A DNA stretch of 64,000 nucleotides. It comes from Macrostomum lignano. Taxonomy: Eukaryota. Shown in pieces: positions 1 through 64,000 of the stretch (position 1 is its first letter; each line of letters begins with the position of its first letter). The DNA lies in NCBI GenBank assembly GCA_002269645.1, contig NIVC01002657.1, positions 1-64,000 on the forward strand, written 5' to 3'. The notes below the pieces were generated by a model that worked only from the letters and a program-made list of their open reading frames with translations, was not told where the DNA came from and searched no databases. The position numbers were made by a program, and so were the translations under genes.

Positions 1-581
1 CAGTGCTAGTGCAGCAGTATCATAATTCGCCCTACTACTGACAAACTTCCCTGCACGCGAAGGCGTATTCAGCATGCCAGTGAAGTATGAGACAGACTAG
101 GCCCATGGGCTAAGGTCTGCGATGCTTCACGCCTGCCCCTATCTTCAGCAGGTCAAGGCTGGTGGAGGTCTGCACCCTCTATTTGCCTCTGGCAGCCGCA
201 GACCCCCCACGCTGTCTCGCAAGTCGACCCAGGGTACTCGTCCCCGCGTGTGTTCAAGGCAGTCCCTAGGGCTGCTGGACAGACTGGGCTCCGGCGCTGG
301 CGACCCTATCCAGTGGCTTCGGCCGAATTTGGGTATGCGGGTCTGGCTCGCCAACCTGCAGGCCGTGGTACTGCTCAACGTACTCTCTAATGCCTAAGGT
401 GTTGACCGTGCCGATGGGCTGGAAGGCCGGGAGTAGTCCGGTCGCAAGCGGTCCCCCTCCTGGTGTCGGGCCAGCCTTGAGGGTGCTATTGGCCTACTGC
501 CCGGTCAGGTGGAGCGGCCGGGTGGGTACCGCGCCCCTTTGAGGGTAGCCCACCAACCTTTTATCATGGCCTTCGAGCCGC

Positions 582-2069
582 CTATGGATAACAAGCTAAT
601 TCTAGGGACGGGGACCCTTCTAAACCCCAACCTCAGTCCGAAGGACCGGCCGGCCCTGCTGGCAGATCCCAACCGACTGATTCAACTGTGGCAAAGGAAG
701 GACCGGCTGGCTCTGCTGGCAGATCCGACCAGAGCTACCAAACTCAAAATACCCAAAGACCTGCCAGCTCCGCTGGTGGATCTAAGGGAACCGCGAGCTC
801 TGAGCCTAAAGGACCGGCCAAATCTGGCAGATCCGATGAAGCTCAGCGGGCTCGGCTTGAGCGCAAACGCGCTAAACAACGCGCCAAAAGGCAGGCCAAG
901 AAGGGAGCTGCGGGGGCCAAAGCGGCGGCGTCCACCATGGATGCTGAAGCGACTGGCGTCCCAAGGCAACCAGACGGGCCGGCCGGTGGAAGCTCCGGTA
1001 GTTCAGCGGCGGCGCTCCCTGGAGATGCTGCTGCGGCTGCTGAGGCCGAAACCACGGCGCAACAAATGGCCACTGCCAACAAGGAGGTTCCTTCGGGAGC
1101 TACCTTTGCGGCGAAGGCCAAGGCCAAAATCCCGGGAGTGATCATCCAAGGTCGCGACCAGGACTGGACCACTGATCAGCTTCAAAAAGTGTGGAGTGCT
1201 GTTGACTCCTATCTGATTGAGCTGACTGTCGAGGAGGGAATCTCCATCGGCATTGAGCGGATGGTGCTGCGAAGCACATTCGTTCTTATTGCTCCTAGCA
1301 GCGAGGAGGACGCTCGGCAGCTGCTCCAGCGGCTACCGACGGTCTCCTTGGATGCTGACCTTGGCGGAGCTCTTTTTCTTCGCGAGGGCCAGCGTCCAAA
1401 GACGATACCCTATGTGGTTTTCGTCCCTGCTAAGAGCACCGCAGCTGGACCAGACGTTATTCGCCGGGTCCTACTGCGTCTGAACCCCGACCTCCCTGCT
1501 AGTGGACTGGTGTATCACCGTAAAGTCCGCAGGGGGGAGACGGGCAACTCAATTGTCCTCGGCCTTTCCAGCACTTGGGCGAGTCGGTACCTAATGGATC
1601 CTCTTTCCAGCTGGGTGCCCTCAAGCTCAAGATGCGCCGAGGAAAGTCTGCCAAAGGGAAGGCTACTGCCAACCCCGGCATCTCCGGCAAGAGCGGGGCG
1701 CAGTCTAAGGCCCAAGGAAAGGCGCAAGCCGATCCCAAAGCCAAAGCTGCATCTCGCCCCTCTGCTAGCAGCAGTTCGGCGACCGCGGTAACGGCTCCGG
1801 CCAAGCCCCGGGAACCAAACCTGCCAGTCGGAGAAGGAGTTGAGGACGAGGCCGGGTCTTCGGAATCCGAGCTCTCCTCGGCCACCCTGGTGGGGTCTGA
1901 AGGTAAAGATGCAGGTGAGGAAGCTTCCTCCATCCTGTCATCGGAGCCTGAGGACTCTGCTGGGGGGGCCGGTGGGGGTGAGGAGGCCATGGACGTCGAC
2001 CAACTCCCATCTCCCAGTCAAGCCCCAGCGGCCTGGGACGAGGACGATCTGTTGTCCAAGTCTCCTTGA
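582..2069 (+). pseudogene. LINE ORF1 (DUF4780-like central domain, no CCHC knuckle), frameshifted
   Basis: ORFs 688-1791 and 1575-2069 join via a frameshift. The N-terminus has EGPAGxAGRS repeats and a basic tract; the central motif VRRVLLRLNPDL...SIVLGL resembles LOA-type ORF1; the C-terminus is acidic and low complexity. Confidence 0.7.
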
Positions 2070-2108
2070 TGGCCCTGGGCTCTAGCCAGAAATTGCATTT
2101 AATACAGT

Positions 2109-5100
2109 ATGACTAAGCTCCACGCTGCCAAAGGAGCGACATTCTGTCTGCAAATTAATTTACAGCATTGCGTATCTGCGTCAGTAAATCTGATGAAGAT
2201 TGCTGAGCTGTACAGGCCAGGCCTCATCCTGATCCAGGAACCCTGGATGCGCAACGGTAAGTTGCCCAACATTCCCTCTGGCTACTCTGATTTTTATGTG
2301 TGTGGCCCGGGGAACAGCCGCCCTAGAGCGGCTATCCTCGCTGCTAGCCATCTCCAGGCTTGGCTGAGGACTGATCTCTCTGATGGAGACCTTTGTGTCA
2401 TCCAATCTAATCATTTCTCTCCGCGTACGTGTCTTGTTGCCTCGGTTTATATCCCAGGCGACAGAGACCCTGCTCCTGAGAGTTTACTGCGCCTCGCGCA
2501 GTACTGCGAGTCCCAGAACGCTGAGCTGTGCTTAGGGGGCGACCTCAACGCGCACCACAAGCACTGGGGCAGCAAAGATACCAACACTAGAGAGGAGCTT
2601 CTGGCCCTCATCTCTAACACAAACCTCATGCTCTGCAACCGCGGCAGCACTCCTACCTTTAATAATGGCAGATGGACCGAGGTCCTCGACGCCACACTCG
2701 TTACCCCAAGACTCTTTGACAGAGTTGAGGAGTGGAGAGTCTGGTCTGAGGAGCCCTCCCTGTCTGACCACTGCTTTATCGCCTTTAACATCGCGGACAC
2801 TAAAACCCAGTCTCCGATCACTTGGAGACGCAATATCCGCAACACTGATTGGGCGGCCTACAAGGCTGCCCTTGATCTGCACCTGCAGGAACTCACGGAC
2901 TTACGTCCGATTGAGACCTGCGAGGATGTGGATCATATGGCTGAGACGCTGACAGGTTGCATTATTGAAGCCTACGAAGCGGCTTGTCCTGCTCGCGCCT
3001 ACAAAGGCAAGACCTCGGCGCCGTGGTGGAACCCGGAGCTGGGGAAACTCAGGCGGAAGGCCAAAAGCCTTCATCGCCGTGCCATGAAGACCGGAAACCC
3101 GGAGGACATGGAGCTTTTCCGGCAAGCCTCCCGCAATTTCAAATCTGAAGTGCGCAAGGCCAAGGAATGTAAGTGGCGCCAATTCTGCAATGAATTGGAT
3201 CAAGACAGACCTACTTCTAGGCTTGTCAAGGCCCTTACAATGGACAAAATGTCCAAATTAGCCATGATCAAAAAAGATGATGGCTCTCTTACTAAAGACC
3301 CTGAAGAAGTGCTTCAGCATATAGCTTCCCGAGGGTACCTACTGCTAGACCGGAGCCCAACCATTCGATGGATGGAGCCACCCTAGCGGCGGGCATTGTC
3401 ACTGAAGACCTAATCGCTCGTGCGGTCAGAACCTTCAAACCCTTCAAATCTCCTGGACCTGATGGTATCTACCCTGTTCTCCTTCGTGAAGCAGCCAAGA
3501 TACCCTCGTTCCTGAGACTCACCCGCAATCTTATGCGGGCCTCTATCCAGCTGGGATACGTTCCCAAATGCTGGACTGAAGCTCGGGTAGTCTTTATTCC
3601 CAAACCTGGGAAGGGTGACTACCAAAGCGTCAAGGCCTTCCGGCCTATTAGCTTAACGTCAGCAATGCTTAAGCTCACTGAGAGGCTTATTCTCTGGCGG
3701 CTGCTGTCCTGCGAGCTGACAGCGATGCCCCTCAGCAATAATCAGCACGCCTTCCGTACCGGGAGGTCGACTGACAGCGCCCTGCATGCGATTGTCGAGA
3801 AGATTGAAAGGGCGGTACTGGGTGACGGTTACGCTCTGGCTCTCTTTCTTGACATTGTTGGCGCCTTCGACAACGTTATCTTTGAAGCGTTTCAGAGGGC
3901 CCTTCAAAATCGCAAAGCTCATGCTACCCTCATACGGTGGATCATGTACATGATCTCCAACCGTACGGTCACTGCCCAACTTCTTGGGCAAACTGCCTCC
4001 ACCAGAGTCTGTAAGGGTGGACCCCAAGGCGGAGTCCTCACCCCGACGCTCTGGAACCTGGTCATGGACGCTCTTTTGAGTGACTCCCGACCCGACCCCG
4101 TCTTCAAAGTCGGGTATGCTGATGACGTCACGGCCATTGTGGCAGGACCGTCTCCCAGCACGCTCAGGGATCTGATGCAGAGCTTTATCCGCAAAGCAGA
4201 ATCCTGGGCCAATGACAATGGTCTGGAACTCTCTGAGCCCAAAACCGTTGCCATTATGTTTACCAGCAGACTACGCTGGAACATACGTCCTCTGCAGCTC
4301 TACGGCAGAGATATTGCCTTCGCGCACCAGACCAGATGTCTCGGGGTCATACTTGACCACCGGCTCAACTGGTCCTCCCACGTGAAAGCAAAAGCCAAGC
4401 GTGCCTCAGCCATCCTGGCCCAGCTCCGACGAGCACTTGGCACTTCTTGGGGTCTATCCCCAAAGCGGCTTTGGTGGATCTATACTTCCGTAGTTAGACC
4501 TGCCATTACGTACGCCTCTGTTGTCTGGGTTAGCGCTACCCAGGTCAAAAGCCATGCAGACCTGCTCAACACGATCCAGGCAGAGCGTGTAGGCTCATCT
4601 GCAACGCCACCAGGTCCACGCCCTTTGCTGGCATGGGGGCCTTCCTTAATCTTCCGCCTCTTGACCTCTTCATCAGGGGTGAGGCGGCTAGAACGACGCG
4701 GCGTCTAATTGATGCCGGCGTCAAATTCATTTACATGAGAGCACCTGCTAAGCGGAACCTTGTCCCGCATAGCGATCTGTGCCTCAACTTTCTCAACGAG
4801 TGTCAGGCCAATCGCGTCTTCACCGATGGCATTGCCTCAACGCTCAACCTGAGACAGCGCTACTCCGTAGCTATCGACTCGCGCGATAACATCAATGACC
4901 AATGGAACCCTGGTGAGCTTCATTGCTACACCGACGGTTCTAAGCAGTCAGCCAACACCGGCTTTGGTGTTGGAATCTTTCTGAACGGGAGGGTCATCGC
5001 TACCCACGCTCAATACACTGGGGTCAACTCCAGTGTTTTCCAAAATGAAGTTCTGGCCATCAGCTCCTGCACTGCAGAGCTTCTCGCCACTGGCGTTACT

Positions 5101-5830
5101 GGAAGAACATCATTTTCCATTCGGACAGCCAAGCTGCCTTGCACGCCATCAGTGGCTGCAGCACCAACTCTGCTACAGTCCTGACTGTATCAAACTCCTC
5201 AACATGTTGGGTTCCGCCAACAAAATTACCCTTAAGTGGGTTCCGGGGCATGTGGGGATCCGAGGAAATGAGTTGGCTGACACCCTTGCAAAAGTTGGTG
5301 CCTCCGGCTCCTCTCTCGGCCCCGAACCTCTTGTCCCGATTCCTGGCTGTGTCATCGACTCGCGCATCAAAGCGTGGATCAGGACTCAGCACCGCTCGAC
5401 TTGGGCGAACCGCACGAACTGCAGGCAATCCAGAGGCGCTGTCCCTCAGCCCTCTCACCAGCTCCGGAAGCTCCTCTTGCGCCTCTCGCGCAGAGACATC
5501 CGGGCTGCCATGACCCTCTCTGGTCACGGCTGCTTCTCCAGGCACCAGTACCTGCAGGGCAACGCCACCAACGCCACCTGTAGTTTCTGCAACTCAGGTG
5601 ACGAAACCGCTGAGCATTTCGTCAGCATCTGTCCCGCCTTCACGCGGGCCAGACTCACTTACCTCGGGCCACACACATCTATTACTGAAGCGTGCAAACC
5701 CGAAAACTTTAATCAGCTCATGCGCTACCTTCGGGCCACCCGCAGGGCTGAACTCTCCTTTCCAGAGAGCACCATAGCTGCTGGCGACACTGGGGGACCT
5801 CCCTGGGCGGCGCCAACCCTCCGTCCATAG
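2109..5830 (+). pseudogene. LINE ORF2: apurinic endonuclease, reverse transcriptase, RNase H, zinc knuckle (about 3 frameshifts)
   Basis: ORFs 2109-3386, 3368-4708, 4633-5184 and 5033-5830 overlap end to end and contain the domains in the expected order. Confidence 0.92.
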
Positions 5831-5944
5831 CGACGCGTCGGCCGTTCAGGGACTAGCGGAATGGGCGCCCGCGCCTTCCCGCTGTGTCCCCTCCGGGACA
5901 GCCCTGCAGCTAAGTGAAAGAAGTAAGTCAAGACAAACTTCCCT

Positions 5945-7240
5945 CCCCCACGACCCCTACAACACAGATGATGAGATAAGAAAGACCATCGCAATAATAT
6001 TTTACATGGGAATCGTGCGCAAGCCAGAGATCAAAAACTACTGGGCCACTGGAAAGTTTTATGACAACCAGTTGTTCTGAGTAAAAACTGCCTGTCTCAA
6101 AACCGGTTCCAGCAAATCTTATCTTTTCTGAGGTTCTACGACTGTCGCGTTGGTGACAATGAGGATCCGCTTCGCAAAATCCGCCCGTTCTTGAACTCAG
6201 TAAAGGAAGTTTGTCAGCAGAATTTTCAGCCTGACAGGGATATCGCTGTTGACGAGGAGCTTGTTCAGCACAAAGGACGACTAGCGTTCAAACAGTATAT
6301 TTCCAGCAAGCGGGCTAGAAATGGAATTAAGACCTATTGTCTTTGTGACTCCAAGACCGGTTACTTATGGAACGTCCTCGTTCATTCGACAGCTGAGGAA
6401 AACAGCAAGTTTGGCAGCGAATTCGTCGACTGCAACCTGCCCATCAGCGAGCGAATAGGGGTGGAGCTGTCGAAGGACCTGCTAAATCTTGGCTACAGGG
6501 TGTTTGTTGACAGTTATTTCTCCTCCCGACGACTGGCTGAGTTTCTACTAGCTCACAATACCTTACTAACAGGCACCGTTCGCTGTGACCGCGGCATTCC
6601 AGTCGAGCTCCGGCAGATGCCAGCAGTGCCTCCATCCCACTGCTACATGCGAAGCGGTGTTTTGGTAGTAAAGCTGACAGACAGAAAAGCAAGCGTATTA
6701 AGACAGTCTACATGCTTGACACCTTCGATACGGCCCAGAGCACTGCGCGACAACGGTACTGACGAGGTGGACAATTGGATGTTGTTCGAAAGCCGGTAAC
6801 TGTGACGGACTACTTAAAGGTCATGGGTGGTGTCGATCGTCTTGACTCTGCGCTGCAGCCCTACCACCCAAGCAGAAAGATGTACCGCTGGCACCAGAAG
6901 CTCGGAATTCATTTCCTGTTGCAGCTGTCGCACAATACCTGGATTTTGTTCCGGCACTCCGGCGGCACACTGACTTTTCTGAAGTTCATGGAACAACTGA
7001 TCGTTGCCCTGATAGACAGCTCAGGGCCTGGAAAAAGACGGTGCGTCCACCCATCGCGTCCTGTTGCCGATGCTGTTCACTTGCCCAGTAAGCTGCCTGC
7101 CACACCTGGTAACCAGCGACCTGCACGTCGCTGCAGAGTCTGCTATCGCAATGGCATCACCAAACCTACCGTCTTCGTCTGTCAGCAGTGACCTGGTCAG
7201 CCCGGCTTGTGCATCCCTGACTGCTTTCGAGCCTGGCACT
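5945..7240 (+). pseudogene. piggyBac (PGBD4-like) transposase, 5'-truncated and degraded
   Basis: Motifs IFYMGIVRKPEIKNYW, SQNRFQQIL, DIAVDEELV..KGR..FKQYI..K, VFVDSYFSS, LTGTVR, DYLKVMGGVDRLD, plus a C-terminal Cys-rich domain RRCRVC...CQQ*...LCIPDCFRAWH (TGA at 7189 in place of a Cys). Confidence 0.9.
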
Positions 7241-7920
7241 CGTAGGCTGAGAGGAGACTTGTTCGTTTTACTCCTGCTGACTACCTGTTATTGTCTTGCC
7301 TCACAATGCATAAAAGTTAGGTAGTGTAATAGCAACAGAAGTAAAGCTAAATTTACTGGATCTTTTGGAAAATTTATTAAACAAGAACTCAAAGCAATGC
7401 TACATCTGGAAGCTAGACATTCAAAACATTGAGACCATTTCAAAGTTTTAACCACTAAGAACTTGAAAAAGTTTCAAAAAGTCGAAAACAGAACGTTATT
7501 TACTAGTTTAGCACCCTAATATTCAGGTGCGATTGAGCAGACAGCTTCGAGCTATGCACTTTCACCCTTTTAGCAGAGTGAGAAAAGTAATTTTAGTAAC
7601 TCATGTTTTTTGTGAAATAAATTTTCATGTTTTTGATATTTTTGACGATATTTTTTAGTTTTTGACATGCTTGAATGCATGTTTTCTCGTTATTATACTT
7701 GATATAGACTACTTACAGCCATGGTCAGCCAAGCTGACCATATGGGTTTTCGCGATATGCTGTTAAGTGAAGACAAAAGTTGAGTCTATGGCCATAAAGA
7801 GTTGGATTTTAGCTGAAGTGATGCATGGTCAGCCACGCTGACAATCGGATTTGAAGATGTTAAGATGATTGGATATAAATTTTCAGTGTTTGCGCTCTTG
7901 TCAAGTATATAATCATGGAT

Positions 7921-8043
7921 GTTTAATGCGCATTCTAGGGTTAGAAAGTCCGAGGCTGCATTTGATGGTCTCGAGGCGAGCGAAGCGAGCCGAGGACCAT
8001 TAAGTGTGGCCGAGGCCTTTCTACCATAGAATGCGCATTAAAC
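7921..8043. repeat. Imperfect 123-bp palindrome (non-autonomous element-like)
   Basis: GTTTAATGCGCATTCTA (7921-7937) is the exact reverse complement of TAGAATGCGCATTAAAC (8027-8043). Inner arms TAGAAAG/CTTTCTA and ATGGTC/GACCAT surround a central GCGAGCGAAGCGAGC. Confidence 0.85.
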
Positions 8044-8289
8044 TACCGTGTTCTTATATGAAATCCGAATTGCTTATTTTTGTAGCTTTCTCTTGAGCCG
8101 GGCCGAATGCGGTGCAGCCAGTCGGCAAAGCCCCGACTGGGGGTGTCGAAGCAAAGCCTCGACTGGGGGTGTGGGGGCGAAGCCCCCACATTGGAACCAT
8201 AGACAAATTTTCCATAAATTTAAGACAGTACTAGCTAGACGAAATCCGAATTACTTTCTTTCGTAGCTTTCTCTTGAACCACACCGCGA

Positions 8290-9800
8290 TGGAAGAAGAA
8301 TTTGATAGCGACAACTTTTTTAATTTTTTCGATCCAGCCCGTTGAAAGTTTTTCGATCCGTTGAAAGTTTACGTGCTGCTTTTGGAGACCAAGCCCCTTC
8401 ACGTGCCACAGTTTTTCGGTGGTATAGCGAATGTAAGTGGGGCCGAAGCAGCCTTGATGACGAGCCTCGGACGGGACGTCCAGCTTCCGCAGTCACGGAC
8501 GAAAACATCGCTGCTGTCCGAAGAATGATTGACGAGGACCGGCGAGTGACCTGTGCAGAGATCAGAGAGGCTCTCGGCATTGGATCGGCAGCGGTTACGA
8601 CCATCCTGCATGACAAGCTGGGAGCCTCCAAGCGGTGTGCCCGCTGGGTGCCCCACAACCTGACGGAAGACCAGAAAGCGGAGAGGGTGCGTTGGTGCGA
8701 GTTTATGCTCGAAAGATTCAATTCTGGGACCTTAAAGCGATGCTGGGAGATTAGACAGGAGATAAGATAAGACAGGTGATGAGACCTGGGTCTACCAGTA
8801 CGACCCGGAAACCAAGCAGCAGTCGGCAGTTTGGCTCCTCCCGGACGATGCCACCCAACGAAGGTCAAACGGGCCCGCAGCGTCGGGAAGCGGATGGTGG
8901 CGACTTTCTTCAGCCAGGCTGGCCACTTGGCAACTGTAGCGCTCCAAAACAGACGGACAGTCAATGCCGACTGGTAAGGGGGCCGTAGCCCAGCGGTAGC
9001 GCAGCTGCTCTGGTGTGCCAGCGACCCAGGCTCGATTCCAAGTGCAGTCACATTAATTTGGGGCTGAATTGGAATCTCGGCTTGGCTCTGCTCGTGCAAT
9101 TAACGGCCTTGAGAACCAACCCCCCAAGGCGCAGTGAAGTGTACATGCCTAACGATAAAATAAAGTTAGGGCCGCTGTACACTCCTGTGTGAGTGTGTGC
9201 CAGCGTACGTATCCGCGCGCTTGTATGCCTGCTCAGAGGAGTCGGCGGAATGGGCAGCAATGCCTCTCGCCGGTTGTGTGCCTATGTCCCTTAAAGTGCG
9301 CCAGGGTGCACACAACCCCCCTGCCTCTAATAAAAAAAATGCCGACTGGTATATCAACCAGTGCCTGCTGCTTGTGTTCGATGCGTGGCGCAGACGCCGG
9401 CCGCGTACACCGGATTTCGTGGCCTGCTGCTGCACCACGACAATGCCAGTGCGCACATGGCTGCTGCAACATTGGCATTTGTGGCCGAGAATGGAGTCCA
9501 GTTGGTGACGCATCCCGCTTATTCCCCTGACCTGGCACCCTGCGACTTCTTTCTCTTCCCTTAGTGAAGAAACAACTGCGTAGGACTCGGTTTAAGAGCC
9601 CTGAAGCAGCAAGATTCGACTTCGAGCGGGTGGTGTCAGCAGTGCCAGAAGAACAGTGGGCTGGAGCCTGGACGCAGTGGTTTCACCGGATGAGGAAATG
9701 CGTACAAGCTGGCGGCAACTACTTCGAAAAATTTTGACAGAAATTTTGCTTCAGATATTTGTGGTTTCGATGTATCTCAAAACTTTCAGTATGCCCCTCG
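8290..9800 (+). mobile_element. Tc1/mariner element (mariner-type, DD34D-like), 5' TIR absent, interrupted by a SINE
   Basis: Motifs WVPHNL, TGDETWVYQYDPETKQQS, LHHDNASAH, HPAYSPDLAPCDFFLFP. The 3' terminus ...GTATGCCCCTCG is followed by TA at 9801-9802. Confidence 0.9.
8977..9337 (+). mobile_element. tRNA-derived SINE (~360 bp) with A-rich tail and 14-bp TSD
   Basis: TSD AATGCCGACTGGTA at 8963-8976 and 9338-9351. The head GGGGCCGTAGCCCAGCGGTAGCGC contains a Pol III A box; GGCTCGATTCC is a B box; the tail is TAATAAAAAAA. Removing the SINE rejoins the mariner sequence VNADWY. Confidence 0.92.
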
Positions 9801-9884
9801 TATATGGTTGATGAATTAAGAAAGCTGATGAATGTGTAGCGAAAAATTATTCAATCAGCCTACCATGCAGCAAGCTAATAAGCC

Positions 9885-11140
9885 ATGAAACTGTCACTTC
9901 TGCACAGCATTTGGTTGTAGCAACGGGGCCTCAAGTTCGTCAGCAATCTCATTTCACTCCTTCCCGAAGGACAATGATGTTAAGAAAAAATGGATAGCTG
10001 CTCTCAACCGCAAAGATTTCAAACCCTCTGAGCACTTTACTCCAGTGTTTTGTGCAACCTGTAGAAGGATTTCGGCCATTGGAACGGAAGCGACTCTATC
10101 CGGAAGCAGTGCCCTCCATTTTTCCCATTTTCCCGAGTAATTTGAGTAGCACTCCTGCGAAGACGAGAAAGACAATGACTTCGGCTGCTGCTGGCCAAAT
10201 CGACTTCTCAAACTTCATCAAAGATGCGAGAAAAACGCGCCCTGACAGCTGGCTGAAGAGGAAAGTGCAACCTCGGATCAGCCTCAATCTGAGCCGCACC
10301 CGCTGATGACTGCTACCAAAACTGTGTCAGTAAGGAGCTGCTTAACAAGAAAGTGAAGGCTTTGAAAAATCTCCGGTGCCGGTACAGGAGGCTTACACAG
10401 GCAAGTGACGATTTTAAAGTAATGACCCGTTCTTTGCAACCTGCGCGTGAGCAACTGGAGAGAAAATATAGAAGAATTCGCCATCTGCGGTCCAATAATT
10501 CGCGCTTAAAAAGTAAGGCGAAATCACTGCTTCAGCTGATCACGTCGCTAAAGGGACACAATATCCTTTCTGCAGCTGAGGCTTCGCGACTGAACTTTCT
10601 GGCATCCAACTCTCTTCTTAACAGTTTGGTGTCCCAGAAGAATCGCGCTCAAAGAAATTCTCTCCTGAGGTTTGCCTCGACATTGCACTTTACAGTGCAA
10701 AGGCGTACCATATGTCCGTAAATACTTTCAACTTTCTCATCCTGCTACACTTCGCCGATGGACATTAAATGTCAAATGTCTCCCCGGATTTTGCGAATTA
10801 TCTTTCCAAGAGCTTTTAAGACGACGCAACTCGCCTGGTGCAGAAGCATTTGCCTACTGTATGTGGTGGCAGATGAAATGTCGCTTTAGAAGCTGATCGA
10901 ATGGGATTCCTGTGAAAGCAAGTTCTTTGGCTACGTGGCAAGGGCGACGGAGCAGTGACTGAAGAAAAGGCCACCTCTTCGCTTGTAATTATAGCCGTTG
11001 GACTCAAAAGCAACTGGAAGCTGCCCCTTGGTTACTTCTTAGTCAATGGCGTCAAGAGTGACTGTCTGTCCAATGTAATTAATTGAAGAGGCAATTGCAC
11101 GCTTGTATCAGATTGGCATTATTGCGGAATCTTTCATGCT
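9885..11140 (+). pseudogene. THAP-domain P-element-like (THAP9-type) transposase, N-terminal fragment
   Basis: THAP motifs C.AFGCSN...FHSFPKD...KKWIAALNRKDFKP and EAVPSIFP, a coiled coil, then FASTLHF, SHPATLRRW, ADEMS and NWKLPLGYFLV. The fragment is cut off where the polymerase region begins. Confidence 0.82.
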
Positions 11141-11169
11141 AATTTTTTTGAGAACATGCATGATATGAA

Positions 11170-14100
11170 TTATATAGAGTGCTTAATGCTTCCATAAGGG
11201 CAGCGCCAGTGGGCGATGCGCCTGGTCAGCCACCTCTTCTCCACAAGCATGTCAAAAGTCTCCCTGTGGTCCTCCCTATGGGAGATGTCGTTTTTGACCA
11301 CAGCCCGCTGAACGCCCTTGGCTTGTCGCTTGTCCTTACCAGCAGCTGAGGATGCAAAGGAGTACAGCTTCGGACGCAGCAAAATCCACTCCTGGCAGTT
11401 GGCCACGCCGTCACTCTCATTCTTGACACACCCCAGTTGGCCTTGCGCTCGTTGGAGAACAGAGGGTGGTCCTTCGGCTAATTGGACGTATCCAGCAGGA
11501 GCAGACCCTTGCCGCACAGCTCTGGCAGAAACCAGCCATCTGCATCTGGATTCTCGAGGTGAAGAAAAAACGAATCCGTGTCACCACCGAGCAGTCGCAG
11601 CATTGCATCGGGCTTCTGTTGCACCAGAGGCTTCAGGTGCCGGTGCCACAGCTCATACATGATGAGCTTGCTATTGTCCAGAACTCACTGGCCGATATAC
11701 ACTGGCTTGTTGAGCACAACCTTGTGCACAAGCATGTGCACTAGAACTAGATCCTCGCTGAAAGTTACCTGCTCACGGGACGTCGGCTTGGCCACAAGCT
11801 TTTCCAATTTCCCTGTTGAATTAACCAGGCGGTAGTCCACTCGCTTGCGAACATTCTCCGTCTTTCCAAACAGGGAGTTGTTTAGCAGCTTGTTGTAGTC
11901 CTTCTTGAACTCATTCTTGGCCTTTACACGACGCTCGCTGTTCCGAGGAATATATGGCTCAAAGATGTGCCCCTGCTGGAAGCTCAAGACTTTGTGGACC
12001 TTGTTCAGCCACATGTCTTGGCGCAGATAAAACTAGAATTTTCGCATGGGCTGTGTATTCCACCTTGTCATGGCACGTCAGCAAGAGCTTTAGACTGTTC
12101 GACCTATACTCTTGACCCACCTGCCCACACCGGTCGATCAGGACACCCCACAGCTGCTGCTGGTAATCGGGCATCCGAGGTAAGCGGGGCTCCTTCTCGG
12201 GAGCAAATGGGAGGTCAGCCGTCTGATCATGAATCTCCTTTGGATCGATCGATATCAAATCTACCGTAAGGATGTATCCAAGATCACCTTCCGGATCGAA
12301 CTCTTCTAAAAGTCAGTGTTCCACCTGCTCAGCAGAGTCAAAAGCTACGAATATGAAGTCATGCCGCGGCAGCTTCGTGGACAAAGCATGACCGTAAAGA
12401 TTGTTTGCGTCGACTGGGATAAGGTGACACTGAGGTCGTTCTGGGTCAAATCCGTCAACAAGACCAGCATGGTTGGCCGTCGAAATGTGTGAGTTGACAA
12501 AAGTCATGCCACCACGAGTACCATCTTCAAACATGTGGTACATTTCCGGGTCCTAAAGGAGTTCCAACTCGAGATGGAAAAACTTCAGTGCCGCATCGAA
12601 CGACATGCCAGGCGTGGTAATGTAATGCACCGGGTCGAGACCATCCAAAGTTATACTCGTGTGTCTAAAGGCCTCGAAGACATCTGCGAGTTGGCGAATA
12701 TCCATCTCGAGATACGCGAGCATGTAGTCCCGCATGGACTCACACTCGAACTCCCTCCAGGCCCTGTGAGCAGTAGCGTAATCCTTGTTGGAGTAAGCCT
12801 CTCCCGTGAGAACATTTCTGAATGCCTCTTGTGGGGGCGGCTGAGTATCGCGCAGCCTCTCCACACTGGTTGTATAGGAGTAAGGAAAGACACCCTTTTG
12901 CAAGAGAATGTCCTCAGAGACTCATGGGTAGCGCTGCTGCATAGCCAGCGTATGGGTGCAGCAATCCCGCTCGAGGTTCTTCAACAGCTGAGCCAGGCTA
13001 CTTGCCGTGAACTGATACGAGTCGAGAAAGCGCAATCGCATTAACTTGCGTACCCAATTGTCTGCTCCAGCATCGAAAGCCTCCTCCACCATGATGCGGG
13101 CCACTAGTGTCATGTACCGCTCCTTGGTCTAGGCGATGACACAGCTCCCAGTTCAATCGCTGTGTTGCATAGCAAATGCATGTCGTAGCCGCGAAGATTG
13201 TGGAAGGAGACTGGCAGCGGGTCCCGCATGAGAACGGCCGCTTCGTTACACTCGGGGCAGGATGCGCCGAATAGCTTGCCGTTCAGATGGTCATGGAGAG
13301 GTGCCGAGAATCATTGACTGACTGGTCGCACAAGCAGCACCGTGTAGCACTTCGTAACCTTTCTTCCTCCTCAGGAGGTCGGAGGGCCTGCTGATGGCTG
13401 CAGCGCTTATTCCAGTGATAGGCCTTTACTGCAACACCTTCGAGGCATCAAGAAATCGAATCATGCAGGCATCGCCATCTTCGCCGGCAACCCTGTGCAA
13501 AAGCATTAGCGGTTCCTGATAGGCCGATTTGACGATCAGGATTTTTTTTAATGCCATCGTCAATGTGGAGAGACACCAAAACGCATACTTAAGGCAATCT
13601 GCCCCGTTTGAGTAGGAATTAATTACTGCTTTTTTGCCTTTAACTAGGCTGGCAATTAAAACTTTGCTGCTCCTGCGGTAGATAATAAATAGCGGTCAAA
13701 CATCAACACACCGAGTGGTCCTGATTACCCAGCCACTGCCATTGCGTAAGTACTTCTATATCCGGCTGAGGATAGTCTGCATGTCGCTAAGAAATAGTGC
13801 TCCTCCTCGCTCCGGAGAAGAGAGTGGGCCTTGGCAGCAAACCAGGCGGTGTTCTCGGTGGCGCAGCTACCATTAATGATACGCTGCATCAGGACACCGA
13901 GGCGCAGCTGAACCTTGATGGCGGTTCCTGGCTCACGTTGATGCTGAGTGATCAAGTCAATGAAAGCTTGACGAGTGTTTTCCAAGACATTCCTCGGGTC
14001 TCCGCATGCACTGGCCCTGTAAAGTCGGGACCTGCCACTAAACGCCTCCTTGATCAATTGGAAGTGTATCCTTGGGGAGGCCTCTTCGTCTGACTCAAAT

Positions 14101-14186
14101 AGTGCTGGTATTGCGGGGCACAACGCATAGAGCTCCTCAATGCCTCCGACTACTGATGACTCGCAGAATTCGCAAGTTATTGGCAT
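11170..14186 (-). pseudogene. Polinton/Maverick-type protein-primed B-family DNA polymerase (pPolB), heavily frameshifted
   Basis: Motifs on the minus strand: DHLNGKLFGASCPECN (EndoVII-like), HNLRGYDMH, FLDSYQF, KGVFPYSY, YLEMDIRQLADVFE, DANNLYGHALS, YNKLLNNSLFGKT, GDTDS (11571-11585), LRPKLYS, KRQAKGV. Confidence 0.9.
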
Positions 14187-14461
14187 TTTTATGTTGTATT
14201 TTATCTAAAAAACCTATGGGGTGCAATGCATCTGGGTGCTTAGTTTATAAAGGGTCCTGGATTCAAATTTTGCACGGAGCACCAGGGACCTCTCGACCAA
14301 TACAATCCCATCCCCATAATACTCGTAAATTCCGAGAAAATCAGCACCCTTCTAAATGCTTTCTTGACCAATAGAAGCCTTTCCCCCACTATATACCTCT
14401 ACTCGGAAATTCCAAGCAATCGGACCCCTACAGACTGATTACATTGAAACTCTGTCTTGCG

Positions 14462-14838
14462 TGTCACCACACGCGGATAGAGGATACTCACCAATGGACA
14501 CTCACTCAAACTCACCCTTGGACACTTCCGACTGCAGCTAAGTCACCCTTGGACACTCACCGGACACTCAGCTGCTCGACCTCTCATCTGGCCTGCTCCC
14601 CACCTCTGGGCCTGCTTGACCCTACCATGGCTGATCGACCCCTAGGCTTGCCCTTCCCTCGGTCTGCCCCCGCCTCTGTCCTGCCCCACCTCCGGCCTGC
14701 CCCGCCCCGCCTCCGGGGCTTCCTCATCATTGATTTGCCCCCCTCGCTGATTGGACGTGCGCCAGACTGTACCGTTTTTCTACTACTCGTACGTAAGCTA
14801 TCAACACAGCGGCATATGTTCAAAATTCAGTTGTGACA
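14462..14838. repeat. Possible solo LTR (377 bp)
   Basis: Termini TGTCAC...GTGACA, with internal GC boxes and a CCAAT motif on the minus strand. Flanks TGCG/TCCG are only a 3/4 TSD match and no second copy is in the window. Confidence 0.3.
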
Positions 14839-14957
14839 TCCGCTTAAGTTACTGATAACTCCGTTTGAAATGTGGTACGAAACGAAGTCAAATGTAACGT
14901 CCTTTCGAGTTTTCGGTTGTACAGTATACGCTCACATATAAAAAAAACGACGGAAAT

Positions 14958-17530
14958 TTGACGAGAAGAGCTTCCGACTCAGCACATCGAGCTCAACCGC
15001 GTCGCAGTTCGACCCCTGCTTTTTACAGGAAGTCACCGGAGATCTGGTTTAAGCAGCTGGAGTCACAATTCGCGCTCGCCAACCTCACCAGCAGCTCCAT
15101 CAAGTACTATTATGCTTTAGCAGCCCTCCCAGTGGACATCTCGTGCGAACTCAACCTCGACGGCAACGACTACGACGCATTAAAGGCAGTGGGTGATAGC
15201 CTGTGCGCTAATCGGCATCAGCTAATCGAGGAAGCCATTTCCGCCGTGGAACTTGGTTTTTGGATCCCAAGCCAACTTGTCAACGAGATAAAACTTAAAT
15301 TTACCTAGGTCGGCCTGAGGTAAACGACGTCATTGTCAAGTCATGCCTCATCTTTGCGTTGCCGTCCCACATTCGCTCTGCACTCGTCGGACATGAGCAC
15401 AGCACAGCCCGCTGGATAATTTTGCCAAGATCGCGGACAGCATGTGGGCAATGGCCGGCCGACCCTCACCATTCACCGACATCAATCAGTTTTCCACTGT
15501 TGCTAATGCAGAGCAGCAACTGGCCCGGCATTTCTCCCGGTGACCCGACCCTCCGGCTCACGACGCCCAGCCTCGCAGATGGCAGCGACCACTCGTTTGC
15601 AATTCGCACATCTATGCCGGCAGGGCTCGAACTTGCCGTTCCTGGATCAAGTGGCCGGGTCAAAAGCCATCGAAATCGCTCCGCCAAGGTCAGTGCCAAG
15701 TGTCTCTCACGGCCTCGCCGATCCCAAACGAGTGTCATGTGCAGCGGCCGGGCCACCTATCGTTTCCACTCAAATACTAAGTTCCTGTTTCATTCCTCGT
15801 TAATACCGGTGCGGAAAAGTCCTTACTGCCTCCATGTTTCGTTCCGTTTAACCTCGTCACCCCCTGTAACGTTCAGCTTCGCGGGGTCAGCGGGCACAAC
15901 GTCCGAACCCACGGGAAATGCAACGCTTTGTTTTCGGTAAAGGGTTTACGTCGCACCTTTCAATTCAAATTCATCGTCGCAGACACAGTCCCCATTCTCG
16001 GATCGGATTTTTCGGTTTATGGTGGTACGAGATGGCCAAGTCAGAATTTGACAAGCTGCATCGATGGGCATCGTCCGCCCGTCCTGCAGCCCTTGGGCGT
16101 CACCACTCTATATGGTGAAGAAAGCCGACGGATTGTGGAGACCCTGCGGGGGACTACCGCGCTATGAACAGCGCGACGGTGCCGGACAGGTACCCACTAC
16201 CGCACTTCCGGGATTTTCACCACCAACTTCGTGGCACCAACGTTTTTAGCAAATTAGACTTGCTCAAGGCCTAACATTTCAGACCAGTCACCAAGGATGA
16301 CATTTCCAAAACAGCAATCTGCACGCCATTCGGTTCTTTTGAGTACGTCCGGGTGCCATTCGGGTTTCGCAACGCCGACAACATATTTCAATGCTTTATT
16401 GATTCGATGTTCCGAGACCTGACCTATGTCATCACATACGTTGGCGATATACTGATTCACAGCAAGTCAAGGGTAGACCATCACAACGACATTTAGATCG
16501 TGCTGCAATGCCTACACAAAAAGGGTCCCCGAGTTCAAGCCGCAAAATGCCAGTTCTTTCAGATTAGCCTCGGATCATTGGTCATTTAGTCTCTAAAGAC
16601 GGAATCCAGCCACTACCATCCGACCTCCGGCACCGGCATCACCTCCGGCAGACTTCAAGAGCCTTCAGCGCGTCCTCAGCATGTTCAGTTTCTACCAGCA
16701 CCACATTCCGAAACACGCAAGCATTGTGCAACCGCTGCGATCCTCACCGAAATCGATATCATTGGTAAGCCGAACATGATGCCGCTTTCTGAGAGCTTCA
16801 GGATAGCCTAGCAGCAATGGTAACTCGCCTTCCCGACCCAAACTGGCACATTCACCATCACGTCGGACGCAAGCTTGTTCGCCTTGGGCGCCTGTTTGCA
16901 CTAGAATGAAGATGGCGATTCGGTCTCCATTGTGTTCTATTCACGGAAACTTACCAAAGCGAAAACGGCATACAGCGCGTTTGATCATGAACTTCTAGGC
17001 ATGTTCGCCGCTGTCAAGAACTGGCGACACATCATTCACGACCACTCCACGACCGTTTTTAGCGACCACAAGCCGTTAGTCGGTGCTTTCAACACCAACA
17101 AGGAGCGCCTATCCGATCGTCAGCTGCGCCAGTTGGCCACCATCTAAGAATATGTGATCGACATCATTCACATCCGACATCCGGAAGCCAAGACCGTGGT
17201 CGCCGATACCTTATCTCGAGACACAGTCAAGCCTGGTGAGCACACAGTGAACACTGTTCAATCGGAAGATTGCAAATATTGCCGTTACCCGCAGATTTCC
17301 CTGCGCTCGCCAAGGCACAGCGAGAAGCGGGGCTCACGAGCGGTGACCGTTACTGCCCATTCGAAGTCGGGTTATCAGATTGTCCTATGTCCTGCGAAAC
17401 TTCGCAACCAAACCCATACCAGAGCAAATGCGCCGTCAGATTCTACTAGCACTGCAGGACATCGCCCATCCAGGCGTCAAGGCCACGCTGCGTTCCTGAC
17501 GGTCTTATACCCCTATTTATTAGCCAAACT
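14958..17530 (+). mobile_element. Degenerate Ty3/Gypsy internal region (CsRn1-like): gag, protease, RT, RNase H, start of integrase
   Basis: gag PAFYRKSPEIWFKQLESQF; protease-like DTGAEKS region ~15800; RT SPWASPLYMVKKADGLWRPCGDY, VPFGFRN, YVGDILI; RNase H SDASLFALGA, FYSRKL, YSAFDHELL; integrase-like AHPGVKAT. Many stops and frameshifts. Confidence 0.85.
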
Positions 17531-17699
17531 CAAAGAACCAAACCTTTAATAAATACGCTGGTATTTCCTATTAGCAGAAATCAACACCACTTGTGTGTAC
17601 TATTTCATTATCTAAATTAAATGAGCTACGAGCCGTACTACTTGACTATCTGACAATCGCTCGAATATCTAACCCCCTCCCCCCAACAATTCAGCCATC

Positions 17700-17952
17700 T
17701 CCCATGAGCCTTGATATCTTAACAATTTCCCCAGTAGGCCTTGACATCTCAGAAATTCCCTTAGTAAGCATTGACATCGCAGCAATTAAACATCTACGCA
17801 ATTCTCCTAGCCCAGTAAACTTTGACATCTCAGCAATTCCCTCAGGAAACTTTGAAATCTTAGCAATTTCCTCAATAAGCCTCGACATCGCAGCAATTAT
17901 ACTTCAGCCTTGACATCTTCGCAATTCTCCCAGCCCAGTAAGCCTTGACATC
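17700..17952. repeat. Degenerate minisatellite, ~30-34 nt unit (CTTGACATCTCAGCAATTCCC core)
   Basis: About 8 diverged copies of the core are visible. Confidence 0.8.
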
Positions 17953-18580
17953 CCAGGATTCTATTCACCAACGTAGCTTGCGGAATGGCCTGCAGAGCAG
18001 GCCATAGACTATTTCAGCATATTTTTGACACAGCCGTAGCCTGCGATAGCAGGCTGCTTAGCTTATACTCGTAGCAATAAAGGATAAACATGAAAGCAAA
18101 AAACAAAGTGGAGTGGAGTGTGAGGCGGCGTTTGACTTTAACTTATTTGAATGACTCGATGAACTTATGTGGATTTGAGCTGACTGACTTATATTGCATC
18201 GCAACTTGTTTATTATATTTTCTGTTCTTACTATTTTATTCCTCATTTTCATACCCTCATTTTCTCTAGTACACTCTGTCTACCTGTGTGCGCCTTGCCC
18301 ACCACCCCAAATATTGTCACCTTCCACCACTCTCTCCTGATCGCTATATAACATTTTGCTATTGACTATCGCTCTTTGAAATAAAGAATTTATCTCGCCT
18401 CGTTCTAAAACTCACAGAATGAACTTTTCTTAGTCATTTGCGACACAACAGAGTGGATGGACGGGTGGGTGGGTAAATGACACAGCAAAATTGTGGGATT
18501 CATCAAATCAAGAAAGCTTGAAGCTACATGATAAAAGTCAAGTGCCAATTAGTTAACTGAATCATCGATCAGCAGCTTTA

Positions 18581-18743
18581 GTAGACGGGTACAGTAGGCA
18601 AAGTAGACTGGTACAGTAGGCAAAGTAGACAGGTACAGTAAGCAAAGTAGACAGGTACAGTAGGCAACGTAGACAGGTGCAGTAGGCAAAGTAGACAGGT
18701 ACAGTAGGCAACGTAGACATGTACAGTAGGCAAAGTAGACAGG
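18581..18743. repeat. 22-nt minisatellite (GTAGACAGGTACAGTAGGCAAA)n
   Basis: About 7 near-identical copies. Confidence 0.95.
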
Positions 18744-19745
18744 TTTTAGTGCAATGATTTCCAAGTATCGGACAGTGTTTGTCATGGCTGCTCAAGTGCA
18801 TTTTGATCCGGATACCGACTCCGAACTAGAGGAGGAAAGCTGGCTAACAGCGGATGAGGGTGAAGATGAAGAAGAGGAGGACCTGCATCTCCAGCCAAAT
18901 GAAGACGCTGGAAGCTTGCCCGAATTCTTGGGAATGCCTGGGATGGATCCTGACTCCTGATCTCCTGATCCTGATCTGCAGGCAACATGGTTAAACTATT
19001 TCGCGCGCTGCCTCGTTGCCCTACCAGCAAAAGAAAAGGAAAGAAACGAAAAAGTCTCTTAGGGCAAAATTGTACTCCGGTATTGAATAAGCGGCAACAA
19101 AGTCCGTTGACACTGACGAGTCCTGAAGATAGCTGCAGGCTGCAGGACTTGAACTTCAGAGTCACTGCCTGCTGCATCTGCTCAGCAGATGCCTTTGTGC
19201 GCGAGCAGCCAGCCGATGGTGTGCAGTCTACTTCTGCTTCTGCTGGTAATGGTAATTCGCACTATTGGGAGAGCAATGAAGAATTGTCTTGAACTCGTCT
19301 CACCACGCTTGATGCAGTGCGCCGGTTTTCTGCACCGAATGGTATTTTTAGCTTCAGTCGCAGGAGAGCGGCTAGTACGATGTATAACACGCTGAACATT
19401 TTCGTATCCCACTGGCACTTCTCAAGATAAGTAGTCCAGCACCAGGCTTACAACACGGAAGCTAGAATGTCGCTTCTACCATGTGCGCCATGTCTGGATT
19501 TTCCGTTGCTTCCATGAGGCATACTTTGCACAAATGCCCATTCGGCTTGCCAGTGGTGTTCGAGCTGAATTGACGCGAGATCCAGTAGACTTTTGCACTT
19601 TTTGACTTGATGACTTTATTTCATTAGTAAGTATTCACAATTTACAAGTCGTCTATTCCAAGTACTAATTATTATTGACTTGCTTTTCATTGTTGGTGTG
19701 ACTGCCCTGCCTATTGACGTCCCCAGGCGCGTAGCCAGGATTAAC

Positions 19746-22700
19746 CATGGATGAATAATATAGCTGGATCGCCAGAAGCTCGATTTTTTTGGTCCTATCC
19801 ATAGACAAGCACCAGCATCACAAGAAGCTCAGAATGCCGTACTTTCACACATAGACAAATAGCCGCTGCAGAAGCTGCAAACCTTTATTTATAAGTATTC
19901 TATTTTATGTCCAAGCACATGCTCGCAATATATGCAGGGCGGCAAAAGATGGCTTCGCGAGATGAATAAGGACGTCAGAATTTGTGCTGCAATCGGATGC
20001 CTATCCAAAAGTGGACAAGGCACGAAACCTGTCACCCTTTTTTCTTATCCAATCGGTGATCCGTATCGACTAGCGCAGTGGAACAGCAATGTGCAAGCAA
20101 AGCCACATTTCAAATTCGGAGCTCGTAAGTTTCTTTTGTGAGCTGCACTTCGAACAGCGAGACATGCAGGCTCATGGGAGGAGCAAGCAACTGATGACTG
20201 GCGCAGTTCCGAAGTTTAAGTGGACTAAGCTTGAACCGCAAGAGCTTACTGACTTCCACGATCCTAACTCTTATGCAAACGAAGCTACTGGCGACTGAGT
20301 TTGAGATGCCGATGCCTGTCAGTTGCAGCGCGGCAACCACACGCACATCAGTTGATCCACCACCAAACACCCGACAGCGCCTGTTGATGCGGCTGAAGCA
20401 CAAGAAGCGCACGATTAAGACTTTTGGTCCACGCGTTGCAAAATGGAAAAGTACCGAAGCGACCTTAAAACATGTAAAGCAAATGTTGACTTCTGAAGGT
20501 CTCAAGCTGTTTTCTTTGCGACCACGAAATATCACAGGTGGTTTCAATAACCACGTCAAAGACTTCGCCGAGAGGATCAACTTCTGCTCTCCAAAAGCAT
20601 ATCGAGAGTTTAGAAAATTCATGCACCTCCCTTCGCCGTCAACCTTGCGGTCTTGGATTGGAGCAGTGGATGGCAGGCCTGGCATTTCCATTGCTGGAGT
20701 CAAGAAGGTTGGAGCCCTATCGAAACAGATCTTTGATGGCGTCGCTTGCAACGACTGGACTCTAGTCATTGATGGCATGCATCTTCGAAAGGAGTTGTGT
20801 TGGGAAACTAGCGAAGGAAGAGTGGTCGGCTATTGTGACTCAGGGATCCATGAAAATCTAGGTCACAAACTTGCGTCTGAGGCAATCGTTGTCATGGCCT
20901 GCCATCTTCAGCGCCCGTGGAAAGTGCCAGTTGCGTACATTTTGGCCACTGCAACATCCCCGGTTCAACAAGTGGAGCTTTTGACGCGTACTATTAGCGC
21001 ACTGAACGATGAGGGCGTCGTTGTACGCGCGCTCGTGTCGGACGGTTGCTCTGCGAACCTTGCGACGTACAGGAAACTTGGAGCTGAGCTGCCGTCTAGT
21101 CCTTATTTCCAAATCGGTTCGCAACCAGATTGCATATTCGCATTCATTGACAACAGTCATTTGATAAAGTTGGTGCACAATTCGCTGGCCGATTTGGGAG
21201 TAATCGTTGTTCACGATCGCATCATCAACTGGCACTATCTGGAACTATTGCACAATCTGCAAGAAGCTGAGGAGGTTCGAATCGGAAATCGGCTGACAAA
21301 GAAATGCATTGAATTGTGGCAGCGACACAAGATGAAGGTCTGCTTGGCTGCACAGACAATCAGTTCGTCCGTCGCTGACGCTCTCACATTCCTAAAGGAG
21401 CTTGGAGTTTCGGATTTCCAAAATTGTGATGAAACGGTCCGCTTTATTGCATTAATGGACCATCTGTTCGACATCTTCAACTCGAGGTGAGCCGGTATAT
21501 TAAACCAAAATAGCATAAAGACGCGCAATCATGGCCTTTAAATTTTTATCCGTTTTTTGCAGGACTCCGTCGGCGTCAGGCTGGAAAGGTCCCATTTGGA
21601 AGTCGCAAGCAAGCCTTTCGACCACATTCGCGTTTCTCGATGAGGCGCGCGACTACATTCGCAGCCTCTACACGATTAATGGCGTACCGCTGATTGAGAG
21701 TCGGCGAAAAACATGGGCTGTAGGATATTGCAACAATATCACAGCCCTGAAGCTGTTACTTCAGGACATTTTCTATCAGCCGTCTGATTGCTTCAAGTAC
21801 CTCCTGACGTACCGTTTATGCCAAGACCCGCTGGAACACTTCTTTGGTGAGATTCGTCAGAGAGGTGGTTTTAATAACAATCCAAACGTTAAGCAGTTCA
21901 GGTACGCTTATCGGGCGATTTTGGCGCACAGGACTGGATCTGTCGGGCACTGGTCCCTCTCGACACAGATTTCACATCCGCCTGGACTCTCCACCTCTGC
22001 TTCTGCCAGTGTACAAGATGAAATCGAAGATCCACCGCAACTAGCACTCAGCCTCATTAGCCAGAATGTCGGCTGCTACATAGCTGGATTCATTGGCAGA
22101 TAGCTTACAAACAGACTGTCTTGCGAAAACTGCAAGGCATCTCTTCATTGCGAGATGCACACTAACCTGCTTACTACTCTCAAAGATCGCGGTCGTCTTT
22201 TTCGACCATCAGCATCACTTTGCCGACTGGCGAACATTTGCGAGTCGGCTGTGAAAGGAGTCAGAACTGACGAACTGTCTCTAGACATACTCGATCGTCT
22301 ACTTCCAATCTGCATCCAACAGGGTATCGAGTTGTCACTCTTCGCTCACGTTTGCAGCAATGGAGCACCCGAAGAAAACCATCAATATTTTTAGTGCAGG
22401 CGATTTATAAGAAATATCTTTGCATTAGGCTGTGGCATGTACTTCGGAGGCTTAACGCTGTGAACACAACAACTGTGCGTCAGATGCTAACAAAATTATT
22501 TTCATGGGTCAGTGACTTCAAATTAGCATTGTGCGCGTGACGCCTTAAATTTATTGTCCGTACTTGACTCTCATTTGTCTTGCGCGGTTTGCTTGCAACT
22601 AATTTGGCTGCTTGTTTTCGCCTTTTATTGTTTGTTTGCTGTCTGTCTACGTGCTTGTTTGCTTACTTGCCTACTTTCGTGTCTGTTTTGTATTAATTCC

Positions 22701-22919
22701 TTTACATATTCGTTTTCTTCTTTGCTTGCCTTCACATTTGGAATATTTTCACTTATCCTACTTAGTATTCTTATAAATAAAGGTTTGCAGCTTCTGCAGC
22801 GGCTATTTGTTTATGTGTGAAAGTACGGCATTCTGAGCTTCTTGTGATGCTGGTGCTTGTCTATGGCTAGGACCAAAAAAATCGAGCTTCTGGCGATCCA
22901 GTTGTATTATTCATCCATG
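19746..22919 (+). mobile_element. Complete P-superfamily DNA transposon (3174 bp) with 150-bp TIRs and 8-bp TSD
   Basis: Termini CATGGATGAATAA...TTATTCATCCATG. TIRs at 19746-19895 and 22770-22919 differ at 4 positions. Perfect TSD GGATTAAC at 19738-19745 and 22920-22927. Confidence 0.96.
19932..22540 (+). pseudogene. THAP + P-element transposase with intron 21487-21562; several frameshifts and stops
   Basis: THAP CAAIGC...FSYP...W...C.LHF...GAVPKF; catalytic-region motifs LVIDGMHLRK, LVSDG, FIDNSHLIKLVHN, KMKVCLAAQTIS, DHLFDIFNSR, YRLCQDPLEHFFGEIRQRGGFNNNP. Removing GTGAG...TTTTGCAG gives in-frame FNSRTPSASGWKGP. Confidence 0.92.
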
Positions 22920-23067
22920 GGATTAACGCTAGAGGTTTATGCATAACTGTTGAAATATAATAATAAAAAATATTTATATAGCAAACATAAATTGCAGGTA
23001 TATATTTACTGCTAAAATACATCTTAGTGACCAATATTTCTAAATCCTACCTACCTACCTACCTAAC

Positions 23068-23290
23068 GTAGATCTGTTGCTAACTGATAGAAGCGATGCG
23101 TGATTAGATCCCTGAGTAGATCTGTTGCTAACTGATAGAAGCGATGCGTGATTAGATCCCTGAGTAGATCTGTTGCTAATTAATAGAAGCTAACTGATGG
23201 AAGCGATGCGTGATTAGATCCATGAGTAGATCTGTTGCTAATTGATAGATGCGTGGTTACATCCATGAGTGGATCTGTTGCTAATTAATA
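23068..23290. repeat. ~48-nt minisatellite (AGATCTGTTGCTAACTGATAGAAGCGATGCGTGATTAGATCCCTGAGT)
   Basis: Two exact copies followed by degenerate copies. Confidence 0.92.
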
Positions 23291-23891
23291 GTAGCATTAT
23301 TAGATGCTAGATGAATTTACCAAGGACGATAAATATCACGCTTATATTTACACCAACATGGTAAATGTGTATAGGTAACTGTGTTAAAAAATTACTTAAA
23401 ATTAAAAGCAATGTCGTGAAAAAATTACTTGTCATTATCTAAAAGTTGGACTAAACATAATGCTAGATAGTGGTTGCTTAAAAACGTTTTTAATTGAAGT
23501 AAATCATTGTTCAATACAAAATTTTTAAATACAAACAGAACAATAGAGCTTAAGGGGCATTGACTAAGCAGAGAAGCCTACAAGCGACAACAATTTACAC
23601 GTATAATGAAGTGTCAAATATTTTGATAACAATAACTAAGGGAGAAATTATTAGACTTGATTGAAATTCAAGCTCGACGGCCAAAATAGTTTTTTTAATC
23701 AGAAAATGCTGTACCTAGTAGAGACAAGTAGAGACAAAGCCAGTAACAGTTCAAGTCAATAGTGGATACAGTAACTGTTCGAACAATTTTAAAAATGCTT
23801 AACAAAAACAAACTAAAAATTTACGCGATTCAAACACAGGTTTTCTGCGGTCAGGCCTCTTACAGAGGCCGGGTTGGGACCGGGACTCACG

Positions 23892-24085
23892 GAGGTCACA
23901 TGGGGTCAGGATTCGCATAGAGGCTAGGTGGGGTCAGGATTCTCGTAGAGGTCACATGGGGTCAGGATTCGCATAGAGGCTAGGTGGGGTCAGGATTCTC
24001 GTAGAGGTCATGTGGGGTCAGGATTCTCAAAGAGGTCATATGGGGTCAGGATTCTCAAAGAGGTCATATGGGGTCAGGATTATCA
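23892..24085. repeat. ~28-29-nt minisatellite (GAGGTCACATGGGGTCAGGATTCTCGTA-like)
   Basis: About 7 copies of GGGGTCAGGATT. Confidence 0.9.
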
Positions 24086-24094
24086 CGGAGGTCG

Positions 24095-25060
24095 TCTCTC
24101 TTCTGTCCTTCTCTCCTCTTTGCTCTCTCATCTCTAATCTCTCCTATCTCCTCTCTGCTCTCATCTGCTCGTTTATCTATCATTTCTCATCTCATCTCTC
24201 ATCTCTCATCTCTACTCTCTTATCTCTCCTTTCTGCGCTCTCATATCTACTCTCTTCTTTCTCCTCACTACTTTTTCCTCTCTCCTCTTTTATCTCTTAT
24301 CTCTCCTCTCCTTTATCTCCTCTCTGCTCTCTCATCTCTCTACTTTCTACCCTCTCCTCTCTCCCTTATCCTCTCGCTTCTCTCTCCTCTCCCTCCCCTC
24401 ATCTCTACTCATTTATCTCTTCTCACTCGTCTTTCGGCTCTACTCCCTTCTGTCTCCTCTTTTACCTCTCTTACCCCCTCTCATCTCTCCTCTCAATTCC
24501 CTCATCTCTTCTCTCGCCTTTATTCTCTTTTTTTCTTTTCTCTAATCTGTCCCTTTTAATTCTCTCTTTTCATGTTCTCTTTCATCTAATATTTTATCTA
24601 CTCTTTCCTTTTCTCTATTCCCTTTCATTTAGCCATTTCATCCTGTCTATGAAACAGATATCATCAAAATCCTCTCCGTTAAACTGCATTCCAGCGTGTA
24701 TCATCTCCTTCAAGCTACAATCCATCAATTTAAAAAATATTATCTCTATCGAATTTCAGTCAATCAAGACTATGACACTGAAGTCTATAAAAATATGCTT
24801 TTTACTTATTTGAGTATACGTCAAAAAATCTTTAAAATCCTCCATAAAACCTCTGAAATATCATAGCATGTTTTCTGTTTGCAAAAATTGACTGCCATGG
24901 TCCAGACTGAGACTCTCTCCTGTCTCCTCTCTCCTCTTTGCTCCTTTATCTAATCTCTTCTCTCTGCTCTCATCTCCTCTCTCATCTCTACTCTTACTTT
25001 CTTATCAATCATCTCCCATCTCTCAACTCTCCTCTCTGCGCTCTCATCTCTATTTTGCAT
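24095..25060. repeat. CT-rich low-complexity tracts (24095-24610 and 24915-25060)
   Basis: Strongly pyrimidine-biased (TCTC)n-like sequence; the ORFs predicted here are compositional artefacts. Confidence 0.9.
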
Positions 25061-25455
25061 GCGTCTCTAGTATGCAAAATTTCATAGTATTAACAGCTAT
25101 AACAATTAATAATATTAGCAATACAAAAACTGGCAAAATCCTCTATTTATTTTTACGGGAATAACTGGGAAGATTGCAGCCTAATGAGCGATATGGCAAG
25201 CATGCCGAAGCACCATTCAATATAGTTAGGAAAGTGCAAAACACAAAGGCCTGACAGGTACAACAAAAAACTGATATAATTACTAAAAGTTGCGTACCCT
25301 ATTGTCCCGTGCATATTGGCAGTGTTGGGCACTGTAGTCTTATAATAAGCAGTGATTGCCAATCTAGCCTCACTAGCCAGCAAAACCAGCCTAAGCAACA
25401 GAGCCAAACAAATCAATCTAGCTCTAATCAACCTAGCCTACCAAATTCCGCAACT

Positions 25456-26816
25456 ATGAACTACCAACCAAAAACTAATAACAACTCTAAATCGGCTCCA
25501 GTCATTTTCGAAATTGCACAAGAAGGAAAAGATTCTATTAAATTTGAATGGTTCCTAAAATTAAACTTCCCAGCAGTAAGAATTAGGTCAGTTAAGGACC
25601 TCTACCATAGCTCAGGCTATGTAGTAACGCCGGATCATCCTAAGGACTTTAATACATTACTATGTGCTAATCTTAAAACTAACAAAATAAATAACTGCAA
25701 AATCACAAGGCGAACGGCAGCTAAAAGGCCAATTAGACAAGGGGATGACCAGGTGCGTGCACCACTCAAGTCACCGACATCTTACTCATTTATTGTCAAA
25801 CATGTACTTATCACCGTTGACGCACACGAATTAGCAAAACATCTAGCTGATTCAGAACAACAATGCCGATCGATGGCGCTGTGCGCATCGTTTCAAGGGC
25901 AACAGGTGCACCGAATCCACATATCCGCCTCTTCACTAAGTGCAAGGGTGCGATGGAGCGGTGCATCCAGGATGGCGTCTATCTCGGATACAGCAAATTC
26001 AGGTGCGAAGAATCAATCAATCTTGCACCAGTAAAAGCAGTCCAGTGCAAAAAGTGCCAAAGACTGGGGCACCATGAAAGCAAATGCGCAGCATCAAATC
26101 AGTGCAACAAATGCGCAGGAGAACATTTCTCCGCTGACTGTCCTAAAGACAGTAAGTTCAAATGTGCTAACTGCGGGGGCGAGCATCCAGCCTACTCAAA
26201 CAGATGCAACAAAATCAAAGAAGCAAATGAAATTGCTACTAAAAAAGCTCACGAAAGAATCAGGGAACAAAAAGCAAAGCAAAATAACAACATTTTCGCT
26301 AGTCAGTCCCTGGGGGAGGCATTTGGCGTACCAGGTCCTCTCTCTTACGCCGACGCATCGCGACCCGGACTATCCAAACCGATACTGGGGCCTATCCTGT
26401 ATTCGAACCGCGCTGCCACTGCCGCTGCCGCTGCCGCTGCCGCCCCATCGGCCGAAGCGCCGGCGAGTCGACCGGCTCCGGCCAATCCGGCGGCAACGTC
26501 AATCTCCGCCAATCCGCCCACACTGCCGGCAGTTGTCTCCGACTCCGTCACTCCGGCCGTGCCCAAACTAGGAGTTGACGTCACCGCTGACAAATGCAAC
26601 TCAAGTGAGAGGGGTGTTATCTCCCGGATGGGGGTGCTCGAGGTGGTTCTTCAGGCACTCACTCGGCTCATGGGAGCTAATCCGGGGCAGATGCTTACCG
26701 AATGGGAAGCGGGGCAACTCGCTATCCAGGCGGTAACTGAAGTCCTGGCGGCGCTCAGGAGTCGAAGAGGGCCTGACTCTGGGACAGGGGACACTGAGGG
26801 CGGAGGTGAAACCTGA
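25456..26816 (+). pseudogene. LINE ORF1 (gag-like, 3 CCHC), one frameshift
   Basis: ORFs 25309-26034 and 25863-26816 overlap; ATG at 25456; three zinc knuckles. Confidence 0.85.
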
Positions 26817-28326
26817 ACCCGAAAATAATTCTGTAAGCGTAATAATTTATCTTATAAATTCAAAGCACCCAAAAACTTCTCAAAATAATGGGCAAGCTGG
26901 ACAGTCTGTTGTGCGGGACTCCCTAAACATAGGGCATCTCAACTGTAATGGGCTAAGTAACAAATTTTACGAGATTTCGTCTTGGATTAAAAATGAAGAC
27001 TTAGATATCGGGCTTTTCTCTGAAACATGTCTAGAGGAAAAAAACAAATTTTACTTACCTGGGTATGCCACGCTCCGGTTTGACGTCTCTAACTGTAGAA
27101 GAGGACTAGCAGTTGTCTATAAAAACCACTTTGATATTATGAATGTTGAAAAATATTTTGACAACTGTACTTACGAATTCATTAGCTTCGAAATTCATCT
27201 TAAAAATAACAAACTCAAGCAGTTAAACGTCGTTCTCTTCTACAGAGCCTTAACCTCAACCCGACTTGACACTGAAGTACTAGATTATCTGTTCTCTAGA
27301 CCCTCCACCATAGTCATTGGAGACTTCAACTGCAACCATCCTGCCCTAGGGAGCGACACCCAGCTCAACTTCCCAGGAAAACAACTCTTCGAGTGGCTCG
27401 AATCTCAACCCAACCCACCTGACATCCTTAACAATTATGGAGAGTGCACCAGGGTTAGCTATCGTACACTGTAAATTGTAAAGGTCCGGACAATATGGTC
27501 CGAATTTATGAACTTATGGTCCGAATTTTTTTCGGAATTTGTTTTTATCAACAAGTATATTTCTGAGCTTTAAAAGCAACAGAAATAAAAAACCGGTTCT
27601 GTTTGCTTATATTAGACATTTTTGGCTTTTTACTTTTTATTGTACTTTCTCTACAATCATCGAAAAAAGCGTAACACCAATAGATAAGTACCCTAATAGA
27701 AAATTTACTTGCTCGAACTTTCAATGTATTAAAACATTTTTATTTGATTTAAGATAATAGATTTGTTGACCTAATACTTTTTAAAATGGTTCTCTACAAA
27801 AAAATTGTTAAACAGGAGTGAATTACTGATTTTAAACTTCTTCTTGCATTTTGATCAATGCATTCTACAATTTGACACGTTCTTTCGGCGTTCTTTTTCG
27901 AGGTTTTTTCCACTGTTAGTGCTAGGTTCTTTTCATCCATAAAGTGTAGTCAACTGATACCGATTCAACTTGCGCATACAACACTTTGAAACTGAAAAAG
28001 TATTTGGAATTACTACGAAACTTCTTATTCTGTGTATAGTAATTATAACTGTAGCTAATTGTAGCTTTATATAGTAGGCCTAAACGAGTTATCAGTACAG
28101 TAATCCTTAACTTGACCTAGTTCATATATTCAATATATTTGTAGAATTGTTATTTCAAAGCCTATTCTATAAGCATCTAACTTTATTCTGCATAGGCCTA
28201 TTAGGACTATTACCATGCCTACTAGGCTACTAGTATATAGTAGACCTACAATTTTTAAGTTGTAAAGTACTAGGCATTAATAATAATTATTAATATTGAA
28301 TATTTTTTAATAATAGCAATAAATAA

Positions 28327-30877
28327 ATGTTACATGATGATGAAAAATTAGAACCTAAACTAAAAGCCTTTCAGTGTACTAATTGTAAATATAATAATAT
28401 AAACTTATTTAAACTTATTAGTCATATTAAATTTTACCACTCTTTTGGTAAAAAAAATGTTTTCTTTGTCCAGTGGAAAAATGTTTTAATATTAGTACCA
28501 CTGTAGAAGGATTAAGAGCTCACGCTTATCGTAATCATAAGAACCTAATAGATGAAAAATAGCAAAGTCTAGTATACAATGAAGATAGTATCATTAGTAC
28601 TAGTACTAATAATAATACATGTAGAATGGAATCTAATAACATAAATCCTCCTAGTTTAGAGTCTGATAATTTAAACTTAAGTTTTAAAACTGTTAATTTA
28701 GAAATCCTTGAAAATCAAGTCTATAGTAAAAGTTTCAATGATCAAGCCATGTCATTAGAAAGTCTTAGAGAAAACATTAGAACAAACTTGGCTGAAAGCT
28801 TTGTTTATTTTTATCTAAAGTCCCACAACTTTTTTCTAATCCCAAAAGGTAAATCCAATCAATTATCTGAACTAGTTAAAGAAATAGTTTCAAATTTTGC
28901 CAAAGACTATCTTTCTCTTTTTCAACAATTCTTGATAGAACAATATCCTTCATTAGCCAAAAGTTTTAATACATTAAAAAATGAATTAGATGTTCAAGAA
29001 ATGATTCATATTTCATTAGAGCATCTATTAAAAAAATATTAGAAATTTTAAAAGTCAACTTTAATTATGTACAACGTATTGAATTGGTTGACACTAATTC
29101 TAATGTTCAAATACAATATATTTCTATAAGAGAAACTCTAAGTTGCATTATAAAAAATGAAGATTTGCTTAAATACTTAGTTGCAAATCCTACTTCTAGT
29201 AGTTATAATTCTTTCTTTAATTCAAAATATTTCCAGGATCACATTAGTCATTTAGTAAACATGAATGGAATATTCCTAAAACTTTATTCTGATGAAATTG
29301 AGGTATGCAACCCTATAGGGTCTGCTAAAACAAAACATAAGCTATGTGTAGTTTATTTTAGCATTCTTAACTTTCCAGATCACCTTAACTCATCTTTAGA
29401 TTTGCAGTTTCTTATCACTGCTGAATCTAATGTTAAAAAAGTAGGCCTAGATTTCTGTTTATCTCTATTAGTTTCAGAACTAAATGAACTTTATTTTCAA
29501 GAATTTAATATTAATAATGAAATTAAAATGCCTGTTATTGCTGCCTTTATGACAGGAGATAATCTATCTATTCATAGAATGCTAGGACTTCAAACATGGT
29601 TTTCGAGTGGCTTTGTTTGTCGTTTTTGTTTAACAGAATATAAAGACCTTTGTAATATTAATTTTCAGTCCTCAAGTTCAATATTTAATTTTGAAAATCG
29701 GAATCATTCTCTTTATATTGATGATTTTAAAAATCTAACTAATCGTATACTATGTCCTTCACCTTTTGAGAAATTGAGTTATATTGATTTTCAATATTTC
29801 TTTCCTCCGGATATAATGCATGATGTATTTGAGGGTTTTTCACATCTAGTTATTTGTGTCATTCTTTTAAATGCTATTGAAATGTATAACATCACAATCG
29901 ACTTTATAAATAATCAATTTAAGTTAATAAAAGAAGTATGTATTCCTAAAATTAGTAAATATTATCTACTAAAATACCACTTGCCCTGTACTTCCAATCA
30001 AATGATTGTTCTATTGCAATATTTTGGGTTGTTGTTTGGACATCTTTTTGAGTTAGATGATAATACTTGGGCTTTGTTTAACTATCATAGACAGTTTATT
30101 GACATAATCCTTTCTCCATATAATATTAATTTAGACTTAGTATATTTTCAATCCTTAATTTCTGCTCAACTTGAGTGTATCTACCAAAACACAAACTTCA
30201 ATCCTAAGTACAAATGCAAGCTGCATTACATATGTCATTATCCAGAATTATACCATTTATTTTGTGGTCTTAAATATCTTTGGTGTATGCGAGGTGAAGC
30301 CCATCACCAAATAATAAAAAATATTAGTAGACAGTCTAGAAATTTCAAAAATGTTCCTTATACTTGTGCAAAACAATATCAAATTCAAAAAGCACTGATC
30401 ATAAAACATTATAACTTAAATATGTTTGAAAGTTCTGAACTCATTCCTATAAGCCTTAATGCAATATTAACTGTAGTAGAACAGAGTGAGTTATGTACAA
30501 AACTAAATTTAGATGTAAACTCAATTGGAACAATTTGTTTGTCAACTAAAGAGCTGAAATGTCAAGGTTTTATCTATAAAATTCCTTCAAAAGATAGTCG
30601 GTTTTGCTTGCCTACTTTAACACCAAGTGGTATTTCTATAGCCTTAATATGTCATATAATTCAAGTTTCAAATAAATGGGTTCTTGTTTGCAACAATGTA
30701 AAGACAAAATTTTCTTGCCATAACAATAGCTTCTTGTGTACTGTTGAAAGTGACAATATAATGTTCATTGAACCCACAAATCATTTTAATCATCAACCAG
30801 TTCCTTTGCTTATTTTCAATGGGAAACTATTTTCTACTCTAAAATATTATCCAATATGGACTTCTATAGATGATTAA
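28327..30877 (+). pseudogene. EnSpm/CMC-type transposase with N-terminal C2H2 zinc fingers; two frameshifts
   Basis: CTNC...HIKFYH and CPVEKC...HAYRNH fingers; LYSDEIEVCNPIGS, TGDNLSIHRMLG, FVCRFC, PPDIMHDVFEG, KLHYICHYP, WCMRGEAHH. ORFs 28626-29042 and 29084-30877. Confidence 0.88.
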
Positions 30878-31199
30878 ATTAATAGTAAATGTGTAGCTAT
30901 TATATGTATATTAAAATAAAGGTTATTGCTAACTTACAAATAAATACAAGAATTGCCTTGCCTCCAGCACTAGGAAATGTGCTCTCCAATTTTAATAGAT
31001 TTCTGGTCTATAGGTATAACAATTACCTTTTTATAACAGATTGGCTTGCCCATTCTTGATTAGGCTAGACCTATTAAAGTGGATGCCGGTTTTCGAATCA
31101 TTTCCTTGCCTAAAATGTATTCATTCTGCTGTACTGTCAAAATGTTGAGTATGTCTTACCAGATCTATTCTGATTGGAGTTGTTTTAATCTACTCTCAT

Positions 31200-32976
31200 T
31201 TCAGCTTCGAATCTGCAACTTCAACGAGGAGAGTAAGAAGCTGTTACCAGCATCTGGGCTCTCCCTCGCCGAATTAAGAACCAAGGGCTGCACTAAATTA
31301 GGCATCGAAGATACCGAAAACGTGCGCATCGTTACAGCCGACGGGTTCGAAATCGACGATGACGAAATTATAGCGGAGGTAGCTAAAGAAGGAGGGAAAA
31401 TTTTTTTCTCCTTCAAGGTGAACTGGTCCCAGTGCCACCTAGTCAATTGCTGCCTGAACCGTCCACTGTGTCTAAAGTGGATCGGACACCGGATGCAGTG
31501 AACATAGCTGCAGCATCTGATCCGACAGTGTTAGTGACACCCAATCGAGTCCAGCAAACCCCAGCCGATACTTTGATGGCGTGGCCTGCGGTGTACTCGC
31601 TTCCTCATATGGATTTCCTTAGCGATGCTCTTTGCGAACTTCGAATGCACCCTGAAAAGGGTGTGGATTTCAAGCTGAACTCAGCATTTGTTAATAAGTT
31701 CCTAAAGTTTATTGTCGACGACGTCACCTCGAAGTATTTGTCACCAACTAATCCGTACCTATCATCGAGCCAATTAACGGACATCTGTACGGCCATCATC
31801 ACCTCGTATCCTGGCTTAAAAGACCGGTCTCAGGATGGGAGCTCAAGCTTTTGGCGTACGAAGGTTATTCGCCGGTTCAAAGAGCTTCGATTCGTTGGTA
31901 ATTTTTCCGACAAAGACAGTCCCATCATGCAATCCAGACGTCAAAAGCACGGGCGGAAGAAGATGAAGATTACCAGCAGTGCCGGTCTGAGTGGAGTTTT
32001 GGGGCATCAAAAACGCAAGCGGCAGCATCCTCAAATCGTAAACGAAGGTGCATCTGCAGTTCCTGCATCTCGAAAACGCAAGCGCCCTCATGTCGAAGAG
32101 AAAGATAAGCACAACGACGAGGATGAGGATGACGACGACGACGACGACGACGATGAAGAAGAAGAGGAAGAAGAACCTGCTTGCGACGATGAAAATGACA
32201 ACGACAACTGCGGAGACCGCGCTGCAGCCTCGAATGACGACGCTCGCAGTTTTAAAGCAAAGAGTGTGGACTTTGGCGACTTCGACTCTGATGTTCCACA
32301 AGCTCACGAGTCTCGGCGCAACAAACTTAATGAGATTTATCGTGACACCGCTCTATCTGACGTGCTTGAAGAGATGCGGGTACTCTTCCCGATCCGTATC
32401 TTACGGTGTCAGGAGCTTACCGTCAGCGAAGAAATCAGTCTGTACCTGCCGCTGAACAACATCGAAGTGCTTCAGCAGGAAGCTTTTTTGATGATTCAGA
32501 CGTACAGCAAAAGCAGAACTGATTACATCGTGCCGGAGAGCCCAGAAGAAATGCGGAAAAAAATTGTAAAAGCATTTCTTTTTGTGTACAGCAAAAAGCA
32601 GTCGTTTAAAAACTTTAAACTCTGCAAGCCGCATATTTCTGCCCCGGCTGATTCCGACGACCAAAAGTTGCCGATTGCTGTTGCGCTTCTGCTTGGTCGC
32701 TTGCGACTTGACCCAGCCATAATCTTCCGAGACGCTTTGCTGGTCAGAGTGCTGCTAGAAGACGATAAGTGGTGCGGCGTTTTTGTAAATGGCGCGTGTT
32801 TACTATATGACAATCAAAGTGATGTTGTCGTCGCTCTGATTGTCATTTTTATTGCATTCAATTTGCAACACCTCCCGGTTCTCGAAGCTTTCCTCGAAGT
32901 AATTGAGGTGCTCTCTGGGCTGCGCAAAAGAGCTTCTCGCAGGACTGCGATAGCCGTTCTCGACGCTCTACGTTAA
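31200..32976 (+). CDS. EnSpm accessory ORF2 (N-terminal CIDE-N/PB1-like segment, acidic tract); probable 1-nt frameshift near 31405
   Basis: The 514-aa ORF 31432-32976 lies inside the TIRs. The upstream frame encodes ICNFNEESKKLL...ELRTKGCTKLG...RIVTADGFEIDDDE and joins it if the T-run at ~31401 is one base longer. Confidence 0.7.
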
Positions 32977-33939
32977 CTTTAAAAACATTAGTTGAAGACG
33001 TTGGCAACGGTCTCCTTTTCTCCTTGTTTTGGGTGCATGGAGATATATCTTTCTTTAATAATCACCCAAAAATCCCATCAAAATCTGCCCAAAAATTGTC
33101 CACAAAACCATATAGAATTTCTCTCGGATGCATATAACTGCCCTTGATCTTGCTTTGGGTCTTGATATTTTTGGCCTTAGGGGTCACCCATGGCTGATTT
33201 AAGATAGGAATAGGGAATTTTCTTTCCCTATTAGGAATAGGAATAGGAAATAGGAATAGAGATGTTTCTAAAAATCACCTCCAAAAATATCATAAAATCT
33301 CCCTGGGCTAAGTGCTAGTGAAAGAAAGTACAGACACGTGAAAAATAGGCAGCCTCCGCACTACCACCACTGAAATAAACTCTTGCTTATATCTGCTATG
33401 CTTGCTAATTACGAGTGTATTTCTCACTAATTAAAGTCTAATGTACGTACCCATTTTTAACCAAAGTATATATAGCATAAAACCTTTTTGTATATCATTT
33501 AAAAGTTGTAACTTCATTATATTTAAAACTGTTATTCCGTGCTAAACAGTATATTAATATCACTATAGTAAGTTCAAGTTTTGTTTCTATATATGTTTAT
33601 GGCTGGTCTATCCTGTGAATTTGATATAAAGTTATTTTTTATTGTCACAACACATTTTTGCAAGCATTTCTATACTCATTGTTACAATTTAATGAAATTT
33701 ATTTATTACAGTTGCAAATAATGACCTTGTCAATAAATCAGTCTATAGCACCAGCTACATATTTTGCAATTTAGGATTGTATCTATATACATTTACATGA
33801 TTTCAATGCCTTCGAAATGCTTTAAGTAATTTTTATTTCGTAACTCTACAATTGCCGGACACATTCTGAGTATAAATTAGCATTGATTTGAAGTACTATC
33901 TACAGTAACTTTTTAAAGGATTTCTGTATTGGGTCAAGG

Positions 33940-34110
33940 TCATTCGGACCTTAAAATTCGGACCATAAAATTCGGACCTTCAATTCGGACCTTCAATTCG
34001 GACCATAAAATTCGGACCTTCATAAAATACGGACCTTTTAAGGTCCGCTTTTTCGACACAACGGACCTTCGAATTCGGACCTTTTCCGGACCTTATTTCG
34101 GACCTTTAGA
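33940..34110. repeat. Subterminal TTCGGACC repeat array of the EnSpm element
   Basis: More than 10 copies at the right end; 3-4 inverted copies (GGTCCGAA) at 27483-27525. Confidence 0.9.
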
Positions 34111-34120
34111 ATTTACAGTG

Positions 34121-36378
34121 TAGTGTTCTGAGAAATGTGCTTGACCTTGGGATCTGCTCCCCGGACCTTTCCAAACACGCCAGTAACGTTATAGTTAGGG
34201 AAGATCTTGATAGCGATCACCTCCCTAACATTATTAAAATTTACCTCGACACCAATTGCAAACTTAAACAAAAACCACCCAAAAGATTTTGGAACACCGA
34301 CTGGGAGGCCTTCAGAGGCTCCCTCCAAGATAAACTTAGTAACAATCAGATCCTCAGCCGCAGGTTCTCAACCCCTGAAGACCTTGATCACGCGGTAGAC
34401 CTGCTCACTCAAAGCATTCATGACACCATAGACGAAGTGGTTCCCAACAGAGACACCAGGGAGCAGCTTCCCGCAGACATTATCAATAAAATTAAACATA
34501 GGAGAAAGCTTAGGAAACTGTTCAAAAAACAGAATGGATGACTTCAGAGTACAGGCAAACCAAGCCGCCAAAGACATTCGAAATGCAATTCGTATGCATA
34601 GATCCAGGAAATTTGAGAATCTCTGCACTAAAATAGCTAAAACAAGTTACAAGAAAGAACCTAAAAACTTTTGGATAGACATTAAGAAAATGACTGGGGA
34701 AGGCTATAAAAGACAGTCAATTACCCGCTCCTTGTCTACAAAAACACACGCTGAAACTGAAGCAGAAAAATCCAAGCTCTTCAGCAACTTTCTAAAAGAT
34801 CAAATGCAATGCCACCCCAAACAAGATTCTAAAATCTACAAAAGTCATAGAAACCAAAGATCATGAGATCTTCAAACCCCACAACAATATTAGCTGCTCT
34901 CTCCTACCACAAAGAGCATGCTAACCCAGAAAATCCCGAAAATGAAGACATTGAAGGTGACATTCTCAATATTACTGACCAGGATGTTCTATGGGAAAGT
35001 AGGAAACTCAAGTCAGGAGGAGCTCCTGGTCCTGACAGAATACCTAACCTAGTTCTAAAATATGGACTCAGCCCAGACTCCATCAGAGTGCTTGCAAAAA
35101 TATTTAACTCGAGCTTCCTATTAGGTTACTTCCCCAAACAATGGAAAAAACGACCATTAAAATGATCCCAAAACCTAATAAACCAAAAAGATTAGTGAAT
35201 AGCTACAGACATATCAGCCCAACCTCGTGCATTGGCAAATTGTATGAAAAAATCTTAGCTAGAAATTTTAGAATCATACTAGAAAACCTTGAAATTATCA
35301 ACGACGAACAATGTGCTTATAGATACGATCATTGCACATATGACAATATAGTAAGACTCACCGACGATGAAGTGAAAATGCTTCAGTTGAGGCAGTACAC
35401 GTTGGGAGTTTTCTTTGATGTTAAAGGAGCCTTTGATGGGGTCTGGCTGGACTTCCTTAAATATAAAAATCGGAAAAGTAAAGTCCCGCACAACATGACA
35501 CGTATTCTAGCTAATTATCTAGACGACAGAACTGTGGGGCTTGTGGTTGGCGGAGCCCGGGGCGGGGAATTCCAGCCAATGGCAGGCGTCCCGCAGGGTG
35601 GGGTCCTCTCGCCCCTGCTTTTCATCATATTCGCCAGCTCTATTCCCAAGCCTACTGACAGCAAGGTTCAATTCAGTCAGTTTGCTGACGACCTAGCCGT
35701 ATGGGCTTCAGCTAGAAAGTCCACCATGTCAGCAAAAAGGCTGAACTCGTACTTTCTAGTCCTCAAAAATGGTTAGAAAATTTGGGCATTGTTATTAATC
35801 CCTCTAAAAGCAAAGCCATATCTTTCTTTAAACCTAATGGGAATAAAACTGGTCCAGGCGATCCTCTAGTTAAACTTGGACAGGACGAAATCAGGTACTA
35901 CGAATCCGTCACCTACTTAGGGATGGTCTTAGACAAGCAACTCAACTTTAGGGCCCATGTAGACAAGGTCATCGGGTCCTCCACGCTCAAGACTGCTGCG
36001 ATTGCCAGAATGGCAAAAAACTCTAGGATATCACAATTGGCCCTTCGCCTAATCTACAGGTCTTACATTGAGAGTACCATGACCTATGGTGCTCCAGTAC
36101 TCATTAACCTTCTTGATTCCCTAGTCAATTGGCTTCAAACCCTGCAAAATAAGGCACTGCGCATCTCGATCGACGCTCCGCCCTACACTAAGATCTCTTG
36201 CATCCACCAGGTCACCAAGATGCCTATGGTCAAAGAACGGTTGCTTACTTTTGCTAAAAAATGGTACAAGAAAGCCCTGGAAAGCGATATCCATGGGTTC
36301 AAAAATGATACTAAAGAGTGTCTCAGACCCGGGTTCAGGGTCCCCTTTACCACTAAACTTAAACAACTAATTAAATAA
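34121..36378 (+). pseudogene. Jockey-like ORF2 3' part (end of APE + RT), frameshifted
   Basis: ORFs 34137-34541, 34534-34866, 34863-35165, 35141-35776 and 35782-36378 carry consecutive RT motifs. Confidence 0.9.
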
Positions 36379-39300
36379 TTACGCTTCCATTAAGAACCAT
36401 TAAATTGGTCAATGCTAAATCTGCCCGAGCACCTCCCTCTGGGGACGGGAAAACTATAGAGGCTATGTGATACTGAGCAGAGAACTATTTACAGTATCAA
36501 TTCCGTTTTACTCCCTTCTCTCAATATTAACAACCAAACCTCTTTATCTCTTCCAATTTTGTCTAATTATATCAATGTTTTACATTATACATTCTAACTG
36601 TAAGGCTGGTCTGTTAACAGTCTGATCTATTAGGAAACAATGATAGAAGGTAGACCGGTGCGAACTCGTCCAATAGGAGGTGCTGATGTAGTCTGCTGGT
36701 AACAGAACGTTTATACAAAGGGCTCGCCCATAAGGGTCAGGTCCCTTGTATTTACCAAATTCTTTGACACACCATACTTAAACCTTCGTTATCGTAAAGG
36801 TGTTAGCAAATCAATTGCAGCCAGCCAAGCTCAAGGGCGGATACATTCACTCACAGTAGTCAATAACAGACCAGCTCTAATTTTACACATAACAATCGAA
36901 ATTTCTACAATCCTTTGTGCATCATTTCATTTCACTGTATAAAAATTTTACACTTAATATTTGTTTTTAATTTCAACCATTCACTACACTGTTTTACTAA
37001 TCATTACTCAATCATTTGTTTTAAGTTTTAAATTTAATTGTGCAGATTCTTATAGTTTATCTTTAGTTTTAATACTGTATCGATTTAATTTGTTTTTACT
37101 TTTCCAAACTTGACCACTAAAATATCATACAACTGGAAACAAAATACATCAATTGCGTAAGAGCCCCCCAGGGCTGAGGCGCAGGGCTTTCGTTTGCCCA
37201 CTTATAAACTGAAAACTTGGAAAAGAATCCTTGCCTCGGTACTCTGACATTTAACTTGGATATTTCACCCAAGGAAGTGGTAAGAAGGGGAAGAAAAAGG
37301 GGAATATAATTTAGGAACGCACAAGAAGAGTCTTGCCACTAAAAACTGATTGGGAGTATAACTAAATATAAACTAACAGGAATTAGGGAACTAATGTAAA
37401 AGCAACTTTTGTACGTTAACGTTTTATTCCTTTATTAAAACTTTATTAACCGTTAAAATTACTTCATTGATGTCCTGACTCAATTATTTAATCTAAGAAA
37501 TCGAATTAGGGAAAAGCAGAAACCTGGTGGCAGCGAATCTACCAAACTCAACCAGTATAACCAGTAAATCCACTAGAAAATCTTAACTGTAAAAACCAGT
37601 ACGCCTAGACCGCAGGCCCACGACTTGTCCAATTGGTGGCAGCTTAGAGGATTAGAATACCCGAGAAGCGCATATACATTAGACTGGGGCATAGAAAGGA
37701 TTAGTGGATCAGTAAGGGATTAACGGATTAACTCCTATGTGCTGAAATTAGAACTAAAACTAACACAAATTTACTAATTAGGTTCTAAATTAGAGATTTA
37801 ATGTACATGGTCAGTTGGTCTTGTCCAGTTTAAAAAAAATTACCGAAGTGTTAATGTTAGTCCTACTAGTACTAGTATATTAGAGTGAACTTATTTTCTT
37901 CTGCCTATAGACTTAAAAATTATCTCGTAAGTATACATGTAACAGTCCTATATTTTTATAGCATGCTAATCTCTTTTTAACAATTCTTTGTGTATATATT
38001 AAATTCTTCATTAGTTTAGGGTTAGGGTTAAAAAGTAGGTATTTTTTGTTATTGAAACCTTTTATATGAAAACCCATGCTTTGAAAATTTTCGTTATCAA
38101 CCATGATCTGCGCATACAAATCCGTAATAAAATCATTAGTACTTACCGCTTTTCGTTTCATTTTAACGCGTTGTTATCATTAGTAATCATCATTGTTATC
38201 ATTAGTAATAATACGTCTATTGAATGATTATTTTATTAGCAACTTAATAATCTTGCCTTATATCTGTGATAATGCTTCTGTAACACAAAATATTTGCTTT
38301 AAATTGTCCGCTATCTTTAATAATTTGCTATAAATACAAGGCATGAAGTCTTCGTTCAACCCGACTTGTGCTGATTGCTATTATGCTTAGTGCTGAACAT
38401 TTTGTTCTAAAAATAGCAATTGAGTCAGCCTCGTTCATTTAGAGACGTGCAGTCTCTTCCTTTCCTTTCGCAAGAGTGTACAGTGCCTCCCTTCCTCCAG
38501 GCGAATTGCCCGCCATCTCCTCTCCAATAAAACAGGCGTGCTGCCCTTCCTATCCCCAGACCTTCAGCCTGACCTGGCGTTCCGCCAACTCCCCCTCCAG
38601 ACTTCCTATCCGATCAGGCTAATGCCTATCCCTCGCTTCTTAATTAGGCGTATTGCCTCTTCATCCCACTAGTCTTCTTGCCCACTTTTCTGTTGGGCTG
38701 CGCCCTTCCAGTGTGTATGTACTCGTACTTTTGTTTTCAGTTTTCATGCCACCCCGCCCCGTCCCCCGTCTCGCGCCCGGGCCAGGGTTTGTGAGAGGCG
38801 TAAGTCTCAACCCTGGCCTAGCCCTTTGCACCCAGCCCCCGGCCCAATCTCTGTCCAATCTGGGTGCCGACCCTACCCCCCCTCCCTCGTTGCCCGCCTC
38901 ACCCTGGGGCTGCTCGTATTGGCTGGCTGGTTGATAAGCCGGCTGGGCCCCAGGGTTTGGCTCGCCCTCTCCAGTCTGCCCCACCCCTTCCCCCTTTTTT
39001 GTGTATTATTTAAATGCTAGCCCTGAGCGGGCTGCGCTCCACGTTTACTCTCTATTGGTGTCCGCTTCGTGCTTACTGTTTTTTCCGTTCTTCGGCGTAC
39101 CTCTGCCCTTTGCGTACCAATAACTGTTTCGTGCCAATAACTGCTCCGTGCCAATAAACGCTTCGCCAATTCTAACGCTTCGTTAGTAACTCGATACATC
39201 AAGAAGAGGTGAGCTCGAGCTTTCGTTCTTCTGGGTTGCCGCGTGGGGCCGGGATCTGCAGGGACCTGGGAACGGTGAACTCTCGCCGATCCCAGGGTGT

Positions 39301-41108
39301 TCGGTCAGGCGAACTCTCGCCGAACCGAGCGAGACAGGGTAGGAATAGCCGGGGTAGAGGGCTGGGACCGGGGTGTCTCAGGCGGGAGGGCCCGAACCCT
39401 GACCCGTCCAGCGGCCATTAGGCCGAGACACAACATTTCCTATTAGGCATGCTGCCTCATATTCCCTCTCTTTATTAGGTATTTCACCCTCTATGTAAGC
39501 ATTCCCCGTTAGTTATTGAAATTCCCCCTTACTGCGCCCCGTTTCCCAGGCAACTCTGGTCCGCCGCGCAGCCCTCCCTCGGACTAAATTTAACTATAAT
39601 AGACATGTCTTGCCGCTCGGACACTACGCCACCAGGAGTTTCCTCAGGCTTACTCCTAGTAGTAGAATTTGGACATTTTTTTTATGTTTCCCTTGCTCGC
39701 AATTAGAGTAAACAACTCATCTCTCAAGCTTCTACTGATTGTGGTGATCCAGCATAGCTAGCATAGGCTGCTCCTGGGATCCCCTCTTAGTCAGTTAGTG
39801 CTTGGGCTGCAGCAGTGGGAGCTGGGCATAGGGCTGTCCCTTCCTCCTCTTCCCTTGTGCAGGCTCAGGTGTGCAGCTGTCGCGGGACAGGGAGAGAAAC
39901 TCTCTCCCCCTCTCCCCCTGGCGCAGTCTGCAATGGGCTAAAAATAGAAACATTAGTCAGTGGGATATTTCTCCTTTAGTACAGGCTTACTTAGTCAGCG
40001 GGAGTGAGAGCATAGCTCTCCGCCCGGGGTAGGATTTCGTGGGGTCTTGGTTGCACTCCTTGCATGCGGCAACATGCAAGCAGTGTACCAGCAGGCCATG
40101 CGGAGGCTGCATGATGAGGCAGATGTCTTATGGACATCTCCAAGATCGCTCCTGGCTCCGGGTAGTCCACGGAACTGCCATGGGATCTGCCACGGAACTG
40201 CCTCTGAGCTTCCCATTGGCCCTGAGACCCCCGAATTTTAGTATAAATACAGAGTAGGTGAAGGCCCAAAGAGACCATCCTCGTTCAGGAGACGATCTCC
40301 CGTTCGGAGACCGCCTGCTTGGCTTCGAGCAAAGGCTAGATTCCTAGATGCTTTTCCTAGACGAACTAGCTTAGGCAGATCGCTAGACGTTTTCCCTAGG
40401 GATAACCTGCTAACAAACCTTTGTTGCAGCTGCCATTTGCTCATTAAGACTGCCGCAGGTCTTTGTGTCAGCAGCTCGCCAGACCTTCAACACCGTCTGG
40501 ACCTGGTCTCGTGGCCTACAACCTACACTGTTGGGCAACATCAACTGACGCACAGTACAGCTTAGGGCGTTTACTGCGACACCAGTTGAGCTACTAAGCG
40601 ATATTTTAGGATCGGCCTGTGACCGTTACTCACATTAATAAACGTTTAACTGACTTGTTTGTCTTATTTATTTTCTACTTATCAGTAGGCCTACCTAGGG
40701 GTAACCTGTCGAGGATATCACCTGTGGACCTACAAGGTGGCAGCAACCCAACTACCAATACTCGGTTATTATCTAACTGTACTCAGTGGAGACTAAGAGG
40801 GGTTAATTCGGACCATAGTGCTAGACCACTCAGGCCAGCTACCGGCCGTGCTAGATAGCGAGGACAGACAGAGGAAGTAGTAGGCAACAGCAGTAATCGC
40901 CAAGAGACGGGGATCCACAAGGCCATTACATTGGTTACATTGGTGGGATCCACAGGGATTCGGCACCAGCATTACATTGGTGGCAGCGGAGAGCATTAGG
41001 CACAGCATTACACTGGTGGCAGCGGTGGGATATCAAGACCTACCCGACCACCCAGGGAAATCCTTGTTCTATCTCGAGCCAGAAGAGAAGCCGCCAAAAG
41101 TATAACAC

Positions 41109-41126
41109 TGGTGGCAGCGGTGGGAT
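41109..41126 (+). promoter_or_regulatory. Primer-binding site complementary to the tRNA-Leu 3' end, following a putative LTR end TATAACA
   Basis: TGGTGGCAGCGGTGGGAT is the reverse complement of ...AUCCCACCGCUGCCA-CCA, the 3' end of eukaryotic tRNA-Leu(AAG/UAG). It lies 65 nt upstream of gag. Confidence 0.85.
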
Positions 41127-41191
41127 ACGGTAAAACGACCACGTCAATCCTTCGTCCACCTACGTCTTAGTCTCACTTAGTAATCATAGCA

Positions 41192-42157
41192 ATGTCTATT
41201 GCCAGCAGTCGTGCTTCAATGGCACCACCTGATGATGGTGCTGGAGCCGGAGCTGAGGCACCGGTACTAGGCGAACGTCTCGATCGTCTCGCCGATGCAT
41301 TGGAGCGCCAGCTTGGTATAGGCCAAGTCAGGCAGCATGTCAAGATGGCTAAATACACGCCGTCCCAAGACATCCGCACGTGGATCAAAGCCTTCGATCT
41401 TCGCTGCGATACCGAAGACATTCGTGCCTGCCACAGGAAGGCGGAGTTGCTCGCCAACCTTGACGTGCACACGGCGTATGCTTCGGTTCTGCGCCTGAAC
41501 TTGCCAGACCATCTGGAGTACGAAGAGTTTAAGGAAGCGCTGATTGAGAGATTCTCAAAGAGAGGCGGCTCACAGGAATTCCGAGAAGATTTCCGCTGCC
41601 GAACTCAGCGCAAGAACGAGGACATTGACGAGTTTGCAGATGCTCTCCGCGAACTCGGAGAACTCGCTTATCCTTATCTCTTGCCAGCTCAGCTCGAATC
41701 AGAACTTGTTGATCAGTTCCTGAAAGGTGTCAGAACTACAATTGAGGCGAGAGAACGGCTGTACTGGGGTCGTCCAGAGACTCTACAGGACGCCAAGTTC
41801 GCCTTCAAGCGCATCGAGACAGCGCGTGAGCTTGCTGCCCGCAGCAAAGACGCACCCTGTCGCAGCCTTGGTGGGGACAAAGCTACGGTTCCCCGACAGG
41901 ACGATGAGCTTAAGAATCTAATCAGGCATCAGAATGAGGTTCTGCAGAAGCAGCAGCAGATGCTTGAGCAGCTTCTCAAGCAGACGCCAGCCGCACCTGT
42001 CAGAGATAGGCTGCAAGGCATTGTGTGCCACGAGTGCGGTAAACCAGGCCACAAGAGGCCTGACTGTCCTAAGTTCAAGGCTCAGAAGCCGGGAAACGTC
42101 CGGGCGGGGGTTGCCAACCAGGACCCTCTCCAGGGCCAACCCCCGAAGTCGCACTGA
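41192..42157 (+). CDS. gag: Ty3/Gypsy Gag with CCHC zinc knuckle
   Basis: 321-aa ORF directly after the PBS; retrotransposon gag-like region (FRCRTQRKNEDIDEFADALRELGELAYP) and CHECGKPGHKRPDC. Confidence 0.92.
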   Translation: MSIASSRASMAPPDDGAGAGAEAPVLGERLDRLADALERQLGIGQVRQHVKMAKYTPSQDIRTWIKAFDLRCDTEDIRACHRKAELLANLDVHTAYASVLRLNLPDHLEYEEFKEALIERFSKRGGSQEFREDFRCRTQRKNEDIDEFADALRELGELAYPYLLPAQLESELVDQFLKGVRTTIEARERLYWGRPETLQDAKFAFKRIETARELAARSKDAPCRSLGGDKATVPRQDDELKNLIRHQNEVLQKQQQMLEQLLKQTPAAPVRDRLQGIVCHECGKPGHKRPDCPKFKAQKPGNVRAGVANQDPLQGQPPKSH

Positions 42158-45100
42158 AGCAGTCTGGAGAGTCTGGCGATACCGTAGACTCTTCCTTTGT
42201 AAATAATGTATATAACTCTGGTGCTGATCCTTATGTAACTGCGCTTATTTTCGGCCAACAGGTTCCCTTGCTTCTCGACAGCGGGAGCAGACTGAACCTG
42301 ATGGGCCTTTCTACTTGGCGATTCTTATCGCGCAGTACTGCACATGCATGCGTAGTTACACCTACTTATTCCGATCGTATTCTAACCTATGATGGTTCTG
42401 AATTACAGCTAACCGGTAAGGTTATGCTTGATGTTGTCTTCGGAGATTTCTCAGCTGAAGCTGAATTCTACATTGTAAGCGGCGATCAGGAGAATCTCCT
42501 AGGCATTGATTTTATGAGGAAGCACTGTCGGACCTTGGAGTTCCAGACAGGAATGCTTACCCTCACTACTGGTACTTGTGTACCTGTGCGCTATACGCGC
42601 CGTGAGCCAACCTCTTGCAGAGTCTATGTTGCCGGAAAACATCAGATTCCTGCTCGAAGTTCTGGCCTTATATCTGTGCAACTGGCACGTGGCAAAGAAT
42701 CGAATTATGGAGTGCCAGCAGTGGTTGAACCACTTAGATCTGGACTCCGCGCTGGACTTTCCCAGGTCCGCGCATCTGCAGCATTGGTAACGATGCATGA
42801 AGGCAAAGGCTGCATGGAAGTCGTTAATCCTAACAACTTTCCAGTTAATATAGCCAAAGGAGCCTTGGTGGGCCTTGCCACACCGCTCCGGACGCAAGAC
42901 CTCGAGTACTATCCAGAACTGAAAGCAACACCTGTGCGCAAGTTGCACCTAGACGATAACGTCAATTCAGCCAGTGACGATTGGATCAATGAGATAGAGA
43001 TAGGCGATTCGATCACGGAGGACCAGAAGTCCCAGGTTCGAGAGCTGATCAGAGAGTCGCGTAATGCGTTCTCTACGCACACTCTTGATCACGGTCTGAC
43101 TCACCTGGTGACCCATCAGATCGTCATGCGGGACGAGACTCCAGTTAGGATTCCAGCTCGCAGGGTCCCCCCGCACCTGCAAGATCAGGTCAATCAGCTG
43201 CTAGATGAGATGCTAGAGAAGGGCTTGATCAGGCCATCTTATTCAAGCTACAGCTCTCCTATCTTAGTAGTGCCTAAGAAGGATAAATCAGTCCGCATAG
43301 TCCACGACTATCGCGAGCTGAATGAGAGATGCGAATATCGTCCATATCCGTTGCCATCTATCCAGGAGACGTTTGCATGTCTCCGTGGATCTCAATGGTT
43401 CAGCAGCTTGGATCTTGCTCAAGGATTTTATCAGATCCCGTTGCGTGAAGAGGATCGTTTTCGCACAGCCTTCTCAGTGATCAATCGAGGTCAGTTTGAG
43501 TTCAACGTCTTGCCTATGGGGCTTCGCGATAGCCCTGGAGCCTTCCAGCGATGCATCAATATGCTGCTAGACGGTATCACTAAGTTCGCCTTAGGATACA
43601 TGGATGACATTGTCATTCATAGTATTGCCTTCGAGGAGCACCTCGAACATATTCGCGAAATGTTCAGGCGGCTCATTGAAGCCAATCTTAAGCTAAAGCC
43701 ACGCAAATGCCATCTGTTTAAGACAGAGTTGCACTATCTCGGACATGTAGTCGATAGACGAGGCATTAGGACTAATGAAGACAAGGTACAGCAGATACTA
43801 GACTGGCCGCGTCCTCAGACAGTCAAGCAGCTGCAGAGCTTTCTAGGTCTCTGTAACTACTATGCCAAATTCGTCAAGAATTACGCCGAAATTGCTGCCC
43901 CGTTGCATCAATTGACTCGGAAGAACCTTGTTGGGTTCAAGGGGCTCTGGACAGAGCAACACTCGAAAGCTTTCGATGAGCTCAAGAAGAAGCTGTGCTC
44001 TACTGAGGTCCTCGCGTACCCAGAGTACAACACAGACCCAGACACAGTCTTCGTCCTGGATTGTGATGCCTCAGGTTTCCGAATCGGCGCCTGTTTAGGC
44101 CAGCGCCAATCCGATGGTGCGGAGCGGCCTGTTGCCTATTTTAGTCGGAAATTGCGCGAGCCTGAAACGAGGTACAACAACACCAAGCGTGAGCTTTTGG
44201 CCGTTGTTGACTCGATGAGGCACTTTCGTTACTACTTAATCGGCAAGAGATTTGAGGTTAGAACAGATCACAGGGCTCTTCTTTGGCTCATTCGCCAGAC
44301 TGAAGCCGAAGGGGTCCTCGGAAGGGAAGTTTGCACCAGAACGCAGACAGCTTATCAAGAAAGCCGGACGGTCCGGAGTTCGATGACTGTCGTCCTGGAG
44401 CACGGACACCCAACCAGACAGAAAATGAGGCCACTGTACCCTCAGCCCTCGGATTAGTCGAAGACGCCGACCAAGTAACATCCAGCAGTTCTGCCTCGCA
44501 GGAATCTCGTATTGCCGTCGCCGGCTCATCATGTTGTCCCTCAGTGGACCGATGTCCGACACCCGTTATTGCGGCCGTTTCTGCCGACTCAACATGTTGT
44601 TCCTCAGTGAACCGTTGTTTGGCTGGAGCGTCCGAGGCTGTCTGCCAGACTGATGCGACATGTTGTCCCTCAGTGGACCGCCGCTCGGAATGGGCAGCCA
44701 AGGTTGCTGGTTTAGCTGTGGACTTTGCCCCAGTTGGACGCCACACTACCGCACCTACGGCCATAGAAGCTGTTCGCCCTCGTGTCTCAGGTGACCTGAC
44801 CGCAGGAATCCAGACCGACGACGCAGCAAGGCCATTATCTGCTTCAATAACGGAATCAGCGAACCGTAGCGTTAGTGAGGATGTTCCTCCACGCTGTCGT
44901 GTTCTGCTTAGTGATTTTCTGTCCGAACCTCTGAAGCGAGACCAACTGCTCCTCGAGCAGCAGAAGGACCCGGACATTGAGTTCGTCAGAAATCTTTTAG
45001 CGACTAGTTCGCCCAAGCCGTCCTTTGACGCCCGACTACGTCTTAGTAGGGATACGCGCAACCTACTAGGCTACTTTGAGAGTTGCGGCTAGTAGACAAC

Positions 45101-46600
45101 CTGCTCGTCTACGATGAAGACATAGCAGACCGTCCACCGCGCATTGTGCTGCCGAAGAGTCTAGATGACCAGGTGTTCAAAGAGCTCCATGATGCTCCCT
45201 TGAGTGGACACCTTGGCGAAACTAAGACCTATCTTCGGGTTAGACAAAGGTTTTGGAGGCCGTCTTTGAGCAAAGCGGTTAAGGCCTACGTGGCCCGATG
45301 TCGGGTCTGCCTGGAGAGCAAGACTCGCCGTCGCGAAGCTGTGCCCGTGCAGAGCTTCCCAGTCTGTGAAGTAATGGGACGGCTACACTGCGACGTTGTC
45401 GGCCCAATCTCGCAGCCTGTGCGATGCTACTTCAAAATACCCTTTTGCGTTCCCTATGCGGAACCAGAAGACCAAGACCGTAGTCAAGATTCTTCAGGAA
45501 AGATTGTTTCCGGAGTACGGTGTACCGGCGTGGCTGCACACCGACCAAGGAACGAATTTCACTGGAAAGGACTTTAAGAAGTTTTGTGAGCTGTACGGCA
45601 TTAGGCACACGACTACAACGCCGTATAATCCTAGTTCGAATGGCCAGGTGGAAAATCTCAACAAGACAATCAAGAGTGTACTCACGTGCTTGCTGGAGAA
45701 GAATCACCAAGATTGGGATACCTTCCTCCCAGCATGCATGATCGCTCTGCGATCTAGCGTTCACCCGGTTACAGGGTTTACGCCCTACTTCTTGGTCTTT
45801 GGAAGAGAATATCGGATGCCCATTGATAATGAGCTTCGGGTCCCACCTGAATATCCGGACTTGCCAACGTACGTCCAAGACTTCCAGAAGAGACTAGAGG
45901 AGGCTAATAAGTTAGCCCAGGACCGTGTGAAGCTGCATCAAGAACTTCGCGATGAACATTATGAGAATCGCCCGAAGGCCAAGCAGCTCTCACCGGGTGA
46001 CCTAGTCTTCCTGAACAATCCAGTCTTAGATCAGTCTTGGGAAGCGCAGAAATTTCACAGACCACGCAAGGCTGTGTATGAAGTAGTAGAGCGCAAGGGA
46101 GAAGTGGTCTACAAGATCAGACCTCGCCTCCGGAATCCTAGGGCTCGTCGAGAGGAGTTGGTGGTGCACCGTCGCAATATGCTACCGGTTCCGCAAGCTG
46201 ACTATCCAGAGCCGGCTGGCCGGGCAGCTGAGCACCGTGCTGGGCCGCCGCATAAGCGTCGCGTTGCCCTAGAAACCACTGCCCCTCAGAATACCGGCGA
46301 AGCCGCCGATGACGTTGACGAGCTCGATGACGATGATGATGACTGGGCTCCGCGCTACTTTCTGCGTCCGGCCGCAGCATTAGCAGCGATCCCTGAAGTC
46401 GCCGAACCTGAAATGAATGAGAATGGGGAAGCTGTTCATGAGCAACCTGAAGCACACAGGGAAATAGAACAGCCCGAAGCGGTGCCCCTGGACCCTCAGC
46501 CTGTTGCTGAGCGCCCACAGAGAGACCGCCGAGCCCCGGAGAGACTAATGCTAAATCCTAGAGCTAAATCCTATGTCTCTCGAATCAAGGATGCCTTTGT
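42091..46600 (+). pseudogene. pol: Ty3/Gypsy Pol (PR-RT-RNase H-IN) with three internal deletions/frameshifts
   Basis: LLDSGS, VPKKDKSVRIVHDYRELN, LDLAQGFYQI, YMDDIV, VLDCDASG, FEVRTDHRAL, ELHDAPLSGHLG, CRVC, LHTDQGTNF, NGQVENLN. Frame breaks at ~44325, ~45080 and ~45420. Confidence 0.93.
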
Positions 46601-49600
46601 CTCTACAATAAGGCACTATCTTCCGCATTCAAGCCTCATCATGAGCGATTCGGACATGCCTCTTGAGCAGCAGCTGTCGCTGTCTGCCTCGGACGAGTCA
46701 TTTGACCCGAAGGACGTGTCGTCACCGCGCCCCGATGCGGGACGTGTAACGACGAAACCAGCGCCAGTGCCATCGAGCCCACAGGTCGTGGCTCCCGTCG
46801 GGATAGTGAGAAGGGCGCTGCTTCAGGTCGACACGAACATACAGGCCGCAGCCGGACCTCAGACAGAGCCGGCGCAGCGAAGGACGGCCTTGCTGGACCG
46901 TCCCCCGTCTAGAGGACGAGGCCGGACGATCTCGGGCACCTCAAGGAGCCGCTCGGGGCAGCGCGCAGCCAATTGGCGGTCCACAGAGCATCTTTCAGTT
47001 CAGGATCGGCTGGGAAAGCGCAGCGGCTCCCCCCCGCGGGAGGCAGTGCCGACTCACGGCGTAACAGCCTGCCAGGCGCAGACAAACAAGCCACTAGAGA
47101 ACATGCTTGTCTCCGTGTTGCTGAAGGCCGCCTACACCGGGGACATAACAGCTTGGCCCACGCCCCAGGTAGTAGCCTTAAAGGCCAAGACGGAGACCGA
47201 ACGTCAGGCATTGATCAATGAAGCCTTCTGCCGGACTCGTACTCTTCTGTTGCCGTACCGGCACCACGCGGTTGCCCTAGAAGCTGCGGTACGTCGGGCT
47301 GCCCAAGACCTCGGCCGCATGGCGGTTCTCTCACCTGAGGCCTTGGCGCTGCTGAACACGGCGAAACCGGCTCACTATAACATGATAAATTTATCACTTT
47401 TGTACATGTTGTATACTAACTACCCAGTCTATAAAAAAATACATTCAAGATTTAGCTGAATGCTTTGTAACGCATGTGCAGTAAATTTTTGGATTACGAT
47501 TGCTTCGTCCAAACTTTCACTTAATGTTACATATGGCTAGGCAGTAGGCTCTTCTTGGACCATTTAGTGGTTACTGAATGTTCTCTTTTTAAAGCTCCAT
47601 TGGTAATTTTAAAAAGTACCAATTTGTGTAATTTGTGTAGGACATCATCTTTTGCGTCACATTTAGTTAATAAATTTTTGCTATAAAAAAGAGCTAGCTT
47701 ATTTTATGTCGCAACAGAGGGAGGGACCCGCTTGTCAAAGAGGCCTACAATGCTATAGCTATCGAGCCAAATAAGCCCACTAGTATTAGCGTATATATTA
47801 ATGGAAACTTTTACAACCCAGAGAAACAATTTTTCTACATCGGGTAATCATGTTTGTAAACTTACAACTGGCGATTTTTGCTCTATTCTTGAATTTTGAC
47901 CCTCAAAACATGCTCGTGTGCGCATCTTGCATCCAATTGGTTCACTCTTAGATCAATTTAATGTGTACTACTGATTGAAATGATGAAGCATATTTATCTG
48001 AATGGCGTTCTACACTGCATTCAAAGTTTAATAAAGTTATCATATATTAAGGTTGATGTGAATGCCAACAGTTATGAAATGTAATTTTTCTAAGCGAAAT
48101 TTTGCGTCCCTGAATAGCTGTGCCAATCAAGCTGATTGATTCAAGTACATTTGTCTAATTCCCTTATGCAGCGAGTTTGAGCGCGACTGAATTTAATAAT
48201 TGCACCGATTTTCTGCTATGTTTTGTTCTTTTGCTTGCCAGGAAAACAGTTTAGCAGCTGTTATGCCATTTCAGGGCATTTTGAAAAACTTTTTCATCGT
48301 ATTTGCTATTTCAAGTGGTATTTGACATTCCCTTACAATTTTACCGACGTAAGTAAACAACATGTATTCTCGATAAAATATACTAATCTCTATGCATCTG
48401 GACATTAGGAATTAAAAAATTCAGAACCTGTCCCACGTCCTAATCAAGCATGGCATTGAGTCTTGGACTTGGACCCCAAGTTTTTTTGGACTTAACTAAA
48501 GTATATTTAAAAGAAATAATCGATCGATGATATAGCAACAGAGAGTTGCTAAAATGATTTTGTGTTGCAGTCATTAAGTGTACAATACAGTGCACATTTT
48601 ACGAGTACTTAATTAATTCTTACTGAATTGCTGCCGTTAGGCCTAATGTTAAACGTTTTACATTATTGTTTATTTGTGTTTTAGTGCCATTACGTTTGCA
48701 TTGCAGTACACATTATTAATTTTATTTTATTTATTACTAAATTGTGGCCTAAAGGCTTAATGGTAAACGTCTTCAATATAGCGTTTCTATGGTTTATTTG
48801 TGTTTTAGTGCCAATATGTTTGTTTTGAAAGTATGATCATTGCTTAGAAATAAAAATAAGATAAACAAAGCTCGGCCTTTTTATATCACAAGGCCTAGTA
48901 TATATTGGTTGACGGTGATTTCGTCTGGTAATTTTCATATAAAGTCATTTCGTCTACCAATTTGGTCACTTCGTCTACCATGAAAATTTTCACATCTAAA
49001 ATTCATGCTGATACATGAGTTGTGGCACTCAACTTATTGTGAGAAATTTTAATCCAATACAGTATTAATTTGTTATAAATATAATTCACAATAAATTTGA
49101 ATACAAAATTAAACGCGGCATTCAGTGCACTTTTCGGTACACATTAAGTATTTATTTAATTTATTACTGATTGCTGCCATGATATTGAGTAAAAAGCAAA
49201 ATTCTATTTTGCCTAATCAATCATACTATCTTTACAGAGCCTAATAAATTCCATGAGGATTTATGCAAAGCATTGGTTCTAATACACCATTGAAAAAGTT
49301 TAAAAACACTTCTGGAGCCCAATTGAGCTTAAGCATATATACAGTGGTCATTGTAAGACTTTTGCGCATACTCACGTGCCTATATAGTAAAAGAGCATTA
49401 TTATAGTACTATCAATCTAATAATTCTGGAACAGAAGCTGCAACGTATAGCGCCTTCCGTGAAAGCACGAAAATAACGACCGAGGACGCAGTCTTAGATC
49501 ATTTAAGGCACACACGCACTCGAGTCAGAAAGCAGAACGAAAAGTTGCTGTCTGGAAACGAGACTGGTGCCGCAGCTCCTGAGTCTTTGGCAAGTTTGAG

Positions 49601-51484
49601 TGGTTCTGGAGACGGTGATGCGGACACGGAGGAGGATGCGGATCTTCTATGTAAAATGGCTAGGTCACTTGAAAAACACAAAATCACAAAGTTGGCCATC
49701 AGCGTCTAAAAATCTTAAACAACGTTATTTTAACATCCAATAGCAACATTTTTCCAACCATTTAAAAGTCATTTTAATGTTGATGGCAGCCCGAAAAATA
49801 GCTTGTATTTTCTGATCGCGCTGTGAATCAGACAATGGACAGAGTGGAATTATGAGGTTAATGCAAGTACGTTTGCAACAGGTGCACAGTTTAGTACGAA
49901 TCAAGGCTGTGAACGAATCAAACCCCCAGTTTTCTGAAAAAAAAAACTAAAAAAACAGGTGCAACAGCGCACCGTCATTGCCTTGTAGCAAAATTCATTA
50001 TCAATGAGCTTTGGAATTGGCAAGAAGTGTGCGGCGCATGTCTTCAGAGGAAGCATTGTACCTTAATTTGTTTGCGCGGATTGTTGCAAGCACCATTTAG
50101 GGGAAAGGTCTGGCGAATCTTTATAAAATTCTTCATCTTCTGTTCAATCGCGCTGCAAAGAAGGCCATGCTACCAGTCGAGGCACTGATGATGGAGGCTT
50201 CCGATATTGGTGATAACGAGCCCATGCAAGGCGACGAAATGAACGCTCTGGAAGATATTGAGTCGGATAAAGATTCGCTTATCCTCCCGCTTTTACAGTG
50301 ATGCGCAGCAGATCTTCGAGCGAGGCAATGCAGCTTGCTACCGATCGTGAAGCTCAATGCGCATCTTAATGAAAATCGGCTAAAAGGTCGTGAATTTTTA
50401 CGCATTGTTTCTGTTCTGCCGTGGCCTCATGACTGACTAACAGCGATTCTTTAGTGGACAAAGCATAGTAAAAGACTGGCAACAGCAAAAGATCTGTCGA
50501 AGTGTATCACATAACTGTGAAAAGAGATGTGATGTATGTCCGATCGCAACCGCATATTACTTTTAGAAGAGGAATTCAGAGGTCGCATGCAGCATCAGGT
50601 GACTGGTTCTGCAAAAATTTACAGCTCCTAAATGACAAGCAAAAAGACTTGGATTCGGAAGTCGAAAATTCCGAGGAAGACTCCTTTCCATTGCAAAGCG
50701 GCAAGAAGCAAGCAACGTACAATCGAGTCGCCTATGCTAGAAGCAGCAGAAGGTACAGAGTAGTTGTCGCTGCTCTGTTGCGCATTGCCTTTCCAAATGG
50801 AATAGAGATCTGCCAAATTAATTTGGTCATCCAGCCACCGAATTACAAAGTAAGTTCGTGGTATACCAGGATTTCACTTCCAGTGTTTTATCGCTAGAAG
50901 CTGTTTCAAACTGTTGCCGACAAGATTGAAGCGTTGTCAACTCGTATTCGTGCTGCAGACATTTCAGCCGTGTCGCTCGACTACCTGCAGCATCTTTGAC
51001 TTGAAAGTGAAATCTCCCACAATTGTGCCGCAGGTCTGCATAGGCGCCATGCCGGAATTGGCTTCATTGTGGACACTGGTGCAATGTGACTACAATATGG
51101 ACTCAGATAGCCAAATACCCTTAGTACTGCTAGATAGTTGCAGAAGCAACTTCCTGAACCCTGACTGCGTCGCCAGGAAAAGGTGAGTCGGAGATTGTGC
51201 CGCATATATATATTTATAGCAAATTCATGCTCTTATCGTAATGCTACTGCGCCGGGCTGTAGCTTGATCTCACAACATTCTTTTATTCTGCAGGATCCAG
51301 TGATCCAGTGTCCACCGATCTTCTGTCTAAGCTCACCTCGAACGAAAACAAGATTGGTTTGATCTTCGGCCCCTCTGGTTCAGGCAAATAAACTTTCTCC
51401 CCATGCAAATCCTGTGCATGCGAACTATGTGTAGCACTTTGCTGCACCTTCGAGGTTGGGTTCGAGAATAATTAAATCCGAACT

Positions 51485-51558
51485 AGCGGTAGCGATAGCG
51501 ATAGCGATAGCAGAAGCGATAGCGATAGCGGAAGTGATAGCGGGAGCAACAGCGGGAT
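51485..51558. repeat. (GCGATA)n hexamer microsatellite
   Basis: Directly visible, degenerating toward the 3' end. Confidence 0.85.
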
Positions 51559-52334
51559 CTAAACCTTAAATTTTAGTTTACGCTCTTTTTAAGCATTGTT
51601 GAATTGTTGCAAGCTGTCCAGGTGTTTTTCTGTTTTCAATTGGCCGGAGAGTGCTATTTTTCAATGTTTGCTTTTCTTACGTTTTTATACGCTCAGTGTT
51701 AACCTGTTGACTTGTGTTCCCGTTGTCAATTTCGCTGTTATCCTTATGCACTCGCTCACTATTTACCACTCTATCACTCTATTATTACACAATTTTGTCT
51801 TTTTTCTCTATTTTTATCTACCTGCGAAAAAAACTGCGCTTTGTCTGCTCTGTGCAATTAATTACAAATAAGGTGCGCGCAATATTTGTAATTCAATTAG
51901 TTTGGTATTTAATTTCATTACTATTTAGAGAGTAGAGGACAGAGGTAGAGTATAAGCTCCAATTTTGATCCTTTGATTGAGAAATGGGATTTAAATGGAA
52001 GAGGCGAGTAGAGTAGAGTGAGCGAGAGCGAGAGGGTAGAGTGAGAGGGGGAGGGTGCAACGCGCAACGTTTAACGCGCATGCAACGCGGCTGCAAATTT
52101 GAACAGTCTCTGTTCTCAATCCTTTATCTGCGCTTCATTGCGTACCGTGAAATGTTGAAAGAAGGCCCGTGGCGACTGCAACTATCGGTCCTGGATTTAG
52201 TGTCCATAGTAATGACTGTGGAATTCTCACCACGTTTGTCTGAATTCTATTTGGAGGAAACGCTGCCCAACGATTTTTATATCATCTCATTGAGTGACTA
52301 TCGGCAATCATTGGAATGTCTACTCAACTTCCAG

Positions 52335-52455
52335 TAGAGTGAGGGTAGAGTGAGGAGGAGGGCGTAAAGTGAGGAGGAGAGGGGTAGAGTGAGGAGGAGA
52401 AGGGTAGAGTTAGAAGGTGAGGGGTAGAGTGAGGAGAAGAGGGGTAGAGTGAGGA
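52335..52455. repeat. GA-rich repeat (GAGGGGTAGAGTGAGGAG)n; related block at 52005-52055
   Basis: Directly visible. Confidence 0.8.
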
Positions 52456-53019
52456 CGATGAATGTATACATATATACTTGGGCATGTATACTGGGAATTG
52501 GTAGAAACACTGTATATGGCTCTATAAAGGTCTATGGCTTTTAACTGCCGGTAGAGTTTTAGAGTAAAAATGAAAGCCTGTTGTTCTTAGCATTGTTTAT
52601 TTGTTTAGCATGTGGATGAACACATTAATTCCACTCTTCATTTTCGGCGACTCTTTGGCGGCGACTCCGCGGACTCGAGTCTGATGCAGCAGTGGAGCTA
52701 GAGGAGCTAGAGGAGTGCGGCAGCCACTATCTGGAAAAGTGCGTGCTCCTGGGGCAGTGCGGCAAAAGACACTAGATGGCCTCGGGAGAAAGTTCTGGCG
52801 ATTTAAAGAAATATGTAACCTTTGACTTTGACAAAGTCAAAGGCTTGGGATTGTTCTATAGATTGCGGTTGGGTCTCTTCAGAGGTGTATTGGTGAGCTG
52901 ACTTCACCTGACCAGGTGCAGTTATAGGATCAAAGTGAAGCCTGAGGTAGAAATTTTGAAAACTTAATTTTTTCACATGAAAAATAAATTTCGAAAATCA
53001 CATTGCCCCACTAGATTTT

Positions 53020-53345
53020 GACTCGCTGTCACGCCTGCAGACATAATAGTGTCAATTTTAGTGTCAGACGTGCTTGCAGACGTCATAGTGTCAATTGCAA
53101 TGTCAGACACGATTGCAGACGTTATTGTGTTTTAGCAGTGTCGGACACGCTTGCAGACGTAATAGTGTCTGTGGCAGATTCAGACAGGCCTGCAGACGTC
53201 ATAGTGCTTATTGCAGTGTCACACACGCTTGCAGACGTAAAGAGTGTTTTTAGCAGTGTCGGACACGCCTGCTGACGTCATTATGTCAATAGAATTGTGA
53301 CACCAATGCAGACTTTATAGTGTCAATATAGTGTCAATATAGTGT
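53020..53345. repeat. Degenerate ~40-nt minisatellite (GACACGCTTGCAGACGTCATAGTGTC core)
   Basis: About 8 diverged copies. Confidence 0.8.
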
Positions 53346-54333
53346 CAATTGATCTGATGATGATGGGGGTAAAGTGAAGGGGGAGAAGGGGATATAGGGG
53401 GCAAGCCAATAAAGGAAAAGACTCGAGACTTTTTTAATTGAGACTACACTTCTTATTTAGTATTTCTAAATAATAGGAGCAAATAATAAACAGCTGTTTG
53501 CCTTGGCTTTCAATCATTTTTTTCTTTAAAGATCACAAGTTCTGTTCATTTTCAGCACTGATGCAGCGCATCTTTAAGAAAAGTCGGCCGGTGCCAGCTG
53601 CAGCCTCGCCACCTGTTGCAGACCCGGCACCGGCTGCATCTTCTGCAGCTCCTGCTGCAGCCCGGCCACCTGCTGGAAGTCGGATGCTGACTACTAGCGT
53701 TCGTGCTTTTTTTCGTAAGTGCAGTACAGCCAGTGGTGGCAGAACCAGGCTATAGATTTCCAGCAGAGGCTGCAGGCAGAGAAGGCCGTGCGAGAGCACT
53801 GGGAGGCTAGAGCCCTCGCCGCAGAGAGTGCTCTCGCTGTTGCGACACCACTGCCAGCGCCTGCTGCACCGGTGGGTGCGCCAGCTGTGCCGCCGCGGCG
53901 CAAACCACCCGCAGTTGGTGTCTCTGAGCTGACGAGTCAGGGGCTGGTTTTCCGTGAAACTGACACTTATAGTGCCCTGATCTCACTGCTCTATGACTAA
54001 AATTAAAGTACCTTCTTCAAGGCGATATCTTTTAACTCCGTCGTTGCCGGTCCGAAGCCCGGATGCAAAAGGAGGGAAAGAAAATACATGCACTATGTCT
54101 TTTCAGACTGCGGCCAGCTTAAAATTATCGTGGCATGTTCCAGTTAAAATGTTCGATTATGACTTTCTGTCTGTCTTTCTTGTTTTTCTTTTTTAAATTT
54201 TACTATCATAGTAGAAGCCAGTACAGGCACTGTGCACACGCAGGTTCGAAAGCCTAGTTAAAGGAACAAATCGCAGATTTACACGATATACAGTATTATT
54301 GAATATATTTATACAGTCTTATTTATTAGCAAT

Positions 54334-54426
54334 AGAGCGTTTAGCGATTAGAGCGTTTAGCGATTAGAGCGTTTAGCGATAAAGCGTTTAGCGATAAAGC
54401 GTTTAGCGATAAAGCGTTTAGCGATA
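54334..54426. repeat. 15-16-nt tandem repeat (AGCGTTTAGCGAT[T]A)n
   Basis: 6 copies. Confidence 0.92.
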
Positions 54427-55467
54427 GAAGTAGTAGTATGATATAAGGGGCTGCGCCACACTTATTTCTCGAGCGCATTGCGCGCCAGCTCGCTGGATGA
54501 CTCAGCCCCTTATATCATACTTGTGGCGGCCCAATCAGCATGCAGCCAGCGATTGCGAGTACATCTGCACTGAAACCCCCTGCCCGCCAGACAGACAGTC
54601 AGTATGCTAAGTCGGGGGGGGGGGGGGGGTTGGCCTTCAATCGTTCCACCTTTTTGGCGCACCTCCCCATGTGATCGCGTGCTTATTTATACTTACCGCG
54701 TAAAGCAAATAAACTTTCACTTTTCTCGCTTGCAACTTACTTCGTTTTCGCAAGCCGCTAAATACTACTACTACCAGGAGGTCAGTGTTGCAAGGTGTGT
54801 GTGATAAGTATATATATATTTCTTATATATATCTATATATATCTTGTGTGAGGGTGTTGAGGGTGAGGGCATGTGGGGGCATTGGCATGTGAAATATTTC
54901 ACAGAACACAGCTTTTTCAGACTCTTTTAAAAAAGGAGGGTGCCCTCGCCCTCATGCCCTCACTCATTTTGAAAATCACTCAAAATAAGTAAAAATGACT
55001 TAAAACAGGTGAAAATGGTCTGAAAACACCAATTTTTTGTGATTTTAAAAAATTTTGAATATGTGCAATTTTCGTGATTCCAGCTCTAAAACCATGAGAA
55101 AAGTTGGATTCACGGGTCAATTCAATACAATTTTACAATAGTAAATTATGTATATACAAAATGGCCTTCAAAAAACCATTATTTCTAGGAAATGCTTTAG
55201 ATATTCAGTCAGCTATAACAAAACTAGCACCCATCTGGAAAATACCCAGAACTTCATATACCCTCATAAAATTTCGCAGGTGAGCTCAGTAGGGAGGTAG
55301 CAAACAAACCAAACAATACAACACACAGTACCACTCTAAGCCCGCGCGCAGACTGCCACAATGAATCGAAATTTTAGACTGAGTGGAGTAGGTAGCACAA
55401 TGCCGTTACTACACCCACACAAACCCTTTTTCAAGCTCACAAGCTGCAGCACGAATCTAACAATTAA

Positions 55468-56385
55468 AAGCATTACTATATAACCAGACGCGAAGCTGTT
55501 TTACTCGTCTTATCATTTCGCAAGATTAGACTGACACACTATAATTTAGGATTATACTACAGAATTGATAACGCTATTGAAATTGCCAAATTATTTAGTG
55601 AAGTATCAAAACGAGACCAAAGATCTTTAACGATAGAACTTACTAAACTATCTGATGAGGAGCGCCGAGCTCTTTTGAAATCTTCTAAGAAACTGGATCG
55701 AGCCTTTAGTGAAAAGACGAAGAAAGCTAAGAAGAAAGAGAAAGAAATCGACAAAAATGAGGAAGTTCGCCGATTCCTTTAACGGCTACAAGCGAAAATA
55801 GAGGAGAATCTTCGCAATGATGTTGTTGTTAAAACACGATTCGATGGACTTGAGGATCTTCGGCCGATTGATGACAGCGAGGATTTGGAAGATTCCGAGA
55901 TTCAGACCCGGTTTAAGGATTTAGTTGAACTAGTTGAGGATTTAGATATCAACAAATGTCTAGCCAACTTTGCCCAAGGACGTCTGATCATCTATCTACA
56001 ACAAAAGAGAGGTCTTACTCTAGCCGCCATCGCTATCAAACTCAAGATAGCCATCAAGTACACCGAACGTCTAGCCAACTTTGCAAAGTTTGCATCGCGA
56101 TATCGTGGTCTACTCTGCTCATCATACTCCATGGATACCATCATGAAATTCAAGTCGGCTATTGAGCGCCGTTGTGATGAGAACGCCAACTTTGCAAGCC
56201 TGCTTGAAGAAGATCCACTTTCAACATTTAGTGGAGGCTCTGGTGTGCAAGATGACGCTTCAACTTCACCAAGACGATCACATGTTGCAAGTGCTTCAGG
56301 ACGATCTGACGTGACGGAAATGGAAGAGGATGATAATGAGCTTCTCAGCAATGACTTGCCGCTGTTTCGAAATCTTCGTTTTTGA
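55468..56385 (+). pseudogene. Unknown protein (Lys-rich N-half, helical C-half), one in-frame stop at ~55779
   Basis: The frame is open from 55468 to 56385 apart from a single TAA; the amino-acid composition looks coding. Confidence 0.55.
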
Positions 56386-56918
56386 ATAGTAGACTTTCCT
56401 GTATTGTCAGGAATTCCTGTAATGTCAGGAATTGTCAGGAATTCCTGTATTGTCCGGAATTAGCGCGAGCTTAAAAATATAAACCATCTCTTTGCGAATG
56501 TGCTCAAGCTGAGTCAGCCTTCCTTTGTGTCTGAGACTCTTTTGTTGTTCCAGTCTTACTCATTTTCTACCCCATAAAATAGAAGCTGAAAATGAATATA
56601 ACAAAAAATACAATGACAGACTTGGGTATAGATATGAAAATGAATCCGCACAAGGAGAAGGCTTTACATCTTTGCTAGGCTCAGTAGGCAATTTATTTTT
56701 TTCAGAAAGATTTAAATTTATCTTTTACTAAATTGCCTACTCTGCCAAAGAACCACTCTGAGTCCTAATATAAGCAAAGAGGTCATGCAAGTTTCAAATA
56801 ATTTAAAAAATAGTTTGTGAATTAAAAAATGAAAACTAGATGGCAAAAATTTTCCTAGAAAAATGAAAGCTAATAACCCAAATGTTCAAAATTAACTGCC
56901 ACAAAAATATTATGATTC

Positions 56919-57202
56919 TATTATAAATCTCTCTCAAATAAAAACACCCACTCGAAAGGCTCGACTAATTCAAGAAATTGATAAAGCTTACGATGAATAT
57001 AAAGCAGAAATATTAAAACACACCGATTGTAAATGCCCCCATATTTGTATTCATTTAGAGTATTATAAATCTCTCTCAAATAAAAACACCCACTCGAAAG
57101 GCTCGACTAATTCAAGAAATTGATAAAGCTTACGATGAATATAAAGCAGAAATATTAAAACACACCGATTGTAAATGCCCCCATATTTGTATTCATTTAG
57201 AG
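56919..57202. repeat. Exact tandem duplication of 142 bp
   Basis: 56919-57060 equals 57061-57202. Confidence 0.93.
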
Positions 57203-57310
57203 TATATCTTGCACATGTTGATAAATGGGCATTGATTTCGAGACAGCAAATAAGGAATGATGAATTTTTCGTCATGCTGAAATTGAACATTTTCAAACTC
57301 CCCATAACCC

Positions 57311-58021
57311 TTGAGAAGTACATTGAAACCGATAAATTACACTATTAAATTAATTCGTAATAAAATAGAAAGAAAAAATCAAAACGATTCAAGTGTCTCT
57401 CCTGTGATCGTACAGGATCCGTTTCAAAACCATGATGCACCACTGCCAAGATTGACAAATTTAAAACAAACAAAATCGCACGATAAACTAATTAATCTCT
57501 ATGGAGAACGCAATTTTATATTCGGAAGTTGCAGTATAGCATGGAATAGTAGAACAAAGAAAAAATACCGTCAAGAATGCCAACCACAGAAGATTGGTTG
57601 AATTCCACAGAGGAATTCAACCAATCCACCACTTCGACCAGAGGTAGATAACATGATTTGGATAGATAAGAAAAACTCAAATATAACCGTAATCGATATT
57701 GATAATGCTGACCTATGCCCTGAGTTTAATGAACTGTGTATGACTCATTGTGATTGGATTGTTCAGACAAACAAGGGTCATCACTTTTACTTTAACAAGG
57801 TAGATAGATTAAAAGTAACGATTCAACAAAGTGTGGGTTTTGATATTCTGGCTTTAGTATTTGCTCCACCAGGTTTCTATTATGTCGATGGTGAAATTAA
57901 GGAATACAAACATTTAAAGTGCGATGCAATTATACACATACCAGATGTAATTCTTGAGGATATAAATAGATTAATTAAGCCACAGGATAAAAAAACCAAG
58001 AACCCGATAAACAGGCACTAA
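57311..58021 (+). pseudogene. Bifunctional primase-polymerase (Prim-Pol, AEP superfamily) N-terminal domain, one premature stop
   Basis: ORFs 57311-57601 and 57602-58021 are in the same frame, separated by one TGA (KIG*IPQ). Motifs NITVIDID (57689-57703), QTNKGHHFYF (57764-57793) and GFDI..LVFAPPG fit the Prim-Pol DxD, His and third motifs. Confidence 0.78.
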
Positions 58022-58129
58022 AAAGTACCGGTCCATCACCCACTTGTGAAGGAGTTTTAAAGTTGTTAAGTATAATACAACACAAAATTTAAGCGAACAC
58101 ACTAAAAAACAAAATTACGATCCGTATAT

Positions 58130-61100
58130 TACTGGCAGCATTCTAAATAAGGAGGTGGTTTATCTATTAGACACTGGAAGCAATAGGAACATTCTAGGAC
58201 GTGAAACTTGGAAACATTTGTTAACTGGCAAGAATAGTCACTTAATTAAGCAGTGGAACAATAGAATCGTGTCATTCACGGAAGAGCTGATTCCAATTAA
58301 AGGTTCCGTAGTTATTAAGGCAACATTCGGTGATTTTGAAGAAGAAATAGAGATTCTTTTATGTGACGCAGAAGTAGACAATGTAATAGGCGTGACGTTT
58401 GTCCAACAATATTGCAATGCTATCGACTTTGAGGCAGGAATGCTAACTATGAAGCAGGGAACTAGGATTCCACTTCGTTCTACCAGAGCTAAGCCTCAGG
58501 TTAAGAGAATCTATGTTGCAGAAAAGACGACAGTTCCATCTAATACTTCAGGATTAGTCAAAGTTAGATTAGCCACAGGTAGTGAGTCCAATTTCGGAGT
58601 GCCGTCAGTTGTTGAGCCACTCAGATCAGGATTAAAGACTAGAACAGAGAAAGTAACTTTAGTGCCAAGTTTAGTAACTTTGAGTCAAGGGGAAGCTTAC
58701 CTAGAAGTGATTAACACCAGTTCACAGTAAGCTAGAGTGCCCGCATCAGCACTAGTAGGAATGGCTAAGCCACTGTTAGCTAGCGAATTAAACTATCTTA
58801 AAGATCAACCAGAGAAAGAGCAGTCATGCCAGAATAGGAACACGCAGTTGTGCGAAAACATCAGACAAGTGCAAGAGAAGTCAGAAGACTGGATTAGTGA
58901 AATCAACATAGGAAATGAACTGACACAGGAGCAGAGACAGAAGGTGATCGAGGTCGTCAAGGAACATTCAGCAGCTTTCTCGCAGCACGAGTTAGACTTA
59001 GGCAGAACGCATTTAGTCACATATGAAATTATCTTGAAGGATAACAACCCAGTTCAGATACCAGCTAGGAAAATTCCACCTCATTGGATCAAGGAGGTAA
59101 ATGAGCAGTTAGATCTCATGTTGGCTAGAGGCATCATTAGGCCTAGTTACTCGCAGTACTCGACCCCATTAGTCATAGTACCTAAGAAGGGTGGTTCGCT
59201 GAGACTAGTTAACGACTATCGAGCACTAAACAACAAATCGGAGTACTTTCCGTATCCAATAACTAATATTAATGAAACATTCTCATGTCTTCATGGAGCC
59301 AGTCAATTCTCTACGTTAGATCTATTCTCAGGGTATTGAGTACGAAGTTTTGTAAATGGGATTGCAAGGAGCTCCAGGAACTTTTCAAAGGTGCATGAAC
59401 TTAGTTCTTAAGGACATTGCACAAAAGTTCGCCATAGCTTACTTAGACGATGTAATAGTTTATAGTACAGACTTTGAATCTCACTTAGAACACCTGAAAG
59501 AAGTGCTCAAAAGACTAATCCAAGCTAATATGAAACTGAAAGCGAAGAAATGTCACCTTTTCAAATCAGAACTGCAATATCTAGGACACGTCATAGGCAA
59601 AACAGGAATTAAAAGAGATGCGTCAAAGTTAGAAACGATTAGGAACTGGCCGAAACCTAAATCTGTGACAGAGCTTCGAAGTTTTCTCGGACTCTGTAAT
59701 TATTATCGAAAATTCGTTAGAGATTTTGCCGAGGTAGCAGCACCACTCTGTGAGCTAACGAAGAAGAACATCAAGTGCATCCAGGACAAATGGACCAGGA
59801 TTCATGATGAATGCTTCGAGCTGTTGAAGGAACGGATGTGTTCCGAAGAAGTGCTTGCTTACTCAGAGTTTAATACAGACCCCCAAGTTTACTTTGTGTT
59901 AGACACTGATGCATCAGATGTCAGAATTGGGGCGGTCTTAAATCAAGTACAGAGCGACGGAGTTGAGAGACCGATCGCGTATTATAGCCGAAAAATGAGG
60001 CAGTCAGAAAGTAGATATCCGATTACGAGAAAGGAGCTTCTAGCGATTGTTGACTCGCTGAAGTACTTCAGGTTTTATCTCGTAGGGAAACGTTTTAAGG
60101 TGCGCACTGATCACAATGCCCTAACCTGGTTGCTTCGCCAAACCGAGCAGACAGGCATTTTAGGTCGTTGGATCGAGAGACTTAGTGAATTTGATTTTGA
60201 GATTGAGCATAGAAGTGGCCCTAAGCATGTGAATGCTGATGCTCTATCCAGGATCCCGGATCCTCAACAGGATGAGTCATCCCCATATGCCAGGTCACTT
60301 AGCTGTAGGGCAACTGTGAACACAGACCCAGCATCAGCCGTTACTGTGAGCTCAGGCAATTCCGCGCAAGCCGAAACCTGTAGTCTGCACAGTGGAGTTA
60401 CGTCATGCTGTTCGCCGCAGAATATGGCACCGAACCGACACAATACTCCGAGTTTTAGTAGCAGGTTGCTAAGCAAAAAGCAGGAACAGGAGCCTAAGGA
60501 AAGGTACCCGCTTGTTTGCAATGCACTGCTGAGTGATTACCTTCGTAGCCCAGTGCGTCGCGAAAATTTGGTCGCAGCTCAGCTAGCCGACCCCGCACTA
60601 AGCTATGTCAGGAATCTGATTGAATCTGACTTGCCGAAACCGAACTTTCAAGAAAGACTAGAATTGTCTCACGAGATTAGAAATCTGCTAGGTTACTTTG
60701 AACTCTTCAGGATAGAGGACGGTGTTCTCCGAATAGACTTAAATTTAGGGCGGACCGAATCTAAAGTGGTGTTGCCTAAGTCTTTGGATAGTGAAGTATT
60801 TCACGAATTCCACGATTCACCGTTAGCAGGTCATCTAGGAAGAGATAAGATTATCAGCGAGTTAAGGAAAGATTTTGGAGAGTAGGATCAGCTACAGCAG
60901 TCGAAAAGTACGTCGCCAAGTGCAAGTCCTGTTTAGAGAGTAAGTCAAGGAAGCGATGCAAGGCACCAGTGCAGAATTTTCCTATTGTCGAGCCATTCTC
61001 ACGCCTATAAATTGATTTGATAGGTCCGATCAGTCAGACTAGCAAATCTGGTAACAAATATGTCTTGTCAGTTATTGACAGCACTAGAAAATTTCCATTT

Positions 61101-62174
61101 GCGTTTGCAATTAAAAATTAGAAGGCTAAGACAGTAATTAAAATTCTGCAGGAGCGAGTTTTCGCCGACTTTGGAATACCTCAGTGGATTCACACAGATC
61201 AGGGAACACAATTTACAGGGAGAGCATTTAGGAAATTTCCAGACCTCTATGGGATTAGGCATACTAGAACAACAAGCTATCATCCACAAAGCAATGGGCT
61301 AGTAGAGAATTTAAACAAACAAATTAAGTCAATTCTTACCTGTTTGCTCGAGAAAGAACATGCGAACTGGGATGTTCTATTGCCCGGTTGTATAACTGCA
61401 TTGCGCACCAGCACGCATACAGCCACAGGTTTCAGCCCGCATTATCGTGTGTTTGGAAGAGAGGCCCGGATGCCGTGTGACAACGTGTTCCAGCAGCCAA
61501 AGGCGTTCGCCGATCTGCCTGCTTATGTTCAAGAGCACTTGACTCACCTGCAAGAGGGGCAAGACCTCACCAAACAGCGGCTTAAATTAATACAACGTAA
61601 GCGTGAGCAACACTATTCTAACAAACCAAAACAACCATACTTACCTATAGGGAGCTTAGTTTTCATCAAAAACCCAGTCATCACACAGACAGAAGCCAAC
61701 AAGTTCCACAGGAAGAGAAGTGCAGTCTACGAGGTCATAGAACAGTTATCAGAAGTAGTTTACAGGATTAGACTATTAAACAAAAATACTAGGGCTAGAA
61801 AAGAGGAATTAGTCATGCATAGGGATAATTTACTACCAGTACCAACAGCCGATTACGTCAGTGAAGAAGAAAAGCCAGAAAGCAGTTGTGCCAGGCGACC
61901 GAAACTTCGAGAAAATGTACCGCTTAATCCGATGTACGACGCAGCCGACAGTGAGAGTGAGCAAGAAGAAGAAGTGCAGTTTGTGCCAGTGCAGAATCAG
62001 AATAATGTTCCAGTACCAGTGCAGGTTATGCCAGTGCAAGTTATGCCAGTACAAGAAGATAATCTACCAGTGCAAAATAATAATGAGCAGCCAGCAGTCG
62101 AAACTAGACCAGTTAGAGATAGACGGGAGCCGAGTAGATTTGTGATAGACCCAGGCCGGAAGAGCTACGAGTAA
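58130..62174 (+). mobile_element. pol: Second Ty3/Gypsy pol remnant, related to the 41-47 kb element; gag and LTRs absent; stops and deletions
   Basis: LLDTGS, VPKKGGSLRLVNDYRALN, AYLDDVIV, VLDTDASD, FKVRTDHNAL, FHDSPLAGHLG, IHTDQGTQF. It shares FGVPSVVEPLRSGL and AYxExNTDP with the first copy. Confidence 0.92.
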
Positions 62175-62637
62175 GTTAGTTAGCTATATTCTATTGCTTG
62201 CGAGTTTTGATCATTTCGCGCATTCGCCCAGTCTGTCCGCTTCGTTTGATTGTTTCTGGAATCCTGGATTATGATAAAATGTGATTGAACGTGTGATTGA
62301 ACTGGAATATAGTCTGCGCCGTGTTGATTTATACTTGATTGATTGATTGACGCGTATTGGATTCATTCAATTGGCGCGTTCACAAAATTTCTTCATTCTA
62401 TTTCCATTTTAACTTTCAAATCCAACGCCTAATTAATTTCATCAGTCTTTTTCTTTCCCTTGTACTTTCAAACCACCCACCAAACCTCAACTCCGCAGTC
62501 GCTTACCCCCCTCCACCGCTCACCATTCTGTCCCCAAAAGCCCCAACCCCCACCCCCATCCTCTCGCCAGCCTGGCCCCACCGCCCAACACTACTTTCAT
62601 TGATCGATCGAAACCCCTAAACTTCCACGCACGTGAT

Positions 62638-62742
62638 CTTTTAGCCCGTCTAACTAGCTAGCAAACCAATTTGATATCAAATGTTGAACGCACAACGGTC
62701 CGTTGTACGCACAAGACGACGATGTGCGGTCGGTTATCCACT

Positions 62743-62773
<31 letters not shown>

Positions 62774-62830
62774 CGTGTACAAACGCGGCGCTCTCTCTTC
62801 CAATTCCATACTATATAGATGGGCTAGGCT
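62638..62830 (+). mobile_element. Helentron/DINE-1-like non-autonomous element (HINE-like)
   Basis: T-rich start; TAGCCCGTCTA (62642-62652) pairs with TAGATGGGCTA (62816-62826, 1 mismatch); the two enclose a (CTGT)n(CCGT)n microsatellite at 62741-62776. Confidence 0.6.
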
Positions 62831-63534
62831 ACCACCACCACCACGTTGTATTTTGCCAACCCTCTCTCTATCACTCTGTGCCTCAATAGATTAAATGTGT
62901 CAGACAGACACAAAAGAAATTGAATGTATTATTAATTAACCTTTAGATAAATTCGAATTCCAGCCACAGCCAACAGATCGACCATTTATTATAAGCGTTA
63001 CAACTAATCCAACATCTAATAATCATGGATAGCTAGCTGGCGGCAACTTGACCAATTGAACAAGTGAGTATATGCCTGTTTATATTAACAATTATAAAGA
63101 ATCCATGCTACCAAAAGAATCCAAAAGAATAATAACATACTACTAAACATATCATGTTAAACCGAAACTCAAACAGCAGTATTTCAACACTCCCTGATTT
63201 AAGCTTGGGTGCTTTAATTCGGCTTTTTTATATAATTAATTTAGTTTACTTATTAATTGTCATCCGCGGAGTTTTTAGAAGTCTGCGTAACTTCTGTATT
63301 TTATCTATATACTTTATAGCGGCGCGAGACTATTATTAATTTGTTGATCCCTAGCCCAATTGTTGTGCGTTAAGACTAGCATTTGACGGCTAATCCTATA
63401 TGCTTCAGCAATACTGTTTGGCATCTAATCCCATATACTCGTACTTTTGGACTTATAAACTATAACACATTGTTCTACCATAGATATTTTGTTTATTAAA
63501 TCACAACTTAAGCAACAGTGTCAGTAGCAGCAGT

Positions 63535-64000
63535 GTTGACTGATGATATGACCCCGATTGATTCTGGTGATGTGACCCCGTTGACTGGTGATGTGACCTT
63601 GGCGACAGGTGATGTGACTCCGATTGAGTGGTGATGTTACCCGATTGACTGGTGTTGTGAACAAAGTGACTGCTGGTGTGACATACTTGACTGGTGTTGT
63701 GACCTGATTGACTGGTGATGTGACCATGGTGACTGGTGATGTGACCGTGTTGACGCGATGTGACCGTGTTGACTGGTGATGTGACCATGGTGACTGGTGA
63801 TGTGATCGTGTTGACTGGCGATGTGACCTGGTTGACTGGTGTTGTGACTCCGATTGAGTGGTGATGTTACCCGATTGACTGGTGTTGTGACCATGAAGAT
63901 TGGTGATGTGATCAAAGTGACTGCTGGTGTGACATACTTGACTGGTGTTGTGACCTGTTTGGCTGGTGATGTGACCTGATTGACTGGTGATGTGACCATG
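63535..64000. repeat. 21-nt minisatellite (GTTGACTGGTGATGTGACC.. core), runs off the window end
   Basis: About 20 diverged copies; the minus strand reads as VTSPVNx or HITSQxG heptapeptides. Confidence 0.93.

Follow-up and report, generated by a model that had tools for sequence, protein, structure and literature searches.

A broken virus-type Prim-Pol segment beside a gag-less Gypsy pol in an animal-like genome

The Prim-Pol segment and its surroundings

The window, i.e., the whole 64,000-nucleotide stretch of DNA analysed here, carries on its plus strand two collinear open reading frames that together form a Prim-Pol segment. ORF1 (57308-57601, 97 aa) is matched by relatives from about 57443 onward, over the first helix and strands of Prim-Pol, and ORF2 (57602-58021, 139 aa) holds the catalytic core, with the DxD, His, and Asp motifs kept, and stops short of PriCT-2. 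A TGA at 57599-57601 divides the two, and the frame is the same on both sides. The first-pass annotation had described this pair of frames, and the four motifs it had singled out are all present within 57683-57871: ITVIDID (57683-57703), TNKGHHFYF (57767-57793), GFDI (57836-57847), and VFAPP (57857-57871). It had also called the segment AT-rich and intronless, and rightly so: the GC content is 33.9%, against 45.6% for the window, and tblastn of the relatives spans 57443-58006 across the stop with no intron-sized gap.

What broke the gene between its two halves? The TGA had been read as a former TGG, i.e., as one nonsense change at a conserved Trp. However, Trp is absent from the stop column in the closest relatives, which are 5-8 residues shorter there. 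The broken linker (57554-57645, plus strand) contains the TGA and a palindrome with 10-bp arms that starts at 57598. When its three frames are compared with seven relatives, the summed local scores are 131, 135, and 174, and the frame scoring 174 shows a conserved Met-Pro. This frame is preferred to that of the ORFs by four of the seven relatives and by one more only slightly; one is tied, and one goes against it by 7 points. The predicted model has a pLDDT below 50 at residues 91-102, which are those of the linker. The alignment and the frame scores led us to reject one nonsense mutation of a conserved Trp codon. Given the missing Trp, the better score of another frame, and a model that is unreliable exactly there, two frameshifts are likelier than one nonsense change, on moderate evidence.

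Downstream, the homology ends before the helicase. Neither PriCT-2, nor D5_N, nor an SF3 helicase gives a tblastn match past about 58006-58050 or anywhere else in the window, and a Gypsy pol follows at 58119-62174 on the same strand, about 100 bp from the Prim-Pol. The order protease, RT, RNase H, integrase is present in this pol, which is interrupted by stops and frameshifts; its protease is a weak Pfam match (E 0.044), with 43% identity to the other Gypsy element in the window. The gag of that other element has no match here, nor was an LTR or TIR pair detected around the pol. These data agree with the earlier proposals that the helicase was lost where the Gypsy remnant starts (∼58100) and that the segment is endogenous and broken: the frames are split by a stop, and the gene is truncated before the helicase, of which no remnant was found in the window.

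The upstream side offers a candidate left end. An (AGT)3 motif of the Maverick type lies at 54429-54437 (plus strand), with a reverse copy at 54764-54772 (minus strand); two matches to this motif type occur in the window, where 0.30 are expected, and 4 of 100 shuffles reach as many. The 54429-54772 pair lacks a flanking 6-bp duplication. A hairpin at 54435-54521 (z -5.2, 0 of 200 shuffles), with the motif at its foot, has very high depth, and many contigs omit about 54517-54761 and continue into the reverse motif. The motif is nine bases long and sits 3 kb upstream of the Prim-Pol, no listed contig connects the two, and the motif could be part of a separate miniature repeat. Beyond it, an AT-rich, high-depth stretch (54900-55283, plus strand) holds the start of a short ORF at 55161, has no Pfam match, and is left by the other copies at 55236.

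A second broken gene occupies 55468-56385 (plus strand; 104 and 200 aa in one frame, with one TAA), at a depth below that of the Prim-Pol. No relatives were found for its larger ORF (55783-56382), only weak helical or HTH leads with fewer than 170 shared features; a 39-residue low-complexity match was dismissed, and the model (pLDDT 54) gave no fold match. At 55687 the depth is 2.3-2.6 times that of the flank in three runs and 14.5 times in run X7; that X7 is RNA is no more than a guess, and this excess is therefore left out of the argument. As for rearrangements here, one contig in three runs returns to 54991 after 56566, and an X1 contig omits 55237-56858. Finally, a perfect 142-bp tandem duplication (56919-57202, plus strand) lies within small ORF remnants and is absent from one X7 contig (joint 57037-57178).

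Of the genes expected in a complete Maverick, neither capsid (MCP) nor A32 ATPase was found among the ORFs scanned in 54000-64000. The sole rve integrase belongs to the Gypsy pol, so that no rve integrase or tyrosine recombinase of the element's own was detected, and the window contains no Maverick protease. No TSD was found, nor a TIR partner or right end up to 64000, although a right end could fall beyond the window.

The rest of the window is almost entirely repeats. A shattered pPolB gene at 11170-14204 (minus strand) matches PF03175 with E 3e-6 (11688-12032) and 0.036 (12556-12921), has a weak Endonuclease VII match, and is likely a second, GC-richer Maverick remnant. The second Gypsy (40000-47459, plus strand) has gag, with a zinc knuckle, and pol, and additional sequence follows in its integrase frame; inspection by eye shows an LTR-like stretch and a PBS-like motif repeated several times upstream, with no 3' LTR partner. 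Long ORFs of 159, 630, 145, and 529 aa at 28563-32976 (plus strand) include a CIDE-N domain (E 1e-7). Pfam has no match for the 630-aa ORF, which resembles an EnSpm/CACTA-type transposase. P-element-like and piggyBac-like transposases (Pfam), a mariner-like piece, and several non-LTR remnants (by eye) are found at 20198-22103, 6065-7191, 8324-8770, 592-5830, and 25255-36378. Tandem arrays lie at 53014-53324, 54333-54425, 56385-56458, and 63543-64000, with units of 39, 15-16, 18-28, and 21 bp.

Relatives and fold of the Prim-Pol

The obvious check, a search with Pfam Prim-Pol (PF09250), gave a weak answer: ORF2 matches below the gathering cut-off (E 0.0018, 19.2 bits against 22.8), and the read-through with X at the stop does not match Pfam at all. 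The relationship comes instead from phmmer, with which the unfiltered X read-through retrieves 64 proteins at E ≤ 1e-3 and five at E ≤ 1e-10. The best match is P0003 (E 8.7e-26, 40% identity), and the best relatives are 33-43% identical. Thirty of the 64 were scanned with Pfam, and 20 of these have at least one of Prim-Pol, PriCT-2, D5_N, and DUF5906; by family, Prim-Pol (E ≤ 0.001) occurs in 17, PriCT-2 in 15, D5_N or DUF5906 in 11, and SF2 helicase in three. Two have SF2 only and seven no family, and P0010 proved to be a repeat-driven false match; P0043 was dropped for the same pattern with no Pfam scan.

No cellular primase, protease, or RT family appears in the 30 relatives scanned, and no cellular primase is among the top fold matches in PDB and BFVD. 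A cellular eukaryotic primase as best match, the outcome that would have spoken against a viral gene, thus did not arise, and both a cellular primase and a host gene were rejected as identities of the segment. In the nine-row alignment D130, D132, and D179 are invariant and the His is present; these are positions with catalytic roles in this fold. The best relative, P0003, has a Tyr in place of the motif II His of the others.

The predicted model (pLDDT 73) points the same way. Against PDB, the top four matches are of the pRN1 type (E 3e-3 to 2e-2), none of them significant at E 0.001. The top solved structures are those of pRN1 ORF904 Prim-Pol (PDB 1ro0, 1rni, 3m1m; probability 0.99-1.00, E 3e-3 to 9e-3), an archaeal plasmid enzyme that is only 12-13% identical. 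Against BFVD, Foldseek returns mimivirid and phage primases with E down to 8.5e-10. The best of these are D5-family helicase-primases of mimivirids (Bodo saltans virus, Homavirus), with TM up to 0.59; they differ in their low identity of 16-22%, and no giant-virus neighbours are recognised at the locus. In the protein atlas, the corresponding domain of P0003 falls among Prim-Pol clusters.

Other searches were empty. Unlike phmmer, a word-index search with residues 60-237 of P0001 against longer proteins found nothing, PHROGs gave no match to P0001 or P0002, and a pattern-based scan of prokaryotic genomes with A4 produced no relative. Phage records match P0003 solely outside the primase part, among the 15 of 222 matches listed. 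All in all, it is confirmed that the segment is more than a chance likeness to Prim-Pol, and the domains of its relatives and the fold matches bear out its description as a virus-type Prim-Pol, usually joined in one protein with PriCT-2 and a D5/SF3 helicase.

In a 65-row tree the window's Prim-Pol groups with P0003-P0006, P0067, and P0068 at 99/97 (FastTree 0.98). P0010, P0043, and P0069 had been kept out beforehand, P0017, P0026, and P0050 were too short, and the loci L006, L007, and L009 were left out for want of a domain match. The tree was built without named Maverick, giant-virus, or cellular sequences, so it defines the clade and not the donor. Members of this clade have a shortened loop after motif III, reading GFDxxxL instead of DIRxDxG.

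On what kind of genome do the relatives sit? A metagenome scan returned two short loci, and for the window's own clade no locus exceeds 3.2 kb and none has a capsid. In L002 the helicase part is 67% identical to P0003 and the primase runs off the contig end; this helicase part faces an ORF with a homologue (E 2e-22) next to the primase-helicase gene of the viral contig L005. From its motifs, the L002 ORF is presumably a tyrosine recombinase. It has no match in Pfam, PHROGs, or PDB, and none in the window.

Among viral contigs, a scan with A4 yielded seven loci out of 52 pattern matches, all of them distant (21-27% identity), and scans with ORF2, P0003, P0004, A3, and P0006 yielded no locus. 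These wider relatives sit on contigs of 5-27 kb. L003 carries a Sputnik-type minor capsid, and its primase gene equals the match P0022; L008 has an A32 ATPase and a weak capsid match; L007 comes from a GVMAG-named contig; L009 is phage-like and matches in the helicase alone; and L004-L006 have no capsid match. None of the three viral loci placed in the tree falls inside the window's clade. The virophage-type contig L003 also encodes a ribonucleotide reductase small chain (6058-7023, E 1e-96) and a glycosyl hydrolase 18/fn3 protein.

Copies in public sequencing runs

Part of 55000-58400 is contained in 20 of the 24 listed runs, which come from eight studies (2015-2024) and are all labelled organism A; the share of the stretch is 0.30-0.44 in 14 runs and 0.13-0.18 in six. 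In four runs, from four studies, which were compared in detail, all 30 bins of 54000-63000 are covered, and the unique left flank has depths of 22.5, 210, 27, and 6.6. Contigs over the Prim-Pol and the Gypsy pol reach about 4-7 times the depth of this flank. In X3 (flank 210) single contigs have depths of 1181 (at 57340), 1219 (close to the end of ORF2), and 1176 (across 58116-58336), and in X1 the values from Prim-Pol to integrase are 166, 141, 152, 87, and 135. The X1 contig of depth 152 differs from the window at 62 of 452 letters and may represent another subfamily. Prim-Pol and Gypsy pol thus seem to be present in several genomic copies, bearing in mind that contig depth is not equal to copy number. 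Contigs of up to 641 nt occur at several times the flank depth, which implies near-identical copies.

The copies are not all alike. Where the window's pol has two of its stop codons, the contigs carry another letter, so that the window's copy looks more decayed than others, and deeper contigs show indel differences near the end of ORF2. An X7 contig departs from the window at 57913 and continues with 255 unlike letters, and a deletion form, 56925-57877, which removes most of the Prim-Pol, occurs in all four runs, one contig each. Across the junction itself, no loose contig end lies at 58020-58120 among the 24 listed (569 others exist). An X3 contig (58001-58236) has 11 other letters and seven gaps relative to the window and must be another copy or allele; as it includes just 21 bases of ORF2, it spans the join only if the two parts meet past about 58032. 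Compared with the first-pass annotation, what is new is that the segment is repeated, that it has a Maverick-type motif upstream, and that it shares a depth class with the Gypsy pol.

Origin and meaning of the composite

Several known systems resemble the locus in part. The AEP-SF3 primase-helicases of PLVs and virophages have the same N-terminal domain and motifs, at the identities given above for the best relatives; in contrast, the window's copy is broken, has neither PriCT-2 nor helicase, and belongs to the shortened-loop clade, for which no capsid-bearing locus was found. AEP-S3H fusions in PLVs are on record (PMC11071308). For insect-associated PLVs, PMC11296320 outlines end modules of primase-helicase and tyrosine recombinase, replication genes close to the ends, and gene exchange with nucleocytoviruses, and for vertebrate Mavericks (AGT)2//(ACT)2 is given as the commonest end motif (PMC8097293). 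Closer to an animal-like genome, a preprint (bioRxiv 10.64898/2026.06.19.733378) reports that animal group 2 Maverick-Polintons often have, in place of pPolB, an SF1/SF3 helicase with either a polymerase or an AEP PrimPol fused to it. Compared by description, these elements share with the window the animal-like genome, PrimPol for pPolB, a putative (AGT)n end motif, the lack of introns, and the repeated state, and their PrimPol may belong to the same subfamily; they differ in what the window lacks, i.e., MCP, mCP, ATPase, an rve integrase of its own, a TIR pair, and a TSD. In the case of Ngaro retrotransposons in endogenous virophages (PMC8547959), a retroelement likewise lies beside or inside an endogenous DNA virus, and one reported insertion sat in the primase/helicase gene; the window differs in having a Gypsy pol with neither gag nor LTRs, in an animal-like genome, as a pair seemingly repeated together. 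The accessible portions of PMC11131425 and PMC6431247 hold nothing on this layout, and among the literature titles covered, an incomplete set, no primase-Gypsy or Maverick-Gypsy hybrid was found described.

The segment is probably the broken N-terminal Prim-Pol part of a primase-helicase gene from a Polinton/Maverick-like integrating DNA virus; it has lost its helicase and was likely copied passively with a gag-less Gypsy pol. In the intact ancestor, judging from relatives and literature, the AEP domain would have started and extended primers, the fused SF3 helicase would have unwound the template, and the gene would have lain near the element's end. Into or next to this gene a Gypsy element probably integrated; helicase, 5' LTR, and gag were then probably lost in a deletion, and either duplication of the DNA or Maverick enzymes working in trans probably multiplied the composite. 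The copy in the window is probably dead and reads best as the replication end module of such a virus. In favour of a Maverick/PLV-like donor are the best relatives, which are Prim-Pol/PriCT-2/D5 proteins, the virophage/PLV-type contigs among the wider relatives, the candidate end motif at 54429, and the agreement of Prim-Pol and pol contig depths in X3; in addition, the pPolB remnant at 11170-14204 suggests that Maverick-type elements exist in this genome. Against it, the best structural matches are giant viruses. Membership in a Maverick is unproven, since capsid, ATPase, own integrase, a TIR pair with its right member, and a TSD were not found in the window. The original idea of an endogenised piece of a dsDNA virus or mobile element therefore stands as far as virus type, endogenous state, and breakage are concerned, whereas its claim that Prim-Pol is foreign to animal mobile elements was overstated: the group 2 Maverick-Polintons of the preprint are reported to carry a PrimPol-helicase.

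Could the donor instead have been a giant virus (Nucleocytoviricota, mimivirid-like), a fragment of which integrated and was then duplicated, the (AGT)n hairpin being an unrelated miniature repeat? The top Foldseek matches are indeed primases or helicase-primases of Homavirus, Bodo saltans virus, and Harvfovirus (E 8.5e-10 to 1.1e-8), the related locus L007 is on a GVMAG-named contig, and PLVs and nucleocytoviruses are described as swapping such genes (PMC11296320). However, the identity of these matches is low, as noted, no giant-virus genes were recognised among the neighbouring ORFs scanned, and two of the seven viral loci have virophage- or PLV-type morphogenesis matches, so that we consider such a fragment unlikely. 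As for an assembly chimera, or DNA of a contaminant, food organism, or symbiont, the AT-richness relative to the window would fit, as would the fact that no listed contig covers the whole stretch. Yet 20 listed runs from eight studies with one organism label contain part of it, the four compared runs cover every bin, a contig that differs from the window spans 58001 to 58236, and the pattern-based scan found no relative in prokaryotic genomes. Contamination is unlikely because the stretch is present in public runs of four studies; the warning that it could be a contaminant or a chimeric join finds no support in them, and we regard this explanation as very improbable.

A more daring proposal is a working hybrid, in which the virus primase takes the place of gag, and the Gypsy pol gives RT, RNase H, and integrase; the primase would perhaps make the primers that normally come from tRNA and the polypurine tract. 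The layout invites it: Prim-Pol and pol lie on one strand, about 100 bp apart, without gag or an LTR pair; their contig depths are similar, with near-identical copies implied; and the pol stop codons and ORF2-end indels differ in other contigs, so that some lesions look private. On the other hand, none of the 30 scanned relatives has a protease or RT domain fused to it, and a particle would not be expected to form in the absence of gag. A nested insertion together with a deletion accounts for the layout in a simple way, one contig diverges after 57913, others delete most of the Prim-Pol, and retrotransposons within endogenous virophages are already on record (PMC8547959). We judge a working hybrid to be quite unlikely, and hold the same low expectation for its young, multicopy form, with Prim-Pol replacing gag before a complete Gypsy pol and behind a Maverick-type end; such a DNA-virus/retrotransposon chimera would prime by means of its own primase and integrate through the Gypsy integrase.

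What does this probable remnant of a Maverick-like gene tell us? By itself the finding is modest, because the gene type has already been reported for animal Mavericks, as the preprint (bioRxiv 10.64898/2026.06.19.733378) indicates. Nevertheless, a divergent Prim-Pol clade whose other members in this analysis all come from short environmental contigs is now seen in an animal-like genome, and this clade points to an undescribed Maverick/PLV-like family in the host. If the Prim-Pol and the gag-less pol move as one, the finding would weigh far more, since two replication systems that were not found described together in the literature covered would be joined, and if the hybrid were true, it would be a live example of how Polintons could gain a retroviral integrase.
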